The notes below the pieces were generated by a model that was not told the DNA's origin, did no database searches, and saw nothing but the letters and a program-made list of their open reading frames with translations. A DNA stretch of 64,000 nucleotides from Gammaproteobacteria bacterium (GTDB lineage: Bacteria > Pseudomonadota > Gammaproteobacteria > Thiohalomonadales > Thiohalomonadaceae), in assembly GCA_041687015.1 (NCBI GenBank), contig JAWLCT010000002.1, forward strand, positions 64,073 through 128,072. Direction: 5' to 3'. Within the stretch, counting starts at the first letter, position 1, and each line of letters opens with the position of its first letter. The position numbers and the translations under genes are program-made. Positions 1-64,000 of the stretch are shown here, in pieces.

Positions 1-1366
1 CCTCGAGACCTGGGCCGTCGCCATGTTCGAGCGTCTGCTGCCCCGTCACCTGCAGATCATCTACGAGATCAACCAGCGCTTCCTGGACAAGGTGGTACAC
101 CGCTATCCGGGCGACATGGCGCGCCTGCGTCGCATGTCGCTCATCGAGGAGGAGGGTGAGCAACGCATCCGCATGGCGCACCTTGCCATCGTCGGGAGCC
201 ATCGAGTGAATGGCGTGGCCAAGCTGCACACGGACCTGCTCCGCCGCAGCATGTTTCAGGACTTCGACGAATTCTTTCCCGGGCGTTTCATCGCCATCAC
301 CAACGGAATCACGCCGCGACGCTGGCTCAACCAGGCCAATCCAAACCTCTCATCGCTCATTTCGTCCCGTATCGACTCCGGCTGGGTCACTGAACTGGAA
401 CAACTTGCCCAGCTCGTACCTCTCGCCGAGGACGCTTCTTTCCGAGAGCAGTTCCGCGCGGTAAAGCTGGCCAACAAGCAGCGCCTCGCAATGCAGATCG
501 AACAGCGCCTCGGCATGCGTGTGGACCCGAATGTCATGTTCGACGTTCACGTCAAGCGCATTCACGAATACAAACGCCAGTTGCTCAACGTCTTGCACAT
601 CGTCACGCTCTATAACCGCATCCGGGAAGGGCGCGCCGATGATCGTGCGCCGCGCATGGTGCTGTTTGCCGGCAAGGCAGCGCCGGGCTATGCGATGGCC
701 AAGCTCATCATCAAGCTGATCAACGACGTGGCCGACACGGTCAACCACGATCCGGCCATCGGCGATCGCCTGAAGGTGGTGTTCATCCCCAATTACGACG
801 TATCCACCGCGACCGACATCATTCCGGCGGCGGACCTTTCCGAACAGATCTCCACCGCGGGCACCGAGGCATCCGGAACCGGCAACATGAAGCTTGCCCT
901 GAACGGCGCCCTGACCATCGGCACCCTGGACGGGGCGAATATCGAAATCCGGGATGCCGTGGGCGAAGAGAACATCTTCATCTTCGGCCTGACGGTGGAC
1001 GAAGTGAACGCATTGTTGGCGTCCGGGTATCGCCCGGCCGATTACTATTACAACAACCCGGAACTCAAACGGGTCATCGACATGATCGGTTCCGGCTTCT
1101 TCTCACCCGGTCAGCCTGACCGTTTCCGTCCCATCGTCGACGCACTGCTGGATTCGGATCGCTACATGCTCATGGCCGATTACGCGCTGTACGTGGCGGC
1201 TCAGGAAAATGTGGACAAGCTTTACGCGGATCCCGACGCCTGGAGCCGACGCGCGCTGCTCAATGTGGCTCAGATGGGACAATTCAGTTCGGACCGCAGC
1301 ATCCGCGAATATGCGGAGCGCGTGTGGGACGTGAAGCCGGTGCGGCCCGAAAGCCGCACCGGTTGA
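1..1366 (+). CDS. glgP: Glycogen/alpha-glucan phosphorylase, C-terminal part (5' end lies outside the window)
   Basis: The frame is open from the window edge (LETWAVA precedes the first Met). Translation shows LLPRHLQIIYEINQRFL, AGKAAPGYAMAKLIIKLI and the pyridoxal-phosphate Lys motif EASGTGNMKLALNGALTIGTLDGANIEI. Confidence 0.92.
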   Translation, partial: LETWAVAMFERLLPRHLQIIYEINQRFLDKVVHRYPGDMARLRRMSLIEEEGEQRIRMAHLAIVGSHRVNGVAKLHTDLLRRSMFQDFDEFFPGRFIAITNGITPRRWLNQANPNLSSLISSRIDSGWVTELEQLAQLVPLAEDASFREQFRAVKLANKQRLAMQIEQRLGMRVDPNVMFDVHVKRIHEYKRQLLNVLHIVTLYNRIREGRADDRAPRMVLFAGKAAPGYAMAKLIIKLINDVADTVNHDPAIGDRLKVVFIPNYDVSTATDIIPAADLSEQISTAGTEASGTGNMKLALNGALTIGTLDGANIEIRDAVGEENIFIFGLTVDEVNALLASGYRPADYYYNNPELKRVIDMIGSGFFSPGQPDRFRPIVDALLDSDRYMLMADYALYVAAQENVDKLYADPDAWSRRALLNVAQMGQFSSDRSIREYAERVWDVKPVRPESRTG

Positions 1367-1375
1367 AACGGGGGC

Positions 1376-2632
1376 TCAGCGCTTCATCGAATCGAAGAAT
1401 TCGGCGTTGGTCTTGGTACCACGCAGCTTGTCGTGCAGGAATTCCATGGCGGCGAGTTCATCCATGGGATGCAGCAGCTTGCGGAGAATCCACATCTTCT
1501 GCAGTTCGTCCACCTTGGTGAGCAGCTCTTCGCGGCGCGTGCCCGAGCGGTTGATGTTGATGGACGGGTAGATGCGCTTTTCGGCGATACGGCGATCCAG
1601 GTGGATCTCCATATTGCCGGTGCCCTTGAACTCCTCATAGATCACGTCGTCCATGCGCGAACCGGTGTCGATGAGGGCCGTGGCGATGATGGTCAGCGAA
1701 CCGCCTTCCTCGATGTTCCGCGCCGCGCCAAAGAAGCGCTTGGGACGGTGCAGGGCGTTGGCGTCCACACCACCGGTCAGCACCTTGCCCGAGGACGGGA
1801 TCACGGTGTTGTAGGCACGTGCCAGACGGGTGATGGAGTCGAGCAGGATGACCACATCGCGCTTGTGCTCCACCAGGCGCTTGGCCTTTTCGATAACCAT
1901 TTCAGCCACCTGCACGTGACGGGCGGCGGGCTCGTCGAAGGTGGAGGAAATCACCTCGCCGCGCACCGAGCGCTGCATCTCCGTCACCTCCTCGGGGCGC
2001 TCGTCGATGAGCAACACGATGAGGTAGCACTCGGGATGGTTGTGGGCGATGGAATGGGCGATGTTCTGGAGCATCATCGTCTTACCGGTCTTTGGCGGGG
2101 AGACGATGAGGCCGCGCTGGCCTTTGCCGATGGGCGCCACCAGATCGATGACGCGGGCGGTGATGTCTTCGGTGCTGCCGTTACCTAATTCGAGCGTGAT
2201 GCGACGGTTGGGATGCAGCGGGGTCAGGTTCTCGAACACCACCTTGTTCTTGGCGTTCTCAGGCGGCTCATAGTTGATCTCGTCCACCTTGAGCAGCGCG
2301 AAGTAGCGCTCGCCATCCTTGGGGGGTCTGATCTTGCCCGTGACCGTATCGCCGGTCCGCAGGTTGAATCGCCGGATCTGGCTTGGCGACACGTAAATGT
2401 CGTCCGGCCCCGCCTGATAGGAATTGTCCCCCGATCTCAGGAAGCCGAATCCGTCCTGGAGGATCTCCAGCACCCCGTCACCTGAAATGGCCTCACCGCT
2501 TTTCGCGTGGGCCTTGAGCAGGGCGAAAATGACCGCTTCTTTGCGAGCGCGGGCCATGCCTTCAATGCCCATTGACTCGGCAAGCTCGATGAGTGCTGAG
2601 GCGGGCTTTTTCTTCAATTCAGTCAGATTCAT
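1376..2632 (-). CDS. rho: Transcription termination factor Rho
   Basis: 418 aa. N-terminus [28 protein letters not shown]-binding region GFGFLRS, P-loop [14 protein letters not shown]. Located next to trxA and rhlB as in enterobacteria. Confidence 0.97.
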
Positions 2633-2781
2633 GCTAGTAAGAACCGTCAGGCGGTAGGATTCGGGGGGTTAGGTGCCTGCGAAAGCATTGCGCTTGCGGG
2701 CCGGGAAAACTTGCGGAGGAGCCGTCGGGCGGCTGATTTCGTTCGGATAGGGAGGTTCGCCGGGAAGATTAGCACCAACAT

Positions 2782-2812
2782 CCGGGCGCGTCCAGAGTGT
2801 GGACGCACCCGG
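2782..2812 (-). terminator. GC-rich hairpin just downstream of the trxA stop, in the rho leader region
   Basis: The minus strand reads CCGGGTGCGTCCA-CACTC-TGGACGCGCCCGG, a 13-bp stem with one G-U pair. It starts 9 nt after the trxA stop and has no clean U-tract. Confidence 0.45.
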
Positions 2813-2820
2813 AACCGGGT

Positions 2821-3147
2821 TTACAGATTGCTGTCAATGAAAGCAGTCAGCTGCGATTTCGATACCGCGCCAACCTTGGTGGCTTCCACGTTGCCGCTCT
2901 TGAACAGCATCAGCGTGGGAATACCGCGAATGCCGTACTTGGGAGGCGTATTGGGGTTCTCGTCGATGTTCAGCTTGGCCACCTTGAGCCGGCCGGCGTA
3001 TTCGTCGGCAATTTCGTCCAGGATGGGAGCGATCATCTTGCAGGGGCCGCACCAATCAGCCCAGTAATCCACGAGCACCGGCCCGTCGGCCTTGAGGATT
3101 TCGTCCTCGAAGCTGTCGTCGGTCACGTAAACAATCTTGTCGCTCAA
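2821..3147 (-). CDS. trxA: Thioredoxin 1
   Basis: 108 aa with the WCGPCK active site. Full-length similarity to TrxA ([36 protein letters not shown]). Confidence 0.97.
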
Positions 3148-3274
3148 AGTAGCAGCCTCCGTGTCGCACCGTCCCGGGACGGAACGGTGTCTGTTGGTTG
3201 TTTGACATCATTTGAGCCGAATCGTCGGCCCATTTCAAGCCCATAGGGAGGGATTCTGTTATCCTTCGGTTAGT

Positions 3275-4585
3275 ATGAGTGAACGACATCTTAGTGAAAC
3301 CCGATTCAGCGATTTTGATCTCTCGCCCCCGCTATTGAAGGGGATCGAGGCCGCCGGATTCTCCCAGTGCACCCCCATTCAGGCTGAGACGCTGCCCCTG
3401 GCGCTGGCCGGAAAAGACGTTGCCGGACAAGCCCAGACGGGCACCGGCAAGACCGCCGCCTTCCTTATTGCGCTTTTCAATCACCTGCTTACCCACCCGG
3501 CCTCAGCCAACCGCAAGCCCAATCAGCCCCGTGCCCTGGTGGTAGCGCCCACCCGCGAACTGGCCATCCAGATCCACAAGGACGCGGAGGTGCTCGGCCA
3601 GTTCGGCGGCCTGACCCTGGGGCTCGCCTATGGGGGCACCGATTACGAAAAGCAGCGCAAACACCTCGAGGCCGGGGTGGACGTGCTGATCGGCACGCCC
3701 GGGCGCATCATCGACTTCTTCAAACAGCGTGTCTTTGATCTGCGTGCCGTGCAGGTCATGGTGCTCGATGAAGCCGATCGCATGTTCGATCTCGGCTTCA
3801 TCGCTGACGTGCGTTACCTGTTGCGGCGCATGCCGCCCCCGGACCAACGTCTCGGGCTGCTGTTTTCCGCCACCCTCGCCTTGCGAGTGACGGAGCTGGC
3901 CTACGAGCACATGAACAATCCCGAGCTCATCGAGGTGCAACCCGAACAGGTCACCGCGGAGCGCGTCACCCAGGTCATGTATCACCCGGGCAGTGACGAA
4001 AAGATCCCTCTCCTGCTTGGCCTGCTCCAGTCCATGCAACCACCGCGCGCCATGGTGTTCGTGAATACAAAGCGGACGGCCGAAGAGGTGTGGTCGTACC
4101 TGGAGGGCAACGACATCCGGGCCGGTATTCTCTCCGGTGACGTGCCCCAGAAGAAGCGTCAGCGCCTGCTCGCCCAGTTCACCGCAGGCGAGCTCCCCGT
4201 GCTGGTCGCCACCGACGTGGCGGCGCGGGGCCTGCATGTACCCGACGTCACCCACGTGTTCAACTTCGATCTGCCGCAGGACGCCCAGGATTACGTCCAC
4301 CGCATCGGTCGCACTGCGCGCGCCGGCGCGAGCGGTACCGCCGTGAGCTTCGCGTGTGAGGATTACGCGTTTTCGCTGGTGGACATCGAGGAATACATCG
4401 GGGCCAAAATCCCGGTGGCCTCCATCACTGCCGATCTGCTGGTCACCCCGAAGCCGCCTGCGCCCCGGGATACGGACAGGGTGCAACGATCGCGCCCACG
4501 TGGCGGTGGCCGCGATAACCGCAGCCGCGACGGCCGAAACGGTCAGCGTGGCCGTCGGCGTTCAGGCAGCAAGACCCACGCCTGA
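3275..4585 (+). CDS. rhlB: ATP-dependent DEAD-box RNA helicase RhlB
   Basis: Motifs [15 protein letters not shown] ([10 protein letters not shown]), SAT and [10 protein letters not shown], plus an Arg-rich C-tail. The N-terminus [16 protein letters not shown] parallels E. coli RhlB. I chose the internal ATG at 3275 rather than the ORF-track start at 3212. Confidence 0.9.
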
Positions 4586-4670
4586 GCCCGCAGCCGGGGC
4601 GCGGTACCTTGAGACACTACCGCGCACCGCGCGCAACCCACCACGGTTGCTCGTGACCTCAGCGGTGCTC

Positions 4671-4679
4671 TGCTAGAAT
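4671..4679 (+). promoter_or_regulatory. Possible extended -10 promoter element (TGCTAGAAT) upstream of the YkgJ-like gene
   Basis: Matches TGnTAnAAT, 31 nt upstream of the ATG at 4710. No convincing -35 element at 17-bp spacing. Confidence 0.3.
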
Positions 4680-4709
4680 TCCGGGCACCTGAACCCTCTG
4701 CTTTACCCC

Positions 4710-5120
4710 ATGACCACCATTTCCCTGCCACCCGGGGTGCGAATCACCTCGGAGAACAAGTGCGGCTTCTGCGCCGGCTCGAAGTGCTGCACTTACATCA
4801 CACAGCATCTGGATACGCCGCGCTCCATGGACGATTTCGATCTGCTCCTGTGGCAGGTCTCCCATCGTGGCGTCAGCCTGTACAAGGACTCGGATGGCTG
4901 GTTCCTGTTGGTCGAGGCGCCCTGCGTGCACCTGCAGGCCGAGGGTGGCTGCGGAATCTACGCCGACCGGCCGCAGATCTGTCGCGATCACTCCAACGAG
5001 TACTGTGAATTCGACGCGCCCGCCGAAGAAAGCTTCGACCTGTTCTTCCCCGACTACCAGGCCTTGCTGGCCTATTGCCGCCGTCGCTTCAAGCGCTGGG
5101 ATCGCCGTCGACGGGCATGA
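4710..5120 (+). CDS. YkgJ-family (UPF0153) cysteine-cluster protein
   Basis: 136 aa with CGFCAGSKCC near the N-terminus and later CVHL...GGCGIYADRPQICR, the typical CxxCxxCC pattern of this family. Confidence 0.7.
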   Translation: MTTISLPPGVRITSENKCGFCAGSKCCTYITQHLDTPRSMDDFDLLLWQVSHRGVSLYKDSDGWFLLVEAPCVHLQAEGGCGIYADRPQICRDHSNEYCEFDAPAEESFDLFFPDYQALLAYCRRRFKRWDRRRRA

Positions 5121-5784
5121 TCTCGTCGAAGGCCTGAATGGAAGAAAACTCGTTCACCTCGCGCGCGGGGCGCCGACTGCTGGGACGTGTCACCGCGAGC
5201 AGATGGCCAATGCCGTAATCCCGCGCGGCCCGCAATACCGGCAGGGAATCATCCACCAGCAAGGTGTGTTCGGGCGCGAACGCCTCGCGCGCCATGAGCA
5301 GTGACCAGAAGCCCTGTGATTCCTTGGGGTGCCCGAATTCATGGGAGCACACGATGGTGTCGAAATGACCCGCAAGGGCGGTGCGCTCCATTTTCAGGCT
5401 GAGGCTCTTCATGTGTGCATTGGTCACCAACACGACGCGTCGACCGCTGCGCCGCAACGCCTCGAGGAACGCGACCACGTGCGGGTGCACCGCGATGAGG
5501 TGTTCCACTTCTCGCTTGAGCAGGGCGACGTCCAGCCCGAGTATTTCGCTCCAGTAGTCCACGCAGTACCACTGTATGGTGCCTTCCATGCGGTGGAAAT
5601 GCGGCTCCAGTTCCTGGCGGGCCTCGGCCAGCGGAATCCCCTTGCGTTCCGAATAGCGCAGCGGAATGTGCTCACACCAGAAATAGTCGTCGAAATGCAG
5701 GTCGAGTAGCGTCCCGTCCATGTCCAGAAAAACGGTATGGATGGCGGACCATTGCAGGGCAGCGGGTTTCGGGTGTGCTGTCAT
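5089..5784 (-). CDS. yrfG: HAD-superfamily hydrolase, YrfG-like GMP/IMP nucleotidase
   Basis: HAD motif I VFLDMDGTLLDL. Then FDDYFW...WYCVDYWSE...LVTNAH...LLVDDS, which tracks E. coli YrfG along its length. Confidence 0.8.
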   Translation of the reverse strand: MTAHPKPAALQWSAIHTVFLDMDGTLLDLHFDDYFWCEHIPLRYSERKGIPLAEARQELEPHFHRMEGTIQWYCVDYWSEILGLDVALLKREVEHLIAVHPHVVAFLEALRRSGRRVVLVTNAHMKSLSLKMERTALAGHFDTIVCSHEFGHPKESQGFWSLLMAREAFAPEHTLLVDDSLPVLRAARDYGIGHLLAVTRPSSRRPAREVNEFSSIQAFDEIMPVDGDPSA

Positions 5785-5825
5785 CGGCGACCTATACTCG
5801 GAAAAAGCGTTGCGGGGAAGACCTT

Positions 5826-6506
5826 ATGCTCCACAGGCCCATGGCGGCGTGGCTGTCGGTCATTGTACCCCTCCTGCTCGCCGTTTCACCGACCGGCGCC
5901 GACGAGTTCGACGACGAACTGGCCCGGCAGGAGTTGCTGGAACGCCAACTCGGGTCCGTCAATGAGGGTCATCTGGAATTTCTCCAGCATGCACCGCCCG
6001 GACCGCCCGTGCACCACCAACACAACCGGGTGGTCTTCGACGAGCACAGTCTCAGCAGTGGCTGGGTCGGCTTGCAGCAATGCCATGAAAATCTCGACGC
6101 CGTTGCGAACACCGAGATCGTGTTTCACCCGGATCGCGTCACAGACCTGCGTGTGGACAGCCACGCCAATATCGGCAGCATCATCGTCGACGGCACACGG
6201 GTTCAGCTGCGTGAGGTCGGCGCCGGTGCACGCCTGTGCATCAGCGCGCGCAGTCGGGCCTTGCACCAGGACACCGCCGGCAAGTACGTGCTCCGCAATG
6301 GACCGTTCATGCGACGGTTTCTCGATGGTTACTACCCGCTGCACGTGACCATGGAAGTGCTGTGGCCGGAGAAAGCGCTGCGCTTCGTCGCGGCCCGTCC
6401 CCTGCCGCAACCGGGGTTTCAGGTGGCTGCGGGCAGCGACCGCCTGCACCTGGAGGCCTGGTTCGAGGGGCGGCTGGTCACGGAGTTGTCCTTCGAACCT
6501 GCTTGA
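5826..6506 (+). CDS. Hypothetical secreted protein
   Basis: ORF with a signal-peptide-like N-terminus (MLHRPMAAWLSVIVPLLLAVSPTGADE). No recognisable family. The start at the internal ATG 5826 avoids overlap with the divergent HAD gene. Confidence 0.5.
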   Translation: MLHRPMAAWLSVIVPLLLAVSPTGADEFDDELARQELLERQLGSVNEGHLEFLQHAPPGPPVHHQHNRVVFDEHSLSSGWVGLQQCHENLDAVANTEIVFHPDRVTDLRVDSHANIGSIIVDGTRVQLREVGAGARLCISARSRALHQDTAGKYVLRNGPFMRRFLDGYYPLHVTMEVLWPEKALRFVAARPLPQPGFQVAAGSDRLHLEAWFEGRLVTELSFEPA

Positions 6507-6570
6507 TTCAGCTGCCCCACCAGCAGTCCTCGCGCTATTATCAACCGTCTGTTCATGGCGGTATGGCTGC

Positions 6571-7122
6571 ATGCGCGAAAAACCCCGGATTCTTCACACC
6601 GAGACACTGGCACGCACACGTCTGTTCCACATCCAGCAGGTAGACCTGCGCTTTTCCAATGGCGTGGAAACGCGCTACGAGCGCCTGATAGGCTCCAGCC
6701 GCGGTGCCGTGCTGATCGTGCCTATGCTTGATGACGAAACCGTACTGCTCATCCGCGAATACGCCGCCGGCATCGATCGCTATGAGCTCGCCCTGCCCAA
6801 GGGCCGCATCGAGGAGGACGAAGATCTGCTCGTCGCGGCCAATCGCGAGCTGAAGGAAGAAGTGGGTTACGGTGCACACACACTGAAGCACCTGAATTCG
6901 ATGAGTCTGGCGCCTGGCTACCTGGGCCATTTCACCCATATCGTGTTGGCGCGCGACCTTTATCCCGAAAAATGCGCCGGTGATGAACCGGAAGAGATCG
7001 AAGTGGTACCTTGGCGGCTTGCGGATGTGAATGCGCTGGTCGCACGCCCGGATTTCACTGAAGCACGCAGCATTGCGGCGCTGTTTCTTACCAGAGAGCT
7101 CCTGAACCATGAACAACGATAA
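6571..7122 (+). CDS. nudE: Nudix hydrolase, ADP compounds hydrolase NudE
   Basis: Nudix box GRIEEDEDLLVAANRELKEEVGY. The N-terminus PRILHTETLARTRLFHIQQVDLRFSNGVETRYERL parallels E. coli NudE. Confidence 0.82.
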   Translation: MREKPRILHTETLARTRLFHIQQVDLRFSNGVETRYERLIGSSRGAVLIVPMLDDETVLLIREYAAGIDRYELALPKGRIEEDEDLLVAANRELKEEVGYGAHTLKHLNSMSLAPGYLGHFTHIVLARDLYPEKCAGDEPEEIEVVPWRLADVNALVARPDFTEARSIAALFLTRELLNHEQR

Positions 7123-7921
7123 CGCCACGGTCGATCCCTGCATGCTCCAGCGCATTGCCATCGACGTCGCGATCAGCGCGGGACGCCGCATCCTCGAGAT
7201 CTACGAAGGCGGCTACAGCGTGGAACGCAAAGGGGACCAGACACCGCTCACCGAGGCGGACATGGCCGCCCACGCCATCATTGACGACGGATTTGCCGAG
7301 TTCACGCCCGACCTGCCGGTGCTGTCCGAGGAGTCGGCCCAGATCCCCTTCGAACAACGCGCGAGCTGGGAACGCTATTGGCTGGTGGATCCGCTTGACG
7401 GAACCCGCGAGTTCATAAAGCGCAACGGCGAGTTCACCGTGAACATCGCCCTGATCGACGGCCATGAAGCGGTGCTCGGCGTGGTGTATGCGCCGGTTTT
7501 GGGCGTGATTTATTACGCCTGCCGCGGACAAGGCGCCTACAAGCGCGAAGGCGTGGCCCCGCCGGAACGCATCCAAACCCGCAAGCGCGGCGGCGGTGCG
7601 CCCATCGTGGCGGGCAGCCGATCACATCGAGGCGATTCCCTGGAACGGTTCCTGGTGAATCTGGGGGATTACGAGCTCATCACCATGGGAAGCGCACTCA
7701 AGTCCTGCCTGGTGGCGGAAGGCAAGGCCGACATCTATCCGCGCCTGGGCCCCACCTCGGAATGGGATACCGCTGCCGCGCAGTGCGTGGTCGAGGAAGC
7801 CGGCGGCCTCATCACCGACACCGCCATGCGCCCCCTGCGCTACAACACCAAGGAAGAACTCCTCAACCCCCACTTCTTCGCCCTGGGCGATCCCTCGGTG
7901 GATTGGTCACAGTACCTGTAA
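7109..7921 (+). CDS. cysQ: 3'(2'),5'-bisphosphate nucleotidase CysQ
   Basis: Inositol-monophosphatase-fold motifs: LTEADM, WLVDPLDGTREF, EWDTAA. Confidence 0.9.
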   Translation: MNNDNATVDPCMLQRIAIDVAISAGRRILEIYEGGYSVERKGDQTPLTEADMAAHAIIDDGFAEFTPDLPVLSEESAQIPFEQRASWERYWLVDPLDGTREFIKRNGEFTVNIALIDGHEAVLGVVYAPVLGVIYYACRGQGAYKREGVAPPERIQTRKRGGGAPIVAGSRSHRGDSLERFLVNLGDYELITMGSALKSCLVAEGKADIYPRLGPTSEWDTAAAQCVVEEAGGLITDTAMRPLRYNTKEELLNPHFFALGDPSVDWSQYL

Positions 7922-7939
7922 GCGAAAGACGGAAGAAAA

Positions 7940-7997
7940 CCACGGAGACCACGGAGGGGATTACATTACTTCTCCGTGGCCTCAGTGGCCTCCGTGG
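7940..7997. repeat. Intergenic inverted-repeat element (CCACGGAG / CTCCGTGG modules)
   Basis: CCACGGAGACCACGGAGG...TCTCCGTGGCCTCAGTGGCCTCCGTGG, followed by CTTCTCTCCCG. Related CTCCGTG/CTCCGCG modules occur at 60058-60080 and about 44985-45010. CTTCTCTCCCG recurs at about 45095-45105. Confidence 0.5.
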
Positions 7998-8048
7998 TTA
8001 TCGCTTCTCTCCCGTTTGCAATCGCTTCGCCGGACACACCGCTGCGAA

Positions 8049-8225
8049 TCAGCGTGCGTCGTAGACCGCCATGATGGTCTTGAGTTCTTCCAGGACGGCG
8101 TGGCGTTCGTCGGGGGCGAGACCTTCCACCTGGACTACATTTTGGCCGCGTTCCAGAGCCAGGATGGTGGCACGAACCGCAGCGCAGCCGCTACGGCACA
8201 GGGATTCGACACATTCGTTGACCAT
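8049..8225 (-). CDS. Small hypothetical protein (58 aa), below the ORF-track size cutoff
   Basis: Hand translation of the minus strand gives MVNECVESLCRSGCAAVRATILALERGQNVVQVEGLAPDERHAVLEELKTIMAVYDAR*. It is an ATG-to-TGA ORF in an otherwise gene-less gap. Confidence 0.4.
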   Translation of the reverse strand: MVNECVESLCRSGCAAVRATILALERGQNVVQVEGLAPDERHAVLEELKTIMAVYDAR

Positions 8226-8355
8226 GACAAAGAAATTGCTGGACTACCTGCGCTGAGCATATGCACGCCCGCCACAGAGTCAACCTGCCCTAACAGGGGG
8301 GTTGAAAAAGTTCCTCTGCGGAATTCGGGGGTCCTGAGGCCGGAAGAGAATATCC

Positions 8356-8484
8356 CTCTCGCAAAGACGCGAAGAACGCCAAGCCATCAACGCGCCTTCC
8401 GCCCGATGCATAACTGCAGGATAGGCAATCAGCTTCCCACGGCGCTCCCCATTCCCTTGGCGTGCTTGGCGGCCTTTGCGAGAG
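8356..8484. repeat. MITE/REP-like element bounded by imperfect inverted repeats
   Basis: Left arm CTCTCGCAAAGACGCGAAGAACGCCAAG (8356-8383). The right arm CTTGGCGTGCTTGGCGGCCTTTGCGAGAG (8456-8484) is its imperfect reverse complement. Related modules occur at 22981-23025, 26514-26543 and 45063-45087. Confidence 0.5.
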
Positions 8485-8595
8485 CAAGGAAATCGTTTTC
8501 GGAAACTCACCTCGCAGGGAAATAGGCCTGCGACGTTTTTTCTTTATACATCAAGCTCTTCGCTCTCTGCGAGCAACCCTGCGGACACGGGCGGT

Positions 8596-9069
8596 TCAGG
8601 TTCCGGTGAGTTCACCCGGATCCAGATAGGGCGAGGCATCCAGATCCTGGGCATCCATCATGTGGGCGACGCGCTGCAGGGAGGCGATGATCAGGTGCTG
8701 CTCCCAATCCGCCAGTGCGCCGAAACGCTCCACGAAATGCTCCTGCAACAAGGTCGGGGAGCCGGCCAAGGCCGTCTGGCCCGTTGTGGTGAGTTCCACC
8801 AGCATGCGCCGTCTGTCTTCGGTGCTGCGCTTGCGCACCACCATGCCCCGTTCCTCCAGCCGGTCCAGGATCGCCGTCACGGTCGCCTGACTGAGGCTCG
8901 CGCGACGGGCCAAATCTCCGGCCGACAGGGGGCCGCGCTGCCCGATCACCTGCATCACCACCAGTTGTGGGCCACTCAACCCGGTGCGCTGCATCAACCT
9001 TCGCGAGTGAAGATCGACCGCGCGGATGATGCGCCGCAGGGCCACGAGGACATCGTCATGAGCTTGCAT
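8596..9069 (-). CDS. ectR: MarR-family transcriptional regulator, divergent from ectABC (EctR-like)
   Basis: 157 aa with a winged-helix MarR pattern (LSGPQLVVMQVIGQRGPLSAGDLARRASLSQATVTAILDRLEERGMV). The position upstream of and divergent from ectA matches known EctR loci. Confidence 0.82.
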   Translation of the reverse strand: MQAHDDVLVALRRIIRAVDLHSRRLMQRTGLSGPQLVVMQVIGQRGPLSAGDLARRASLSQATVTAILDRLEERGMVVRKRSTEDRRRMLVELTTTGQTALAGSPTLLQEHFVERFGALADWEQHLIIASLQRVAHMMDAQDLDASPYLDPGELTGT

Positions 9070-9157
9070 TTACTTAGAACCCTTAAAGAGTTTATGCGAA
9101 CTACTCCTTGTCCTGCGTGATATTTCGACTGGATCATTTCGTGGACGAAGGAATATA
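9070..9157. promoter_or_regulatory. Divergent ectR / ectA control region
   Basis: 88-bp stretch, AT-richer than its surroundings, between the divergent start codons. No specific operator could be defined by eye. Confidence 0.35.
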
Positions 9158-9667
9158 ATGCGCCGTTCCATGGACAGCAACATCCAACAACGGCTCATCC
9201 TGAGAACACCGAGGCGGGCTGACGGCCTCGCCGCCCACCGCTTGGTGGGGGCCAGTCCGCCCCTCGACCTCAACTCCGCCTATAGCTACTTCCTGCTGTG
9301 CGACCACTTTGCCGAGACGTGCGTGATCGCAGAGCAAGACGGAGCGCTCCAGGGTTTCCTCTCGGCCTACCGCCTGCCTCAGGACGCCTCGCGGCTGTTC
9401 GTGTGGCAGATGGTGGTGGCTGCAGATGCACGTGGCAAGGGCCTGGCGGCCCGTATGCTGGATGCGCTGCTCGCGCGTCCCGCCTGTGTCGGCGTGCGCT
9501 ACGTGGAAGCCACGGTCAACCCCAGCAACACCGCGTCGCGTCGCGTGTTTACGCGTCTGGCGTCTACGCGGGCCACCGGCGTGGTCGAGGAACCCTTCCT
9601 CGACGCGGCCGATTTCGGGGGAACGGCGCACGAGGCGGAGGTACTGCTCAGGGTCGGCCCGCTATGA
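9158..9667 (+). CDS. ectA: L-2,4-diaminobutyrate acetyltransferase
   Basis: GNAT protein with the EctA-typical LDLNSAYSYFLLCDHFAETCVIAE and VWQMVVAADARGKGLAARML. It is first in the ectABC order. Confidence 0.93.
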   Translation: MRRSMDSNIQQRLILRTPRRADGLAAHRLVGASPPLDLNSAYSYFLLCDHFAETCVIAEQDGALQGFLSAYRLPQDASRLFVWQMVVAADARGKGLAARMLDALLARPACVGVRYVEATVNPSNTASRRVFTRLASTRATGVVEEPFLDAADFGGTAHEAEVLLRVGPL

Positions 9668-9680
9668 GGGGGACCCCCAA

Positions 9681-10955
9681 ATGCGTATTTTTGAACAATT
9701 GGAATCCGAGGTGCGAGGTTACGTTCGCGCCTTCCCGGCCATTTTCGACACCGCCAAAGGCTCGCTGCTGTTTGACGAAAACGGCAACCGTTACATCGAT
9801 TTCTTTGCCGGTGCCGGCACACTCAACTACGGTCACAACCACCCGGCCATCAGCGAAGCGCTAATCAACTACCTGCAGCACGACGGCATCGTGCACGGCC
9901 TGGACAAGGCAACGGTGGCCAAGAAGGCCTTCCTGCAGAAATTCCACGACACCATCCTTGCGCCGCGCAAGTTTGAGTACAAGGTGCAGTTTACCGGCCC
10001 CACCGGCACCAACGCCGTGGAAACGGCCCTCAAGCTGGCACGCATGGTGAAGCGCCGCTCCAACATCATCGCCTTTACCAATGGCTACCACGGCCTGACC
10101 ATGGGTTCGCTGGCCATTACGGGCAACAACTTCTATCGCGACGAATTCTTTGGCATGCGCTCGAACGCGGCAAGCATGCCCTATGACGGCTACTTCGGTC
10201 CGGATGTGGACACCATCGCCTATCTGCGTCGCTATCTGGAAGATGCCTCCAGTGGCGTGGACCTGCCGGCCGCGATCGTCCTGGAGACGGTGCAGGGCGA
10301 GGGCGGCGTGAACGTCGCCAGCGTGAAATGGTTACAGGACTTGGCGCAGCTGTGCCGCGAGTTCGACATTCTGTTGATCGTCGACGATATCCAGGTGGGC
10401 AACGGCCGTACCGGTCCGTTCTTCAGTTTCGAGCGCGCCGGCATCGTGCCCGACATGGTCACCCTGTCCAAGTCCATCGGCGGCGGCATGCCCCTGGCCA
10501 TGCTGCTCATGCGCCCCGAGTTGGACCAGTGGAAGCCGGGCGAACACACCGGCACCTTCCGCGGCAACAACCTGGCTTTCGTAGCAGCCACCGAGGCGCT
10601 GCGTTTCTGGGATGATGAAGGGCTCACCGAGGCGGTCAACTACAAGGGCGAGATCCTCAAGGATGCGCTCACCAAGCTGGCCGCTCGCTATCCGGAACTG
10701 GGTGCCACGGCCCGTGGCCTCGGCATGATCTGGGGCCTCGACCTCCCGCAGCGCGGCCTTGCCCGCGATGTGGCGCGCGAGGCCTTCCAGCGGGGACTGG
10801 TCATCGAGTTGGCCGGTGCGGAAGACAATGTCGTGAAATTCCTGCCCGCCCTCACCATCGAGGAAGAGTTGTTGCAGGAAGGTCTGGCGATCATCGACGC
10901 CTCATTGGCCGCCGTGCTTGAGCGCCGTGGCGATCGCATTCGAGGAGCAGCGTAA
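9681..10955 (+). CDS. ectB: Diaminobutyrate--2-oxoglutarate transaminase
   Basis: Starts MRIFEQLESEVRGYVRAFPAIF. Class-III aminotransferase motifs are present, including DDIQVGNGRTG and the PLP-Lys region TLSKSIGG. The upstream part of the 9426 ORF overlaps ectA and was discarded. Confidence 0.95.
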   Translation: MRIFEQLESEVRGYVRAFPAIFDTAKGSLLFDENGNRYIDFFAGAGTLNYGHNHPAISEALINYLQHDGIVHGLDKATVAKKAFLQKFHDTILAPRKFEYKVQFTGPTGTNAVETALKLARMVKRRSNIIAFTNGYHGLTMGSLAITGNNFYRDEFFGMRSNAASMPYDGYFGPDVDTIAYLRRYLEDASSGVDLPAAIVLETVQGEGGVNVASVKWLQDLAQLCREFDILLIVDDIQVGNGRTGPFFSFERAGIVPDMVTLSKSIGGGMPLAMLLMRPELDQWKPGEHTGTFRGNNLAFVAATEALRFWDDEGLTEAVNYKGEILKDALTKLAARYPELGATARGLGMIWGLDLPQRGLARDVAREAFQRGLVIELAGAEDNVVKFLPALTIEEELLQEGLAIIDASLAAVLERRGDRIRGAA

Positions 10956-11344
10956 TGATAGTAAGACACCTGAAGGACATTCTCGGTGGACCGCGTGACG
11001 TGCACGATCCCGAAGGGCATTGGACCAGCCGCCGGCTTCTGCTGCGTGACGAAGGCATGGGCTTTTCCATGCACGACACGCTGATCCATGCGGGCACAGA
11101 GACCCTGATTTGGTACAAGAACCACCTGGAAGGCGTGTATTGCGTGGGTGGTGAAGGCGAGATCGAAAACCTCGCCACCGGCGAGATCCACCCGATCACC
11201 GACGGCACCTTCTACGGCTTGAACCTGCACGACAAGCACCTGCTGCGTGCCCGCACCGAGCTGCGCCTCATCTGCACCTTCAACCCGCCTCTGCGCGGCG
11301 ACGAGGTGCATGATGCCGACGGGAGCTACCCGGCCTCCGCCTGA
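10955..11344 (+). CDS. ectC: L-ectoine synthase
   Basis: 129-aa cupin, MIVRHLKDILG...WYKNHLEGVYCVGGEGEIE...FNPPLRGDEVHD. The ATG overlaps the ectB stop (TAATG). Confidence 0.95.
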   Translation: MIVRHLKDILGGPRDVHDPEGHWTSRRLLLRDEGMGFSMHDTLIHAGTETLIWYKNHLEGVYCVGGEGEIENLATGEIHPITDGTFYGLNLHDKHLLRARTELRLICTFNPPLRGDEVHDADGSYPASA

Positions 11345-11351
11345 GCAGCAC

Positions 11352-11377
11352 GGCGGGCCTCACCATCGAGGCCCGCC
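11352..11377. terminator. Bidirectional hairpin between convergent ectC and the BNR-repeat protein gene
   Basis: Perfect 10-bp stem GGCGGGCCTC-ACCATC-GAGGCCCGCC, located 8 nt after the ectC stop. Confidence 0.6.
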
Positions 11378-11391
11378 GGCGGGCGCCGCCG

Positions 11392-13506
11392 CTAGTGCTT
11401 GCAGCGGTGGCGCAACCCCAAGGCCGTGAGTGCCATCAGCAACCCGAAGAGGTCGATGCTGCCGCCACCGCCGCCGCCATTGCCCGTAGCGCCTCTTGCT
11501 GCGGATACGTTGATGGTGACCGTGGCCACGTCCGTGCCCGAGGCACCTTCGCTGTTGACGCCACTGATGGCGTATCGGAAGCTGTCCGTGCCGGAAAAGC
11601 CCGAAGGCGGTGAATACCGCAACCGGTTACCTTCACGCGAAACCGTGCCCCCCTGGCCCGAGCGGCGATCGTAATCGTCGGTAAGGACAAGATTGCTGCC
11701 GGTATCATTCGCCAGCACATCAATCAGCACAGGCGTATTCACGCCCGTGGTGACAAAGTCATCAACCGCACAAGGGCAATCCAGCACCACGACGGTGCCT
11801 GAATCACCCACTGCCACGATGACGTCACCGGCGCGCGCCACACCACGCAGGGTGTTGCCCGTGACATTCAGCGGCGTCCAGTTCGAGCCATTGGCGCTGG
11901 TCAAGACCGTACCGTCCCTGCCTGCGGCGATGAAATTTCCGTTGGCGAAAGCAATGGCATACAAGTGACTGGACGTGTTTGCGTTGCGAACGGTCCAGGC
12001 GCCCCCGCTGGAGACAAGCACGCTACCTCGATCACCCACGGCGACGGCGATGCCGTTGCCTGCAGCGACGCCACGCAGATTGGCAGTGACAGGCGAGGCC
12101 TGCGCCTGCCAGCCGATACCGTCACCGCTCGCGAAAATCGCCCCGCCCTCACCGACTGCAACGAAACCGGCGCTGGTCGCCGCAACGGCATTGAGCCGTT
12201 CGCCACTGATCCCCGCCCCCCGTTGCCAGCTTGCGCCTTCCGTATCGCTGTAGAGCGCAACGCCATCACCGACGGCGACAAGACGTGCCATGCCGCTGGC
12301 AATACCGTACAAGGCGGCCGTGGTGCCACTTGTACCGCTGCTCCAGCTCGTACCGCCGTCGGTGCTGATGCGAACGGCGCCGCCATTGCCAATAGCGACG
12401 TAGCGGTTTCCATCGAAGACCACCGCATTCAGGGCGGGATTGCCGTTGCCGACCAAACCCACCTCACCGTCGGATGTGATGAATCGCCCGCCGGCACCCA
12501 CCGCAACGTAGGCTGAACCATTCAGCGCCACGCCGTTCATCTGCTGGCGCGGACCCGCGGTCCGCTCGGTCCACGCTGCGCCGTTCCGCTGCATGATGAT
12601 GCCGTGTTCACCTACTGCAATTCGATCGTCGCCATTGACCAGCACGGCCTCGAAGCCTTCCGAGGTAGTGGAGTCCACCGTCGAATAGCTGCCGGAAGCG
12701 CTGACGGTCCACATCGCGCCCTCGTAGCCCACCACGAGGAAAGCGTTGCCATCCCAGGTCACGTCAGTGAACTTCGGGTTGCCCGCGGGGGCCTGATAGA
12801 CGGTGGTCCATTGAACCCCGTCGGCGCTGGACAAGATGACGCCATTGCCCACGGCCAGATAGGTGCCGGCACCATCGTGTGCCACCCCCTCCAGCGAGGG
12901 GTGCCCACCGTTTGCAAACGCAAAGCGCGGACGTTCTGTCCAGGTCAAGCCGTCCCGACTGGTGAGGATGATGCCTTGTGAACCCACGGCGACGAACTGC
13001 CCGGCCGCGAACACCACATCGTTCAACCAGTCCCTGACAGGATCGAACGGCACCCGCTGCCAGGTCGTTCCACCGTTCACACTGCGCAGAATCGTGGCGC
13101 CGTCGCCCACCGCCACAATGACGCCGTTGCCTTCTGCGATGCCATAGAGGAAGTGGGCGCCTTCCCAACGCAGGGGACTCCAGTCGAGGCCATTCGCACT
13201 GGTGGTAATTTCGCCCTCGTTACCGACCGCGATGAAACGTCCGTGGGATTCGCTCCATAGCGCAGCCTGCAACCACGCTTCCGTTCCCGTATCAACCCGC
13301 TCCCAATCGGTTCCGTTCGTGCTAGTGACGACGGTGCCCATATTGCCCACCGCCACATACCGTCCGTTGCCGTGCACGACATCCGCAAGGATGTTTCCTT
13401 GTGGTAACGGATTTTGCCATTCCCAACTTGCAACGGCAGAGAATGAAAACAGGATCGACACGAGCAGTAACCAACGCAAGACAGCACCACGAACGTCCTT
13501 ATTCAT
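11392..13506 (-). CDS. Secreted BNR/Asp-box (Ycf48-like) multi-propeller protein with a cadherin-like domain and a GlyGly-CTERM-like anchor
   Basis: Signal peptide MNKDVRGAVLRWLLLVSILFSFSAVASW. About 13 repeats of the type AVGxxGxxxxSxDGGxxW. Ig/cadherin-like segment DDFVTTGVNTPVLIDVLANDT...FRYAI...ATVTINV. C-terminus GGGGGGSIDLFGLLMALTALGLRHRCKH. Confidence 0.8.
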   Translation of the reverse strand: MNKDVRGAVLRWLLLVSILFSFSAVASWEWQNPLPQGNILADVVHGNGRYVAVGNMGTVVTSTNGTDWERVDTGTEAWLQAALWSESHGRFIAVGNEGEITTSANGLDWSPLRWEGAHFLYGIAEGNGVIVAVGDGATILRSVNGGTTWQRVPFDPVRDWLNDVVFAAGQFVAVGSQGIILTSRDGLTWTERPRFAFANGGHPSLEGVAHDGAGTYLAVGNGVILSSADGVQWTTVYQAPAGNPKFTDVTWDGNAFLVVGYEGAMWTVSASGSYSTVDSTTSEGFEAVLVNGDDRIAVGEHGIIMQRNGAAWTERTAGPRQQMNGVALNGSAYVAVGAGGRFITSDGEVGLVGNGNPALNAVVFDGNRYVAIGNGGAVRISTDGGTSWSSGTSGTTAALYGIASGMARLVAVGDGVALYSDTEGASWQRGAGISGERLNAVAATSAGFVAVGEGGAIFASGDGIGWQAQASPVTANLRGVAAGNGIAVAVGDRGSVLVSSGGAWTVRNANTSSHLYAIAFANGNFIAAGRDGTVLTSANGSNWTPLNVTGNTLRGVARAGDVIVAVGDSGTVVVLDCPCAVDDFVTTGVNTPVLIDVLANDTGSNLVLTDDYDRRSGQGGTVSREGNRLRYSPPSGFSGTDSFRYAISGVNSEGASGTDVATVTINVSAARGATGNGGGGGGSIDLFGLLMALTALGLRHRCKH

Positions 13507-13677
13507 CGTGCATATCCTCGGCAGATTGTTGGCGATGCGCTCACAAGGTTGCGCATCGGGCCCCAAGTATAGGAGTGCCGAAATCGTGGTCGTGGTGAAG
13601 GATTTCTAAAGGAAGGAGGCGTGCGCAACGCGCTGGCAATGCTGGGCGGCTACGCGGTTGCGTGAAATTTGAAGGGT

Positions 13678-14334
13678 TTAGCGTTGAATGAGGCCGTGCT
13701 CGAAGGCAAACGCTGTGAGGGCGGTTGCGTTGTGCAGCGACAATTTTTTCATCAAATTTGCGCGGTGTTTCTCAACGGTTTTGGTACTCAGGCACATCAC
13801 TTCGGCGATCTCCCGGTTGCGATAACCTTCCGCCACCAGTTTGATGACTTCACGTTCGCGATGGGTAAGCCGGTCGAAGGGACTGCGCGCCGACGGCTTG
13901 GCGCCGCCCTGGAGATAACCGCGCACCACGCTGCCGCAAATGCTCGGACTGAGGAAGATGTCGCCGGTCAGTACGCTGCGCATCGCCACCAGCAGTTCGC
14001 TGTGGCTGTCGTCCTTGAGTACATAGGCTTCGGCGCCCGCTTCCAGGGCCGCGTGCACGTACTCATCCACTTTGTGGGCGGTGAGTACGACCACGCGGAT
14101 TTCCGGGAAACGCCGCTTGATGTTGCGGATCGCCTCGGTGCCATTGCTACCGGGCATGGACAAATCCATGATCACGACATCGGGCCGCTGCTCGACGCAT
14201 TGGTGCAGGGCATCGATGCCGTTGTCCACTTCCGCAATAACCTCGATATTCCCTTCCGAGGCAAGCAGGGCCCGCAGTCCTTCGCGAAGGATCTTGTGAT
14301 CTTCCGCGATGAGCACCCTGCACTTCTGAATCAT
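13678..14334 (-). CDS. NarL/FixJ (LuxR-type) response regulator, no adjacent kinase
   Basis: REC domain (VLIAEDHKILREGL...DVVIMDLSMPG) plus LuxR HTH (LTHREREVIKLVAEGYRNREIAEVMCLSTKTVEKHRANLMKKL). Confidence 0.85.
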   Translation of the reverse strand: MIQKCRVLIAEDHKILREGLRALLASEGNIEVIAEVDNGIDALHQCVEQRPDVVIMDLSMPGSNGTEAIRNIKRRFPEIRVVVLTAHKVDEYVHAALEAGAEAYVLKDDSHSELLVAMRSVLTGDIFLSPSICGSVVRGYLQGGAKPSARSPFDRLTHREREVIKLVAEGYRNREIAEVMCLSTKTVEKHRANLMKKLSLHNATALTAFAFEHGLIQR

Positions 14335-14635
14335 CAATGACCGTCCTTGGTCCATGCCTCGTCCCTGAATCGTTCACCCGCGCCGTTTCCGGTTTGTTTG
14401 AACGATGGCTTCAGTGTAGCAAAGGGTTTTTTTTGCGCAGGCTGGGCCGAAAATTTCTTGCGGTGGGTTCATCATCGCGGCCATATGCCCCCAGCGGCTG
14501 TACATCAGCACAGGAATTTACACACACTGCGCTGTCCGGTGGCGGGTTGCTGCAGAATGTTCGCGCAGCCGCCATGATTCATTGAGTCACTGCGCGGCAG
14601 GCCCGATTGTCACGGTTCCGCGCGAAAGGATTGCA

Positions 14636-15145
14636 ATGCGTGTGCTATTGCTGGCGGATACCCACGGTGTGCTCGACCCGCGCATCGCCGCACTTTCCCG
14701 GGGCTGTGATTACGCGCTGCATGCCGGGGATATAGGCTCGGCAGCGGTGCTCACGGACTTACAGCCGCGGCATGCCGTGGTGGCGGTGTGCGGCAATAAC
14801 GACACCCCCGGCCAGTGGCCCTCCGGCGATCTGGACGTGCTGAGCGCGTTGCCGGAGCGTGCACGGCTTGAATTGCCCGGTGGTGCGATCACGGTGGTGC
14901 ACGGTCATCGTGCAGGCCCGGTGGCACGACGCCACGACAGGCTGCGTGCAGACGATGGGGACTGCCGCCTGATCGTGTATGGCCACAGTCATCGTATGGT
15001 GATTGACACGGGCACTCAGCCCTGGGTGATCAACCCGGGCGCAGCAGGACGCTCGCGCACGTTCGGGGGCCCATCCTGCGTGTTGCTTACGGCACGCAGT
15101 GTCGGGTGGTCGGTAGAAGCGCGGCGGTTTTCGCCACAACGCTGA
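14636..15145 (+). CDS. YfcE/MJ0936-type metallophosphoesterase
   Basis: Motifs MRVLLLADTHG, HAGDIG, CGNND, VVHGH, GHSH. AAAGGA RBS upstream of the ATG at 14636. Confidence 0.8.
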   Translation: MRVLLLADTHGVLDPRIAALSRGCDYALHAGDIGSAAVLTDLQPRHAVVAVCGNNDTPGQWPSGDLDVLSALPERARLELPGGAITVVHGHRAGPVARRHDRLRADDGDCRLIVYGHSHRMVIDTGTQPWVINPGAAGRSRTFGGPSCVLLTARSVGWSVEARRFSPQR

Positions 15146-15153
15146 TCCGCTGC

Positions 15154-15600
15154 TCAATGCGCCGCTTCGCTCGGGCGACCGTCTTCCCGACGTACGATGT
15201 CGTAAGCAAACTTGGCCAGTGCACCGGCGAGGAATTGGGGTTCCAGGCGGGTCTCGGTGGGTTCGCCACTCCATTCCGGCGCGGTGTGCGGAGCGAACTC
15301 AGCGGAGGGATCCTCACCATAGCGCAAGCGGGCCAGCAGTTTTTCAGTAGGCGCCGCCAGCACGCTCTCCACGGCGCCGGGACTGATGCCCAGAAAATCC
15401 GCGATCTCCGCCACGTCGCGATGCGCTTCGTCGCGCAGCACCAGAACATAGGCGGACTCCACCAGCGCCGGCAGGATCGCCTGCTCGCCGTGATGCACCA
15501 TGGCCGCCGCACCACCCAGCGCCTCGACGGCATGCAGCACAACACGTCGTGCGCGAGCATCCATGTCCTTTGACACATCGATGGGTGTGGATTCATTCAT
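15154..15600 (-). CDS. Hypothetical protein, translationally coupled to the upstream cupredoxin gene
   Basis: 148-aa ORF whose ATG overlaps the cupredoxin stop (ATGAATGA). It has an HTH-like stretch DVAEIADFLGISPGAVESVL and belongs to no recognisable family. Confidence 0.5.
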   Translation of the reverse strand: MNESTPIDVSKDMDARARRVVLHAVEALGGAAAMVHHGEQAILPALVESAYVLVLRDEAHRDVAEIADFLGISPGAVESVLAAPTEKLLARLRYGEDPSAEFAPHTAPEWSGEPTETRLEPQFLAGALAKFAYDIVRREDGRPSEAAH

Positions 15601-16066
15601 GGGCGATTCCTCCTCCCTCTGCCGGTAACGTCAGGGAAGCGCTCGCCGGTTCGCCAACGACAAGTCGGCCGGCCATGCCCGCCTCCCGGTGACCCGGCGT
15701 GCTGCAGAAGTAATCGAAGCGACCGATGTGGGTGGCACGAAAAACCACTTCGGTCTCCGCACCGGCGTGTGCAAGCGGGGCCGAACGCACGTTCAGCGCG
15801 GGAATGACCAGGTCGTGGCGATCACCGTCGCCATTGACCAGCACGACACGCACCACGGCACCGCGCCGCACGGTCAGCGTCGGATTGATCACCTCGGCCA
15901 CAGTGTGATCTACACCGGCATACCACCATCGCCCCGCAGCCCCGTCCGTACGTAAGGTCACGTCGAGGTCGGGCGTCACGACCACGACGCCCGGAGGTGT
16001 TTCGGCGAGGACCAGGCCCGTTGCCAGCATCATTGCCGCTCCTGCGCGCCACGGCCCCCGTTGCAT
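15593..16066 (-). CDS. Type-1 copper (cupredoxin, plastocyanin/amicyanin-like) protein
   Basis: Signal-like N-terminus MQRGPWRAGAAMMLATGLVLA. Copper ligand pattern DRHDLVIP ... FCSTPGHREAGMAG (His, Cys, His, Met). GGAGGAC RBS before the ATG at 16066. Confidence 0.75.
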   Translation of the reverse strand: MQRGPWRAGAAMMLATGLVLAETPPGVVVVTPDLDVTLRTDGAAGRWWYAGVDHTVAEVINPTLTVRRGAVVRVVLVNGDGDRHDLVIPALNVRSAPLAHAGAETEVVFRATHIGRFDYFCSTPGHREAGMAGRLVVGEPASASLTLPAEGGGIAHE

Positions 16067-16264
16067 GACGGTCCTCCGCACCCACTTATCCACACGACTA
16101 GTTGCAAAACCAGCCCCGGTCAATGGCGCTTCGCGCGCGGCAAAACGGGCCAAGCCACGCCACGGTCGCGTGCAAGGCACAGTGACTACTTGCCTCGCCG
16201 GCGGACCGGCCTTTACTGGTGGTTAAGGACCACCGCGTGAGTGATCCCTTGCAGGAGGTGCGGC

Positions 16265-16609
16265 ATGCGGAAAGGGCTTTGGCAGGATTGGGTGAACCTG
16301 GTGCTCGGCGTGTGGTTGTTCGTTGCGCCCTTCTTCGGGATCGGCGCACTCAACGAGGCGGCTGTCTGGAATTCCTATCTGGCCGGCATTGCCGTCGTGG
16401 TATTCGCCTGGGCGTCGCTGGCGAAACCGCAGCGCTGGAAGGAATGGGCCAACCTGATCATCGGCGTGTGGCTCATCATCGCGCCGTTCGCGTTGGGCTA
16501 TACCGATCAGCCCCTCGCCATGTGGAATCACATCGTCATCGGTCTGCTGGTGGGCGCAGACGCGCTCTGGGCCATGAACAACCCGGTGTTCGCACGCAAG
16601 CACGCCTAG
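16265..16609 (+). CDS. SPW-repeat-like small membrane protein
   Basis: Two repeats of W-x-(D/E)-W-x-N-L-(V/I)-x-G-V-W-L-(F/I)-(V/I)-A-P-F in a 114-aa hydrophobic protein. AGGAGG RBS upstream of the ATG at 16265. Confidence 0.65.
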   Translation: MRKGLWQDWVNLVLGVWLFVAPFFGIGALNEAAVWNSYLAGIAVVVFAWASLAKPQRWKEWANLIIGVWLIIAPFALGYTDQPLAMWNHIVIGLLVGADALWAMNNPVFARKHA

Positions 16610-16641
16610 GGCTGCGATCGACACCACCGCCGGCGCGCGCC

Positions 16642-18183
16642 GTGTATTTGTCCGAACTGGCCGACACCTCGGCACGGGTCGGGGCGCTTCCGTCGCGGAA
16701 CGCAAAGGTTCAAACCCTTGCCGGGGCCCTGCGTCGCCTGGAAAAGCGGGAGGCGGGCATCGGGGTGGCCTATCTGTCCGGGCGCCTGCCGCAGGGACGT
16801 GTTGGCGTCGGCCCGGCACTGGTGCGCCAGCTGCTCGAAAGCAGTTCGCCGGCGAAGGGTACCGCACTCACGCTGCCGGACGTAGATGCGGTCTTCGAGA
16901 AGATCGCAGCCGACCGCGAGGGCGGGGCCGCCAGGCGCCGCCTGCTCGCCCGCCTGTTCGCACGCGCCACCGACGCGGAACGCGGATTTCTCGCGCGCCT
17001 GCTTACCGGGGAATTGCGTCAGGGCGCACTCGAGGGATTGATGATCGAGGCCGTCGCGGAAGCCACACATCTGGAAGCGGCATCACTGCGACGCGCCGCG
17101 ATGCTGGCGGGCGATGCCGTTACCGTCGCTGAGTCTGCACTCGCGCAAGGGCCCGCGGGGCTTGCGCGATTCCACCTGCAACTGTTCGTTCCCGTGCGAC
17201 CCATGCTTGCATTGCCGAGCCCCGGCATCGGGGCTGCACTGAAGCAACTGGGCCCCGCCGCCTTCGAGTACAAACTGGACGGTGCACGCATCCAGGTCCA
17301 CAAGGACGGCGAGACCGTTCGCGTTTACTCGAGACGCGGGCACGAGGTGACCGACCGGGTTCCCGAGGTGGTGGCAGCCGCCGCGGCCATGCCGGCACGC
17401 ACGTTAGTACTCGATGGCGAGGCCGTGGCCCTGCAGCCGGATGGACGGCCGCAACCGTTTCAGGTGACCCTGCGCCGGTTCGCGCGTCGCCTCGATGTGG
17501 ATCGGCTGCGCCGACAAGTGCCGCTGGCGCCGTTCTTCTTCGACTGCCTGCACATGGAGGACGAAGACCTCATCGACCGCCCTGCCCACGAGCGCTTTGC
17601 GGCGCTGGCGGAGGCCACGGGCGGCATGGCGTTGGTGCCGCGGCGCATCACGGCGCAGGGGGTTGCGGCGCATGACTTTCTGGAAGAGGCCATGGCACAC
17701 GGTCACGAGGGCCTCATGGCCAAGGCCCTGGACGGCCGCTACGAGGCGGGTCAGCGTGGCTCCAGCTGGCTGAAGCTCAAACCCTTCCACACCCTGGACC
17801 TGGTCGTGCTCGCCGCCGAGTGGGGCCATGGGCGCCGCGCCGGCTGGCTCAGCAACCTGCACCTGGGCGCACGCAACGCAGCGGGGGAGATCGTGATGCT
17901 CGGCAAAACCTTCAAGGGACTCACTGACGCCACCCTGGCCTGGCAAACGCGCCAGTTGCTCGCCAGGGAAGTGGCGCGCGATGCCTGGACCGTTTACGTG
18001 CGCCCGGAACTGGTGGTGGAGATCGCCTTTGGTGACGTACAGGACAGTCCACGCTACCCCGCGGGCCTGGCGCTGCGCTTTGCACGGGTGAAACGCTATC
18101 GTCCCGACAAGACCGCCGCCGAGGCCAATACCCTGCAAGACGTGCAGGCCATCCATGCCCGCCTCGGTCGGGCAGAACGGTAG
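16642..18183 (+). CDS. ATP-dependent DNA ligase (LigB/Cdc9-like, about 514 aa)
   Basis: Adenylation Lys motif EYKLDGARIQVH, plus LDGEAV, EGLMAK, SSWLKLK and an OB-fold C-terminus. The GTG at 16642 lies just past the SPW gene stop. The earlier part of the 16219 ORF overlaps the SPW gene in another frame. Confidence 0.82.
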   Translation: MYLSELADTSARVGALPSRNAKVQTLAGALRRLEKREAGIGVAYLSGRLPQGRVGVGPALVRQLLESSSPAKGTALTLPDVDAVFEKIAADREGGAARRRLLARLFARATDAERGFLARLLTGELRQGALEGLMIEAVAEATHLEAASLRRAAMLAGDAVTVAESALAQGPAGLARFHLQLFVPVRPMLALPSPGIGAALKQLGPAAFEYKLDGARIQVHKDGETVRVYSRRGHEVTDRVPEVVAAAAAMPARTLVLDGEAVALQPDGRPQPFQVTLRRFARRLDVDRLRRQVPLAPFFFDCLHMEDEDLIDRPAHERFAALAEATGGMALVPRRITAQGVAAHDFLEEAMAHGHEGLMAKALDGRYEAGQRGSSWLKLKPFHTLDLVVLAAEWGHGRRAGWLSNLHLGARNAAGEIVMLGKTFKGLTDATLAWQTRQLLAREVARDAWTVYVRPELVVEIAFGDVQDSPRYPAGLALRFARVKRYRPDKTAAEANTLQDVQAIHARLGRAER

Positions 18184-18200
18184 TCTGCCCGGGTGGTCAT

Positions 18201-18761
18201 TCAAGCCAACTGGCGCCGGATCAGGGTCTTGTTTTGCGAGAACGGCGGTTTGCGCGGATCGCCCAGGTCCACCGCGAGATGACCGCCTGCGAGTTGCAGA
18301 CCATGCCCGTGCGCGAACACCTGCAGACGATCAAGGGCCTCCTGAACCTGGTCCATGGCGCCGGTGTGCAGCGTCTGCAGGGCAGGCGCTTCGGGCAGTT
18401 GCCGCAACGCGATGCCCTGTGCGGCAGCATCGGTGAGCGAAGCCTGTGCGGCAGTGAAGAGCGCGGCATCGACCACCGGCGGCTGGAAAAGAAGCACTGT
18501 CCAGCGCGCCTCACCATGCCACTGAACCTCCAGGGGCATGACCCGGAAATCGAGCGCCATGGGCCCGTGCTTCAGCGTCAGGCGCAGCGCCTTTGCCAGG
18601 GCGCGCACGGTCGCTGCGGCACGGGTGAACGCGGCCGAACCCAGCGCACCTTCACCGTCCAGGGCCAGACAGCGTCGCGGCGGCACGACGATGCGCGCCA
18701 CGCCGTCCCGGGGCGGCGCGTACGCCTCCCGGAACACCTGGCGGTAATCGATACGGTCCAC
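18201..18761 (-). CDS. GyrI-like small-molecule-binding domain protein
   Basis: 186 aa. The start YRQVFREAYAPPRDGVARIVVPPRRCLALDGEG and the overall length resemble GyrI-like/SOUL-type proteins. This is a family-level call only. Confidence 0.55.
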   Translation of the reverse strand: MDRIDYRQVFREAYAPPRDGVARIVVPPRRCLALDGEGALGSAAFTRAAATVRALAKALRLTLKHGPMALDFRVMPLEVQWHGEARWTVLLFQPPVVDAALFTAAQASLTDAAAQGIALRQLPEAPALQTLHTGAMDQVQEALDRLQVFAHGHGLQLAGGHLAVDLGDPRKPPFSQNKTLIRRQLA

Positions 18762-18785
18762 GCGGACAGGCTTACGCGGAACGGC

Positions 18786-19010
18786 TTACTGCGCTTGCGC
18801 CTTGAGCAGCATGGCCTTGCCCGCGGCCTTGGCGGCCACGAACTGGGTGAACTCGATGGGGTTGTCATAACCCATCTTCAGGGCATACTGCGCCAGCGCG
18901 TCGACCAACTGGCGAGTCTCCGCGATTTCCTCGTGGCTGCGTCCGCAACCCTGGCAGTGGGTGCCGTCCTGGGTGCAGTTGTCGCCGCCGCGGCAGGGGC
19001 TGAATTGCAT
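18786..19010 (-). CDS. Small Cys-rich protein (DUF1289-like)
   Basis: 74 aa. SPCRGGDNCTQDGTHCQGCGRSHEEI resembles the DUF1289 SPC..C......C.GC.R...EI pattern. Confidence 0.45.
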   Translation of the reverse strand: MQFSPCRGGDNCTQDGTHCQGCGRSHEEIAETRQLVDALAQYALKMGYDNPIEFTQFVAAKAAGKAMLLKAQAQ

Positions 19011-19198
19011 GGCATGACTCCTCTTGAGAAACAGGCCCGTACGGGCGATGGGGCGCGCATCTTACGCGTTTTGGGCAAGGCTTAAAACGTACGCAAGCTG
19101 CGGGCTTTTGGTGCGCACGCACGGCTTCACCCGCGCGCTCGGGACGCCGACAGCTATCGCTACGCTCAAGCCAACCCCACGACAGAGGCGGAAACGGC

Positions 19199-20838
<1,640 letters not shown>

Positions 20839-20842
<4 letters not shown>

Positions 20843-22956
20843 GCGCAACCGCACGCCACAGGCGCATGCTGGTGATCGCCGGTGAGCGTGACCAGTGCCT
20901 TGCCGCAGCGGACCGCCTCCTCGCCGGGCGGGACGCGTTGTGGATCACCGACCAGCCCCGGGGGGCCTCGGACACGCTGCCCGCAGCCCGGGCCCACGCC
21001 CTGCTCGGCGGCGAGCGTGCCACGCTGGTGTTCGATGCCCATGCGGGTTTCGACGTGGAGGCCTTCGGTGCCTGCGCGGGCGTGGTACGCGGCGGCGGCC
21101 TGTTCCTGTTGCTCACCCCGCCGTTCGCCTGCTGGCCCCAGCAGGATCACGCCGAGAAGGCGCGTATCGCCGATTACCCGCACCCACCCGGCGCCGTGGG
21201 CGGGCGCTTCCTGCAACGTTTCATCGCCGTGCTGCAGGCCGCCGGGGTTCCCATCCTGCGCGCCGGCGATCCACCGCCGGCCATCCCGCCGCCGCCGCGC
21301 TTCGACATCGGCCGCACCGCCGACCAGGACACCGCCATCGCCGCCGTCCTGCAGGTCGCCCGCGGCCACACCCATCGCCCCCTGGTGCTGCTGGCCGATC
21401 GCGGGCGCGGCAAATCCGCCGCACTTGGTATGGCCGCGGCGCGACTGGTGACGGAAGGCTTTGGCCGGCTGGTGATCACCGGCCCCCGCCCGGCGGCAGC
21501 GGAAACCGCCCTGGCCCACGCACGCGCCGCACTGCCCGAAGCCACCCATCAGGGGCGGTGTCTGAGCCTCGGCAGGGCCAGCCTGACGTTTGCCGCGCCC
21601 GACGCACTGGCGGCGGGCGAGGTCGCCGCGGACCTGGTGCTGGTGGATGAAGCCGCCGCAATCCCGGTGCCCATCCTGGAACGCTTGCTACGGCGGTTCC
21701 CGCGCCTGGTGTTCAGCACCACGGTGCACGGTTATGAGGGCACCGGGCGCGGTTTCGCGGTGCGCTTCGCACGGGTGCTCGATCGCCTCACGCCCGGCTG
21801 GCACGAGCTCACGCTGCACCAGCCCGTGCGCTGGGAGCAAGGCGATGCGCTGGAAGCGCTGGTCTTCCGGGCCCTGTTGCTGGATGCGGAGCCGGCGCCC
21901 GAACAGGCGCTGCGGGGCGGCGCGGCAATCCCTGCCGTGGAGACGCTGGATCGCGACCGGCTGGTCGAGGATGAGGCGTTGCTCAACGAGGTATTCGGCC
22001 TGCTGGTGCTCGCCCACTATCGCACCAGCCCCATGGACCTGCGTCAGTTGCTGGATGGCCCCAACGTGTCGGTGCGGGTCTTGCGCAGCCACGAACATAT
22101 CGTCGGCGTGGCGCTGGTAGTGGAGGAGGGAGCGCTGCCGCCGGCGCTTGCCCGCGAGGTCTGGACGGGACGGCGGCGGGTGCGCGGCCACCTGCTCGCC
22201 CAATCCCTGGCCCAGCATGCCGGACTCATGGACGCACCGTGTCTGCGTGGCCGGCGCATCCTGCGCATCGCCGTACATCCGGCCGTGCAGGGGCGTGGGC
22301 TGGGGGGGCGCCTCGTGCAGGCCGTGGTGGAGGCGTGCCGTGCGGCGGGTGCCGATTACGTGGGCAGCAGCTTCGGCGCGACCGCCGGGTTGCTGCACTT
22401 CTGGCAGCGCAGCGGTTTTCAGGGCGTGCGCCTGGGCCTGGCGCGGGATGCGGCCAGCGGCGCACCCTCGGTGATGGTAATGAAGCCCCTCAGCACCGCG
22501 GGCGAGGCCCTGTTCGCTGCCGCACGACGGCGCCACGCCGACGCCCTGCCGCACCTGCTCGCCGGCCCGTTGCGCGGCCTCGATGCACCGCTTGCCGGGG
22601 CCGTGCTGGCGGATGCAGGGCCGCCCCCCGCCAAGCGCGGTCTCGATGACGAGGATTGGCGCGATTTGTTGACCTTCGCCCTGGGCGCACGGGACTTTGC
22701 CTACGTCCTCGCCCCGCTGCATCGCCTCGCACTGCATGCACTCGCCGACAGCCACGCATGCAGCCGGTTGTCGGAGCGCGAACGCGACGCCCTGGTGCTA
22801 TCGGTGCTGGAGGCACATTCGCTGACCGAGACCGCCGCACGTCTGGGTCTGACCGGGCGTCACGCCGCCACGGCCCTCCTGCGCCGGGCGGTGGACGAGC
22901 TTGCCCACGCCTTGGGCAGCAACGGGGTCCAGGCACTACGCGAGACCTTCGCCTGA
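20839..22956 (+). CDS. tmcA: tRNA(Met) cytidine acetyltransferase TmcA
   Basis: Helicase-like P-loop DRGRGKSAALG, DEAAAIP, FSTTVHGYEGTGRGF, and a GNAT segment RILRIAVHPAVQGRGLG. The ATG overlaps the upstream stop (ATGA). Confidence 0.9.
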
Positions 22957-22980
22957 CGTCAGGCACCACCAACGCAGAGG

Positions 22981-23025
22981 CGCGGAGAACGCCTTTGCGA
23001 TCGCCGCACCCTCCGCGGCGTTCCG
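22981..23025. repeat. Copy of the dispersed intergenic repeat family
   Basis: CGCGGAGAACGCCTTTGCGATCGCCGCACCCTCCGCGGCGTTCCG contains the GAGAACGCC / GGCGTTC inverted pair and the CTTTGCGA module shared with 8356-8484, 26514-26543 and 45063-45087. Confidence 0.4.
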
Positions 23026-23105
23026 TTTCTTCAAATCGGCCCCGGCGCAGCCAAGGCACACCCGGGCTAGATTGATGTTAAGGACCCACAAGGGAGGAAC
23101 GCCAC

Positions 23106-23654
23106 ATGCGTAAGGTCATTGGGCTGGGCGCAGGCTTGTTCGGCACGCTCGTGGCCACCACGCCGGTGCTGGCGGTGGAACCGGGGTTCTACATCGGCGG
23201 CGCAGTAGGACAGACCACGGTGGAAGGCGATTTCGGTGGCTTTGATTTCGACGAAACCGATACCAGCTGGAAGGCCTATGCGGGGGCGCGGTTCGGCTTG
23301 TTCGGCATTGAGGGCGGCTATGTGAACCTGGCCGATTCCAGCGACGAAAACGTCTCCATGGAGGCGACGGGCTGGGATCTGTTCGGCACCTTGAACATCG
23401 GCGCCGGCCCCATCACCGTATTCGCCAAAGCGGGGGGCATCCTGTGGGATGCGGAGGCGGAAATCGCCGGCATCGACGTGGATGACGATGACACCGACCT
23501 GGCCTACGGTGCCGGCGTGGCGTTCAACATCACACCGCTGACCGCCATCCGCGCCGAATGGGAGCGCTTTGAGATCGATGAGCTCGCCGACATCGAGGAG
23601 GCCAACATCGATCAGGTCGACATGATGTCCCTGGGTTTGGATGTGACGTTCTGA
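23106..23654 (+). CDS. Small outer-membrane beta-barrel protein (OmpA-TM/OmpW-like)
   Basis: Signal peptide ending LAVEP. Alternating aromatic/Gly strands (FYIGGAVGQT, WKAYAGARFG, GIEGGYVNL). C-terminal ...SLGLDVTF. Confidence 0.8.
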   Translation: MRKVIGLGAGLFGTLVATTPVLAVEPGFYIGGAVGQTTVEGDFGGFDFDETDTSWKAYAGARFGLFGIEGGYVNLADSSDENVSMEATGWDLFGTLNIGAGPITVFAKAGGILWDAEAEIAGIDVDDDDTDLAYGAGVAFNITPLTAIRAEWERFEIDELADIEEANIDQVDMMSLGLDVTF

Positions 23655-23764
23655 CTAAGGCGCGCCACGAGGCACTCGCCCGCACAAGCGTCGAAACCTG
23701 CGGGCGATGCGCCGAACGCGCGGTCGCCGTACAATAACGGGCTCCTGAACCGGAGCAACCGTTC

Positions 23765-24607
23765 GTGAAACTCAGTGTCGACGCCTTTCGCGCCTGGGAA
23801 AACAAGCGCATCACTCTGCTGGGCATGTCCGGGGTAGGCAAAACCCGCCTCTCCAACATCCTGCGCCGGGGAAACTGGTTCCATTATTCCGGTGACTACC
23901 GCATCGGCACGCGCTACCTGGACGAGGCCATCCTCGACAACATCAAACAGCAGGCGATGACCATTCCGTTCCTGCGCGACCTGCTGCGTTCGGATTCCAT
24001 TTACATTCGCAACAACATCACCGTGGATCACCTGAAGCCGGTGTCCACCTTCATGGGCAAGCTGGGCAACCCGGAGCTGGGCGGCCTGTCGCTCACGGAA
24101 TTCAAGCGCCGCCAAAACCTGCACCGCGAGGCCGAGATCGCCGCGTTCAAGGACGTACCGGAGTTCATCCACAAGGCCCAGACCATCTACGGTTACCAGC
24201 ATTTCGTGAATGATGCCGGCGGCTCGCTGTGCGAACTGGACGATCAGGACGTGCTGCGCATTCTCGATGCCAACACCTTGATCCTGTACATCAAGGCCAG
24301 CGAACAGGACGAACGCGAGCTGATCCGCCGCGCCGAGGCCGATCCGAAGCCGCTCTACTACCGCGAAGCCTTCCTCGACGAACAGCTCGCCATCTACATG
24401 CGTGAGCGCAAATTGGATTATGTGGCGCTCATCGACCCCGACGACTTCGTGCGCTGGGTGTTCCCGCGCCTATTCTATTCACGCATTCCGCGCTACGAAG
24501 CGATTGCCGGGCAGTACGGCTACACGGTGAGTACCGATGAAGTGGCGCAGGTGGAGAGCGAGGACGACTTCATCGCCTTGATCGAACACGCCGTCGCGCG
24601 CGGCTGA
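23765..24607 (+). CDS. P-loop ATPase (shikimate-kinase-like fold) upstream of metA
   Basis: Walker A LLGMSGVGKTRLSN. 280 aa with a GTG start in the ORF track. Family-level call only. Confidence 0.65.
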   Translation: MKLSVDAFRAWENKRITLLGMSGVGKTRLSNILRRGNWFHYSGDYRIGTRYLDEAILDNIKQQAMTIPFLRDLLRSDSIYIRNNITVDHLKPVSTFMGKLGNPELGGLSLTEFKRRQNLHREAEIAAFKDVPEFIHKAQTIYGYQHFVNDAGGSLCELDDQDVLRILDANTLILYIKASEQDERELIRRAEADPKPLYYREAFLDEQLAIYMRERKLDYVALIDPDDFVRWVFPRLFYSRIPRYEAIAGQYGYTVSTDEVAQVESEDDFIALIEHAVARG

Positions 24608-24626
24608 CACTGCACGAGGGCAAACC

Positions 24627-25700
24627 ATGCCGCTGGTCGCCAATACCCCCTTGCCCGCCTTCGATCGCCTGAAGCAGGAAGGCCAGACCGTGATCCCGCG
24701 CGAGGCCGCCGTACGCCAGGACATCCGCGAGCTGCACGTGGGGCTGCTCAACATGATGCCCGACGCCGCACTGGAGGCCACTGAACGGCAGTTCTTCCGC
24801 CTGGTGGGCGAGGCCAACCAGATCGCCCAGTTCTACATGCACCCGTTTACGCTCAAGGAACTGGCCCGCGGTCCCGAGGGCCAGGCGCACGTGGATCGCT
24901 ATTACGAGAGCTTCGAGCAGGTGAAGGCCCAGGGGCTGGATGCGCTGATCATCACCGGCGCCAACGTCTCCGGCTCCCGTCTTTCCGATCAACCGTTCTG
25001 GGCGCCGCTCATCGACGTCATCGATTGGGCCTATGAGAATGTCACCGCCACGCTGTGCTCCTGTCTCACCACCCACGCGGTGATGGAGTTCCGCTACGGC
25101 CAGCCGCGTCGCCCGTTGGGCCACAAGCGCTGGGGCGTGTATTCGCACCGGGTGGTGGACCGACGCCATCCCCTGGTGCAGGGCGTGAACACGCGCTTCG
25201 ACGTGCCGCATTCACGTTTCAACCAGATCGATCGCGAACAGTTCCTGGCCGCCGACTGTCGGGTGCTGGTGGAAAGCGAGGCGGGCGTACACCTGGCCAC
25301 CAGCGAAGACGGCTTCCGTCTGGTGTTCTTCCAGGGGCACCCGGAATACGACACGGTCAGCCTGCTGAAGGAATACAAACGCGAAGTGGCGCTCTTTGCC
25401 GCAGGCAAGAGGGCCGATTACCCGCCCTTCGTGGAGAATTATTTCACGCGCCAGAGCGAGGCGGTCCTGGATGAACACCGGGAGCGCGTGATCGCCGCCC
25501 TGGCCGCCGGCCGGCCCGTGCCTCCGCTACCCGAAGCCCTGGTGGCGGCGCAACTGGACAACACCTGGCACGACACCGCGGAGGCCGTGATCAACAACTG
25601 GATGGGCATGGTCTACCAACTCACCCATCTGGATCGGAAAAAGCCCTTCAAGGACGGGATCGACCCCCGCGATCCGCTCAGCCTCGCCCGCGCTGACTAA
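24627..25700 (+). CDS. metA: Homoserine O-acyltransferase, MetA family
   Basis: RELHVGLLNMMPD, ALIITGA, SCLTTHA and FDVPHSRFN are typical of MetA (HTS/HTA). Confidence 0.9.
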   Translation: MPLVANTPLPAFDRLKQEGQTVIPREAAVRQDIRELHVGLLNMMPDAALEATERQFFRLVGEANQIAQFYMHPFTLKELARGPEGQAHVDRYYESFEQVKAQGLDALIITGANVSGSRLSDQPFWAPLIDVIDWAYENVTATLCSCLTTHAVMEFRYGQPRRPLGHKRWGVYSHRVVDRRHPLVQGVNTRFDVPHSRFNQIDREQFLAADCRVLVESEAGVHLATSEDGFRLVFFQGHPEYDTVSLLKEYKREVALFAAGKRADYPPFVENYFTRQSEAVLDEHRERVIAALAAGRPVPPLPEALVAAQLDNTWHDTAEAVINNWMGMVYQLTHLDRKKPFKDGIDPRDPLSLARAD

Positions 25701-25702
25701 CC

Positions 25703-26449
25703 GTGGTGATCCGTCGGCGCCCCCGTCCGAGCCGACGCCGGAAACGGCGCGGGGTGCGCTGGCTGGGTATCGCGCTTCTGGCCGTGCTGGTCGCCGGCGC
25801 CGCGGATGCGCTTTACCTGTTTGCGATCTGGCCCGATTGGTCGCAGCTGGCCAGCGGCCGCGTACCCAAATCCAGTTTCATCCGCGCCTACGAGGCAGCG
25901 CGCATCGACGACCCGCTGCTGCCGCCGTTGCGCTGGCGTCCCGTACCGCTGGCGCAGATCGCGCCGGTCATGCGCAGGGTGGTCGTTATCGCCGAGGACA
26001 GCCGCTTTTGGCAACATACGGGCATTGACCCGGCGGCGATTGCCGAAGCCATGGAGCACAACCTGGCGCGCGGTCGGGTGGTCTATGGTGCGAGCACCCT
26101 CTCGCAGCAGACGAGCAAAAACCTGTTTCTTTCCGCGCGCCGCGACCCACTGCGCAAATGGCATGAGCTGGTGCTCACCCTGGCCATGGAACGCAAGCTG
26201 CGCAAGGGCCGCATTCTGGAGCTGTACTTGAATGTGGCCGAGTTCGGCACCGGAGTGTACGGCGTCGAGGCCGCGGCACGGCATTATTTCGACACCGGTG
26301 CGGCGCAGCTCTCCCCCGCGCAGGCCGTCAGTCTGGCCGCCAGTCTGCCGAGCCCCAAGCTGCACAACCCGCTGACCGACACGCGCAGTTACCACGAACG
26401 CAGGCAACGTATCGCGCAGCATTTCGCGGCATTTTCGCAACCGCACTGA
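25703..26449 (+). CDS. mtgA: Monofunctional biosynthetic peptidoglycan transglycosylase
   Basis: GT51 motifs: VVVIAEDSRFWQHTGID, GASTLSQQTSKNLFLS, RKWHELVLTLAMERKL, RILELYLNVAEFG. Confidence 0.9.
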   Translation: MVIRRRPRPSRRRKRRGVRWLGIALLAVLVAGAADALYLFAIWPDWSQLASGRVPKSSFIRAYEAARIDDPLLPPLRWRPVPLAQIAPVMRRVVVIAEDSRFWQHTGIDPAAIAEAMEHNLARGRVVYGASTLSQQTSKNLFLSARRDPLRKWHELVLTLAMERKLRKGRILELYLNVAEFGTGVYGVEAAARHYFDTGAAQLSPAQAVSLAASLPSPKLHNPLTDTRSYHERRQRIAQHFAAFSQPH

Positions 26450-26513
26450 GCGTACTCAACGGACTGCCAAGACGCAGAGAAGCCAAAAGCCTTCCGCCGT
26501 TGTTTTCAGCTTT

Positions 26514-26543
26514 CCTTGGCATTCCTGGCGTGTTTGCGAGAGG
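26514..26543. repeat. Copy of the dispersed intergenic repeat family
   Basis: CCTTGGCATTCCTGGCGTGTTTGCGAGAGG is closely related to the right arm at 8456-8484 (CTTGGCGTGCTTGGCGGCCTTTGCGAGAG). Confidence 0.45.
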
Positions 26544-26561
26544 CACGTGTTTTTAGGGTAT

Positions 26562-27005
26562 CTAGCGCCGACGGCGCCGACGCGTATCCTCGAGGGTGCG
26601 CAGCTGGGCAAGTGCCTTGATCAGTTCCACCTGTGCGAGATCGCGATCACTGTACAAGGTGGCCGTTCGCATGGCCTCCTCGGCGGCGCGGCGCGCCCGC
26701 TGTGCAGCCTCTTCGTCGATGTCGTCACCGCGCAGGGCCGTATCCGCGAGAATCGTGATGATGTCAGGCTGCACTTCCATGAAGCCCCCGTCCACGTAGA
26801 CGTATTCTTCCTCATCGGCTTCCGTGCGGATGCGCACTTCACCCGGCGCCAGGAACGTCATAAGCGGCGCATGGCGCGGCAGGATGCCCAGCTCGCCGGT
26901 CACCGACTGTACCGAAACCATACGTGCCAGGCCCGAGTACACCTGGGCGTGGGCACTCACAATCTCCAGCCTGAGGGTCCTGTCCGACAGCGGTAGCTCA
27001 GCCAT
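26562..27005 (-). CDS. atpC: F-type ATP synthase epsilon-subunit homologue, not in an atp operon
   Basis: Full-length epsilon pattern: LRLEIVSAHAQVYSG...VTGELGILPRHAPLMTFLAPGEVRIR...VDGGFMEVQPDIITILADTALRGDDIDEEAAQRARRAAEEAM. No atpD, atpG or atpA flank it. Confidence 0.82.
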   Translation of the reverse strand: MAELPLSDRTLRLEIVSAHAQVYSGLARMVSVQSVTGELGILPRHAPLMTFLAPGEVRIRTEADEEEYVYVDGGFMEVQPDIITILADTALRGDDIDEEAAQRARRAAEEAMRTATLYSDRDLAQVELIKALAQLRTLEDTRRRRRR

Positions 27006-27690
27006 GGGACGCCTTTTCGTGAATATTGAAGCCCATGACCCGCATGGCGCTCAGAATGAATTCCGCTGCCGCATCCCAGTCGTCGAGCTTGTCGGTGTTG
27101 AGCACCAGATCGAAAGTGTGCGCTTCGGTGAGATGATGGTTCACGAGCTTGTAGGTGAAATCGTCACGTTCCTTGTTCACCTGGCATACACGGGCACGCG
27201 CCGCCTGGAGATCGATACCGTCGCGCGCGGCAATACGCTTGGCGCAGACTTCCTCGCTGCCCACCACCCGCAGCCGGAACACCTCCCGGTTGGCCAGCAC
27301 GATGTGTGCGCCCCGCCCCACGATGACCCCGCCTTCCTGGACGATGCACAGCAGCACGTCAAACAGGTGGTGCCGGTAAGAGGAAAGAAAGGAACTCTGA
27401 CCCGACAGCAATCCGAACAGCCAGGAGTCGCGCACATCCCGCGTGCGTTCGTCGAGGCGCGCCATGAACTCGCGATCCACCTTGGCGCGTTCGGCCACCG
27501 CATCGAGGATTTCACGATCATAACCCGGGACCCCAAGGCGGGCCGCCAGGCGTTCAGCGATTTCGCTGCCGCCCGAGCCAAGATCGCGCGACACAGTGAC
27601 CACCGGCCGATAATCGGCCTCCGAGCGCTTCTTGCCGCGCGGGTAATACTCGGAGGCGATAAGAGTCTGAATGACTTTCTGGATATCCAT
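26998..27690 (-). CDS. Cytidylate-kinase-like family protein
   Basis: VVTVSRDLGSGGSEIAERLAARLGVPGYDREIL is typical of the Cytidylate_kin2-type family. Its stop overlaps the epsilon start (ATGGCTGA). Confidence 0.72.
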   Translation of the reverse strand: MDIQKVIQTLIASEYYPRGKKRSEADYRPVVTVSRDLGSGGSEIAERLAARLGVPGYDREILDAVAERAKVDREFMARLDERTRDVRDSWLFGLLSGQSSFLSSYRHHLFDVLLCIVQEGGVIVGRGAHIVLANREVFRLRVVGSEEVCAKRIAARDGIDLQAARARVCQVNKERDDFTYKLVNHHLTEAHTFDLVLNTDKLDDWDAAAEFILSAMRVMGFNIHEKASHG

Positions 27691-27752
27691 ACTTGAACCT
27701 CGGCGCCGTTAGCGGAACCATACTTCCTTCCCGACGCCGGTCAAGCCCAACC

Positions 27753-28478
27753 ATGCCGAAATCTTCACTTTTTACCCTCTCCGCCATCGGCGTCGTGCAT
27801 ACGCCCTACAAGGAAAAATTCGGCATTCCGCGCCAGCCTGGGCTGGTACCCGAGGCGCGGGCGACGCTCGAACTGCTTCCCCCCTATGACCGTGACGAGG
27901 CCCTGCGTGGCCTCGAAGACTTCTCGCATGTCTGGCTGATTTTCGGTTTCCACGCCATCCCGCCGGGCGACTGGAAACCCACGGTGCGTCCCCCGCGTCT
28001 GGGCGGCAACACACGCCTCGGCGTGTTTGCGACCCGCTCCATGTTCCGTCCCAATCCCATCGGCCTGTCAGTGGTCGCGCTGCACGGCATCGGGCGCGAG
28101 CAAGGCAAACTGGTGCTCTACCTGCGCGGTGTGGATCTCCTCGACGGCACCCCCGTTTTCGATATCAAGCCTTACCTGCCTTACGTGGACGCCATCCCCG
28201 GCGCACGGGGTGCCTACGCGCAAACCCCGCCCGTCCCCCTGAGCGACGTCACGTTTTCATCCGAGGCCGCCGCAACGTGCGAAACCCTTGCGGCCCGCTA
28301 TCCGGATCTCGCGCGTTTCATTGCCGGCGTGATCGCCCAGGACCCGCGGCCGGGATACCGTACCGGCGGGCACGGGGAATACGGCATGCGCCTGCTGGAC
28401 CTGAACGTGCGCTGGCGCACGGAAGGTGACCGCGTCACGGTATTTTCAGTGATGCCGGTCGACGAGCAGGCCCGATAG
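27753..28478 (+). CDS. trmO: tRNA (t6A37-N6)-methyltransferase TrmO (YaeB family)
   Basis: IGVVHTPYKEKFGIPRQPGL, FSHVWLIFGFH, GVFATRSMFRPNPIGLSVV, LDGTPVFDIKPY. Confidence 0.88.
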   Translation: MPKSSLFTLSAIGVVHTPYKEKFGIPRQPGLVPEARATLELLPPYDRDEALRGLEDFSHVWLIFGFHAIPPGDWKPTVRPPRLGGNTRLGVFATRSMFRPNPIGLSVVALHGIGREQGKLVLYLRGVDLLDGTPVFDIKPYLPYVDAIPGARGAYAQTPPVPLSDVTFSSEAAATCETLAARYPDLARFIAGVIAQDPRPGYRTGGHGEYGMRLLDLNVRWRTEGDRVTVFSVMPVDEQAR

Positions 28479-28601
28479 GTCCATGAGGCTGTCGCGGGAA
28501 CCCACCGAACAAGGCGAAACAACAGCGTCACATGGACGCAGCCTCGGTGTGAATGGGGGATGCTCCGGTTCTGGTATGCGCTACGGCCCCAGCGCGGCGG
28601 A

Positions 28602-29999
28602 TCACGCGTCGAGGTTGTAGCGTTTGATCTTGCGCCACAGGGTGGACTTGTCGATGCCCAGGATTTCCGCGGCAAGGCTACGATCCCCCTGGGTCTCGCC
28701 CAGAATCTTGCGGATGAACCACGTTTCCAGTTCTTCCAGGCTCTGGAGCGGTATATGCCCGTCGCTCTGCACCTCGCCCTGGGGACCGTTGATGCGCGGC
28801 GGCAACAGCTCCGCACCGATTTTTTCCCCCTCACAGAGAATGACCATGCGCTGGACCATGTGTTCCAGCTCGCGCACATTGCCCGGCCAGTGATAGCGCA
28901 TCATCAGCGCCAGCACCTCGGTGGTGAGACCGCTCAGCTGTTTCTGATACTGCCGGGCGAACTTGTTGACGAAAAAGTAAGCCAGCAGCGGAATGTCTTC
29001 GCGGCGTTCCCGTAACGGCGGCAGGGCCAGGTCCATGACCATCAGGCGGTAGTAGAGGTCTTCCCGGAACTGGCCGTTTTTGATCATGTCGGCCATGCTC
29101 CGGTTGCTGGCCGCCAGGACCCGCACATCCACGTAATGCGGCTCGGTTTCCCCCATGGGATAGAAACCACCGTCCTCGAGAACGCGCAGCAGCTTGGCTT
29201 GCAGTGACAGGGTGGCGTTGTTGATTTCGTCGAGAAACAGCGTGCCACCGTTGGCAACGTCAAACAGTCCCGGTTTGTTCCGATCTGCGCCCGTGAAGGC
29301 GCCCTTGCGGTAGCCGAACAGCTCGCTCTCGATGAGGTGTTCCGGGATCGCGGCGCAGTTGAGGGCGACGAATGGACGATCACGACGCTTGCTGTTCGCA
29401 TGGATCTGACGCGCCACCACCTCCTTGCCACTGCCGCTCTCGCCGGTGATGAGCACACTGCAGTCGTAATCCGCCGCTGCCGCGATAATCTCGCCGACGC
29501 GGGCCATGGCCTTGGACTGGCCGATCAGGCCGCCCTCCTCATAGATCCGGCTGCGCGCACGCAGTCGACGGTTTTCGCGCCCGAGCAGATGGTGTTCCAA
29601 AGCGCGCTCCACCGTGCAGCGCAGTTCGAGATTTTCGAACGGCTTGCGCAGGTAGTCGAACGCCCCTTTCTTGAACGCTTCGATGGCGGAGTCGACGCTC
29701 GCATAGCCGGTAATCAGCACCACCTGGGTGAGCGGCCCCCGTTCTTTGGCGGCAGCGAGTACATCGAGACCCCCGCAGCCGGGCATGCGCAGGTCTGTCA
29801 CGACGACCCCTACATCGCGTTTTTCAAGCACACCCACCGCCTCTTCGCCATCGCGGGCGCAAACCACGTCGGCTTTGTCCGCCAGCGGTTCCAGCACGCT
29901 GGCGATCAGGCCACGCATGTTCTCGTCATCCTCACTGATGAGGATGACCGGGCGTACAGGATCTTCACTCACGCCGGTCACAGACATCACTGCACTCAT
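28602..29999 (-). CDS. Sigma-54-dependent response regulator (NtrC family: REC, AAA+, Fis-HTH)
   Basis: REC domain (VILISEDDENMR...VVVTDLRMPG). Walker A ITGESGSGKE, GAFTGA loop (GYRKGAFTGAD), WPGNVRELE. C-terminal HTH AAEILGIDKSTLWRKIKR. Confidence 0.93.
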   Translation of the reverse strand: MSAVMSVTGVSEDPVRPVILISEDDENMRGLIASVLEPLADKADVVCARDGEEAVGVLEKRDVGVVVTDLRMPGCGGLDVLAAAKERGPLTQVVLITGYASVDSAIEAFKKGAFDYLRKPFENLELRCTVERALEHHLLGRENRRLRARSRIYEEGGLIGQSKAMARVGEIIAAAADYDCSVLITGESGSGKEVVARQIHANSKRRDRPFVALNCAAIPEHLIESELFGYRKGAFTGADRNKPGLFDVANGGTLFLDEINNATLSLQAKLLRVLEDGGFYPMGETEPHYVDVRVLAASNRSMADMIKNGQFREDLYYRLMVMDLALPPLRERREDIPLLAYFFVNKFARQYQKQLSGLTTEVLALMMRYHWPGNVRELEHMVQRMVILCEGEKIGAELLPPRINGPQGEVQSDGHIPLQSLEELETWFIRKILGETQGDRSLAAEILGIDKSTLWRKIKRYNLDA

Positions 30000-31434
30000 T
30001 CACCACTCTCCCTGGATTTACCCCCGGCATACGTAGAATGAAACGTGCCCCCTTGGTGAAATCCGAGTCATAACGCACATAGCCGCCGCGGCGTACCATC
30101 ATCGCCTGGCAGATAGACAGCCCCAACCCGCTGCCTTCGCCGACCTGTTTGGTGGTGAAAAACGGGTCAAAGATCCGGCTGCGGATCTCTGCGGGAATGC
30201 CCGGTCCGTTATCTTCCACCACGATGGACACGAAACCGTTGGCATCATCGCGGGCGGCCAGGCGGATGCGGGGTTCATGGACGCCGTCCAGTGCCTGAAT
30301 GGCATTGAGAATCAGGTTGGTCAGTACGATATCCAGTTGCCCACAGCCGCCGTCCAGCAGTAGCTCGCCGGGCGTGAGGTCCAGCTCCACACGGATGCTG
30401 TAACGCTTGAGTTTGCAGGTGATGAAGGTGTCGATGAGCTCGCGGATAAACTGGTTGATATCGCAGGTTTCGCCACTGCACGGGTCCCTGCGCGCATAGT
30501 TGAGCAAGTCGTGGACGATGCGTGAACAGCGCTTGGTTTCGTCCCCCACGATGCCCGCATAACGGCTGAGTTTCTCGTCGGCGGCCGCCGCTTCGCGCAG
30601 CAATTGTGAATAGCCGAGGATGTTTCCCAGCGGCGTGTTCAGTTCATGGGCCACACCGGCGGCGAGCTGCCCCATGGCCACCAGTTTCTCCCGTATTGCC
30701 ACACTGTCCTGCAACTGGCGGTATTCGGTAATGTCCTGAACGGTGATGACAGCACCCATATCCGTTTCATGCTCAGTCAAGAAAGCGAGATTGACACTCA
30801 ACCAATGATCAGTGTCTTTCAGGGGTACATTTATTTCCTGGTTGCGTAATGGATGCTTGTAAAGAAACGCGTCGCGCAGGACCTCGCGATCGTTTTCGTT
30901 CAGATGGAGCAGGTGGAACAGGTTTTTCCCCACAAGCTGTTCCTGGGACAGACCGAATAGTTCCTCTGCGGTCTTGTTGACCCCTGAGATCTGCAGATCG
31001 TCGGCGATATGCAACAGCGCGCCCGGCAGACTCTGGAGGATGGCATCAATCTTGTTGCGCTCGACAAGCACCCTGGCCTGACATTCTTCCACGGTGGAAA
31101 ACATCCTGTGGAGAATGGCAATCATGCGGTTATATTCCACGGTCACGTCGTGGAGCAGGCGATCCCCTACGGGCAGCAGTTTGACCGGCTCAAGCAGTCC
31201 TTCCTGCGCGCGCTGGATACTGTCGCGCAGGCGGTACATCGCCCGGCGTTGAGAGAAAAAAAACAGCCCTGCCATGAGCAGGGCTACAATGGAGGAGGCG
31301 GAGATCACCGCCACGGGGGGAATGTCACCAAGAAGGGTGGTGACGAAAACAATCAAGAGAACACCGGCAATTGACGCAGCAAAGAAGCGCCAATCGCGTG
31401 GAAAGCGGATTGTTGGCCTTTGGTTCGGCATCAC
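29965..31434 (-). CDS. Membrane PAS histidine kinase with almost no periplasmic loop
   Basis: Two adjacent TM helices separated by about 5 residues. PAS region (NKIDAILQSLPGALLHI...VNKTAEELFG). H-box LAAGVAHELNTPLG. N, G1 and G2 boxes (NLILNAIQA, DNGPGI, GEGSGLGL). It overlaps the regulator gene by 35 nt. Confidence 0.9.
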   Translation of the reverse strand: MMPNQRPTIRFPRDWRFFAASIAGVLLIVFVTTLLGDIPPVAVISASSIVALLMAGLFFFSQRRAMYRLRDSIQRAQEGLLEPVKLLPVGDRLLHDVTVEYNRMIAILHRMFSTVEECQARVLVERNKIDAILQSLPGALLHIADDLQISGVNKTAEELFGLSQEQLVGKNLFHLLHLNENDREVLRDAFLYKHPLRNQEINVPLKDTDHWLSVNLAFLTEHETDMGAVITVQDITEYRQLQDSVAIREKLVAMGQLAAGVAHELNTPLGNILGYSQLLREAAAADEKLSRYAGIVGDETKRCSRIVHDLLNYARRDPCSGETCDINQFIRELIDTFITCKLKRYSIRVELDLTPGELLLDGGCGQLDIVLTNLILNAIQALDGVHEPRIRLAARDDANGFVSIVVEDNGPGIPAEIRSRIFDPFFTTKQVGEGSGLGLSICQAMMVRRGGYVRYDSDFTKGARFILRMPGVNPGRVVNECSDVCDRRE

Positions 31435-31460
31435 GCCTGCGTCCCCCCCGAGTGCAAGCG

Positions 31461-31483
31461 GGCGGGGCCGCGCGGGCCCCCGC
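31461..31483 (-). terminator. GC hairpin between the porin gene and the kinase gene (possible attenuator or partial terminator)
   Basis: The minus strand reads GGCGGGGGCC-CGCGC-GGCCCCGCC, a stem with one bulged G. It starts 6 nt after the porin stop and has no U-tract. Confidence 0.35.
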
Positions 31484-31488
31484 CATGG

Positions 31489-32649
31489 TTAAAAAATCAT
31501 CTGAAAGCCCAGCGTGGCCTGGTTGTAATCACGCAGGGAAACATCGGTCGGGTGGTCCTGGTCGAAATCCACAGACATGTACTCACCTGTGAACTTCAAC
31601 TTCTGGCCATCCAGATAGTAATTGAAGCCGGCTCCGCTTTTTGTATTGTCGAGGAGTCCGTCGTCCAGATTGTACTCGGCCTCGTCGTAGCGGGCAAAAA
31701 ACTGCAGCCGACCCGGTCCGACTTTGTTGGGAAGCAGATAACCGACCTTGGCGTAGTAGGCATCCAGCTCGGTGTTCAGCGGCAAAGCAGCGTCCGGGTC
31801 CTGATTAATCGCATCACCAACGCTGTAATCGAACACGGCCGCTGAAACGGTGAAGGTCCCCGCAGCAGTGGGATACTCGAAGAACATGTCCACCGTGGTG
31901 GCTTCGTAATCCTGCGCATCCTCGCGCAACGGGTAATCGGCATACGCGACGTCTGCCTGGGTGTCGTATGCGGCGCCGAGAGTAAACACCGTTTGCGTGC
32001 CCAGGTAGGTACCCCGGTAGCCATAATCGTACTCGGGGTCCAGGGGACTCCAGTGCACACGGGCAGTCAGGCGCGGAGAGTCCTTGGCGACTTCGTCGCC
32101 TTCGCGCCCGTCCGCTGCCATGACACGATACTGAAAAGCGCCGTCGGCCAGGTTGCCCCACAGCGCCACCCCGGTGTCGCGGCTCCCGCCGAATGGAGTA
32201 AACGAAATATCGCTGCGATCCAGGGTAAGCGGTTCGAGACAGGCCTCGAGGTTTTCTCGAGAAAAGGTGTTTTTGAAACGCCCGCCGATAAAACGCATGG
32301 CGTCGGAATAGTCGAGCGTCACGTAGGCGTCACGATAAAACACTTCGCGATCGTCGTTACCGTCTTTGCTGTCGCTGCCTGCCTCCAGCTGCGCATAGAA
32401 ACCGACGTAATCATTGTACTGGCCGGTGAACGTAAGACGGTTGCGGCGCAGGAAGAAATCGGTTTGGTCTCCCGAATCATTGGCGGACGTAAAGTCCTGC
32501 TGCTGAAGCCACATCTGCAGGGCGTAATTCACGGAGATATAGCCCTGTTCACCGAATTGAATCGAGGGACCGGCAAGCGCCATGCTGGGCAGGCCGGCAA
32601 TGAGTGCACCGGCAAGCAGACGGCGCGTCTTGTTAGCAATGACATCCAT
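31489..32649 (-). CDS. Outer-membrane porin, phosphate-selective porin O/P-like
   Basis: Signal peptide ...LPSMALAGP. Long alternating beta-strand pattern rich in Y/F/G/D. Terminal ...ATLGFQMIF. Confidence 0.8.
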   Translation of the reverse strand: MDVIANKTRRLLAGALIAGLPSMALAGPSIQFGEQGYISVNYALQMWLQQQDFTSANDSGDQTDFFLRRNRLTFTGQYNDYVGFYAQLEAGSDSKDGNDDREVFYRDAYVTLDYSDAMRFIGGRFKNTFSRENLEACLEPLTLDRSDISFTPFGGSRDTGVALWGNLADGAFQYRVMAADGREGDEVAKDSPRLTARVHWSPLDPEYDYGYRGTYLGTQTVFTLGAAYDTQADVAYADYPLREDAQDYEATTVDMFFEYPTAAGTFTVSAAVFDYSVGDAINQDPDAALPLNTELDAYYAKVGYLLPNKVGPGRLQFFARYDEAEYNLDDGLLDNTKSGAGFNYYLDGQKLKFTGEYMSVDFDQDHPTDVSLRDYNQATLGFQMIF

Positions 32650-32650
32650 A

Positions 32651-33151
32651 CTACTTGCCTCCCCCCATGACGCTCAGGTAGCGGGTAACTTTCGTGTCGG
32701 CATCGGCCGAATGACAGCTGGCACAGCTTTGTTCGGTGTGTTGGCGCGGGTTGGCGATGAGCTTGTTATGCGCCATTTCCTTGCGAATGATGCGTGGGTT
32801 CCCGTTGTGGCACCCGGCGCAGGAATTGTTGACGGTGCGGTGTTCCGCATGCCATGGCGCGGTGGCGGGGTCCTCGTTGGGCGCATCCGCACGCGTACCG
32901 TTGTGACATTTGAAACAACTCGAAGCCCCGAGTCCGCAGGCGTTTGCCACGCTGATCAGCGAGAATCCGCTCACACCCTCGTGGACCGCAGCCAGGCTTT
33001 CCGCGCCCCAGCCTTCCTCCCCGGAACCATCGGCCACGGATGTCGGCAGGGATTCGAGCACCGCAGCGCCGACGGCCACGACGGTCAGCGTCACCACGGC
33101 GAAACTGGCGTTACGCAATGTGCGTCCCAAGCGCTTTATGAAGGCTTCCAT
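32651..33151 (-). CDS. Trihaem c-type cytochrome, membrane-anchored or secreted
   Basis: Three CxxCH motifs (CFKCH, CAGCH, CASCH) after an N-terminal hydrophobic helix (ASFAVVTLTVVAVGAAVL). GGAGAA RBS before the ATG at 33151. Confidence 0.82.
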   Translation of the reverse strand: MEAFIKRLGRTLRNASFAVVTLTVVAVGAAVLESLPTSVADGSGEEGWGAESLAAVHEGVSGFSLISVANACGLGASSCFKCHNGTRADAPNEDPATAPWHAEHRTVNNSCAGCHNGNPRIIRKEMAHNKLIANPRQHTEQSCASCHSADADTKVTRYLSVMGGGK

Positions 33152-33152
33152 A

Positions 33153-33398
33153 TCATTCTCCTTTGGAGGTTTCTCGTTGCTGCGATTTCGGGCCGGGATC
33201 GACCCGTTCTTGTTGTTTCTGTTGGTTTCGCCGTTCCGCTTCGCGAATGGCGCGTTCACTGAGCCCGTCATTGCACATGCACGGTGGACCGCTTCGGAAT
33301 TTCAGGCGTCCGTCCCGAACCGGTTCGCCGGACTGAGCGAGCACCGAGGTGGCCGTCAACGCCAGTACCGTCAGGAGTGTTCCATCAACAATCCGCAT
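33153..33398 (-). CDS. Small secreted protein with a CxC motif (81-aa precursor)
   Basis: Signal peptide MRIVDGTLLTVLALTATSVLAQS. The predicted mature part contains PPCMCNDG and a highly charged tail. It fills the gap between the two cytochrome genes, overlapping the upstream gene and ending 1 nt before the downstream start. Confidence 0.45.
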   Translation of the reverse strand: MRIVDGTLLTVLALTATSVLAQSGEPVRDGRLKFRSGPPCMCNDGLSERAIREAERRNQQKQQERVDPGPKSQQRETSKGE

Positions 33399-34668
33399 GG
33401 CGATTGCACTCCTGACGGATGCGCGCGTCCTCGCGCGTGAGCAACATGTCCAATGAGCGGCTGACGCTCAGCGCCTCGAAGCGCGTTTGACGCGCCTCTT
33501 CGAGTGCCCGGCGCAGCTCGGCCACGGTGAGTGCATCCATGCGATCCGCCTGTCCGAGGCTGTGGGCAAACACGCGCTCGTAATGTTCGCGTGGCGCCAC
33601 ATGCAACTGAGCGGCAATCCGCCAGCCGGTCGTTTGCGGTAGCGGGAAGCCTCGCTCGAATTCGAGCCGACCGCCGGCCGGAATACGGGTGTCGAACAGT
33701 TCGCGCGTGATGCCCACGTCTGCACCCCAACCGATCACTTCCTCCCCGAGGGGCTGTGTTTCTCCGTCAGGCCCATGCAGGCTGAGGCGCACATACACCT
33801 TGGGCACCATGTAGGTGGGGAAGTGGTGGCCGGCACCGACATTGGTGACCGTCACGCGCACGGCGCCGCGACCGTTGTCCCGAAACGGCACCAGGTCCAC
33901 ATTCACCGCAGCGCGCACCGTGGCCGGGTCGTGCACACCCTTGAACAGGTGCTGCCGGTCGGGCATATGGCATTGCTGACAGGACTGCTTCCCGGCGAAC
34001 GGGCTGGCCCGCCACTGCGCAAACGTGTCTTCCTGCAACTTGCCGGCAAGTCGCGGTCCGTCATCCGGAAACTGGTGGCAGGTCGCGCAGAACCGACTGT
34101 CGCCAAAGGCCTCATTGGCGGTGAAGCCGTTGTGGGCGGTGCCTTTCAGTCCGTTCTGCGGTCGCGCAGGCGGGCCGAAGCGTTGATGCTCACGCACGTG
34201 GCACACGGCGCACGCCACGCCCTGGCGGTGAAGATCGGCCGGGATGTAATCGGGGCGCGGCCGCTGCGGCGCGGCAGACCAGCCGCGCTCCAGTGCCACC
34301 AGGGCCTTCTGCTCGGCGAGCGGCGCGTGGCAGCGTAGACACCGGTTGCCCTGCGCCTGATCCATGAGCCGCAACTGCCATTGGATACCCGGGCCCATGG
34401 CACGGCTGTGCAAACTGCTACGCCAGGCCTCCCATTGATCGGCGTGGCACTGGGCGCACGCCGCGGCGCCCAGAGACGCCTCCAGGGCCGAACTGCCCGC
34501 CGCGGGTGCACCTTGGGTCGGCAGGGGATGATTCCAGTGATTGCTCAGGAATGTGTCCACAGGATCCTCCGCACTCGGGGTGATGGCGGCGACGCGGCCG
34601 AGCCACACCTGCCAGGCCAGGAACACCAGGCCTGCCGCCACCACCATGCCCATCCACGTCCGCTTCAT
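33385..34668 (-). CDS. Pentahaem c-type cytochrome with a non-haem C-terminal domain
   Basis: N-terminal TM/signal MKRTWMGMVVAAGLVFLAW. Five CxxCH motifs (CAQCH, CLRCH, CAVCH, CATCH, CQQCH). About 170-aa C-terminal region (VTVTNVGAGHHFPTYMVPK...). Confidence 0.85.
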   Translation of the reverse strand: MKRTWMGMVVAAGLVFLAWQVWLGRVAAITPSAEDPVDTFLSNHWNHPLPTQGAPAAGSSALEASLGAAACAQCHADQWEAWRSSLHSRAMGPGIQWQLRLMDQAQGNRCLRCHAPLAEQKALVALERGWSAAPQRPRPDYIPADLHRQGVACAVCHVREHQRFGPPARPQNGLKGTAHNGFTANEAFGDSRFCATCHQFPDDGPRLAGKLQEDTFAQWRASPFAGKQSCQQCHMPDRQHLFKGVHDPATVRAAVNVDLVPFRDNGRGAVRVTVTNVGAGHHFPTYMVPKVYVRLSLHGPDGETQPLGEEVIGWGADVGITRELFDTRIPAGGRLEFERGFPLPQTTGWRIAAQLHVAPREHYERVFAHSLGQADRMDALTVAELRRALEEARQTRFEALSVSRSLDMLLTREDARIRQECNRHADC

Positions 34669-34708
34669 CGTCGGTGACGGTGAGCCGCCTCAGCGACCCA
34701 CCTGTCGT

Positions 34709-36145
34709 TCAACCGCCGCAAGGGTTTGCCGGCAGTGTCGCGCCACTGTCACCTGAACCGCTGCTCTCGGTTGTGCCGAGCTTGTACAAACGGTCCTCGC
34801 GGACAATGGCGTTGGCGCTGTGCGCGTACGGGTCCTTGATCTCGCGGGTTGCCACACTCAAGGCGGAGGCCGCTGGCATAAAGTGCGAGCGTGTATCCGT
34901 ACGCCAGGGCGAGTCGCTCGGCAGCAGGTAATTGCCCGTGGCGTCCTGGAGATGGGAAAGCGAGTTCCACTCGACCATCGCGCCGTCATAGAAGCGGGTC
35001 GGCTTGCCCAGGATCACGGCGCTGGCGATGCCGGTGATCATGGCGCGCATGGTGGTTTCGCAATAGGTGTAAATGGTGTCGCCCGGCTGGTAGGCGTTGC
35101 CGACGCCGACACCCTGGTAAGTGGCATCAAAGAAACCCTTGCCGGATCCGTCGATGTAGCCGGCCAGGTAGTCGGCCAACTCCGCCTTGGTCTTGAAGCG
35201 CACACTATCGCCTGCAGTGCCCACCAGAAGGTTGGTGAAATTCAGTTGCAGTGCGCCCCACGGATGACCCTGACGGGAGCCACCGTTTTGGAAGATGCCG
35301 CCGCCGTCACCCGTCGCTTCGCCACCGCTGTATTGTTCGACACTACGGGCGTCCCAGATGAACACACCGTCGGCGAGGTCGTTGGTGTCGCTGGTCGGCA
35401 GTACGGCAAGCATGTCCTGCAGCGTGGCTTGCAACACGGTGTTGTCCGTCTTCAGCTCGGTCACACTGAAGGTGCCGGGTATGGTGGGGAGATTGGTTGC
35501 CGTGGCCTGGAAGTCCCCGGGGGCGGTCATTGCGCCATCGGTCACCTGCCAGTCGTTCGACCCGTTCAGCAGCGCAAGGTGCGAAGCGTCCACGCCCCAG
35601 TAGCGCAGGGTATACCAGCAGCGTCCCTGAGCCATCGCATTGCTCGTACTACCCGTGCCTTGCGCACAAACGATCATGTCCCGGCTTGGGTCGATGGCGT
35701 GCTTCTGCAGCAGTGCGTCAATGGACGGCCCGTCCAGCACCATGCTTTGAGTGGTGATGACGCCGTTGGAACGCACCATCGACCAGTCAGTGCCGGGTAC
35801 GAGGTAGGTGACCACGTTTGTGCCGTTGGCGGCGATGAATTCGGTACCCCCAGGCCCTGCCGACACCTGCAAGATCACCAGTTTGCCCGTCACGCCGGCG
35901 GGCCGCTCGTTGGCCCAGTCATCCTTCCAGCGCTTTAGCGTCGTCCCGGTGATCAGACCGTTGACGTTATCGTCATAGTCATCGGCCGAGGCTTGGGCGA
36001 TGTCGGCGGCCGAATTCACTTTGATGCCCACGGCCGGGGCGGTATCGTCCTCGCCACCGCCACAGGCGCTTAGCACCACCGCGAACAGGCACGCGCCAAC
36101 ACGGCCAGCCCACCCCCCGTGTGAAATCCGTGTTACTTCCGTCAT
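34709..36145 (-). CDS. Lipoprotein with tandem rhodanese-like domains and a C-terminal flexible tail ending Cys-Gly-Gly
   Basis: Lipobox VVLSAC. Domain 1 is MIVCAQGTGS...LRYWGV...LLNGSNDW. Domain 2 is IYTYCETTMRAMITG...FYDGAMVEW. The tail is TTESSGSGDSGATLPANPCGG*. AGGAG RBS before the ATG at 36145. Confidence 0.8.
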   Translation of the reverse strand: MTEVTRISHGGWAGRVGACLFAVVLSACGGGEDDTAPAVGIKVNSAADIAQASADDYDDNVNGLITGTTLKRWKDDWANERPAGVTGKLVILQVSAGPGGTEFIAANGTNVVTYLVPGTDWSMVRSNGVITTQSMVLDGPSIDALLQKHAIDPSRDMIVCAQGTGSTSNAMAQGRCWYTLRYWGVDASHLALLNGSNDWQVTDGAMTAPGDFQATATNLPTIPGTFSVTELKTDNTVLQATLQDMLAVLPTSDTNDLADGVFIWDARSVEQYSGGEATGDGGGIFQNGGSRQGHPWGALQLNFTNLLVGTAGDSVRFKTKAELADYLAGYIDGSGKGFFDATYQGVGVGNAYQPGDTIYTYCETTMRAMITGIASAVILGKPTRFYDGAMVEWNSLSHLQDATGNYLLPSDSPWRTDTRSHFMPAASALSVATREIKDPYAHSANAIVREDRLYKLGTTESSGSGDSGATLPANPCGG

Positions 36146-36203
36146 GTTTCCACTCCTGTACGTCTGGTTCGGACCACGAGGCGGTGCATCGCCCCGTACG
36201 CGA

Positions 36204-36401
36204 TCAGTCAGCCACTCCACCCGCGAACACGGGCACTGCACCACTTTCAAGCAAATCGAGAATGCGCTCGGCATCGGAGGCCGCGGCGCACTCGACCCGG
36301 CAGCCCGCCGTGGCCAGGGCCGCGGAAAGCCGCGGCACGAATCCATCCGCGGACGCGCCGTCGAGCGCGCTGGAAATCAGGACAATGGTTTTGGTGTTCA
36401 T
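36204..36401 (-). CDS. Miniature DsrH/TusB-like protein (65 aa)
   Basis: MNTKTIVLISSALDG... The ATG overlaps the upstream stop (ATGA). The assignment rests on context and a weak pattern only. Confidence 0.4.
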   Translation of the reverse strand: MNTKTIVLISSALDGASADGFVPRLSAALATAGCRVECAAASDAERILDLLESGAVPVFAGGVAD

Positions 36402-36649
36402 ATCAGGTACACCGCATCTGCCGTGGCGATCCTGCTGGCCAGCGCGGCCATGCCCGCGGTGGTGTCGATCGCCAGTTGCTCCACCGGGACATCGGCGAAA
36501 TCCAAAGCTTCAAGGTGCTCTTCGGCATCGGGTGCCAGTTCGCCGCAGATGGCGACATTGACGGCGTCGTCGAGCAGCGTCAGGCCGGCTGCCATACGCA
36601 GTGCCTCGGTGCGTCTGTTCATCGCCACAACCAGTATTTGCTTTTGCAC
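36398..36649 (-). CDS. Miniature DsrF/TusC-like protein (83 aa)
   Basis: MQKQILVVAMNRRTEALRMAAGLTLLDD...ADAVYLI has a DsrE/F/H-like beta-alpha start and end. GAGGAGG RBS upstream. Confidence 0.45.
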   Translation of the reverse strand: MQKQILVVAMNRRTEALRMAAGLTLLDDAVNVAICGELAPDAEEHLEALDFADVPVEQLAIDTTAGMAALASRIATADAVYLI

Positions 36650-36658
36650 AGAACCTCC

Positions 36659-36964
36659 TCAGAACACCACGACGCGATCGGAAAGGTGCGCCAGCTCCGC
36701 ATCCTGGTACTGCCCCCCGATCACCACGTGTTCGGCGATGTTTTTCGGCACCTCAACGGAGTAGCGTTCAACGCTCAGTTCACAAACCGCAAGCCAGGTC
36801 TTGCCATCAGCGGCCAGACGCTGAAGCGTCAGTTCATGGAGTGCGTGGACACCGCTGTCGGTCAGGAAACAGCGCAGATGCCAACCACGCTCCGCGGCGG
36901 CCTGCAAGGCACGGCAAGCGTCGGGAACGAGGGACTGTTCGGTGATCACCACGCCGAGATTCAT
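36659..36964 (-). CDS. DsrE-family small protein (101 aa)
   Basis: MNLGVVITEQS..., a conserved Cys in WLAVCELSVERY, and the family-typical end HVVIGGQYQDAELAHLSDRVVVF. Confidence 0.62.
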   Translation of the reverse strand: MNLGVVITEQSLVPDACRALQAAAERGWHLRCFLTDSGVHALHELTLQRLAADGKTWLAVCELSVERYSVEVPKNIAEHVVIGGQYQDAELAHLSDRVVVF

Positions 36965-36968
36965 GGGG

Positions 36969-37220
36969 TCAGGCCTTCCGAATCAGCCAGGTGAACGAGC
37001 CGCCATTGTCTTTGCGCTCGAACAGTTCATTACCGTCGGTATCGCACATGGCAATGATGGATTCACCGGAAGACGGATTGTCGAAAAGCAGCGTCAGCAC
37101 GTCGCCGGAAGCCATCTTCTGTAACGCTTTTTTTGTATACATTTGCGGATGCGGACAGCTGTAGCCTCTGACGTCCAGGGAAAAGGTACCGTCACCCGTT
37201 TGCTCGAATTTCACTGCCAT
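36969..37220 (-). CDS. TusA-like sulfurtransferase (83 aa)
   Basis: SLDVRGYSCPHPQMYTKKAL...GDVLTLLFDNPSS carries the CP-x-P active-site motif. GGAG RBS before the ATG at 37220. Confidence 0.85.
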   Translation of the reverse strand: MAVKFEQTGDGTFSLDVRGYSCPHPQMYTKKALQKMASGDVLTLLFDNPSSGESIIAMCDTDGNELFERKDNGGSFTWLIRKA

Positions 37221-37249
37221 CTCTCGGCTCCTTGTCAGGCTAAAGTCAG

Positions 37250-38701
37250 TTAGAGATCGAATTCGCCGCTGCGCGAGGCGCGCCATTCAAGCCACGTGTT
37301 GAACGCCTTCACGCCCAGATAACCACCGCCGACCATGCCGGCCAGGAACACCCAGCCGCTGAGATCGCCGTTGGTTACCGTCGCGAAAAAGGCGCCGATG
37401 TTGCAGCCCATGCCGATGCGCGCACCGATACCCATGAGGGTGCCGCCGACCAGGGCGAACACGGCGGTCTCCAGGCTCGGCAGCTTCCACTTGAATTCAC
37501 GGCGCATGTGGGCCATTACGGCGGCCCCGAGAATGATGCCGATGGACATGAAGCCGGGTGCGTTGAGCAGCGGATTGGGCAGGCCGTTGTCCAGACCGAA
37601 GAAAATGTTGTCCATGTTGTCCACACCCAACTGGTTCAGAATCCAGCCGCCCCACTGGGCCTCCTGGGTGGTGATGTACCAGTAGCCGGGATCAAACACG
37701 GTGCCCTGCAGCGAAAGACCGTTTTCGTAACCCATCGCGGCCAGCAGTTCGCCAAAGTTGAAAATGTTGTAGTGCTCGCGCAGGGCACCGGTGATCCACA
37801 TCTGCATGCCGGCGAAAATGCCCAATCCCGCCCCGGCCAACGCGGTGCTCTTCGAGGATGTCACCATGGCCCACAAGCCGCGCAGATCGCTGCCCAGGCT
37901 CGGCGCGACGGCTTCGCGGCGCAGGTAACTGCGGCGGAAGTAGCGCACGTAGAGCAGCACGAGCAGTACCAGCGACGGCAGGATGGCCGACAGCAGCGCG
38001 TTGGCGAGAAAGGCCCCCGCGACGGTGCCGTCCATGCCCAGATCGGCGGCCACGGTGCTGCCCTTCAGATCCCAGACGTAACCCGCAGTGAATTGGTCGA
38101 ACCAACCTTGGGTGACCGACAGTTCGGCAGGCATGTCTTTGGCCTGTGCCGATGCCGTCCAGGCGGCGGGGACCAGCGCATCGAGCCATCCGCCGGCGGC
38201 AACGATAATCGCCTGGGAAAAGGAGATGGCGAAGATGACCAGCATGGACCCGACGTTGCCCTCGCCGGCCTTGTACAACGAGCCGGACGCGCAGCCGCCC
38301 GTGAACACCATGCCGAAACCGAAAATGAGACCGCCGATGATCACGTGCCAGCCGAGCGGGTGCGGGCCGAAGGTGCTGAACCCTGTGGCCTGTACCGTTG
38401 CAGCGGTCAGGGAGAACAGGCAGACGGCGATGAGCATTCCCACCGCCATCCGGGGCACGCCCACGGCAAACAGATCGCGCACTGCCGAGGCCATGCAAAA
38501 GCGCCCGTACTGCAGAAGCAGGCCATAGATGAGCCCAAACCAGGCGTAGACGAGCAGATAGACGAAGCGGGTATCCACGCTCAGCGCAGCGATGGAACCG
38601 AGCACCACCAGCGCGACGATGATGCTGGCGGCCTTGGTGTTGCCCTGGGTCAAACCGGCAATGAACGCGGGTTTGGCTTGCAGTACGTGTTCTTCGCTCA
38701 T
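37250..38701 (-). CDS. YeeE/YedE-family sulfur-compound permease, double-length (483 aa)
   Basis: About 12 hydrophobic helices with the family Cys motifs GRFCMASAVRD, FTGGCASGSLY and RIGMGCNIGAF. Confidence 0.9.
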   Translation of the reverse strand: MSEEHVLQAKPAFIAGLTQGNTKAASIIVALVVLGSIAALSVDTRFVYLLVYAWFGLIYGLLLQYGRFCMASAVRDLFAVGVPRMAVGMLIAVCLFSLTAATVQATGFSTFGPHPLGWHVIIGGLIFGFGMVFTGGCASGSLYKAGEGNVGSMLVIFAISFSQAIIVAAGGWLDALVPAAWTASAQAKDMPAELSVTQGWFDQFTAGYVWDLKGSTVAADLGMDGTVAGAFLANALLSAILPSLVLLVLLYVRYFRRSYLRREAVAPSLGSDLRGLWAMVTSSKSTALAGAGLGIFAGMQMWITGALREHYNIFNFGELLAAMGYENGLSLQGTVFDPGYWYITTQEAQWGGWILNQLGVDNMDNIFFGLDNGLPNPLLNAPGFMSIGIILGAAVMAHMRREFKWKLPSLETAVFALVGGTLMGIGARIGMGCNIGAFFATVTNGDLSGWVFLAGMVGGGYLGVKAFNTWLEWRASRSGEFDL

Positions 38702-38754
38702 ATCCGTCCTTTAACTGGTTGTTCTTATCCGTTGCACATCGGTCAACGTTCTGT

Positions 38755-39108
38755 TCAGTCTGTCGACAGGCCTTTGCGTAGGTAGACGCGCCAGTGATCC
38801 AGTTCCTTGATGGTGCCGAGATGCGTGCCACACACCACGAACATCAAAGCGGGCAGTGTCTCGACGGTGGCCGGGTTGTCGGACAACACCTCGATCACCT
38901 GGCCCTCCTGCAACTGGTCCATCACCTTCATGGTGAGTAACTGAGGCCGTGGGCAGGCGGCGCCCATGCAGTCCAGGGAGCGCTCGACCGTGACCGTGGC
39001 ACCTGCAAGCGCAACGCTTCGTGGTCCGCGTGTGACGGAGCCTCGCGGCGTTTTCTTCCAGCCTTGCCACCAGCGCAGTCCCACTCGGCGCCCCCAGGTA
39101 CTTGCCAT
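38755..39108 (-). CDS. TusA-like sulfurtransferase with an Arg/Trp-rich N-terminal extension (start uncertain: ATG 39108 or GTG 39084)
   Basis: Core SLDCMGAACPRPQLLTMKVMDQL..GQVIEVLSDNPATVETLP has the CP-x-P motif. No in-frame start lies close to the core. The sigma-54 promoter match at 39122-39137 favours the GTG at 39084. Confidence 0.72.
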   Translation of the reverse strand: MASTWGRRVGLRWWQGWKKTPRGSVTRGPRSVALAGATVTVERSLDCMGAACPRPQLLTMKVMDQLQEGQVIEVLSDNPATVETLPALMFVVCGTHLGTIKELDHWRVYLRKGLSTD

Positions 39109-39121
39109 GCAGCCCCCATAA

Positions 39122-39137
39122 AGCAGGCTTCGTGCCA
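39122..39137 (-). promoter_or_regulatory. Candidate sigma-54 (-24/-12) promoter of the sulfur/cytochrome cluster
   Basis: The minus strand reads TGGCACGAAGCCTGCT, against the consensus TGGCAC-N5-TTGCW. GG and GC are at the canonical spacing, with one mismatch in the -12 box. A sigma-54 activator is encoded at the distal end of the same cluster. Confidence 0.55.
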
Positions 39138-39230
39138 TACCCAAATAGCTCGGTGTATCAATCGGTTAGGAAAATTCCCGGATTTGAGGTCAATGCAAGA
39201 TGCAACGCAAAGGCGGGTTCAGGCGGGCGC

Positions 39231-39247
39231 GATTGCATTTTGCAATC
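39231..39247. promoter_or_regulatory. Perfect 17-bp palindrome, candidate enhancer (UAS) for the sigma-54 activator
   Basis: GATTGCATTTTGCAATC lies about 95-125 bp upstream of the sigma-54 promoter match. A further direct repeat ATGCAAGATGCAAC is at 39192-39205. Confidence 0.45.
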
Positions 39248-39375
39248 GGGGCGATCGATGCGGCGTGGGCGTGATCCAGCGCGGACGTGTTGCAGCAGAC
39301 CGTCGGAAACGAGAGAGGGGAGCGGGCGTGGGGCTGCGCGCGCCGCCATGCAGGCAGCGCGCGCCGAGGTGCGGA

Positions 39376-39786
39376 TTACTGGATCACGAAATCGGTGAAG
39401 TAGACGGCGTGCACGGTGGCAGGATCGCCCGTGCTCTTGGTGACCTGACTGACGACCGTCTGCACGGCCGCCAGGGCCTCCTGACGCAAGGCTTCGCGGC
39501 CATCGGGGTTGCGCAGGGTCGCGGCGTCCTGGTGGGCGAACAACATGATCAATTGGTCACGTACGGCGGGCATGTGCGCCTCGAGGGCCTGCTGTACCTT
39601 GGGGTCTGCCATGACCTGCATCTTCACCTGCATGAAGCGCACGCGACGCCCATCGGTGAGGTTCACCACGAAAGGGTCCAGGGCGAGATAGGCGTCGCCG
39701 CCCTGCTCGGCGGCGACCGCCGTACCGTGGGCGGCATGCAACAGACCGGCAGCGAACAATAACGGAATGATGGCAATCAGGCGCAT
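39376..39786 (-). CDS. FliL-like protein, stand-alone
   Basis: TM helix MRLIAIIPLLFAAGLL, then YLALDPFVVNLTDGRRVRFMQVKMQVM...MPAVRDQLIMLF, which is typical of FliL. No flagellar genes are nearby. Confidence 0.68.
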   Translation of the reverse strand: MRLIAIIPLLFAAGLLHAAHGTAVAAEQGGDAYLALDPFVVNLTDGRRVRFMQVKMQVMADPKVQQALEAHMPAVRDQLIMLFAHQDAATLRNPDGREALRQEALAAVQTVVSQVTKSTGDPATVHAVYFTDFVIQ

Positions 39787-39867
39787 GGTGAAATCATCCG
39801 GAACAAGTGGCCACATGATGCCACAACCGCGGACATCGAAACGTGCCCCGGGCGCAGGTCCGGCGTC

Positions 39868-40764
39868 TCAACGGCGGCGCCGGGCACGCGGGTGCGCCTG
39901 GTCGTAGACCTTGGCAAGGTGCTGGAAGTCCAGGTGCGTGTAAACCTGCGTCGTGGCGATGTCCGCATGACCGAGCAGCTCTTGCACGGCACGCAGGTCG
40001 CCGCTGGATTCCAGCAGGTGACTGGCGAAGGAGTGACGCAGGCGGTGCGGGTGTACGTGGGTGGGCAGCCCCTGTTGGCGCGCCAGCATGGCGAGGCGTG
40101 TCTGCACGGCGCGCGGGCCGATGCGCCGGCCGCGCGCGCCCACGAACAAGGCGATCTCGCCGGCCGCGGCCAATTGGCCACGCACCTTGCGCCAGCGTTC
40201 CAGCGCCTCCAGTGCGAGGCGGCCGACCGGTACCACACGTGACTTGGCGCCCTTACCCACCACCCTCACGGTGGCGTCGGCGACGTCAATGGCGTCCAGG
40301 TCCAGCGCCACCAGTTCGGCAAGACGCAGACCGGACGAGTACAGCAGTTCTGCCATCGCCTGATCACGAATCGTCTCCGGCGTCTCGGCGCGACCCGACA
40401 ACAGCACCGTCGCCTGTTCCACGCTCAGCGGCCGGGGCAGCTTGCGCGGCGAGCGTGGCGCCGGCACGTCGGCGGCGGGATTGTGCGCCGCCAATCCCTC
40501 GCGCAACAGCCAACGGAACAGGCCGCGCACCGACGAGAGTGCCCGCTGCAGGCTGGTGCCGGAAATGCCCGCCCGATGCCGTTGCGCCACGAAGGCGCGC
40601 ACGACGGCGGCATCCACATCGCCGAAGGCAACGCCACGGCTTTCGCAGAAAGCGGTGAACACCGCCAGATCGCGACCGTAAGCGGCGACCGTGTGGGCAG
40701 AGGCGCGCCGTTCCAGGCGCAGGTAAGTGAGAAAGCGTTCGACCCGTGCGGCCGATGCGCTCAC
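39868..40764 (-). CDS. xerC: Tyrosine recombinase XerC
   Basis: VERFLTYLRLERRAS...RLRHSFASHLLESSGDLRAVQELLGHADIATTQVYTHL. The dapF-DUF484-xerC synteny is conserved. Confidence 0.92.
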   Translation of the reverse strand: MSASAARVERFLTYLRLERRASAHTVAAYGRDLAVFTAFCESRGVAFGDVDAAVVRAFVAQRHRAGISGTSLQRALSSVRGLFRWLLREGLAAHNPAADVPAPRSPRKLPRPLSVEQATVLLSGRAETPETIRDQAMAELLYSSGLRLAELVALDLDAIDVADATVRVVGKGAKSRVVPVGRLALEALERWRKVRGQLAAAGEIALFVGARGRRIGPRAVQTRLAMLARQQGLPTHVHPHRLRHSFASHLLESSGDLRAVQELLGHADIATTQVYTHLDFQHLAKVYDQAHPRARRRR

Positions 40765-41453
40765 TGCGCCCCCCGGGTGCGCAATATGCGGGCGGTGACG
40801 GCGGCCAGATGGCGCAGGAACACGGTGCCCATTTCTGCATGGAAGCGCTTCGGATCTTCGCTACCGATGGCGATGAGCCCGAGACAGGCACGGTTTTCGT
40901 CGTCGCACAGGGGAATGAAGGCGCCCGATGCAGTCGCCGGGGCGGTGTCGCCGAACAGCACGGCCGCCTGGTCGGCGCGCAAATGCCCGCACACGGGCAG
41001 CCGGTTGTCCAGGATGCTTTGCAAGGCCGCCAATTGGGGATGGTCCTCGGGCACGGCGCGCGGCAGATCGCCGCCGAAGGTCCAGATCACCACCGCGTCG
41101 GCCTGGAAATCACGGCGCATGGCCTGCTCGACCGCCTGCAGCACGGCCTCGGCGGAGGGACTGTCGATGAGGGTCAGGATCAGGGATTGCAGGCGCTCCA
41201 GCAGATCTTCGTTGCTTCGCGCCACGTGGGTCAGGTGTTGCAGCTTGTGCTTGAGCTCCAGCTTCTGCTCGCGCAACAGGCCCACCTGGCGTTCCAGCAG
41301 GGACACGGCCTGGCCCGTCACCGGATGGGGAATGGTCAGATAGGGCAGCAGGTGCTGGTAATGCAGGAAGAAGTCCGGATGGGTGCCCAGATAGGCGACC
41401 AACTGCTGTTCCAGATCGTCGTTCCGGACGGCGGACGGTGATGAGTCATTCAT
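40761..41453 (-). CDS. DUF484 family protein
   Basis: [18 protein letters not shown] and a GAF-like C-terminus. Canonical position between dapF and xerC, with ATGA-type overlaps on both sides. Confidence 0.8.
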
Positions 41454-42280
41454 AGGGTGATGCTTCCTTCAAAAACGGTGGTCGCCGGTCCGATCATCCA
41501 CACCGGCTCGCCATTGCCTGCCCAGCGGATGGTGAGTCGGCCGCCCGGCAGATCGACCTGCACGGTCTCATCGAGCAGCGCCCAACGCCGACCCACCACT
41601 GCTGCCGCGCAGGCGCCCGTGCCGCAGGCCAGCGTCTCGCCGGCGCCGCGCTCGAACACACGCAGGCGGATGTGGCCGCGGTCGACGATTTCCATGAAGC
41701 CCACGTTCACCCGTTCGGGAAAACGGGGATGGCTTTCGATGGCGGGGCCCAGTTCAACCACCGGGGCGGTGGCGATGTCCTCCACGTGCAATACCGCATG
41801 AGGGTTGCCCATCGAAACCGCACCCACCGTGTAGGCCTGACCCGCCACTTCCAATCCATAGCGGTCACATTCGGATTCGGCGCGGAAAGGGATGTGTTCC
41901 GGTGCGAAGCGCGGTGCGCCCATGTTCACGCGGATCTGACCGTCCGTCTCCACGTACAGCGTGATGACGCCCGAGGCGGTCTCCACCACGATGGCATCCT
42001 TGTCGGTGAGACCCTTGTCGCGCACGAAGCGGGCAAAACAGCGCGCGCCATTGCCGCACTGGCCCACCTCACTGCCGTCCGCATTGAAGATGCGGTAGCG
42101 GAAATCCACGCCCTCACGGGAAGGCGGTTCCACCATCAACAACTGGTCGCAGCCAATCCCAAAACGTCGATCGGCAAGAAAACGCACCTGTTCGGTACTC
42201 AGGGAAACCGGCTGGCGCACGGCATCGATGACCACGAAGTCATTGCCCAGGCCGTGCATTTTCGTAAACGCGAATTGCAT
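41450..42280 (-). CDS. dapF: Diaminopimelate epimerase
   Basis: [49 protein letters not shown] (both catalytic Cys regions). Confidence 0.95.
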
Positions 42281-42289
42281 GGCGGCAGG

Positions 42290-42736
42290 TTACTGGCTCA
42301 CTGCGGCGTTGGAAAGCGTATCGATGCCGCAGGCCACGCAGTCGCGGTAAATGCAGCGGTCCATCACCACCGTGATACCGGCGGCACGGGCTCGGGCGGC
42401 GGCCGCTTCGTTGATCACCCCGTCCTGCAGCCACAGGGCCGGGATCTTCAGGGCAATGCAGGCGTCGACGATGGGGTCCACGTGCTCCGGGGCCCGGAAC
42501 ACATCCACCAGGTCGATGGCACCGGGAACGGCATACAGGTCGGCATAGGCGGGCACGCCGAGGATGGTTTCCGTCGCCGGGCGCACCGGGACCATGTCGT
42601 AGCCGAAGCGCTGCAGCGCTGACGCGACGAAGTGACTGGGGCGATCGGCCTTGGGTGACACGCCCACCACAGCGATGCGGCGCACTTGCCGCAACAGCGC
42701 GGCGACGGCGTCGGGGGTCGGATTCTCGAAGGTCAC
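42290..42736 (-). CDS. CoA-binding domain protein (YccU-like)
   Basis: RRIAVVGVSPKADRPSHFV...IDLVDVFR...ALWLQDGV. Confidence 0.78.
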   Translation of the reverse strand: MTFENPTPDAVAALLRQVRRIAVVGVSPKADRPSHFVASALQRFGYDMVPVRPATETILGVPAYADLYAVPGAIDLVDVFRAPEHVDPIVDACIALKIPALWLQDGVINEAAAARARAAGITVVMDRCIYRDCVACGIDTLSNAAVSQ

Positions 42737-42776
42737 GGGGCGCTCCTCTCAGATGGGTTTGGTGACGGCACGCGGT

Positions 42777-43436
42777 TCAGGGCAGCCGGCCGGTGACCAG
42801 CAGGTGACGATCGCTCACCGCCTCCACGGCGAGTTGACCGAGGCCTGCCGCTGCAAGTTGCGCGCGCACCTCGTCGGGGCGATAGGCGGCGCACAGGGAA
42901 TGGAAGAAATCGTGGCGCAGCACCTCCGGCTCATTGCCGGAATAGGTCTCGACCATTTGCGCGGCGATGTCGCGGCTGGCCGGGCGCATCAGGTCCATCA
43001 CGAACACCATCGCGCCAGGCGCGGCGTGGTCCGCGACGGCCTGCCACAACACCGAAGGGTCTGCCAGATGGTGGAGCAGGCTGTTGGAGATCACCGTGGC
43101 ATAGTGACGGCGCGGCAGCTCCGCACCGGGGAGATAAGCGTGCAGCAGGCGCACCCGCCCGGCCAGGTCCGCGGCGGCCACCGCCTGTTCACCCAGGGCA
43201 AGCATGGCGCGGGCACCGTCGACGCCGTCGATGGCGCAGGCGGGAAAGGCCCGTGCGAAGCGCAACGTCACATCGCCGGGCCCGCAGCCCAGGTCCAGTA
43301 CCGGCCCGGCAGCGTCACCAAAGCGCTCCCGGAACAGCTGAACGAAATGGTTGTGCGGTTCGCTGAAATCCGCGTCCGCATAGGCGCGCGCCTGTGCGCC
43401 GTCATCCATCAGTTCGGGTTCGGGGACTCGTTCCAT
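42777..43436 (-). CDS. Class I SAM-dependent methyltransferase
   Basis: Motif I VLDLGCGPGDVT. Starts MERVPEPELMDD. The internal ATG at 43436 was chosen because the longer ORF overlaps lysA. Confidence 0.75.
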   Translation of the reverse strand: MERVPEPELMDDGAQARAYADADFSEPHNHFVQLFRERFGDAAGPVLDLGCGPGDVTLRFARAFPACAIDGVDGARAMLALGEQAVAAADLAGRVRLLHAYLPGAELPRRHYATVISNSLLHHLADPSVLWQAVADHAAPGAMVFVMDLMRPASRDIAAQMVETYSGNEPEVLRHDFFHSLCAAYRPDEVRAQLAAAGLGQLAVEAVSDRHLLVTGRLP

Positions 43437-43518
43437 GCTTTGTCTTCTCCTCTTGTGGGCGCCGGGGGCGAAAAACCGCGACCGCGACACCTCACCCGGC
43501 GCGTACAGCCGAACGGGT

Positions 43519-44763
43519 TCAGGGCACGAGGTGTTCGCCGGCGAACAGGTCGGCGATGCGCTCGCGCTCGCGCACCAGATGCATGCGCGGGCCATCCACC
43601 ATCACCTCGGCGGCACGCGGACGCGTGTTGTAGTTGGAACTCATGGAGAAGCCGTAGGCCCCTGCCGAGCGCACGGCGAGCAGGTCGCCCTGCGCCAACA
43701 CCAGTGAACGCTCCTTGCCCAGGAAATCGCCCGTTTCGCACACCGGGCCCACCAGATCGTAGCGGCGCGCTTCGCCGCTGCGTTGCACCACCGGCACGAT
43801 GTCCATCCAGGCGCCGTACAGGGTGGGCCGCATCAGGTCGTTCATGGCGGCGTCCACCACGGCGAAGTCCTTGTGGTCGGTGTGCTTGAGGTATTCCACA
43901 CGGGTGAGCAGCACGCCGGCGTTGCCCACGATGGCGCGCCCGGGCTCGATAATCACCGTGAGGTCGCGACCCGCCAGGCGGTCGAGCAGCGGCGCGGCGT
44001 AATCGCCGGGCAGCGGCGGGGTCTCGTCGCGATAGCTGATGCCGAGGCCGCCTCCCAGGTCCAGATGACGCAGAGCGATGCCGCGTTGGCACAGGGTGTC
44101 GACCAGGGCGAGCACGCGCTCCAGCGCATCGACGAAGGGCGCCACCTGGGTGATCTGTGAACCGATGTGACAGTCCACGCCCAGGATTTCCAGATTGGGC
44201 ATTTCCGCAGCGCGCGCGTACACCTCGGGGGCGCGGACGATGTCGATGCCGAACTTGTTTTCCTTCAGGCCGGTGGAAATGTAGGGATGGGTCTTTGCGT
44301 CCACGTCCGGGTTCACGCGCAGCGACACCGGTGCGCGCACGCCCAGTTCGCGCGCAACGCGGTCGAGGCGCTCCAGCTCCGGCTCCGATTCCACGTTGAA
44401 ACAGTGAATGCCCACTTCCAACGCACGGCGCATCTCATCGACGCGCTTGCCCACGCCCGAGAACACCACCCTGGCCGGATCGCCACCAGCGGCCAGCACA
44501 CGCTCCAGCTCGCCGCCGGACACAATGTCGAAGCCGGCGCCGAGTTGGGCCAGGGCGTTCAACACCGCGAGGTTGGAATTGGCCTTCACCGCATAGCAGA
44601 TCAGATGTTCCTGGCCGGCGAAGGCCGCGTCGAAGGCGCGGAAATGCCGCTCCAGGGTCGCGCGGGAATAGACGTAACAGGGCGTACCGTAGGCCTCGGC
44701 CACGCGCGTGAGTTCCACGTCTTCGGCATGCAGGCGGCCGTCGCGGTATTCGAAGTGGTCCAT
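43519..44763 (-). CDS. lysA: Diaminopimelate decarboxylase
   Basis: YAVKANSN (PLP Lys), HIGSQI, GGGLGI, EPGRAIV, CETGD. Starts MDHFEYRDGRLHAEDV. Confidence 0.95.
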   Translation of the reverse strand: MDHFEYRDGRLHAEDVELTRVAEAYGTPCYVYSRATLERHFRAFDAAFAGQEHLICYAVKANSNLAVLNALAQLGAGFDIVSGGELERVLAAGGDPARVVFSGVGKRVDEMRRALEVGIHCFNVESEPELERLDRVARELGVRAPVSLRVNPDVDAKTHPYISTGLKENKFGIDIVRAPEVYARAAEMPNLEILGVDCHIGSQITQVAPFVDALERVLALVDTLCQRGIALRHLDLGGGLGISYRDETPPLPGDYAAPLLDRLAGRDLTVIIEPGRAIVGNAGVLLTRVEYLKHTDHKDFAVVDAAMNDLMRPTLYGAWMDIVPVVQRSGEARRYDLVGPVCETGDFLGKERSLVLAQGDLLAVRSAGAYGFSMSSNYNTRPRAAEVMVDGPRMHLVRERERIADLFAGEHLVP

Positions 44764-44764
44764 C

Positions 44765-44899
44765 TCAGCCCTGGTCCTGTGAGGTGTTTTGGGGCAGGTA
44801 CAGGTCGCCCTTGGCGCCACACCCGGCGAGCATGGTCAGGATGGCAAGCACGGCGATGACGGCCCATAGCAGATACTGGGCCCGGCACTGGCAGAACAT
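44765..44899 (-). CDS. lptM: Small lipoprotein LptM (YifL-like), 44 aa, below the ORF-track cutoff
   Basis: Hand translation gives MFCQCRAQYLLWAVIAVLAILTMLAGCGAKGDLYLPQNTSQDQG*. It has the lipobox LAGC followed by G-x-KG-x-LYLP, in the canonical position upstream of lysA. Confidence 0.7.
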   Translation of the reverse strand: MFCQCRAQYLLWAVIAVLAILTMLAGCGAKGDLYLPQNTSQDQG

Positions 44900-45062
44900 T
44901 GGAAACGGTCCCCGGACAAGAGCGCTTGATTATACCCGTGCGGCAACGCCGGCGTCTGCGGCACGCTGAAGGGGGCTCAACGCGGAGTACGCGGAGGCGT
45001 GGAGAAAAACAGGTATTGGGAGGGAGGCTCGCTGCCTTCGCGGTGATGCTCCACCGGCAAAC

Positions 45063-45087
45063 CTTTGCGCCCTTGGCGTTCTTCGCG
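45063..45087. repeat. Copy of the dispersed intergenic repeat family
   Basis: CTTTGCGCCCTTGGCGTTCTTCGCG. Its CTTGGCGTTCTTCGCG part is the reverse complement of CGCGAAGAACGCCAAG in the left arm at 8356-8383. Confidence 0.45.
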
Positions 45088-45122
45088 TTAAATCTCTTCT
45101 CTCCCGACCGAGACAAGAGCCC

Positions 45123-45446
45123 ATGATGAACGAATCGGATTTCAATCGCCTGGTCGATGCCCAGTTGTTGCGCATCGAGGAGGCCATCGATGCCAGCGGC
45201 GCGGACATCGATTACGAGAACGCCGGTGGCATTCTCACCCTGCACTTCGAAAACGGCTCACAGATCGTGATCAACCGCCAAACGCCGGTACGCCAGATCT
45301 GGGTCGCCGCCCGCAGCGGCGGGTTTCATTTTGCCCACGACGAAGCCAACGGCGTGTGGCGCAGCGACAAGGACGGCCGCGACCTGATGGCCGCGCTGAG
45401 CGAGCTGGTGAGCGCCCAGGCGGGCGAGCCGGTGGCGTTGGGCTGA
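45123..45446 (+). CDS. cyaY: Iron donor protein CyaY (frataxin homologue)
   Basis: MNESDFNRLVDAQLLRIEEAID...GILTLHFENGSQIVINRQTPVRQIWVAARSGGFHF. Confidence 0.92.
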   Translation: MMNESDFNRLVDAQLLRIEEAIDASGADIDYENAGGILTLHFENGSQIVINRQTPVRQIWVAARSGGFHFAHDEANGVWRSDKDGRDLMAALSELVSAQAGEPVALG

Positions 45447-45514
45447 TCCCGATCAATATCCCCGCGCCCGAGGGGGCGAATATACTTCCGGACCAGGGAA
45501 AAGGGAGGGAACGT

Positions 45515-46561
45515 ATGCTTAAGGGGTTCTTGCTCGCGGCGGCGTTCGCCATGGTGCCCACGGCCATGGCAGCACCGGACGGCGCCCGGCTCTACAGTCA
45601 ACACTGTGCGGCCTGCCATGGCCTGCATGGAGAGGGCGGTGTGGGTGTGCCCCTCGCGCTGCCCGATTTTCTCTCCACCGCGGATGACGATTTCCTGCGC
45701 AAGACCCTGCGCAATGGCAGGCCGGGCCGCGTGATGCCCGCCTTCCGCTCCCTCAGCGACACCGAGGTGGACGCCCTGGTGGCGCACCTGCGCAGCTTCG
45801 CCAAGCCCGGCGCACCGGCGCCCCGCAAACTGTCCACCCAATCCGTGCAGGGGAACGCGACGCGCGGCGGTGAACTGTTCGCCACCCACTGCGCCAGTTG
45901 CCACGGGGCCAACGGCGAAGGCGGCCATGGCACGGGGGTGACCTTCTCGCGCCCGCGCAACCTGCCCATCATGCCGCCCGCGCTGAACAATCCCGGCTTC
46001 CTGGCGGCCGCCTCGGACGCGATGATCAAGGCGACGCTCATGCGCGGGCGCGAGGGCACGCCCATGATTTCCTATCTGGACCAGGGCCTGTCCGAACAGG
46101 ACATCGACGATATCGTCGCCTTCGTGCGCAGCTTCGAACAGCGCGCGCCCGCGAAAATCCGCGCGCCCGTGGACGAGCCCATGTTCCTGGAAGCCGAGTC
46201 GTCCTATTCCCTCGAGGAGACGGTCGAAAACGTCAAGCGGGCGGCGATTGGCAAAAACTTCCGCATCATCCGCGAACAAAGCCTGGAGCACGGCTTCTTC
46301 CCCGAGGACCAGGAGAATGCCAAGCAGGTCATCGTCTATTTCTGTAATTTCAATTTCATCAACCAGGCGCTCAGCCTCGACCCGCGCGTTGGCCTGTTCC
46401 TGCCCTGCCGCGTCACCGTGGTGGAGCAGGACGGGGTGGTAAAAGTGCTGAGCATCAATCCCAAGCACCTTTCCGCGCTGTACAACAACCGGGAGCTCGA
46501 TGAAGCCTGCGATCAGATGACCGAACTGTACGAAGGCATCCTGGAGGAGGCGACGCTATGA
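45515..46561 (+). CDS. Dihaem cytochrome c fused to a DUF302 domain
   Basis: Signal peptide MLKGFLLAAAFAMVPTAMA. Two class-I modules (CAACHG...M, CASCHG...M). The C-terminal 130 aa resemble DUF302 (VIVYFCNFNFINQAL...PCRVTVVEQDG). GGGAGGGA RBS. Confidence 0.8.
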   Translation: MLKGFLLAAAFAMVPTAMAAPDGARLYSQHCAACHGLHGEGGVGVPLALPDFLSTADDDFLRKTLRNGRPGRVMPAFRSLSDTEVDALVAHLRSFAKPGAPAPRKLSTQSVQGNATRGGELFATHCASCHGANGEGGHGTGVTFSRPRNLPIMPPALNNPGFLAAASDAMIKATLMRGREGTPMISYLDQGLSEQDIDDIVAFVRSFEQRAPAKIRAPVDEPMFLEAESSYSLEETVENVKRAAIGKNFRIIREQSLEHGFFPEDQENAKQVIVYFCNFNFINQALSLDPRVGLFLPCRVTVVEQDGVVKVLSINPKHLSALYNNRELDEACDQMTELYEGILEEATL

Positions 46562-47007
46562 GATTGCCACGGCTGCTAGCCTTTGCAGGCCTGTTGCTCG
46601 CCTCCGTCGCCCATGGCGAGCAACTGTTCATGGCGCGCTCGCCGCTGTCCTTCCCCGAGACCATGCTGGCCTTGCAGGATGCCATCACCACCCAGGGCTA
46701 CACGCTCTCCCGTGTGCAACACGTGGACGTGGGGCTGACGGAGATGGGTTTCACCACCGACAAGTACCGCATCGTATTCTTCGGCAAGCCCGAGGAGATC
46801 CGCACCTTGTCGGCCCGTTACCCGCAGCTCGTCCCCTATCTGCCGCTGCAGGTGACCATTTTCGCCGAAGGTGAGGAAACGCTGGTGGTCGGCGCCGATC
46901 CGCTCATGCTTCAGCGTCTCGTGCCGGACCCGGCCATGCAGCCCGTATTTGCACGTTGGCACGGCGCGCTGGTCGCCATCATGGAAAGCCTGCGGCAACT
47001 GAGATAG
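46558..47007 (+). CDS. Secreted DUF302 domain protein
   Basis: Signal peptide MRLPRLLAFAGLLLASVAHG. DUF302 pattern (YRIVFFGKPE...LPLQVTIFAEGEET). The ATG overlaps the upstream stop (ATGA). Confidence 0.8.
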   Translation: MRLPRLLAFAGLLLASVAHGEQLFMARSPLSFPETMLALQDAITTQGYTLSRVQHVDVGLTEMGFTTDKYRIVFFGKPEEIRTLSARYPQLVPYLPLQVTIFAEGEETLVVGADPLMLQRLVPDPAMQPVFARWHGALVAIMESLRQLR

Positions 47008-47034
47008 CGCCGCGCAGCGGCTCCGGGTGACAGA

Positions 47035-49881
47035 TCAGCTTTTCAGGGACTGATTGAGCTTTTCCTCAATCCTGTGCTTGTAGCTGAGGAAGTGAATGGT
47101 CTGGATGCGGCCCACGCCCTCTTCGCCGAGCACCGCCGGTGACATGGAAATGTCGGTGATGTAGATGGGGTAGGCCTGACGTCCGCGGCGCAGTTCGAGC
47201 ATGTAGTTGGCCACTTCATCCAACGTCTTCCCGCCACTTTCCGGTGAACAGAACTCCCGTCCATTGCAGTAGATGGAAAAGGTGGTGCGGCTCAGTTCGT
47301 CCACGTCCACGATAACCTGCAGGCTGATGAATTGATCGCCGGACGGGCTGAAGCGCGGTCGCTGACGCACCACCCGCAAACGGCCACCGTTGTCGTTGTC
47401 CACCTGGAAAAACTCCAACCCTTCCGCACCTGACACGCTGCGGCCGTCCTGCATCTGAAATTTCACGCGGTTGAGTACGGCCTCGAAGAAATGGCTGTAC
47501 TGGCCGAGCAGCGCGTCAGCATCGTGGAACGGTGAGCGCCGGTAAAACAGTGAACCGCGTTCGTCCAGCACGTAGACATCCACCTGCGCACCCTGCACGC
47601 GATAGAACAACTGCACGATGCCCGGCCGGTTGTAACTGAACACCAGCGGCAGCACTTTATCCGCCTGAACGTGGCTGTCGAACACCACCGGGCTGAATTC
47701 CTTTTGCGGGGCACCCAAATAGCGCAGCAGTGCGGATTGATTGTCCAGAATCTGGTAGTGAGGCAGATCCCCGTCGAAGCTGAGCACGAAAAATCCGTGT
47801 TCCACCTGGACGACGTAGCGCGTCGCGGCGGGCTGACGACCGGTGTAGTAGCAATCGATCACCTCGCGGAACAACGCCTCAGCGCGTCGGGCGATGGCAT
47901 TGCCCTTGGTCGGGCTGTAACTCGCCACGGTGGGCACCACCGGTGCCCGCCCGCTGGAGAGCGGCACCCACTTGAGGTACTCGCACAGGCAGTCCATCAG
48001 CCCCTTGGCGCCGCTGAAGTGGTAGGTGAGCACTTCCTGCCAGGTGGTCACCACCACCTGATCGACGGTATGCACCAGGTTTTCCCCCAGGCCACCGTAG
48101 CTGAGCGCATCGGAGCGGCCACTGGCGATGCGCCCTTCCGCGTGCTCGCTGCGTGCGAGCGGATCGAGTCCCGCGTTGATGAACAGAGTGGTGTGCACCA
48201 CCTGTGCCGGTTCGGCGAAGTCGGACACGCCGCCGAAAGCGCTCGCCCGATCGGGAAAGACTGCATGCATGCGCCCGATCATGGCCTTGAGTTCACCCGT
48301 GGTGAGACGGCTTTGCCGGGCGAACACCACCACGTGCGTGGACTTGTCGATCACCCGGTTGAAATAGCACCAGGCGACCATTTCTGTGACATAGCGGAAC
48401 CGCTTGACCGGCGTGTGCTCGAAGGCGTCCTCGGGCCTGACCGCGCCCTGGAACAGTACCCAGCTGCTGAGGCCCTGGGTGTCGTCGATGACTTCGTGCA
48501 CGGTGAGTTGCCGTTCCACCAGATTCGTGGCGAAACCGCGCCCGAGCAGATCCACTTTGCCGGCCTTGCGCTCAAAGGCGGAATAAAGCTTGCGACCGAG
48601 GATGTTGAGATCCCGCTGGCTGATAAGGGCCGAGCCGGCATAGCGGCGTGCGAAACCCGAGAGAAAGCGATAGCTTTCCGACAGGGCCTCGAACAGCACG
48701 CGCCGCTCCTCGGTGATCTTGTCCACCTTCCAGGTGTGGCGGCTGTCCAGCACGAACAATTCCGCTCGGGACCAGCCCCATTCACGCGCCCGTCTGCCGA
48801 GCAAGCCTCGCCGCCAGCGCGCTGCCGCGGGCTCATCATCGGAGAGATTTTCGTCCACCTTGAAGTAGAAACAGCGCCTGGCCAGGTTCAGGCGTTCACT
48901 CTCGCCACGCCCCTTCAGGTACTCCTCTACCTTGTCGAGCATCATCAGGTATGGATCGAGGCGATCCGGATCGACGTGACCGTGATAGACGGCGTGCTTG
49001 AAGCGCATGCTGAGCAGATCGAGATACGGGTACTCCCGTGCATAGCATTCGAGCAGTAACAGCTTGAGCACGGATTTGTAAGGCGAATCGATGCCCTTGT
49101 AGAGCTGCCACACGGCCGCGCCAAGGAACTCTTCCGCCGGCACATGGCCGAGTCCGCCGAAGTCGATGAGATCCCGGGCATGCAGATAACGCTGGTGGCG
49201 GATCTCTTCCACATAGTGGTCGTAGGCCACCTCCTGATCGGGCGGCACCAGCCACCAGATGGGGTACATGCCGGCCACCCGCAAACTGGTGCGGTAGAAC
49301 TCGTCCAGCAACAGGCGCTGCTGGGCCGAACCACTGCTCTCGTCGGAAAGGGCCTCGGTCTCGCCACGCCGGAACTGGTCCGGGTGCACCAGAAAGATAT
49401 GCACTTTCAGGTCGAGACCGGCGGCCCAGCTTTGCACGGCCTCCGCCTTGTCACGCAAGGAACGGAGCTGTCGCTCGTCGAGGGCGGGGGCGTGACAAAG
49501 CCACACGTCGAAGTCGCTGTCCCCGGAATAGGCGACGCTTCCCGGGCTGCCCATGAGGTAGATGGCCTGAATGGTCAGGTGGCGATGCACGTGTCGGCTG
49601 AAGTGGAATGCGCGGCCCAGGCGCGTCACCGCCTCCATCGCCGCAGTGTCGGGGGCGTAGCCGAACACCCCGGCCGGGCAGTCCTTGGCGTTGTAGCCGG
49701 GGAGCAGCGGGTGGTTGATGTGAAAGAACAGGGGCAGCAGGTCGAGGAAATCCCGCTGGCGCGGGCGCAGGGCATCGCGGGTGCGCGCGAGCCTTGCGTC
49801 GTTCAGGCTGATGAAACGCTTCAGGATACCCGCGAAATCGTGTTCGTCAGCCAGCTCGGTAATGGGAGGATTCAGCGTCAT
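47035..49881 (-). CDS. cyaA: Class I adenylate cyclase
   Basis: 948 aa. RFISLNDARL..RQRDFLDLLPLFFHINHPLLPGY, GSPGSVAYSGDSDFDVWLCH. Located near cyaY as in enterobacteria. Confidence 0.92.
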   Translation of the reverse strand: MTLNPPITELADEHDFAGILKRFISLNDARLARTRDALRPRQRDFLDLLPLFFHINHPLLPGYNAKDCPAGVFGYAPDTAAMEAVTRLGRAFHFSRHVHRHLTIQAIYLMGSPGSVAYSGDSDFDVWLCHAPALDERQLRSLRDKAEAVQSWAAGLDLKVHIFLVHPDQFRRGETEALSDESSGSAQQRLLLDEFYRTSLRVAGMYPIWWLVPPDQEVAYDHYVEEIRHQRYLHARDLIDFGGLGHVPAEEFLGAAVWQLYKGIDSPYKSVLKLLLLECYAREYPYLDLLSMRFKHAVYHGHVDPDRLDPYLMMLDKVEEYLKGRGESERLNLARRCFYFKVDENLSDDEPAAARWRRGLLGRRAREWGWSRAELFVLDSRHTWKVDKITEERRVLFEALSESYRFLSGFARRYAGSALISQRDLNILGRKLYSAFERKAGKVDLLGRGFATNLVERQLTVHEVIDDTQGLSSWVLFQGAVRPEDAFEHTPVKRFRYVTEMVAWCYFNRVIDKSTHVVVFARQSRLTTGELKAMIGRMHAVFPDRASAFGGVSDFAEPAQVVHTTLFINAGLDPLARSEHAEGRIASGRSDALSYGGLGENLVHTVDQVVVTTWQEVLTYHFSGAKGLMDCLCEYLKWVPLSSGRAPVVPTVASYSPTKGNAIARRAEALFREVIDCYYTGRQPAATRYVVQVEHGFFVLSFDGDLPHYQILDNQSALLRYLGAPQKEFSPVVFDSHVQADKVLPLVFSYNRPGIVQLFYRVQGAQVDVYVLDERGSLFYRRSPFHDADALLGQYSHFFEAVLNRVKFQMQDGRSVSGAEGLEFFQVDNDNGGRLRVVRQRPRFSPSGDQFISLQVIVDVDELSRTTFSIYCNGREFCSPESGGKTLDEVANYMLELRRGRQAYPIYITDISMSPAVLGEEGVGRIQTIHFLSYKHRIEEKLNQSLKS

Positions 49882-49938
49882 GGGGCCCGCTCGTCTCCGC
49901 CCCTCGGGGAGACCGTTTTACAGAAAGAGAGTCTTTCG

Positions 49939-50184
49939 CTAAGGATTCACCGGATCACAGGAACCGATGCGCACCCACACGCCCGCCTCACACCGCAGCA
50001 GTTCATCGCCGCTGCACACGTAGGCCTTCTCTGCATACTCCACGTCGTTGAACCAACACACGGGTGTCTCCGGGACTTCCTGGCCACGCACGTCGTAGTC
50101 GTAATCCGAATCCTCGACCACCAGGGAGTTGCGCATCTCGGGGTCCGGGGCGCCCACCTGTACCGCATGCACGCGTTCGCTCAT
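49939..50184 (-). CDS. Hypothetical small acidic protein (81 aa)
   Basis: AAGGAGAA RBS before the ATG at 50184. MSERVHAVQVGAPDPEMRNSLVVEDSDYDYDVRG... with four Cys near the C-terminus. No family recognised. Confidence 0.45.
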   Translation of the reverse strand: MSERVHAVQVGAPDPEMRNSLVVEDSDYDYDVRGQEVPETPVCWFNDVEYAEKAYVCSGDELLRCEAGVWVRIGSCDPVNP

Positions 50185-50304
50185 GTCTTGTTCTCCTTGC
50201 CTTGCCGAGCGGGTGAGACAGTACACTAGCATACCGCCCGAGGCGTGCCGGTGCTTTCAGGAGCAGGGGCCGCCGGCCAGGACACCCCCGCAGCACTGAA
50301 CCGG

Positions 50305-50793
50305 ATGCGCACCATGAATGACCGCTGGCTACAGATTAAGGGCGACCCCTCGGTGCGCCGCTTCCTTTTCGACCAGACGCGACAGCCCAGCCTGTTCGAC
50401 GAGCGCATCGATGCGCTGGTGGATACGGTAGAGGCCCTGCTCAACCTGCGCGGAGTATTCCACGCGAAGATCCATTTCTCCAGTAACCAGCTCACCTGTT
50501 GGCTCTTTAACGATCCTTACCGCTATCGGGTGTTCGTAGGCGAGGAAATTTTCAGACCCGATTTCCTCGACCCGTTCGAATCGGCGGTTGCGCTGGAGCG
50601 CCCCGTCATCCCGGCCGAGGCGATAAGGCCCATCCTGTTGGATTTCAAACGCCTGCGCATCAAGGATGACACGGTTTACCTGCGCAACGCCTCCATCAAC
50701 CGCATCAACGGCATGATAGGCATGACCTTTTCGTGTGACGGAAGCCACTACGTCCCCTATGCGGAGTTCGCCGAAACGGTCGCCCAGTTCTGA
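50305..50793 (+). CDS. Hypothetical protein
   Basis: ORF with non-repetitive composition (MRTMNDRWLQIKGDPSVRRFLFDQ...). Start uncertain (50245, 50305 or 50314). No family recognised. Confidence 0.42.
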   Translation: MRTMNDRWLQIKGDPSVRRFLFDQTRQPSLFDERIDALVDTVEALLNLRGVFHAKIHFSSNQLTCWLFNDPYRYRVFVGEEIFRPDFLDPFESAVALERPVIPAEAIRPILLDFKRLRIKDDTVYLRNASINRINGMIGMTFSCDGSHYVPYAEFAETVAQF

Positions 50794-50927
50794 TACCGGG
50801 CCCCGTAACCACGCTACCGGTGCAGCCCCCGTGCAAGCTTGCGCTCCCGACCGGCCTGACTAGTATCGATGCAATGAAGCTGTCCTTCACGGAATGAAGG
50901 GGGCACCGCACTGGTGCAGGAGCACGG

Positions 50928-52157
50928 ATGAGACGGTTGCGAACCACTGCACGGGGCCCGCTTGGCATCATTTTTTTCGGCGAGGACTGGGGGCGGCACA
51001 ACAGCACGGGGCAGTATCTCGCCCGTGAACTGTCGCGGCGCCATCCCGTGCTTTGGGTGGATTCCCTTGGCCTGCGCACGCCGCGCCTGAATCTCACCGA
51101 CCTGTCCCGCATGGCAGGGAAACTGGCACGCCTGTTCCGCAGGCGTTCGCGCCCCACACCGCACACCGGCGCCATCCGCGTGGTCACCCCGCTGGTCATT
51201 CCGTTTTACCGATCCCGATGGGTGAGGCGTCTCAACCGATTACTGCTCCAGCGCTTGCTCGCAAAGGAACGCCGGGCGTCCGGCCTGGCACGCGTGGTGG
51301 TCATCACCGCCTGCCCGGCCACGGCCGACATCGTCGGCTGCCTGGGTTCGGAAGCCACGGTCTACTACTGTGCCGATGAGTATGCGGAGCAACCGGGTGT
51401 CGATGCCGACCTGGTGCGTGAACTGGAGCGCGCACTGCTGCGCCACGTGGACGTGGTGGTCGCCAGCGCCCGGCACCTGGCGGCGCGCAAGGCACAGCAC
51501 CATCCAAACGTGCGCTATCTCCCCCACGGCGTACATTACGAACACTTTGCGCGCGCCGCCGACGGGACGCTGCCGTGCCCCGCGGACATACGGGACATAC
51601 CACGGCCCCGGCTGGGGTTCGTGGGCCTGCTCGGCGAACACGTGGATTTCGCGGCCATCGATCACCTTGCCCGGGAACTGCCCGATGCCAGCCTGGTGCT
51701 GGTGGGCCCGGTGGAGGACGCCTGCGTGGCCCGGCTGCCCCGGCGCGACAACATCCACTACCTGGGACCGCGGCCCCATGAGGCCATTCCGCACTACCTG
51801 GCGCACTTCGATGTTTGCCTGTTGCCCTGGCTGAACAACGAACGCAACCGCAACGCAAACCCCACCAAGCTGCGCGAGTATCTGGCGGCCGGCTGTCAGG
51901 TCGTCACCACGCCCGTCTCGGAAACGGAACCGTTGTCACACCTGCTGCGCACGGCCGAAGACCCGGCGGCGTGGGTGACGCAAACCCGGGCGGCCCTGCA
52001 GGCGGCCGACACCGTTGATCGCGCAGCCGTGTCCCGGCACATGGCGGATGCCACCTGGCGACATCGGGCCGAAGAGATGTGGGCGATCATCGCCGCCGTG
52101 TGCCGTGCGCGCGACGAGGAAACCACGCTGATCACCTTACTGGAGCAGGGAGGATGA
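50928..52157 (+). CDS. Glycosyltransferase (GT-B fold, GT1/GT4-like)
   Basis: N-terminal FFGEDWGRHNSTGQYLAREL. C-terminal donor-binding region NANPTKLREYLAAGCQVVTT. AGGAG RBS. Confidence 0.78.
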   Translation: MRRLRTTARGPLGIIFFGEDWGRHNSTGQYLARELSRRHPVLWVDSLGLRTPRLNLTDLSRMAGKLARLFRRRSRPTPHTGAIRVVTPLVIPFYRSRWVRRLNRLLLQRLLAKERRASGLARVVVITACPATADIVGCLGSEATVYYCADEYAEQPGVDADLVRELERALLRHVDVVVASARHLAARKAQHHPNVRYLPHGVHYEHFARAADGTLPCPADIRDIPRPRLGFVGLLGEHVDFAAIDHLARELPDASLVLVGPVEDACVARLPRRDNIHYLGPRPHEAIPHYLAHFDVCLLPWLNNERNRNANPTKLREYLAAGCQVVTTPVSETEPLSHLLRTAEDPAAWVTQTRAALQAADTVDRAAVSRHMADATWRHRAEEMWAIIAAVCRARDEETTLITLLEQGG

Positions 52158-53539
52158 GCATGCGCGGTCATCCGCCGCACCCGCGAACCAAAGACCGTCA
52201 ACCCCGCCCCCGCAGGGGGATCGGGGCAGCGCCCGCCGCGTCCATGGAAGCCGCTGTTCCTCGCCCCGCGGGCCTGCATGCCCGTCTGGCCGCGGCGCGG
52301 GCCAACGCCCTGCATCCGATGGCTTACGGCACCGTACTGCTCATCCTGGTCGCCGTCGGCCGGGCGCCGGAACTGGTGCCCTGGCTCGCCCCCTTGCAAC
52401 CCGGCAACGTCGCCGTGGTGCTTGCGGTACTGGCGTTGATGTTCGGCCGCCGCTTGTCCGTGCCCGTGCTCGCCACCCCCATGGGTCGGCTGATGATGGC
52501 CTTCTGTGCGCTGGCGACCGCCAGCGTGGCCTTTTCCGTCTGGGGCTCCCACAGCCTGCAAGTGCTGGTCTCGGGCTTCGCCGCGGCGGTCTTGCTGTTT
52601 TATCTGGCGGCGAAGAGTGCAGGTTCACCGGCCAACTTCCACCTGTATCTGGGGAGCCTCATGGCTGCCGCCGTGATGCTGGCGGTGGGCGCCCTGTTGC
52701 TCAAGACCGATGCCCGGGCGGAGCTCACGACCATGTACGACCCGAACGACCTCGCCCTGGTGCTGGTAACGTGCCTGCCCCTCGCAGCGGTGTGGGTGTT
52801 CGCCACTGCCCACGTGAAGAGCCGCTGGTGGTATCTGGGTCTTACCATGCTGCTCACCGTGGGCGTCCTCGCCACCGGCTCGCGTGGCGGTTTTCTGGGC
52901 CTCATGGCCGTGACCGGTTTTCTGTTGTTCAAGGAGATGCCCAGCAACGGCCGGTTCAGATTCGCCACCAAGATACTGGTCCTGCTGGTGGTGGCCGCCA
53001 TCGCCCTGAGCCTCACCCACGAAATGGTGTGGCAGCGCCTGGCGACACTCGCCAACCTGGAAAACGACTACAACATCGCCTCGGACCGCGGGCGCCTCGC
53101 CATCTGGGGCCGGGCCTTGCAGACCATTGCCGAACGGCCGTGGGGTGTGGGGCTTGCGGCCTTCAGTGCCGCGGAAGGCATGGGCGGCGGCAACTACCAG
53201 GAGGCCCATAACGCGCTGATCCAGATCGGTGCCGAGCTGGGCATCCTCGGCGTGCTGGTCTACCTCGGTTTCTACTGGCACGCCTTCCGTTCGTTGTCGA
53301 AAGGCTATCGGTCCGAACCGCAGCCCGCCGATCCGCAGGTGCTTGCGCAGCGGCAGGAACTCACGGTGTATGCACTGGCCTTGCGTGCTGCGCTGGTGGG
53401 CTTTTTCGTTACCAGTTTCTTCCTGTCCAAGGCCTATTCGCCGTTGTTCTTCCTGCTGCTGGGCTTGTCCGTGGCCACCTCGCTGCGGCAACAGGCCCTC
53501 GACGCCCCCTTGCCAGAGCATCCGCGGAAGGGGAAGTGA
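52154..53539 (+). CDS. O-antigen ligase/polymerase-like (Wzy_C) membrane protein
   Basis: About 10 TM helices and a large loop with TGSRGGFLGL...EAHNALIQIGAELGILG. The ATG overlaps the upstream stop (ATGA). Confidence 0.8.
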   Translation: MSMRGHPPHPRTKDRQPRPRRGIGAAPAASMEAAVPRPAGLHARLAAARANALHPMAYGTVLLILVAVGRAPELVPWLAPLQPGNVAVVLAVLALMFGRRLSVPVLATPMGRLMMAFCALATASVAFSVWGSHSLQVLVSGFAAAVLLFYLAAKSAGSPANFHLYLGSLMAAAVMLAVGALLLKTDARAELTTMYDPNDLALVLVTCLPLAAVWVFATAHVKSRWWYLGLTMLLTVGVLATGSRGGFLGLMAVTGFLLFKEMPSNGRFRFATKILVLLVVAAIALSLTHEMVWQRLATLANLENDYNIASDRGRLAIWGRALQTIAERPWGVGLAAFSAAEGMGGGNYQEAHNALIQIGAELGILGVLVYLGFYWHAFRSLSKGYRSEPQPADPQVLAQRQELTVYALALRAALVGFFVTSFFLSKAYSPLFFLLLGLSVATSLRQQALDAPLPEHPRKGK

Positions 53540-54805
53540 ATGGGCCCGGTCCACGCCGCACCCGGCACACGGCGGGTGCTGATGCTGTGTTACTACTATC
53601 CGCCCATCAACACCTCGGGCACCGCCCGCGCGGTGCGTTTCGCCACCCATCTGCCGGACACGGGCTGGCTGCCCACGGTGCTTTCGGTTCACCGCCCCCG
53701 GGACAGTTGGGGCATCGTGGACATGGAAAGCACCGTGCCGCCGGACATCCCGGTGGTCCGCGCCCCCGAACTGAACCTCACCCGACCCGTGGACCTGCTG
53801 GACGCCGCCATCAACCGGCTCACGCGCCGGCGCGGCGTGCTGGCGCGGGAAACCTTATGCATCCCCGATCCGCAGATCGGCTGGACCGCCTGGGCGCGGG
53901 GCATCGCCCTGGCGCGTGCGCACGATTGCCTCTACGCCAGTTGTTCCCCCTTCAGCACGGCGGTGGCCGCGGCCTGGCTGAAGCGGATCACCGGCACACC
54001 GCTGGTGCTCGACTTCCGCGATGCCTGGACCCTCAACCCCTATCACCGGCACACGCGCTTTCACAACGCCGCCATCGCGCGGCTCGAACGCTGGGTCCTC
54101 GGCCTGTGCGACCGCCTGATCCTGAACACCGAGGGCAGTCTGCGCCGCTACCAGGCAGCCTACCCGGAACACGCGGCGAAGATGGTGTGCATTCCCAACG
54201 GCTTCGAGCGTCCCAACCTGCCGGAACAACCGCCGCCGGCGGATCGCTTCACCGTCATGCACGTGGGCTCGCTGTACGGCAACCGCAGCCCGGAGCTGCT
54301 CCTCAACGCCCTGGCGCACCTGCCGCAGCAACAGGTGGAATTCGTCCAGCTGGGACAGCATCCGGAGGCGCTCGCGCGCTACCCGGGCCCGGTGCGGGTG
54401 CGCCTGCTCGGCACCCTGCCTCGCACCGAGGCCCTCGCCCAGATGCGCAGCGCATCGCTCCTGTATCTGAAGCAGGGTTGGACCGAACGCCCGGAGGACA
54501 ATATCGCGGTCGCCGCGAAGACCTACGATTACCTGGCCACCGGCCTGCCCGTACTCGCCGAATGTCCGCCGGGTGACAACGCCGACCTGGTGCGCCGCTA
54601 CGCCTCGCGCCCTTATCTGGTCACCGAGGACTCGCCGCACGCGATGCTGGCGGCACTCAACGCGGCCTATGAACAGCGCACCGAGCCGCCCGGGATCAAG
54701 GAGGCGTTCCTGCGCGATTTCAGTCCGCAGCACCTTACGGCGCGCCTGGGGCTGGTGCTGTCGGAAGCGCTCAGCGAGCCCGGCGTCAGGAGAGGCGCAT
54801 GTTGA
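53540..54805 (+). CDS. Glycosyltransferase (GT-B fold, GT4-like)
   Basis: RVLMLCYYYPPINTSGTARAVRFATHL..., with a later donor-binding half (KTYDYLATGLPVLA). Confidence 0.78.
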   Translation: MGPVHAAPGTRRVLMLCYYYPPINTSGTARAVRFATHLPDTGWLPTVLSVHRPRDSWGIVDMESTVPPDIPVVRAPELNLTRPVDLLDAAINRLTRRRGVLARETLCIPDPQIGWTAWARGIALARAHDCLYASCSPFSTAVAAAWLKRITGTPLVLDFRDAWTLNPYHRHTRFHNAAIARLERWVLGLCDRLILNTEGSLRRYQAAYPEHAAKMVCIPNGFERPNLPEQPPPADRFTVMHVGSLYGNRSPELLLNALAHLPQQQVEFVQLGQHPEALARYPGPVRVRLLGTLPRTEALAQMRSASLLYLKQGWTERPEDNIAVAAKTYDYLATGLPVLAECPPGDNADLVRRYASRPYLVTEDSPHAMLAALNAAYEQRTEPPGIKEAFLRDFSPQHLTARLGLVLSEALSEPGVRRGAC

Positions 54806-55938
54806 TCGAATGGCTGTTGTGGTCGAGCCTCGGCGTGATCTTTTACACCTATGCCGGTTATCCGCTGCTGCTTGCGCTGATCGCACCGCGGCGGCGCACG
54901 GCGCCACCGGTGGCCATCGCGCATCCCAGCGTCACGGTGATCGTCGCCGCCTACAACGAAGCGCGCTTCATCGGGGAAAAAATCCGCACCACCCTGGCCT
55001 CCGACTATCCCGCCGATCGACTGCAACTCATCGTGGTGTCGGACGGGTCCACCGACGAGACCGACGCCATCGCCGCGGTTTTCGACGACCCGCGTCTGTG
55101 TCTGCTGCGCACCGGGCGCCGCGGCGGCAAGGCGGCGGCGCTCAACCTGGCACGTCCCCAGGCGCGCGGAGAAATCCTCGTTTATTCCGACGCCAACGTG
55201 TTGTTCCGTCCCGATGCCATCGCACGGCTGGTGGAAAACTTCGCCGACCCACGCTGCGGCCTGGTGAGCGGTCGCGTGGAACTGCAATCCATGGACAGCG
55301 AAGAACCGCTCGGCGAAGGCGCCTACATGCGCTACGAGCGTTTCATCTGTGCGAAAGAGAGCGCGCTGCATTCCATGATCGGCACCGACGGCGGGATGTT
55401 CGCGGTGCGCGCGGCGCTGGTGGACGACGTGCCCGCGCATGTAATCCTCGACGACTTCTACATCGCCATGGGGGTGGCCGATCGGGGCTATCGCCTGCGC
55501 TATGAGCCACGGGCGGTGGCGTTCGAAAAGGTACCGGCGCGGGTGAGCCAGGAATTCCGCCGCAAGGTACGCATCGCCGCGGGCGGGTTCCAGGTGCTGG
55601 GGCACATGGCGCTGCTGCGCCGTCCCTGGCGCGCGCCGCTGTTCGTGGCCATGTTCATCTCCCACAAGCTGCTGCGCTGGCTGAGCGGCTTCGCTTTGCT
55701 GGTTGCGTGGGCAGCCAATTTTGCCCTGCTCGACCACAGCGGTTACGGCGCCTTGCTGTTGCTCCAACTGGGCGCTTACGGCGCAGCGCTGGGTGCGCTG
55801 CTTGCGAAGCCGTTGCGCAGGAACCGATTTTTCTACCCGTTCTACTATTTCGGCGCCATCAACCTGGCCTGCGTGGTGGGCTTTTTCCGCTTCCTGCGTC
55901 AGCGCCAGCCCGCCGCCTGGCAGCGCGTGGATCGCTGA
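54799..55938 (+). CDS. Family-2 glycosyltransferase with C-terminal membrane helices (synthase-like)
   Basis: VTVIVAAYNEA, VVSDGSTDET, YSDANV (DxD-like), LDDFY, and a Q-x-x-R-(R/W)-like SQEFRRKVRIAAG. About 3-4 C-terminal TM helices. Confidence 0.86.
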   Translation: MLIEWLLWSSLGVIFYTYAGYPLLLALIAPRRRTAPPVAIAHPSVTVIVAAYNEARFIGEKIRTTLASDYPADRLQLIVVSDGSTDETDAIAAVFDDPRLCLLRTGRRGGKAAALNLARPQARGEILVYSDANVLFRPDAIARLVENFADPRCGLVSGRVELQSMDSEEPLGEGAYMRYERFICAKESALHSMIGTDGGMFAVRAALVDDVPAHVILDDFYIAMGVADRGYRLRYEPRAVAFEKVPARVSQEFRRKVRIAAGGFQVLGHMALLRRPWRAPLFVAMFISHKLLRWLSGFALLVAWAANFALLDHSGYGALLLLQLGAYGAALGALLAKPLRRNRFFYPFYYFGAINLACVVGFFRFLRQRQPAAWQRVDR

Positions 55939-55939
55939 C

Positions 55940-57109
55940 ATGGAGACGGAGCGTCCACGCGTGCTGGCACTCATCGCCACCCCCATTCTCGGCGGGCCGG
56001 GTAAGGGTTTGTTGCAGTTGGCGCGCCACCTCGATAGCCACCACACCGAGTTGCTGCTGGCCACCTTCTCCTATCGCGGGCGACGCAGCGAACTGTGGCG
56101 CCGGGCCCGGGAACAGAACACGGCGATCGCACTGCTGAACCAGCGCTTCCGGATCGATCCCCTGCCTGCGATACAGGCGCTGCGCCTGGTGGAAGAGCGC
56201 GGCATCAACCTGTTGCAGAGCCATGGTTACAAGAGCCATCTGGTGGCCTGGTGGGTGGCGGCGCGGACCGGGCTGCCGTGGCTGGCCTTCGCCCACGGTT
56301 GGACCGCCGAGAGCCGCAAGGCGCGCCTCTATAACCGCATCGAACAAGCCCTGCTGCGGCGTGCCACCCTGGCGGTGGCCGTGTCGCGGCCCCTGCACGA
56401 AACGCTCACGCACCTGCGCGGGTCACGGCGTCCGACCGAGTTGCTGTTGAACGCCGTGGATCCACAGGAGTTGCGTCGCGAGGCGGGCGGCGCCGCGCTG
56501 CGTGCCCGGTTGGGTATGGCGCCGCAACACCTGGCCATCGGTTGTTTCGGCCGTCTCAGCCGTGAGAAAGGTCATGTCCACCTGCTGCAAGCGCTGGCGG
56601 CATTGGGCACGACAGCGGCACGGTTCAAGCTGGTGGTGGTGGGTGACGGGCCGGAACGGGCGCACTTGCAGACACTCAGTGAACGGCTCGGCCTCGCCCG
56701 CTGCGTGCACTTCGAGGGTTATCGCGAGAACATGGGGGACTATTTCGATGCGGTGGATATGGTGGTGCTCCCCTCGATCTCCGAAGGCACCCCCAATGTG
56801 GTCCTGGAGGCCTTGGCACTTGGCCGCCCGGTGCTCGCGAGCCGCGTCGGCGGCATCGGGGATCTGATTATCCCCGGCGTGAACGGTTGGCTGGTGACGC
56901 CCGGGCGCAGTGATGAACTCGCCGCCACGTTGCAACACATCGCTGCACAGCCCGAGGACGTGGCCGAACTCGGCGCCCGCGCCGCAGGTTCGCTTCAGGC
57001 CTGCTATCAGCCCGCCTTTCGTGCGCAACGACTGCAGGAACTCTACTGCAAGCTGTTGGCCGGGTTGCCTGCCGCACATGCCGGTCAGACCAACGGAGGC
57101 ATGGCGTGA
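55940..57109 (+). CDS. Family-4 (group 1) glycosyltransferase
   Basis: VLALIATPILGGPGKGLL..., GRLSREKG, PSISEGTPNVVLEALALGRPVLAS (E-x7-E). Confidence 0.85.
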   Translation: METERPRVLALIATPILGGPGKGLLQLARHLDSHHTELLLATFSYRGRRSELWRRAREQNTAIALLNQRFRIDPLPAIQALRLVEERGINLLQSHGYKSHLVAWWVAARTGLPWLAFAHGWTAESRKARLYNRIEQALLRRATLAVAVSRPLHETLTHLRGSRRPTELLLNAVDPQELRREAGGAALRARLGMAPQHLAIGCFGRLSREKGHVHLLQALAALGTTAARFKLVVVGDGPERAHLQTLSERLGLARCVHFEGYRENMGDYFDAVDMVVLPSISEGTPNVVLEALALGRPVLASRVGGIGDLIIPGVNGWLVTPGRSDELAATLQHIAAQPEDVAELGARAAGSLQACYQPAFRAQRLQELYCKLLAGLPAAHAGQTNGGMA

Positions 57110-58194
57110 TGCGCCTGATGGAGGTGGTAAGTACCTTCAGGATGGGCGGTTCCGAGCGACTTGCCGTGCTGCTCGCCGAGCGCCTGCGCGAGCAGGGCCT
57201 CCATACCAGCCTGTGCACCACATCCGGCGGCCGCGGCCCCATCAGCGACCTGCTGGAACAGAAAGGCATTCCCTGGTTCGCACCGCTGGCCGATGCCAAC
57301 AATCCTCTCAGCCGTCGTTTGTATCTCGCACAACTGTTCCGGCGTGAGCGGGTGGAGATTCTCCACCTCCATCACATGTCCAACCTTGCGCTGTGCTATT
57401 GGCCGGCGCGCCTCGCGGGCGTACGGCGCCTGGTGGTGACGGAGCACACCGACTTCGAATTACGCAACACGCCACGGGTGTGGCGACGCGCGAAACACTT
57501 CGGCCCCAAGGCGGATGCCGTGACAGTGATTCACGGTGCGCTGGAGCGCATGCTCGCGGAAGCCGGTGTTGCGACGGATCGGCTGTGGCGGATCGAGAAT
57601 GGCGTGGATGTCGCCTCCTTCGTCAAACGCCGTACACCGCGCAAGGTGCGCCCGCCCGTGGTCGGCTGGGTGGGACGCATGCATCCGGACAAAGATATCG
57701 AAACCTGGTTGCAGGCAGCCGCGAAAGTGGCCGCGCGCGCCCGCGCTCCAGTGCGCTTCAGCCTGGTGGGAGACGGCCCCGAGGCAGACAAGGCCAAGCG
57801 ATTGGCGCAGCGACTTGGCATCGCGCAGCGGGTGGATTTCCACGGCGAGCAACAGGATGTGGCGGCCTATTTGCGCGACATGGATGTGTTCGTGCTGTCC
57901 TCCCGCACCGAGGGCGTCCCCATGGTGCTGCTGGAAGCCATGGCGTCGGGCGTTCCCTGTGTCTCGACGGCGGTTGGGGGCATCCCGGAGCTGATTGAAC
58001 CGGCCTGGGGCCGTCTGGTCCCTCCGGGCGATCCCGAACAGCTGGCGGAGACTGTGCTGTCTTTATTAGACGCGGAGCCGCTACGCCGCACGCTGGGCAA
58101 AGCCGCGCGCAAGGTCGTAGAGGAAAAATTCAACCTGGAGCGGATGCTTGAAAAATACACCCGGGTGTTGGCGCCTCCGGTTTCCGTGACCTGA
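57106..58194 (+). CDS. Family-4 (group 1) glycosyltransferase
   Basis: VSTFRMGGSERLAV..., GRMHPDKD, SSRTEGVPMVLLEAMASGVPCVST (E-x7-E). The ATG overlaps the upstream stop. Confidence 0.88.
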   Translation: MMRLMEVVSTFRMGGSERLAVLLAERLREQGLHTSLCTTSGGRGPISDLLEQKGIPWFAPLADANNPLSRRLYLAQLFRRERVEILHLHHMSNLALCYWPARLAGVRRLVVTEHTDFELRNTPRVWRRAKHFGPKADAVTVIHGALERMLAEAGVATDRLWRIENGVDVASFVKRRTPRKVRPPVVGWVGRMHPDKDIETWLQAAAKVAARARAPVRFSLVGDGPEADKAKRLAQRLGIAQRVDFHGEQQDVAAYLRDMDVFVLSSRTEGVPMVLLEAMASGVPCVSTAVGGIPELIEPAWGRLVPPGDPEQLAETVLSLLDAEPLRRTLGKAARKVVEEKFNLERMLEKYTRVLAPPVSVT

Positions 58195-58216
58195 GGCCCG
58201 TCGGACACTGCCTGCC

Positions 58217-58927
58217 ATGGAGGGTACGGCAATGAAGAAAACGGCCAAACGCGTGGTGGAAGTTGCGGCCTGGCTACTCATGGCACCGCTGGCCTATGCA
58301 GTGAAATGGTCGGCCGCCATGGATACCCGGCATCGCTTTTTTCAGTTCGGCAGCCAACTCGTCAGCCTGCTGCCCGGATTACCGGGTGTGCTGCTGCGAC
58401 GGGCCTACTATCGCACGGTGCTGAGTCTGGGCCGGCGGAATTTCACCATCGATTTCGCCACCGTGCTCGCCCAGCGCGGCATCGAAATCGGCGACAACGC
58501 CTATATCGGCCCCTTTTGCAATATCGGGCTTTCCATCATCGGTCGCAACGTGTTGATCGGCAGTGGCGTACACATCGTCAGCGGCTCGCGGGTTCACAAC
58601 ATCGACAGACTCGACCTTCCCATCAAGGACCAAGGCGGTTACCTGCGCCAGGTCATCATCGGCAACGGTGCATGGCTCGGCAATGGTTGCATCGTGATGA
58701 GCGACATCGGTGATCACGTGGTGGTCGGGGCCGGCTCGGTGGTGACCCGTCACTGCAACGATTACGGTGTGTACGCCGGCAACCCGGCGCGGAAACTGCG
58801 CGACCGCCGCGGCGCCATCGTCGCCACCAACGGACCCGGCAGCACCGGGGCCCCGCGCGATAGCAACGCCCGGGCAGACGCCTACACTGAACCCCAGAAA
58901 CACTCGGGCGGGCCCGCGACGACTTAA
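58217..58927 (+). CDS. Hexapeptide-repeat (LbH) O-acyltransferase
   Basis: IGDNAYIGPFCNIG..IGRNVLIGSGVHIVSG...IGNGAWLGNGCIVMSDIGDHVVVGAGSVVT. N-terminal hydrophobic segment. Confidence 0.8.
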   Translation: MEGTAMKKTAKRVVEVAAWLLMAPLAYAVKWSAAMDTRHRFFQFGSQLVSLLPGLPGVLLRRAYYRTVLSLGRRNFTIDFATVLAQRGIEIGDNAYIGPFCNIGLSIIGRNVLIGSGVHIVSGSRVHNIDRLDLPIKDQGGYLRQVIIGNGAWLGNGCIVMSDIGDHVVVGAGSVVTRHCNDYGVYAGNPARKLRDRRGAIVATNGPGSTGAPRDSNARADAYTEPQKHSGGPATT

Positions 58928-58957
58928 GACCCATCCTTAACGCGAGGAAATTCACGG

Positions 58958-59995
58958 ATGAAAGTTCTTGTGACAGGCGCTGCCGGTTTTATCGGTTCCA
59001 CACTGTCGTTGCGCTTGCTGGCGCGCGGCGACACCGTCATCGGGCTCGACAACTTCAATGATTATTACGACGTGAATCTCAAGAAGGCGCGGTTCGAGCG
59101 TTGTTGCCGTCACGACACGTTCATCCCGGCCGTATTGGACCTGGCGGATCGCGATGGCATGGCGCGTCTTTTCCAGCAGCAACGTCCGGACCGCGTGGTG
59201 AATCTCGCCGCTCAGGCGGGCGTGCGCTACTCGCTGACCAATCCCCATGCCTACGTCGAAAGCAATCTGGTAGGTTTTCTCCATGTCCTGGAGGGTTGCC
59301 GACATAGCGGCGTCGAGCACCTCGTGTATGCGTCGAGCAGCTCGGTCTATGGCGGCAACACCCGCATGCCTTTTTCCGTGCGCGACAACGTGGATCATCC
59401 CCTGAGCCTCTATGCCGCCACGAAGAAGGCCAATGAGCTGATGGCACACACCTACAGTCATCTGTACGACCTGCCCACCACAGGCTTGCGTTTTTTCACC
59501 GTCTACGGTCCGTGGGGCCGGCCCGACATGGCCTTGTTCCTGTTCACGCGCAAAATCCTGGCCGGCGAACCCATCGATGTGTTCAACCACGGCAACCACC
59601 GGCGTGATTTCACCTACATCGATGACGTGGTCGAAGGCGTGGTGCGCGTGTTGGACCGAACCCCGGAACCGGATCCGGCCTGGTCGGGCGACAGCCCCGA
59701 TCCCGCCTCAAGCAGGGCGCGCTATCGCATCTACAACATCGGTAACAGCAACCCGGTGAATCTCACGCACTACATCGAAGTGCTGGAAAAGAAGCTGGGA
59801 CGGAAGGCCGAAAAACGGCTGTTGCCCTTGCAACCCGGTGATGTCCCCGATACCGAGGCCGAGACATCGGAGCTGTTCCGTGACGTGGGCTACTCGCCGT
59901 CCACCACGGTGGAGGAAGGCGTGAGCCGGTTCGTGGACTGGTACCTGGAGTACTACGGCGAATCGGGCAAGCAGGATACGCGCAGCATTGCCTGA
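58958..59995 (+). CDS. NAD-dependent UDP-glucuronate 4-epimerase (SDR family)
   Basis: [32 protein letters not shown] (YxxxK), [14 protein letters not shown]. Confidence 0.87.
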
Positions 59996-60112
59996 ACACG
60001 TGAAGTGGCGCAGGATCAGGGAGCAACGCGGTACGGGGACCGGGCGTGCCGCGTCGTCCCTCCGTGTTCTCCGTAATCGCTGCGCGTCTGTGTGGGTCTG
60101 ATTCTTCGCTGG

Positions 60113-61702
60113 TCAAAGGCCGGCCGCCGTATACAAGAACGACGCGTCGCCGAATTCCCAGTGGATGCCCCGCCGCAAAACGTTGAAACGATCGAGCGTC
60201 CCCACGTTGGTTCCGCCGTAGGCGGACACGCAACCGGTGTAACCGACCTGCCGCACCCATTCCAGACGTTCGGGCGTGATGTGCTGCCGGCCCCCGTAGG
60301 GGTAGGAGAAAATGACCTGATCGAGGTGGAGTTCCCGCGCAAGTGAATCCATGGACTCGTGCAGCTCCCTGCGCACCCGCTGCTCGGATTCCGCCGCACA
60401 ATCGATGTGGTTCACCGTGTGCGAGCCTATGGTGAATCCCGCCGCGTGCATTTCGCGCAAATGATCCCAGCTCATGAGCGCAATAAGCGGATTGCCGCGC
60501 CGGATATCGTGAGCAAATCGGCGGCGCGTCCCGATGAACCCGGTGGACACGAAAAAGGCAGCCGGAATTTGATGGCGTGACAAAATGGGAAAGGCGTTGA
60601 TGTAGTTGTCCAGATAGCCATCGTCGAAGGTCACGCATACCACCGGGCGCCCGGTTTTGGGAATGGCTGCCTGTGCCAGCAGATCGGGCAGCGCCATCAC
60701 ATGAAAGTACCGCCGCAGCAGGCTCATCTGACGATCGAACTGTTCGATACCCGTGGTCAGGTTGTCGCGCACACTGTCGGTGACGCGGTGATAGAGCAGC
60801 ACCGTCGCCCGAGGCTGTGCGGCCCACGGTATGGCAGCCATCCCCACCGTGAAGGCACCCTTGCGTATCCAGTGTTTCGCCAGGCGTTTGGCGAGCGCCG
60901 GCTGCGGTGGCAGCCGCTGGGCGAGCCGGTGTTCCAGGTGCGCCACCTGCGCCAGGCTCGGGCGGCGGTACACACTACCGCCCGGACGCTGGGCCACGCG
61001 CCGCGATTTGCCCGCCGCCAGTTTCACCACCACGTCGCGCACCAGATCGATGCCCACTTCGTCGAGACGGGCCAGGAGGCCCTTCACCGTGGAATATTTT
61101 TCCACCGCCAACGACGTGGCCGCGGCGATCGGCCCGGTGTCCAAGCCCTCCTCGATCCAGTGAACCGTGCAACCCACGGACGCTTCGCCGTTCCAGAGTT
61201 CCCAGAACACCGGCGGCATGCCACGGTATTCGGGTAGCTTTCCCTTGTGCAAATTCAGGGTACCCAGCCGTGGCAAGGCGTAGAGGCTGGGCTGCAGTAT
61301 GGGCGCCCCCAGGGAAATTCCCAGGTCCGGCGCAAACGCCGCCACACGCGTGAGCACGGCGTCCGCATGCATATCAGCCACCTCCTGGATCGCCACGTGC
61401 TTCAAGCTGCGGAGGTGGCTCGCGGTGGATTCGAAGCCGGGTGCGTCCGCCACGTCCGGCAACGGCGTTCGGGCCGACAGCTGGCGTTGCAGCGCCCCAG
61501 CCAGGGCCGGCACCTGCCGCCAGCCATTTCGGCGCAGGCCCCGCCATTGCCTGCGCACCATGTGCGCGGCCCGCCGGGGAGGCGTGTGCACCAGGACCAG
61601 CCATGACAAGCCCGGCAGCGCGCGATCGATGGCAATCACGTTCTTGCAGGTCGGGTAGGATAAATCTCCCGCAAACACCACGATCCGAGCGAGCTCACCC
61701 AT
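60113..61702 (-). CDS. Fusion protein: formyltransferase domain (Fmt/ArnA-N-like) plus CE4 polysaccharide deacetylase (NodB) domain
   Basis: N-terminal half: LNLHKGKLPEYRGMPPVFWELWNGE..GCTVHWIEEGLDTGPI, carrying the Asn/His/Asp formyltransferase triad pattern. C-terminal half: VCVTFDDGYLDNY..., GSHTVNH, FSYPYGG. GAGGAAGG RBS before the ATG at 61702. Confidence 0.85.
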   Translation of the reverse strand: MGELARIVVFAGDLSYPTCKNVIAIDRALPGLSWLVLVHTPPRRAAHMVRRQWRGLRRNGWRQVPALAGALQRQLSARTPLPDVADAPGFESTASHLRSLKHVAIQEVADMHADAVLTRVAAFAPDLGISLGAPILQPSLYALPRLGTLNLHKGKLPEYRGMPPVFWELWNGEASVGCTVHWIEEGLDTGPIAAATSLAVEKYSTVKGLLARLDEVGIDLVRDVVVKLAAGKSRRVAQRPGGSVYRRPSLAQVAHLEHRLAQRLPPQPALAKRLAKHWIRKGAFTVGMAAIPWAAQPRATVLLYHRVTDSVRDNLTTGIEQFDRQMSLLRRYFHVMALPDLLAQAAIPKTGRPVVCVTFDDGYLDNYINAFPILSRHQIPAAFFVSTGFIGTRRRFAHDIRRGNPLIALMSWDHLREMHAAGFTIGSHTVNHIDCAAESEQRVRRELHESMDSLARELHLDQVIFSYPYGGRQHITPERLEWVRQVGYTGCVSAYGGTNVGTLDRFNVLRRGIHWEFGDASFLYTAAGL

Positions 61703-61737
61703 GCCCACCTTCCTCGTTTCCATCCGTCGCTTACCCG

Positions 61738-62838
61738 TCAGTTGCGCGTCCTCGTCGGCTTTAGCCAACGCCCGTCACCGGCGAGGCGCCACGCCACATA
61801 GTCGAAACTCCATCGGTAGTTCTGGTTGAAAATTTTCGCACTGCATTTCAGGCACGCCTGCCGTACCCCGCCCGCGAAGATCGCGTCGGCGCGTTCGCGA
61901 TGACGAAGCTCCCCGGTTTCGTAGTACAACCAGGCATAGACCGGAGCGATGAGCAGATTGAGATCGGGCGCTGGTCTGCGGCGGCCGACGCCATTGAGGT
62001 CGCGATCTACATACGCGAAAGCCTCACCTTCCCACAGGTTGTCCCAAAACCAGTCCGCGGTCTGCGCCAATGCCGGGGGGATCCGCTTGTCGGGCCGCTT
62101 CGCCGCTTCGCTTGCCTGGTAATACGCGATGAGCGCCTCACCGGTGAGCCCGAACATGAACGGCTGCCTGAAGCGCCAGCGTTCGTCTCTGACCTCGAAA
62201 TCACCGGTGCGCCAGATATGCAGATGATGCAACGCCGTGTCCACCAAAGCCTCGAGCCGATGGCGCTGGCGCGGCGCGCCGGTACGCTCTGCCAGGAGCT
62301 GGGCATGGATGGCGTAGGCGATCTCCCGGCTGTAACGCGCCTGGCGCCACTTGCGCGCATGATTGCCGACTTCGATGTTTGAAAAGGCCGGCGCGTCGCG
62401 CAATCGCTGCACAGAATGTCGCGAGTTTTCGTCACCCGTGCGGCGCCAGTCTTCATAAAGACCATGGGGAAACCGTTGCCATCCCGCCGTTCGGTAGTCG
62501 TGACGCGCACAGTAACCGTCTTCGTAAAGCGCTTCGGCGATCTCCGCGTAGTCGTACCAGGGTGAGGTCTCCCCGGTGTAGTCAGCAATCTGATAAAACA
62601 CCCGCTGGGCGTCGTAGTAGGTCGCCTTGAAGCGTTGCTGATCACTGTTGCGCTCGTCGGCGAGATAGGCGCCCCAATGACGCCCCCAACGCTGCATGCC
62701 CTGCTCCCACTCCGCAAGCAACGGGATTCCCCCCGTCCGGGTTTGCGATGCGGCCGCGCAGCCGATCAGCGGTCCGAACGCGAGCACCAGAACGGAAGCA
62801 ATGGCAGCCCACCGGGCGGAACTAGGCAGCGAGCACAT
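61738..62838 (-). CDS. Hypothetical lipoprotein inside the polysaccharide locus
   Basis: Lipobox LIGC after MCSLPSSARWAAIASVLVLAFGP. A Trp/Tyr/Arg-rich 366-aa protein with no recognised family. Its start overlaps the amidotransferase stop by 17 nt. Confidence 0.55.
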   Translation of the reverse strand: MCSLPSSARWAAIASVLVLAFGPLIGCAAASQTRTGGIPLLAEWEQGMQRWGRHWGAYLADERNSDQQRFKATYYDAQRVFYQIADYTGETSPWYDYAEIAEALYEDGYCARHDYRTAGWQRFPHGLYEDWRRTGDENSRHSVQRLRDAPAFSNIEVGNHARKWRQARYSREIAYAIHAQLLAERTGAPRQRHRLEALVDTALHHLHIWRTGDFEVRDERWRFRQPFMFGLTGEALIAYYQASEAAKRPDKRIPPALAQTADWFWDNLWEGEAFAYVDRDLNGVGRRRPAPDLNLLIAPVYAWLYYETGELRHRERADAIFAGGVRQACLKCSAKIFNQNYRWSFDYVAWRLAGDGRWLKPTRTRN

Positions 62839-64000
62839 GGCGATGGAATGCGTCGAATAGCAGAATGGACCAGAGCAGATTTCCGTTGTCACGCAGCCCG
62901 GCGCGATGCTCCGACGCCATGCGACGAACGAAATCGCCATCGAGCAGCCTTGCCTCGAACAGCGGTGAATCCGCCAACAGTCGATCGGTGTTGGCCGTCA
63001 ACGGTCCCCGGAACCAGCCCGCAATGGGCACGTCGAAGCCTTTTTTCTTACGGTACAGCACCTCGTGGGGCAGGCGTGACTCCAGGCACTTCTTGAACAT
63101 ATATTTGCCCTCGCCACCTTTGAGCTTCCATCGGGGTGGAAGCCGGGATATCCATTCAACCAGTTCATGATCGAGCAAGGGCACGCGCACCTCCAGTGAA
63201 TTGGCCATGCTGGCGCGATCCACCTTGGTCAGGATGTCCCCCGGTAAGAAGATTTTCATGTCCAGGTACTGGGTCAGGGACAGGGGATCGCGGGTCGGCG
63301 CCTTGGCGGCATGCCGATGAAACACCTCGGCCGCATCGAAGCCGTCCAGTTCACGCAGAAACTGCGCGTGATAAATACGTCTGCGCCGTTCTCTCGGGGT
63401 GAACTGGGCAGAATAGGCAAGTGCATCCACCTCATCCAGTCCGAGGGTTTCGAAGGTGGCTTTGGCACGCAGAAACCGGGGCGCCCAGTCCGCCTTCGGA
63501 TAAAGACGGCCCAAGGTCCGAAACAGCGGACGCCGCACACCCGCCGGGAGCAACGCGCGGATCCGCGATTTCAGAAGTTGTGCAGGATAGCGGCTGTAGC
63601 CGGCGAGGTTTTCATCACCACCATCGCCCGACAGCGCCACCGTCACGTGCCGACGCGCCAATTCGCATAGCCGATAAGTGGCGAGCGACGAGCTGTCGGC
63701 ATAAGGCTCGTCGTAGATCGCGGCCAGGCGATCGATGAGCGACACATCCGCGTGATCAACCTGTTCTACGGCATGGCATGTCCCGAAGCGCTCGGCAACC
63801 ATGCGAGCGTAGGGCGATTCGTCGTAGGCGGGTTCCGAGAACGCGATCGAACAGGTGTGAACAGGGCTGCTCGAAAGCTCCGCCATGCCGGCCACCACGG
63901 CGCTCGAATCGACTCCGCCGGAGAGGAACGCACCGAGCGGCACGTCGGACACCAGGTGACTGGCCACCGCCTCGCGGGTACGCCGATAAAGCTCTTCTCG
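62822..64000 (-). CDS. asnB: Asparagine synthase (glutamine-hydrolysing)-type amidotransferase, C-terminal part (5' end lies outside the window)
   Basis: PP-loop SDVPLGAFLSGGVDSS. The frame is open to the window edge. The synthetase-domain pattern continues to the stop at 62822. Confidence 0.88.
   Translation of the reverse strand, partial: REELYRRTREAVASHLVSDVPLGAFLSGGVDSSAVVAGMAELSSSPVHTCSIAFSEPAYDESPYARMVAERFGTCHAVEQVDHADVSLIDRLAAIYDEPYADSSSLATYRLCELARRHVTVALSGDGGDENLAGYSRYPAQLLKSRIRALLPAGVRRPLFRTLGRLYPKADWAPRFLRAKATFETLGLDEVDALAYSAQFTPRERRRRIYHAQFLRELDGFDAAEVFHRHAAKAPTRDPLSLTQYLDMKIFLPGDILTKVDRASMANSLEVRVPLLDHELVEWISRLPPRWKLKGGEGKYMFKKCLESRLPHEVLYRKKKGFDVPIAGWFRGPLTANTDRLLADSPLFEARLLDGDFVRRMASEHRAGLRDNGNLLWSILLFDAFHRHVLAA

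Follow-up and report, generated by a model that had tools for sequence, protein, structure and literature searches.

The locus reported here has relatives in two modules described between 2018 and 2026, the Ext genes of Geobacter and the YTD cluster. ExtKL is the same protein as MccSep, a periplasmic polysulfide (and selenite) reductase that is induced by S0, prefers polysulfide over selenite and, in Geobacter, is now assigned a physiological role in S0 respiration (PMC13510729). Geobacter lacking the porin ExtI is impaired in selenite and tellurite reduction, and ExtI is dispensable for Fe(III) reduction (PMC5877670); a 2019 paper, as cited in PMC13510729, concerns selenite uptake through ExtI. 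The YTD cluster, which equates to DsrEFH type II, comprises yedE, tusA, dsrE and two further small genes (PMC13293266, PMC12998232). Transfer of sulfane sulfur from TusA to DsrE and on to DsrC has been demonstrated in vitro for DsrEFH type II (PMC13293266), and the YTD cluster counts as a candidate marker for S0 disproportionation, during which Desulfobacterota up-regulate it (PMC12998232). SoxT1A, a YeeE-like protein, brings in sulfur for oxidation in the cytoplasm (PMC11582611), and YedE1E2 imports zero-valent sulfur (PMC10812762).

Judged by homology, the locus that we describe is a fusion of an Ext-like and a YTD-type module. An ORF check of the window (the whole 64-kb stretch of DNA analysed) returned 13 tightly packed, co-directional minus-strand ORFs at 28602–39144, with coordinates, intergenic spacings (approximately −35 to +58 nt) and several start/stop overlaps just as the earlier note had given them. 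Pfam and NCBIfam also bore out its gene inventory (two TusA, Sulf_transp, Rhodanese, Porin_O_P, PAS/HisKA/HATPase, and REC with Sigma54_activat and HTH_8). Read from the upstream end, the features are:

39231–39247, minus strand: palindrome GATTGCAAAATGCAATC, seen in the sequence itself and a candidate UAS (enhancer) of the NtrC-type activator
39122–39137, minus strand: predicted sigma-54 (−24/−12) promoter TGGCACGAAGCCTGCT, one mismatch to TGGCAC-N5-TTGCW
38755–39107, minus strand: TusA-like sulfur carrier 1 (TusA1; Pfam TusA, 52.8 bits)
37250–38701, minus strand: YeeE/YedE-family inner-membrane sulfur (or selenium) transporter, 483 aa (Pfam Sulf_transp, 156.6 bits)
36969–37220, minus strand: TusA-like sulfur carrier 2 (TusA2), 83 aa (Pfam TusA, 72.1 bits)
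36659–36964, minus strand: miniature DsrE-like sulfurtransferase, 101 aa (weak Pfam DsrE match plus AF2/Foldseek)
36398–36649, minus strand: 83-aa conserved partner, candidate DsrF-like subunit (conservation plus AF2 model)
36204–36401, minus strand: 65-aa conserved partner, candidate DsrH-like subunit (conserved position and sequence)
34709–36145, minus strand: ExtH-like rhodanese lipoprotein (Pfam Rhodanese; NCBIfam ExtH at 89.7 bits, under its cutoff of 200)
33385–34668, minus strand: pentahaem c-type cytochrome, MccSep/ExtKL-related (NCBIfam ExtKL at 52 bits, under its cutoff of 250)
33153–33398, minus strand: 81-aa exported CxC mini-protein (conserved motif)
32651–33151, minus strand: trihaem c-type cytochrome (three CxxCH)
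31489–32649, minus strand: ExtI-type anion porin of OprO/P fold, 386 aa (NCBIfam porin_ExtI and Pfam Porin_O_P)
29965–31434, minus strand: membrane PAS histidine kinase (Pfam PAS, HisKA, HATPase_c)
28602–29999, minus strand: NtrC-type sigma-54 enhancer-binding response regulator (Pfam Response_reg, Sigma54_activat (230 bits), AAA_lid_14, HTH_8)

The 13-gene cluster is a real operon that is kept intact in many sulfur-oxidising bacteria. All its genes stand in the same order in 50 of 80 related genomic loci, drawn from two proteobacterial classes, the Gamma- and Betaproteobacteria (for example, Thiohalomonas, Thiohalobacter, Thiodiazotropha, Thiobacillus and Sideroxydans), which places the cluster far beyond chance; the cultured Thioalkalivibrio sulfidiphilus also carries it. 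By their taxa, most hosts are chemolithotrophic sulfur oxidisers, mainly aerobic or denitrifying as far as is known. The earlier note had set beforehand a test for a break in the neighbourhood between the porin/cytochrome half and the YedE and TusA half; the two stood together in all 63 loci with sufficient flank, and never apart. Neither in the window nor within two ORFs to either side at 33 related loci is the cluster flanked by sox, dsr, shdr or sqr genes, so the link to oxidation rests on host taxonomy. Having recognised no catalytic system, the earlier note proposed an undescribed pathway. Both halves match published modules, and what stands of that proposal is their fusion: we found no paper describing an Ext-like and YTD-type cluster in one, and the union of both modules in sulfur oxidisers appears to be new.

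The Ext-like half resembles Geobacter extHIJKL, with the porin as an ExtI equivalog and the lipoprotein and pentahaem cytochrome as distant relatives of ExtH and ExtKL. The porin scores 346 bits on NCBIfam porin_ExtI, which passes the equivalog threshold of 150, has 1,208 relatives at E ≤ 1e-10 and contains a single Cys, C137, that is invariant in 80/80 homologues (motif ENLEACLEPLTLDR). The lipoprotein has conserved Cys in the lipobox (65 of 69 homologues), the rhodanese active site (68/69) and the terminal PCGG (67/69), the last sitting on a glycine-rich tail (...PANPCGG); bona fide ExtH representatives likewise end in a Gly-rich tail plus Cys. Its description as a tandem rhodanese holds for the C-terminal domain, the one that Pfam sees and that carries the active-site Cys, and fails for the N-terminal half, which has no Pfam match and keeps its Cys in only 30 of 69 homologues. 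The 81-aa protein has no family match in Pfam or NCBIfam; its motif RLKFR-GPxCMC-xxGLSE, in which the CxC is invariant in 40/40 homologues, is present in 17 additional loci.

The haem counts of the two cytochromes (five and three CxxCH) are unchanged among 75–80 homologues. The pentahaem protein has sequence motifs in common with MccSep/ExtKL, the polysulfide reductase, and MccSep is also its best match in the PDB (9wt8, E = 1.6e-5). MccSep needs a catalytic Cys and a Sec for activity, whereas the pentahaem cytochrome and all 77 of its homologues are without both. At the position aligned with MccSep C239 they have E/D, at the Sec325 position M/Y (read against the peptide quoted in PMC13510729), and no non-haem Cys is conserved among the 77. 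This putative loss of the catalytic pair also appears to be new. The trihaem cytochrome has an N-terminal hydrophobic anchor or signal, at best weak matches to ExtS and cytochrome c7, and an invariant extra Cys (C112, ANACGLGASSCFKCH); its three CxxCH and C112 are kept in 79–80 of 80 homologues.

The other half has the gene content of a YTD cluster. The permease, previously described as double-length, proved to be a single YeeE-type protein of full length, with about 100 aa inserted at its centre. It aligns with the YeeE structure of S. thermophila (6leo, E = 1.3e-19), all three functional Cys included, and C69, C137 and C433 are conserved in 65–66 of 67 homologues. It scores under all NCBIfam TsuA and YedE/FdhT cutoffs, its top match being selen_YedE_FdhT (150 bits), and both TusA copies match NCBIfam YedF models far below cutoffs. 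The CPxP cysteine of TusA1 is conserved in 63/63 homologues, and C44 (CPHP) and C81 of TusA2 in 67–68 of 69. The assignment of three small proteins as DsrE/F/H-like survives for the first: the 101-aa protein is modelled with an AF2 pLDDT of 95, its top ten Foldseek PDB matches all belong to the DsrE/DsrF/TusBCD family (TM-scores up to 0.78), and its candidate active Cys, Cys61, is conserved in 61 of 62 homologues. The 83-aa protein has no family match in Pfam or NCBIfam and generic Foldseek matches, none specific to DsrF; its AF2 model (pLDDT 95) is a beta-alpha-beta, small Rossmann-like fold, and its homologues have a mean column identity of about 61–62%. For the 65-aa protein, the candidate DsrH-like subunit, the evidence is conservation: a 58–69-aa ORF fills this slot in nearly all 58 loci examined, with a common LDaLe..PVVlK motif and no conserved Cys. 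Across the cluster, near-invariant Cys are found in the porin, lipoprotein, CxC protein, trihaem cytochrome, YedE, TusA and DsrE.

With moderate confidence, we favour a role for the operon in sigma-54-induced, envelope-spanning capture of zero-valent (sulfane) sulfur, which would be relayed through Cys into the cytoplasm. The substrate is most likely polysulfide or S0-derived sulfur, with thiosulfate as a possible alternative. From the gene content, homologies, conserved residues, synteny and regulatory DNA we infer four steps, and with them the identity of the substrate, which way electrons flow, in what sequence the sulfur is handed on and where it ends up. The ExtI-type porin would admit anionic sulfur, and the outer-membrane-anchored ExtH-like lipoprotein would take up the sulfane sulfur as a persulfide, using its active-site Cys and a flexible C-terminal Cys arm. 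The two cytochromes and the CxC mini-protein may then provide redox chemistry that cuts or trims S–S chains. The YeeE/YedE-type transporter would move the sulfur over the inner membrane to TusA, which would pass it to the miniature DsrE complex and on to oxidation (DsrC/rDsr or sHdr) or biosynthesis. The outer membrane, periplasm, inner membrane and cytoplasm are all covered, as the earlier note had reasoned.

The same parts could instead handle selenium (or tellurium), which we consider unlikely. Selenite would enter through the ExtI porin and be reduced in the periplasm by the cytochromes together with thiols on the lipoprotein and the CxC protein; YedE would import selenotrisulfide or perselenide, and the TusA/YedF-like and DsrE-like proteins would deliver it for selenophosphate synthesis, or the outcome would be detoxification to Se0. 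The NCBI family name of the porin, 'selenite/tellurite reduction operon porin ExtI', is in keeping with such a role, as are the phenotype of Geobacter without ExtI (PMC5877670), the 2019 paper on uptake (cited in PMC13510729) and the reduction of selenite, less well than polysulfide, by MccSep (PMC13510729). The selen_YedE_FdhT and YedF matches point the same way, although every selenium-family match is far below cutoff; this best match of YedE to a selenium-linked family also counts against sulfur import. A selenium role would further account for a shorter variant of the cluster in, for example, Solimonas, Cellvibrio and Moraxellaceae, which are not known to be sulfur oxidisers, and the occurrence of this variant is a second observation that counts against sulfur import. 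However, no selD, selA, selB or ybbB was seen in the window or, at 33 loci, among the two ORFs to either side of the cluster, and a 13-gene sigma-54 operon seems to us big for trace-element acquisition. Moreover, the Geobacter cytochrome has been assigned a physiological role in S0 respiration (PMC13510729), and DsrC has been shown to receive sulfane sulfur from the DsrE-type module (PMC13293266).

A reductive or disproportionating role strikes us as distinctly improbable. The cytochromes would act as an MccSep-like periplasmic polysulfide/S0 reductase, and YedE–TusA–DsrE would import part of the sulfur for oxidation, giving S0/polysulfide respiration or disproportionation under anoxia. The link of the YTD cluster to S0 disproportionation in Desulfobacterota (PMC12998232) is consistent with this role. 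So are the MccSep motifs and best PDB match of the pentahaem cytochrome. The ExtH-like lipoprotein could pass polysulfide sulfur to a reductase, for which the Wolinella Sud–Psr pair offers a parallel. By contrast, the Cys and Sec required by MccSep are missing in all 77 homologues, the cluster has no quinol dehydrogenase or bc-type module for electron feed comparable to Geobacter ExtMNOPQ, and the hosts are, as far as is known, mainly aerobic or denitrifying sulfur oxidisers. The absence of the two essential MccSep residues counts against sulfur import as well.

Extracellular electron transfer through a porin–cytochrome conduit, as first proposed for Geobacter extHIJKL, which is listed among putative outer-membrane conduits, would fit the pairing of a porin with multihaem cytochromes and is very improbable here, given a 386-aa OprO/P-type anion channel, a lipoprotein that is a rhodanese, no outer-surface lipoprotein cytochrome in the cluster, a fixed link with YedE, TusA and DsrE that points to chalcogen transport and not electrons alone, and Fe(III) reduction in Geobacter that does not need ExtI (PMC5877670).

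The capture of sulfane sulfur that we favour would be switched on by the PAS kinase, signalling via the NtrC-type activator to the sigma-54 promoter and the conserved element upstream of it. TGGCACGAAGCCTGCT is the sole good sigma-54 promoter match within the cluster, and the TTGCA core of the palindrome GATTGCAAAATGCAATC begins 108 nt upstream of it; the true start codon of TusA1, either ATG 39107 or GTG 39083, is downstream of the promoter. In 50 of 55 related loci the 350 nt upstream of the first TusA gene contain a GG-N10-GC motif (background 0.38 per kb), and in about 40 of 50 a (G/A)TTGCAAA element is fixed at −108 ± 2 (background 0.15 per kb). Of six variant loci checked that have neither the kinase nor the activator, five are missing both the promoter and the upstream element. 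These patterns support the predicted control of the operon by sigma-54, which the earlier note had also proposed. The kinase, whose topology was read from its sequence, has two predicted TM helices and almost no periplasmic loop; since it lacks a periplasmic sensor domain, its signal is probably cytoplasmic or in the membrane. Six of its Cys are conserved in 60–65 of 66 homologues.

Thirteen co-directional minus-strand ORFs lie between 28602 and 39144 in the six-frame ORF list of the window, with spacings of about −35 to +58 nt and several overlaps, which bears out the layout given in the earlier note. Its family assignments are likewise matched by Pfam and NCBIfam, which agree on two TusA proteins, a sulfur transporter (Sulf_transp), a rhodanese, a Porin_O_P porin, a kinase with PAS, HisKA and HATPase_c domains and a sigma-54 activator with REC, Sigma54_activat and HTH_8 domains. 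Gene starts were refined by homologue alignments and ribosome-binding context. Because a sigma-54 promoter falls inside the longest ORF of the first gene (TusA1), the start of TusA1 was placed downstream of 39122.

Refined gene starts in the cluster
36145, minus strand: ATG start of the rhodanese lipoprotein (signal MTEV...AVVLSAC, lipobox LSAC)
33151, minus strand: start of the trihaem cytochrome
37220, minus strand: start of the second TusA (TusA2)
39107 (ATG) or 39083 (GTG), minus strand: start of TusA1, which must be downstream of the promoter

In the public gene calls for the contig, three starts are placed too late (36031, 38967 and 36622). The lipoprotein as called (440 aa) is missing its signal peptide and lipobox, TusA1 (70 aa) is missing conserved N-terminal residues, and an 83-aa protein is shortened to 74 aa. 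The late lipoprotein start would mask the lipoprotein nature of this protein in automated annotation.

Judged by sequence, the part of the cluster that encodes the lipoprotein, two cytochromes, a small exported protein and the porin is distantly related to extHIJKL of Geobacter sulfurreducens, a cluster encoding the rhodanese lipoprotein ExtH, the porin ExtI, the small periplasmic protein ExtJ and the pentahaem selenoprotein ExtKL (PMC6148476, PMC5877670). Common to the window's cluster and to the Geobacter one in its extended form, extHIJKL(MNOPQS), are neighbouring genes for four proteins: an ExtI porin, a rhodanese-like lipoprotein, a pentahaem cytochrome of the periplasm and a small exported protein. 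The porin scored 346.1 bits against the ExtI equivalog NF040900 (cutoff 150), with residues 16–386 covered, and 57.5 bits against Pfam Porin_O_P; the NCBI pipeline already names these porins ExtI. This OprO/P-type porin lies beside the rhodanese-like lipoprotein and a multihaem cytochrome, an arrangement kept in related loci. Its single invariant cysteine, C137 in the ENLEACLEPLTLDR motif, is conserved in 80/80 homologues, and a single cysteine has been reported for Geobacter ExtI (PMC5877670).

The best NCBIfam match of the lipoprotein (34709–36145, minus strand) is ExtH (NF040901), at 89.7 bits and below the cutoff of 200; two more distant representatives of its family exceed that cutoff (415 and 290 bits). 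A search of the lipoprotein against PDB sequences gave no match. Three cysteines are conserved among 69 homologues: that of the lipobox (65/69), that of the rhodanese active site (68/69) and that of the C-terminal ...PCGG (67/69). A glycine-rich tail with a terminal cysteine occurs in many family members, including both representatives above the ExtH cutoff, such that lipobox, rhodanese cysteine and Cys-ending tail are common to the window protein and bona fide ExtH. The family is small, with 264 cluster representatives in 1.84 billion proteins. Within the ExtH-like family (P0320–P0469) there are two C-terminal types, one with the Gly-rich, Cys-containing tail (CGG, GC) and one ending in ...EDKAYK without a cysteine.

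The swinging arm of SoxY is GGCGG. The Gly-rich, Cys-ending C terminus of the lipoprotein (...NPCGG) is reminiscent of this arm, by analogy rather than by sequence relationship, and is carried here on a rhodanese lipoprotein instead of a SoxY fold. In the Sud and Psr pair of Wolinella, a periplasmic rhodanese feeds sulfane sulfur to a reductase; the periplasmic rhodanese of the cluster can be likened to Sud, again as an analogy and not as a sequence relationship.

The pentahaem cytochrome has five CxxCH motifs, conserved in 75–76 of 77 homologues. ExtKL (NF040886) is its best NCBIfam match, at 52.3 bits and below the cutoff of 250, and MccSep (9wt8, E = 1.6e-5) its best PDB match. ExtKL was characterised in August 2026 as MccSep, a periplasmic homotetrameric polysulfide reductase that also acts on selenite, less efficiently; both Sec325 and the haem-2 ligand Cys239 are essential to its activity, and S0 respiration requires MccSep (PMC13510729). 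The two cytochromes share the five haem motifs and an N-x-x-G-H-x-x-P loop, and in the window protein the loop reads NVGAGHHFPTYMVPK. When the peptide given in PMC13510729 is aligned by hand, the invariant N-x-G-A-G-H-x-F-P-T-Y-M-V-P corresponds to the MccSep catalytic loop TNHAGHSIPDGUP, and the selenocysteine position falls on M (61/77) or an invariant Y. The pentahaem loop contains no catalytic Sec or Cys, and no non-haem cysteine is conserved among the 77 homologues. Moreover, MccSep QCCTSY aligns to QEDT-F, in which E213 and D214 are conserved, and the pentahaem protein has no equivalent of Cys239, the haem-2 distal ligand. Both the haem-ligating Cys239 and Sec/Cys325 are thus missing. 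Eight non-motif histidines are invariant, so that bis-His ligation would be possible for each of the five haems. From its sequence, the protein has the haem motifs and loop of MccSep but lacks the defining feature of that family. A MccSep-like cytochrome without the catalytic Cys and Sec is a natural experiment on the remaining role of such a protein.

The trihaem cytochrome, for which the best NCBIfam match was ExtS (24.8 bits, cutoff 100), has three CxxCH motifs conserved in 79–80 of 80 homologues and an extra cysteine, in ANACGLGASSCFKCH, present in 80/80. We considered and rejected this residue as a lipobox cysteine, as the preceding SP-I/V-x-L-A-N-A-C is not a signal-peptide h-region; neither cytochrome has a convincing lipobox. 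The small exported protein (81 aa, 33153–33398, minus strand) has a CxC motif that is invariant in 40/40 homologues and found in 17 further loci. In two related loci (L012, about 9250–10000; L038, about 9235–10000), a CxC protein of this type is encoded in a single uninterrupted ORF with the trihaem cytochrome. Such a fusion could support a functional pairing of the two, and could also be an assembly artefact; the hydrophobic helix between the two parts makes its topology a puzzle.

Compared with extHIJKL, the gene order differs, the ExtH-like and ExtKL-like proteins are well below the equivalog cutoffs and a separate trihaem cytochrome with an extra cysteine is present. The cluster lacks electron-input genes of the ExtMNOPQS kind. 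Its additions are a sigma-54 two-component system, a YedE transporter, two TusA proteins and a DsrE-like trio.

YedE scored 156.6 bits against Pfam PF04143 (Sulf_transp; cutoff 27) and matched the Spirochaeta thermophila YeeE structure (6leo) with E = 1.3e-19. The structure-match alignment shows one YeeE-type protein at full length whose central insert is about 100 aa long, and the earlier description of a double-length permease is therefore rejected. C69, C137 and C433 align to YeeE C22, C91 and C293 and are conserved in 65–66 of 67 homologues. Thus YedE belongs to the same transporter family as YeeE/TsuA–YeeD, which takes up thiosulfate, and the sulfur importer SoxT1A (6leo, 8k1r; PMC11073785, PMC11582611), with the three functional cysteines kept and a TusA-family partner gene next to the transporter here too. 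It differs from these in the central insert and in sitting within a much larger envelope-spanning operon. It is also far below the equivalog cutoffs of two thiosulfate (TsuA) models (112 against 400 bits and 94 against 645) and, at 150 bits, does not reach the cutoff of 350 for the selenium YedE/FdhT model.

The CPxP cysteine is conserved in both TusA copies (63/63 and 68/69 homologues). A 101-aa protein has a DsrE fold (AF2 pLDDT 95), with the top ten Foldseek PDB matches all from the DsrE/DsrF/TusBCD family, and its Cys61 is conserved in 61/62 homologues. The 83-aa protein gave a confident AF2 model of a small Rossmann-like domain with generic Foldseek matches only, and a 65-aa ORF is conserved in place, length and motif across nearly all 58 loci inspected. 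Nothing significant came from profiles of the small proteins against PDB sequences or from hhalign among all three. As type II DsrEFH proteins are reportedly invisible to sequence methods, we did not count these null results against likeness to DsrF and DsrH.

Together, yedE, tusA, the dsrE-like gene and two small genes have the synteny of a YTD cluster. In such clusters, sulfane transfer from TusA to DsrE(Cys67) to DsrC has been shown in vitro, and about a fifth of subtype 1 sequences are from Pseudomonadota (PMC13293266, PMC12998232). The content is the same as in YTD (DsrEFH type II) clusters (a YedE-like transporter, TusA, a small single-Cys DsrE and two small hypothetical proteins), and the small proteins here are likewise unrecognisable by sequence methods. 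By contrast, the window's version occurs in gammaproteobacterial and betaproteobacterial sulfur oxidisers, fused to the Ext-like module and the sigma-54 system, has two TusA genes and encodes a smaller trio, with an estimated mass from 249 residues of around 27 kDa rather than 33 kDa.

A one-genome-per-species scan with the porin alignment returned 189 relatives. We analysed the best 80 of these 189 loci (L001–L080) by tblastn of the 13 window proteins.

Architectures among the 80 loci
Full collinear order, 50 loci: TusA-YedE-TusA-DsrE-83aa-(65aa)-lipoprotein-pentahaem-(81-aa CxC protein)-trihaem-porin-kinase-activator
Short variant, 9 loci: lipoprotein-81-aa CxC protein-trihaem-porin-YedE-TusA-pentahaem, without the DsrE trio and without the regulators
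Split variant, 4 loci: YedE half a few kb downstream of the regulators
Loci ending at contig ends, 17: not in conflict with the other architectures

The full order is found both in Gammaproteobacteria (Thiohalomonas, Thiohalobacter thiocyanaticus, Thiogranum, Candidatus Thiodiazotropha and Thiohalophilus) and in Betaproteobacteria (Thiobacillus, Sideroxydans, Hydrogenophilus, Lautropia and Burkholderiaceae). The short variant occurs in Solimonas, Cellvibrio, Moraxellaceae and Spongiibacteraceae, and the split variant in Sulfuricaulis and Acidiferrobacteraceae. Among cultured strains, Thioalkalivibrio sulfidiphilus HL-EbGr7 carries a complete cluster with all the hallmarks, around Tgr7_0066. 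In every locus with enough flank, the porin/cytochrome half is accompanied by YedE and TusA. The earlier note had named a break in neighbourhood conservation between these halves as grounds for rejecting its reading; we looked for one in these loci and found none.

The flanking genes vary by lineage and are housekeeping genes. In 33 loci, 116 flanking ORFs were classified with Pfam; these ORFs, the Solimonas flanks and the rest of the window comprised only unrelated housekeeping genes, with no sox, dsr, shdr, sqr or selD among them. Because the flanks differ between lineages in this way, the cluster behaves as a self-contained unit, which suggests that it moves as one. Genomic context does not separate sulfur from selenium.

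The proposal that the cluster is under sigma-54 control gained support from the DNA upstream of the first TusA gene.

Regulatory elements of the cluster
39137–39122, minus strand: sigma-54 promoter TGGCACGAAGCCTGCT, the only good match in the cluster
39247–39231, minus strand: palindrome GATTGCAAAATGCAATC, the window's form of the (G/A)TTGCAAA element
GATTGCAAA element: candidate element for sigma-54 control of the cluster

At this site, 50/55 loci have a GG-N10-GC promoter (background, 0.38 per kb), and in about 40/50 loci the position of the (G/A)TTGCAAA element relative to the promoter is −108 ± 2. Consistent with such control, five of the six short-variant loci checked, which have no kinase or activator gene, also lack the promoter and the upstream element. 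In one short-variant locus, from Cellvibrionaceae (L036, 7031–7151), the sigma-54 promoter is kept with TTGCAAA 105 nt upstream and no kinase or activator in the cluster, which implies a regulator encoded elsewhere. In 22 of the 80 loci, a second sigma-54 promoter separates the third small gene from the lipoprotein gene, and T. sulfidiphilus (L084, 10809) also has one before its lipoprotein gene; since it precedes the lipoprotein gene, the operon is split into two sigma-54 units in many lineages. It is absent in the window, where 58 nt separate the two genes, and in the nearest relatives.

Domain searches confirmed a REC, sigma-54 AAA+ and HTH activator and its cognate kinase. Most homologous clusters of Desulfuromonadales are instead preceded by a LysR-family regulator gene (PMC6148476). 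Only a few residues separate the two hydrophobic helices at the N terminus of the kinase (29965–31434, minus strand), which thus has no periplasmic sensor domain, and six of its cysteines, including a CSGETC pair, are conserved in 60–65 of 66 homologues. From its sequence, the input is likely to be an intracellular or membrane signal; the cysteines and the absent periplasmic loop suggest redox, metal or persulfide sensing inside the cell.

We propose, at about an even chance, that the cluster mediates sigma-54-induced uptake of anionic zero-valent sulfur and passes it to TusA and DsrE for oxidation or biosynthesis. The sulfur would enter through the porin and be caught by the cysteines of the lipoprotein; the two cytochromes, the CxC protein and the extra cysteine of the trihaem protein may then process S–S chains, after which YedE would hand sulfane sulfur to TusA and a DsrE complex for either fate. 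The homologies, conserved residues, synteny and regulatory DNA were observed here; which substrate is used, which way electrons flow and in which order transfers take place is our inference.

Two other ideas seem improbable to a similar degree. The first is a 'cysteine fishing-line' for insoluble or extracellular sulfur, in which a cysteine relay would run from the porin through the lipoprotein arm, the rhodanese, the CxC protein with the trihaem cytochrome, YedE and TusA to DsrE. Here, the Gly-rich, Cys-tipped tail would thread into or dock on the ExtI porin, whose single invariant cysteine lies in ENLEACLEPLTLDR, and the role of the pentahaem cytochrome, a catalytically stripped relative of MccSep, would be limited to supplying or removing electrons. 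Were this so, it would be the missing route along which many gammaproteobacterial and betaproteobacterial sulfur oxidisers activate external zero-valent sulfur and take it in for cytoplasmic oxidation. The second idea is selenite handling. The YedE/YedF-like matches and the phenotypes of Geobacter ExtI point that way, the role of ExtI in selenite or tellurite uptake or reduction coming from Geobacter mutants only (PMC5877670), but the scores are sub-threshold and there are no sel genes nearby. The automatic label 'selenite/tellurite reduction operon' that is spreading through these genomes may mislead. A reductive or disproportionation role is less probable still, given that the MccSep catalytic residues are gone and the cluster has no electron-input module. 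An extracellular electron conduit of the Mtr/Pcc type was rejected as the main reading and is very improbable, as the only lipoprotein is a rhodanese and there is no outer-surface cytochrome.

The crossing of the cell envelope by zero-valent sulfur (polysulfide, S0 or carrier-bound sulfane) on its way to cytoplasmic Dsr or sHdr in sulfur oxidisers is a long-standing gap; experiments so far support only passage of the inner membrane by SoxT/YeeE-like transporters and the relay through TusA and DsrE in the cytoplasm. This operon links a porin, a Cys-armed lipoprotein and periplasmic cytochromes to both, making it a concrete and testable candidate for the whole route, with its function as proposed here. 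Relatives of the ExtI-like porin occur in at least 189 genomes (one per species) of environmentally important sulfur oxidisers, including Thiobacillus and the symbionts Candidatus Thiodiazotropha, and among cultured carriers are T. sulfidiphilus HL-EbGr7 and Thiohalobacter thiocyanaticus. For these last two species, ExtI homologues appear in the list of Jahan et al. (2018), who noted that none had been studied, and the paper on YTD (DsrEFH type II) clusters mentions Pseudomonadota members (PMC13293266). Literature searches for the fused cluster (Tgr7_006x locus tags; ExtI with YedE/YeeE in sulfur oxidisers) found no description, and those for its regulation, the stripped MccSep-like cytochrome and the Cys-tipped lipoprotein tail found none either. 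Members of both halves are already in the literature; the cluster therefore combines two known kinds and is not a categorically new system.

Across the compared region, the window shows no difference from a 168.6-kb contig of JGI metagenome 3300049891, and its nearest genomic relatives are Gammaproteobacteria and Thiohalomonadaceae MAGs (porin identity 81–88%). Searches of the window for tRNAs and Rfam families gave no matches, and terminator and sigma-70 scans gave background levels only. The remainder of the window consists of housekeeping genes (glgP, rho, rhlB, ectB, lysA, cyaA and EPS genes); sox, dsr, hdr and sel genes are absent from it. A multi-domain c-type cytochrome of 401 aa with CcoP-like or dihaem-like matches (45356–46561, plus strand), at a distance of about 6 kb, could be a periplasmic electron partner of the cluster, and is not conserved beside the cluster elsewhere. 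Directly upstream of the cluster and before xerC is a lone FliL-family gene (39376–39816, minus strand) with no other flagellar genes near it. An ATP-dependent DNA ligase (16219–18183, plus strand; 685 bits) has an N-terminal extension of about 140 aa outside the model. Finally, a 547-aa AhpF-like protein (19199–20842, plus strand) consists of an N-terminal half fused to a thioredoxin-reductase-like domain, and this half exceeds the cutoff of the NCBIfam 'protein disulfide oxidoreductase' model (PDO_seleno_TRX; 232 against 185 bits).

Follow-up and report, generated by a model that had tools for sequence, protein, structure and literature searches.

The gene at positions 34709-36145 (minus strand) of a 64,000-nucleotide stretch of gammaproteobacterial DNA, here called the window, encodes a tandem-rhodanese lipoprotein that ends in Cys-Gly-Gly, and raises the question of whether a sulfurtransferase and a sulfur carrier can be joined in one polypeptide. 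The original prediction compared this ending with the swinging arm of SoxY, on whose C-terminal carrier arm the pathway intermediates are bound to a Cys (PMC5336275). On balance we consider it probable that the tail acts together with the rhodanese site as a built-in carrier arm for sulfur, SoxY-like in action though not of the SoxY family. The protein is assigned as a lipid-anchored, outer-membrane-type tandem rhodanese and a distant member of the ExtH-like family, a family that already has a name. All coordinates below refer to the window and to features on its minus strand.

The reading frame runs from a plausible ATG at 36145 to a stop codon at 34709-34711 and gives a protein of 478 aa (ORF and DNA reading). 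The signal peptide (36062-36145) carries the predicted lipobox VVLSAC with Gly at position +2, and the Cys to be lipidated, Cys28 (codon 36062-36064), is kept in 120 of 120 aligned sequences. Two rhodanese domains follow, the first at about residues 41-205 (35531-36025), delimited by the secondary structure and confidence of an AlphaFold2 model, and the second at about residues 230-459 (34769-35458), delimited by Pfam and conservation. The Pfam scan of the protein returned one weak Rhodanese match (residues 263-395) and no other domain, and a search of the solved structures by sequence gave no match, so that a comparison of folds was required. The AlphaFold2 model (pLDDT 88, residues 41-459 confident) was matched by Foldseek in the PDB to bovine rhodanese, A. 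vinelandii RhdA and M. tuberculosis CysA3 at TM-scores near 0.7 (E = 1e-10 to entries 8q5z, 1e0c and 3aay; target-normalised TM-scores 0.67-0.72). At the level of this model the tandem-rhodanese fold is confirmed.

A loop Cys had been claimed for each of the two domains. The fold bears out both domains, and Cys362 of the second (codon 35060-35062, loop C-E-T-T-M-R) is invariant in the alignment together with the motif YCETTxRAMITG, but the Cys of the first is not conserved: Cys160 (IVCAQGTGS) is replaced freely, with Ala in 53, Cys in 36 and Val in 27 sequences. Because Cys160 is not conserved, one active rhodanese site per protein is expected and not two, and domain 1 is probably inactive. 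This is the arrangement of the tandem-domain rhodaneses of the TST/MST type (PF00581), which have two rhodanese-fold domains, the C-terminal one with the catalytic Cys in a six-residue loop and the N-terminal one inactive. Three Cys only are invariant in the whole protein, namely Cys28 of the lipobox, Cys362 of domain 2 and Cys476 of the tail.

The C-terminal arm (34712-34780), delimited by sequence, AlphaFold2 and conservation, consists of a Gly/Ser/Thr linker (residues 456-471) and the motif LPANPCGG. The last codons read TGC GGC GGT TGA on the DNA, as had been reported, with Cys476 encoded at 34718-34720, and the described Ser/Gly/Thr-rich linker indeed precedes LPANPCGG and the stop. Alignment with homologues speaks for conservation of the terminal Cys and of the character of the linker. 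Of 199 unique homologues (52-74% identity), 198 carry a Cys among their four C-terminal residues; ahead of it stand Asn at -2 in 197, Pro at -1 in 196 and Pro at -4 in 183 of these 198, and 'GG' follows it directly in 174 homologues. The linker varies in sequence and length and always has at least 16 residues in close homologues, where Gly makes up 41%, Ser 16% and Thr 11% of it; representatives clustered at 50% identity have linkers with a median of 21 residues. Residues 460-478 have a pLDDT below 50 in the AlphaFold2 model, and the tail is therefore predicted to be disordered. When the ORFs of the window and 80 related loci were scanned for CGG endings, none occurred systematically, spurious ORFs aside. 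The conservation of the tail is judged to be far above chance, and that of P-x-N-P-C-G-G around the Cys suggests recognition by something. No description of the arm was found in the literature searched, though a terminal Cys may be mentioned by Jahan et al. 2019, a study of the localisation of ExtH.

The strongest functional support for a carrier arm is comparative and comes from the loss and retention of the two Cys, and from paralogue pairs, among the relatives. Counted over family representatives clustered at 50% identity, 17 are without the catalytic Cys and 16 of these keep the tail Cys, while the catalytic Cys is present in all 42 tail-less representatives (Fisher p = 1.6e-5, in a test that ignores shared ancestry). 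The 16 representatives with a tail Cys but no rhodanese Cys indicate that the tail Cys has a role of its own. At each of the six loci examined (L115-L120) an arm-bearing member without the catalytic Cys adjoins a tail-less paralogue that has it, which lies directly upstream in four loci and beyond two small genes in the other two. In these adjacent pairs carrier and catalyst appear to have undergone a natural fission; with the partner Cys on the other protein, transfer in them would already be intermolecular. The 42 arm-less representatives, and some family members whose tail ends in Gly-Gly-Tyr in place of Cys, indicate that the arm is not essential to the basic function of the fold. Of the proposed combination of sulfurtransferase and carrier arm, the arm thus stood, being conserved, disordered, at least 16 residues long, retained where the rhodanese Cys is lost (16/17) and paired with a tail-less catalytic paralogue (6/6 examined), and the second active site fell away.

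The same comparison weighs on a reading in which Cys476 is a resolving or regulatory Cys that only attacks the Cys362 persulfide, with release of sulfide and formation of an intramolecular disulfide or trisulfide, or with oxidative switch-off, and delivers nothing to other proteins. Cys362 and Cys476 are both invariant in the subfamily, and about 20 disordered residues are long enough for the tail to fold back onto the active site. Such a role is nevertheless unlikely, since in the 16 representatives just mentioned the rhodanese Cys is gone from the polypeptide that bears the tail Cys, since the fission pairs have the partner Cys on a separate protein, and since the conserved Pro/Asn motif around the tail Cys suggests recognition.

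The gene belongs to a cluster that is conserved by synteny in the genomes of 80 species, most of them sulfur oxidisers, and that comprises YeeE-TusA-DsrEFH type II, the rhodanese, two multihaem cytochromes, the porin ExtI and a sigma-54 two-component system; YeeE, TusA, DsrEFH type II, the two cytochromes and ExtI are all sulfur-handling or redox proteins. At its head is a second TusA-like gene (38755-39144, Pfam TusA 53 bits), the true start of which is probably downstream of 39144. A sigma-54-type promoter-like site, TGGCAC-N5-CTGCT (39122-39137), was recognised upstream of the cluster by its resemblance to the consensus and agrees with the sigma-54 activator that the cluster encodes. The genes for the YeeE/YedE sulfur transporter (37250-38701, Pfam Sulf_transp 157 bits) and for TusA (36969-37286, Pfam TusA 72 bits) are each present in 77/80 loci. 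Three small genes, one DsrE-like (36659-36964, weak Pfam DsrE match) and the others of 83 aa (36398-36649) and 65 aa (36204-36401), are syntenic in 77-78/80 loci. The small genes of the 'YTD' cluster are DsrEFH type II (PMC13293266), and the three at 36204-36964 together correspond to them.

The next two genes after the rhodanese encode the cytochromes whose vicinity had been predicted. The first is a pentahaem c-type cytochrome (33385-34668) with five CxxCH motifs, present in 76/80 loci, and the second a small trihaem cytochrome (32651-33271), present in 73/80 loci, with a probable start at Met41 (nucleotide 33151) and an extra invariant Cys in ANACGxGASSCFKCH. ExtI (31489-32649) is encoded with the rhodanese in 72/80 loci, and a PAS histidine kinase (29965-31434) and a sigma-54-dependent response regulator (28602-29999) are syntenic in 67-70/80. 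Many homologous loci have a sigma-54 site between the genes for rhodanese and cytochrome, which is absent from the window; a single match to the pattern inside the cytochrome gene of the window is at chance level and was rejected.

The likeness to ExtH of Geobacter sulfurreducens (extHIJKL(MNOPQS)) extends over protein and neighbourhood. ExtH is also a lipoprotein and a tandem rhodanese with the catalytic Cys in domain 2 and a Gly/Ser linker ending in Cys, and its cluster also holds the ExtI porin, here two genes downstream of the rhodanese, and a pentahaem cytochrome, there of the MccSep type. The 478-aa protein matches the NCBIfam equivalog ExtH (NF040901) with 90.1 bits (E = 1.5e-25, profile positions 19-360 of 430), which is below the cut-off of 200 bits. 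Ten distant representatives of the family reached 44-69 bits each against the same model, so that none of them is a true ExtH. Geobacter-type ExtH was reached by way of metagenome loci anchored on MccSep: in Geobacter-like loci the ExtH beside the Sec-type MccSep ends ...STGGGSSSGGGGC, with the three Cys conserved as here. The C-terminal Cys arm thus appears to be a hallmark of the ExtH-like family, Geobacter-type ExtH included. The tails differ in their ends, which are NPCGG here and GGGGC with Cys as the last residue in Geobacter-type ExtH. The clusters also differ. The cytochrome here is without the Sec and the haem-ligating Cys of the ExtH-associated MccSep, ExtJ is absent, and the genes are joined to YeeE-TusA-DsrEFH type II in sulfur-oxidising Gammaproteobacteria, whereas the Geobacter-type cluster is that of sulfur reducers. 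The role of ExtH in selenite or tellurite reduction or in sulfur respiration is supported by genetic evidence from Geobacter only (PMC5877670, PMC13510729).

ExtI is identified with 346 bits by its NCBIfam model (cut-off 150) and is predicted to form a 16-strand OprP/OprO-like barrel. A PDB search by sequence with the ExtI profile gave no match, so that here too the folds had to be compared; a structure prediction built on database homologues (AlphaFold2) had OprO and OprP as its top Foldseek matches. The passage of the arm through an MtrB-type porin-cytochrome conduit was considered and dropped, as ExtI is a predicted OprP-like porin. The single Cys of ExtI, Cys137 (codon 32239-32241), sits in loop L3 of the predicted topology and is kept without exception, by 70/70 homologues from sulfur oxidisers as well as by 12/12 ExtI of the Geobacter type. 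Conserved across phyla, it may be a further station of a thiol relay. It could also be the anchor of a structural tether, in which Cys476 forms a stable disulfide with this Cys, or with another envelope protein, and holds the lipoprotein at the porin. An invariant and unpaired Cys in ExtI favours such a link, as does the paper of Jahan et al. 2019, whose title gives ExtI a part in the localisation of ExtH within the Geobacter cell. Yet ExtI keeps its Cys beside a rhodanese whose tail ends in GGYGK and has no Cys, which speaks against a strict coupling of the two Cys; of the genes tested next to the arm-bearing members in L115-L120, none matched ExtI; and a Cys in an internal loop of the barrel is poorly accessible for a permanent link. 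We regard the tether as rather unlikely.

The cytochromes permit another reading, in which the terminal Cys inserts as a thiolate or persulfide into a cytochrome as an axial or active-site ligand, so that the tail would be a docking peptide and provide the Cys/Sec chemistry in trans, where MccSep has it in cis, in a reaction resembling that of SoxAX with SoxY. The pentahaem cytochrome matches NCBIfam ExtKL with 52 bits (cut-off 250) and PDB entry 9wt8 with E = 1.6e-5, and by these matches is placed as a distant MccSep/ExtKL relative; it is without equivalents of the catalytic Cys239 and Sec325 of MccSep, which favours this reading, and pentahaem cytochromes accompany the arm-bearing members in L118 and L119. 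But there is no cytochrome beside the arm-bearing gene in L115, L116 and L120, ExtH of the Geobacter type has the arm though its MccSep has a Cys and Sec of its own, and the eight conserved non-motif His of the cytochrome suffice for bis-His ligation of five haems. A role as haem ligand is accordingly quite unlikely. The trivial explanation of a mis-called stop, selenocysteine read-through or a functionless low-complexity tail could point to TGA as the stop in 72 of 80 homologous loci, but has next to no probability in view of the TAA (6) and TAG (2) stops in the other eight, a second stop at once in nine loci, a TGA share equal to that of the neighbouring genes, a read-through that in the window would extend 97 codons into the next gene, and the almost total conservation of the terminal motif.

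Compared with SoxY, the carrier arm that we favour has in common the C-G-G-COOH on a flexible peptide, which amounts to three residues only, and by analogy the proposed role of a covalent sulfur carrier between enzymes. The GGCGG-COOH peptide of SoxY is replaced here by P-x-N-P-C-G-G, with Asn-Pro before the Cys and not Gly-Gly, although some relatives (such as P0135) have a SoxY-like end, GGGGGGCGG. The fold is that of a rhodanese and unrelated to SoxY (Pfam, Foldseek), the signal is that of a lipoprotein and not a Tat signal, and the carrier, separate in SoxY, is fused here to its own sulfurtransferase. Pfam scans of the cluster genes and 20 flanking ORFs (about 16.2-49.9 kb) found no SoxZ, SoxAX or SoxB. 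The original comparison with a SoxY swinging arm is therefore apt for the flexible Cys-Gly-Gly-COOH end, whereas fold, signal peptide, partner and neighbouring genes all differ. DsrC and TusE likewise carry sulfur between proteins on a mobile arm with a conserved Cys close to its C-terminal end, but they are cytoplasmic and of another fold, with a short and partly ordered arm that in DsrC has two Cys. Sud of Wolinella succinogenes, a soluble single-domain rhodanese, and SbdP of Aquifex aeolicus are periplasmic rhodaneses, likewise outside the cytoplasm, thought to bind polysulfide sulfur and to feed it to respiratory redox enzymes; to our knowledge both are without a lipid anchor and without a Cys-bearing arm at the C terminus.

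In the proposed mechanism of the carrier arm the protein would work with two thiols, one in the rhodanese site (Cys362) and one at the end of a disordered arm of at least 16 residues (Cys476). Zero-valent sulfur, possibly from polysulfide, dissolved or activated S0, or thiosulfate-derived sulfane sulfur, would enter through the co-encoded ExtI porin or be captured at it. Cys362 would take it up as a persulfide or polysulfide, the sulfur would be handed between Cys362 and the mobile Cys476, and the arm would bring it to partners beyond the reach of the protein body. Candidate partners are the two multihaem cytochromes, for a redox step, and/or an inner-membrane relay of YeeE-TusA-DsrEFH type II that would feed cytoplasmic sulfur oxidation, and P-x-N-P-C-G-G would be the part recognised by them, as is the GGCGG end of SoxY. 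That the arm carries sulfur, in which direction, to which partners and on which side of the outer membrane, is what we infer from the comparisons above; judged by its length, the arm may reach Cys362 or a partner. A bolder extension, improbable in our judgement, would see ExtI join with the ExtH-like lipoprotein in a thiol relay that spans the outer membrane, in which sulfane sulfur from outside would be bound covalently by the L3 Cys inside the porin, the Gly-rich arm would reach into the pore, and the sulfur would move from the arm Cys to the rhodanese Cys and on to the cytochromes or YeeE-TusA-DsrEFH. Channels of the OprP type are narrow, which makes a direct contact of the arm with the L3 Cys uncertain. 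No literature was found in searches on ExtH as a sulfurtransferase, or on porin, rhodanese and TusA in sulfur oxidisers.

The finding bears on the question of how zero-valent sulfur in insoluble or polymeric form becomes activated at the envelope and gets across it, in sulfur oxidisers and in sulfur reducers. In the model of Rohwerder and Sand 2003, thiol-bearing outer-membrane proteins activate elemental sulfur, and these proteins were never identified (PMC6335251). The model calls for a protein of the envelope whose thiol is free and exposed, for which the present protein, beside a dedicated porin and in sulfur oxidisers, is a candidate; it was made for the acidophilic Acidithiobacillus, and the surface exposure of the lipoprotein here is putative. 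The 2026 MccSep paper left open the route of polysulfide into the periplasm and considered that further sulfur-transfer components may be involved. If the thiol relay were true, it would identify the postulated proteins that mobilise elemental sulfur and give the entry route for polysulfide. The residues to consider are Cys476, Cys362 and Cys137 of ExtI, and the equivalent in a genetically tractable organism is the Cys with which Geobacter ExtH ends. The Ext cluster and the 'YTD' cluster, so far treated separately, come together as a single conserved unit of 10 kb in at least 80 species, and the principle of the covalent carrier arm of SoxY would, if the arm does carry sulfur, have arisen on an unrelated fold.

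The window protein is encoded on the minus strand (34709-36145, ATG at 36145) and comprises 478 residues with the C-terminus ...TLPANPCGG. The last codons of the original prediction, TGC GGC GGT TGA, were confirmed on the DNA, and its lipobox VVLSAC is present at the end of an N-terminal signal peptide, with Gly as the next residue. In lipoprotein sorting, Gly after the lipobox Cys fits an outer-membrane destination, and the sequence is consistent with a lipoprotein of this type. The public call P0391 (478 aa) uses the same start; a second call, P0001 (440 aa, JGI), has an internal Val as its start, which leaves out signal peptide and lipobox. Selenocysteine at the terminal TGA found no support: homologue stops are also TAA and TAG, TGA is equally frequent in neighbouring genes, and read-through past the rhodanese stop among homologues is of erratic length (0 to about 470 codons). 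Stop usage and read-through lengths exclude it for practical purposes.

Pfam delivers a single weak Rhodanese match at residues 263-395. An AlphaFold2 model built on 65 sequences (mean pLDDT 88, pTM 0.87) is confident at residues 41-459. Its structural matches include bovine rhodanese, A. vinelandii RhdA, M. tuberculosis CysA3/SseA and mercaptopyruvate sulfurtransferases (target-normalised TM-scores about 0.7), which identifies the window protein as a regular tandem rhodanese by predicted fold. Residues 460-478, with pLDDT below 50, are predicted to be disordered.

A protein search returned 627 relatives. Among the best 120 of these (57-74% identical) the terminal Cys is aligned in all and the CGG end occurs in 110. 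An orthologue is present in 80 species-representative genomes, with hosts including Thiobacillus, Thiohalobacter, Thiohalomonas, Thiogranum, Sulfuricellaceae, Sideroxydans, Gallionella, Rubrivivax, Azohydromonas and Ca. Thiodiazotropha; the nearest loci are from uncultured Gammaproteobacteria and Thiohalomonadaceae. Conservation of the terminal Cys, proposed as a check, was borne out in 198 of 199 unique sequences, which carry Cys within the last four residues, accompanied by Asn(-2) in 197, Pro(-1) in 196, Pro(-4) in 183 and a following GG in 174. The low-complexity linker before the terminal motif is variable in sequence, has a composition of 41% Gly, 16% Ser and 11% Thr, and never falls below 16 residues in length. 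Invariance is confined to three Cys: the lipid-attachment Cys28, Cys362 of the domain-2 active-site loop (YCETTxRAMITG) and Cys476. At the position of the domain-1 loop Cys (Cys160), originally taken for a second active site, orthologues have Ala, Cys or Val, which marks domain 1, by sequence, as the inactive domain usual in tandem rhodaneses. A CAxAYCxP insertion with two Cys precedes FQNxGSRQGHP in most orthologues and is lacking from the window protein at residues about 275-285 (nucleotides about 35290-35320).

In NCBIfam the window protein is nearest to ExtH, with 90 bits against a cut-off of 200. ExtH, a rhodanese-like lipoprotein, belongs to the selenite/tellurite reduction operon of Geobacter, and the tie to it is explained by the neighbouring genes. 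Downstream, beyond two cytochrome genes, lies a porin passing the ExtI model (346 bits, cut-off 150). The genes in between encode two cytochromes, one pentahaem with a weak relationship to ExtKL, the other small and trihaem. Recent work (PMC13510729) characterised ExtKL as MccSep, a polysulfide-reducing pentahaem selenoprotein of the periplasm, essential for sulfur respiration. Against the MccSep structure the pentahaem cytochrome of the window (33385-34668, minus) reaches only E = 1.6e-5, and it lacks equivalents of the haem-ligating Cys239 and of Sec325, with GAGHHFPTYM in the window cytochrome standing against HAGHSIPDGU in MccSep; as a distant relative of MccSep it keeps the motif N-x-G-A-G-H-x-x-P. 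The trihaem cytochrome (32651-33271, minus) has an extra invariant Cys seven residues before the first CxxCH (ANACGxGASSCFKCH), in which the stretch NACG is similar to the N[PA]CG motif of the rhodanese tail.

Upstream of the rhodanese, three small genes, TusA and YeeE/YedE match the YTD (YeeE-TusA-DsrEFH) cluster; a 2026 study showed its small genes to be a DsrEFH type II sulfur transferase (PMC13293266). At the cluster head, upstream of YeeE, stands a second TusA-like gene (38755-39144, minus), which contains a CPRP motif; a two-component pair, PAS histidine kinase plus sigma-54 response regulator, forms the cluster end. Across the 80 genomes YeeE and TusA are syntenic in 77, the pentahaem cytochrome in 76 and ExtI in 72. 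No description of the Ext-YTD connection, or of this cluster in sulfur oxidisers, was found in the literature searched. A sigma-54-type promoter-like site, TGGCAC-N5-CTGCT (39122-39137, minus), lies upstream of the cluster, and ahead of it (39210-39245, minus) an inverted repeat GATTGCAAAATGCAATC and repeated TTGCA motifs may be activator binding sites. In many homologous loci (L002, L004, L008, L024, L028 and others) a sigma-54-like element, TGGCCCACG-N3-TTGC, is conserved between rhodanese and cytochrome genes, 20-40 nt past the rhodanese stop codon; it is absent from the window. At 45356-47007 (plus) lie a fusion of dihaem cytochrome c with a DUF302 domain and, after it, a stand-alone DUF302 protein.

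The rhodanese is far more diverged than its neighbours in the nearest relatives, with 64% identity against 76-92% in locus L001 and about 52% against about 80% in L071 and L075, which suggests fast evolution or allele replacement. The same excess divergence was pointed out for Geobacter ExtH by Chan et al. 2018.

Genuine ExtH was reached via metagenome loci encoding close relatives of G. sulfurreducens MccSep (94% identical in L081). Upstream of ExtI, these loci encode rhodanese lipoproteins with the C-terminus ...DRAYRSTVSGSTGGGSSSGGGGC, Cys being the last residue, in which the three Cys of lipobox, domain 2 and terminus are likewise retained. Judged from these sequences, the arm is a hallmark of the wider ExtH-like family. 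The C-termini of 150 family representatives (50% clustering) fall into four classes: a linker with N[PA]CGG, in some even GGGGGGCGG; a linker with terminal ...GGGC, or with Cys one to four residues from the end; tail-less members ending just past a conserved D-x-A-Y-K; and a minority with a Gly-Gly-Tyr end. Gly-Gly-Tyr or Pro-Gly-Tyr replaces the Cys in L113 (4517-5884, minus), P0166, P0209, P0234, P0244, P0259, P0267 and P0268; these members have a flexible tail, some with Cys directly past the D-x-A motif. In the ExtH/ExtI literature searched, the 2019 ExtH localisation paper aside, the protein is a 'rhodanese-like lipoprotein' and its terminus goes without mention.

The domain-2 catalytic Cys is lost (YD-x-DG and similar) in 17 representatives, 16 of which keep the tail Cys, and it is kept in 42/42 tail-less representatives (Fisher exact p = 1.6e-5 on the representative alignment, phylogeny ignored). 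All six loci examined for arm-bearing members without catalytic Cys also encode a tail-less member with catalytic Cys, immediately downstream in four of them (L115, L116, L117, L120) and separated by two small genes in the other two (L118, L119); the two thiols are thus split onto two adjacent lipoproteins. In the window protein and Geobacter ExtH both functions reside on a single chain. Such a split would be expected if the arm is a carrier loaded or unloaded by the rhodanese site, and is evidence from sequence for an independent function of the arm Cys.

The single Cys of the ExtI porin (31489-32649, minus), Cys137 (codon 32239-32241, motif FSRENLEAC-x-x-PLTLDRS), is invariant in 70/70 orthologues from sulfur oxidisers and 12/12 ExtI-like porins in Geobacter-type loci, where overall identity is about 40%. 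In the AlphaFold2 model (pLDDT 85, 16 strands; best structural matches OprO and OprP) it lies within a 30-residue segment between strands 5 and 6. This segment corresponds to loop L3 of 16-strand porins, the loop that folds into the pore, and Cys137 is predicted to lie there. The ExtI paper reports a single cysteine and nothing further on it. Next to a rhodanese whose tail is GGYGK, one ExtI-like porin still keeps its Cys, so that ExtI Cys and arm Cys do not strictly go together. Cys137 is a possible third station of a sulfur relay.

A covalent sulfur relay in the cell envelope is the best-supported reading of sequence, models and gene context. Sulfane sulfur would be held as persulfide on Cys362 and exchanged with the mobile Cys476, and the arm would take it to partners: to the cytochromes for a redox step, to YeeE-TusA-DsrEFH for onward oxidation in the cytoplasm, or to both. 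Judged from its length, the arm (about 20 residues) could, if extended, reach across some 60-70 Å, a distance exceeding the protein's own size, and its conserved P-x-N-P-C-G-G terminus suggests that a partner has a groove to bind it. Four rivals to a relay were considered: Cys476 as a resolving Cys, as a tether to ExtI or as a cytochrome ligand, and an artefact. Thiols on separate lipoproteins in the six loci are difficult to explain by a purely intramolecular regulatory disulfide.

The sulfur relay would resemble SoxY in its principle of action, a carrier arm; of the SoxY-like ending originally proposed the last three residues are shared, whereas the window protein failed all other sequence, fold and gene-context tests of SoxY membership. 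It is alike to ExtH by architecture and context, but not an equivalog by score (90 against 200 bits) or by cytochrome partner. The family name (ExtH-like) and the carrier-arm principle were already known; new to the literature searched are the combination of rhodanese and carrier arm, its family-wide conservation, the fission into carrier and catalyst, the invariance of the porin Cys and, in sulfur oxidisers, the joining of the Ext module to the YTD module.
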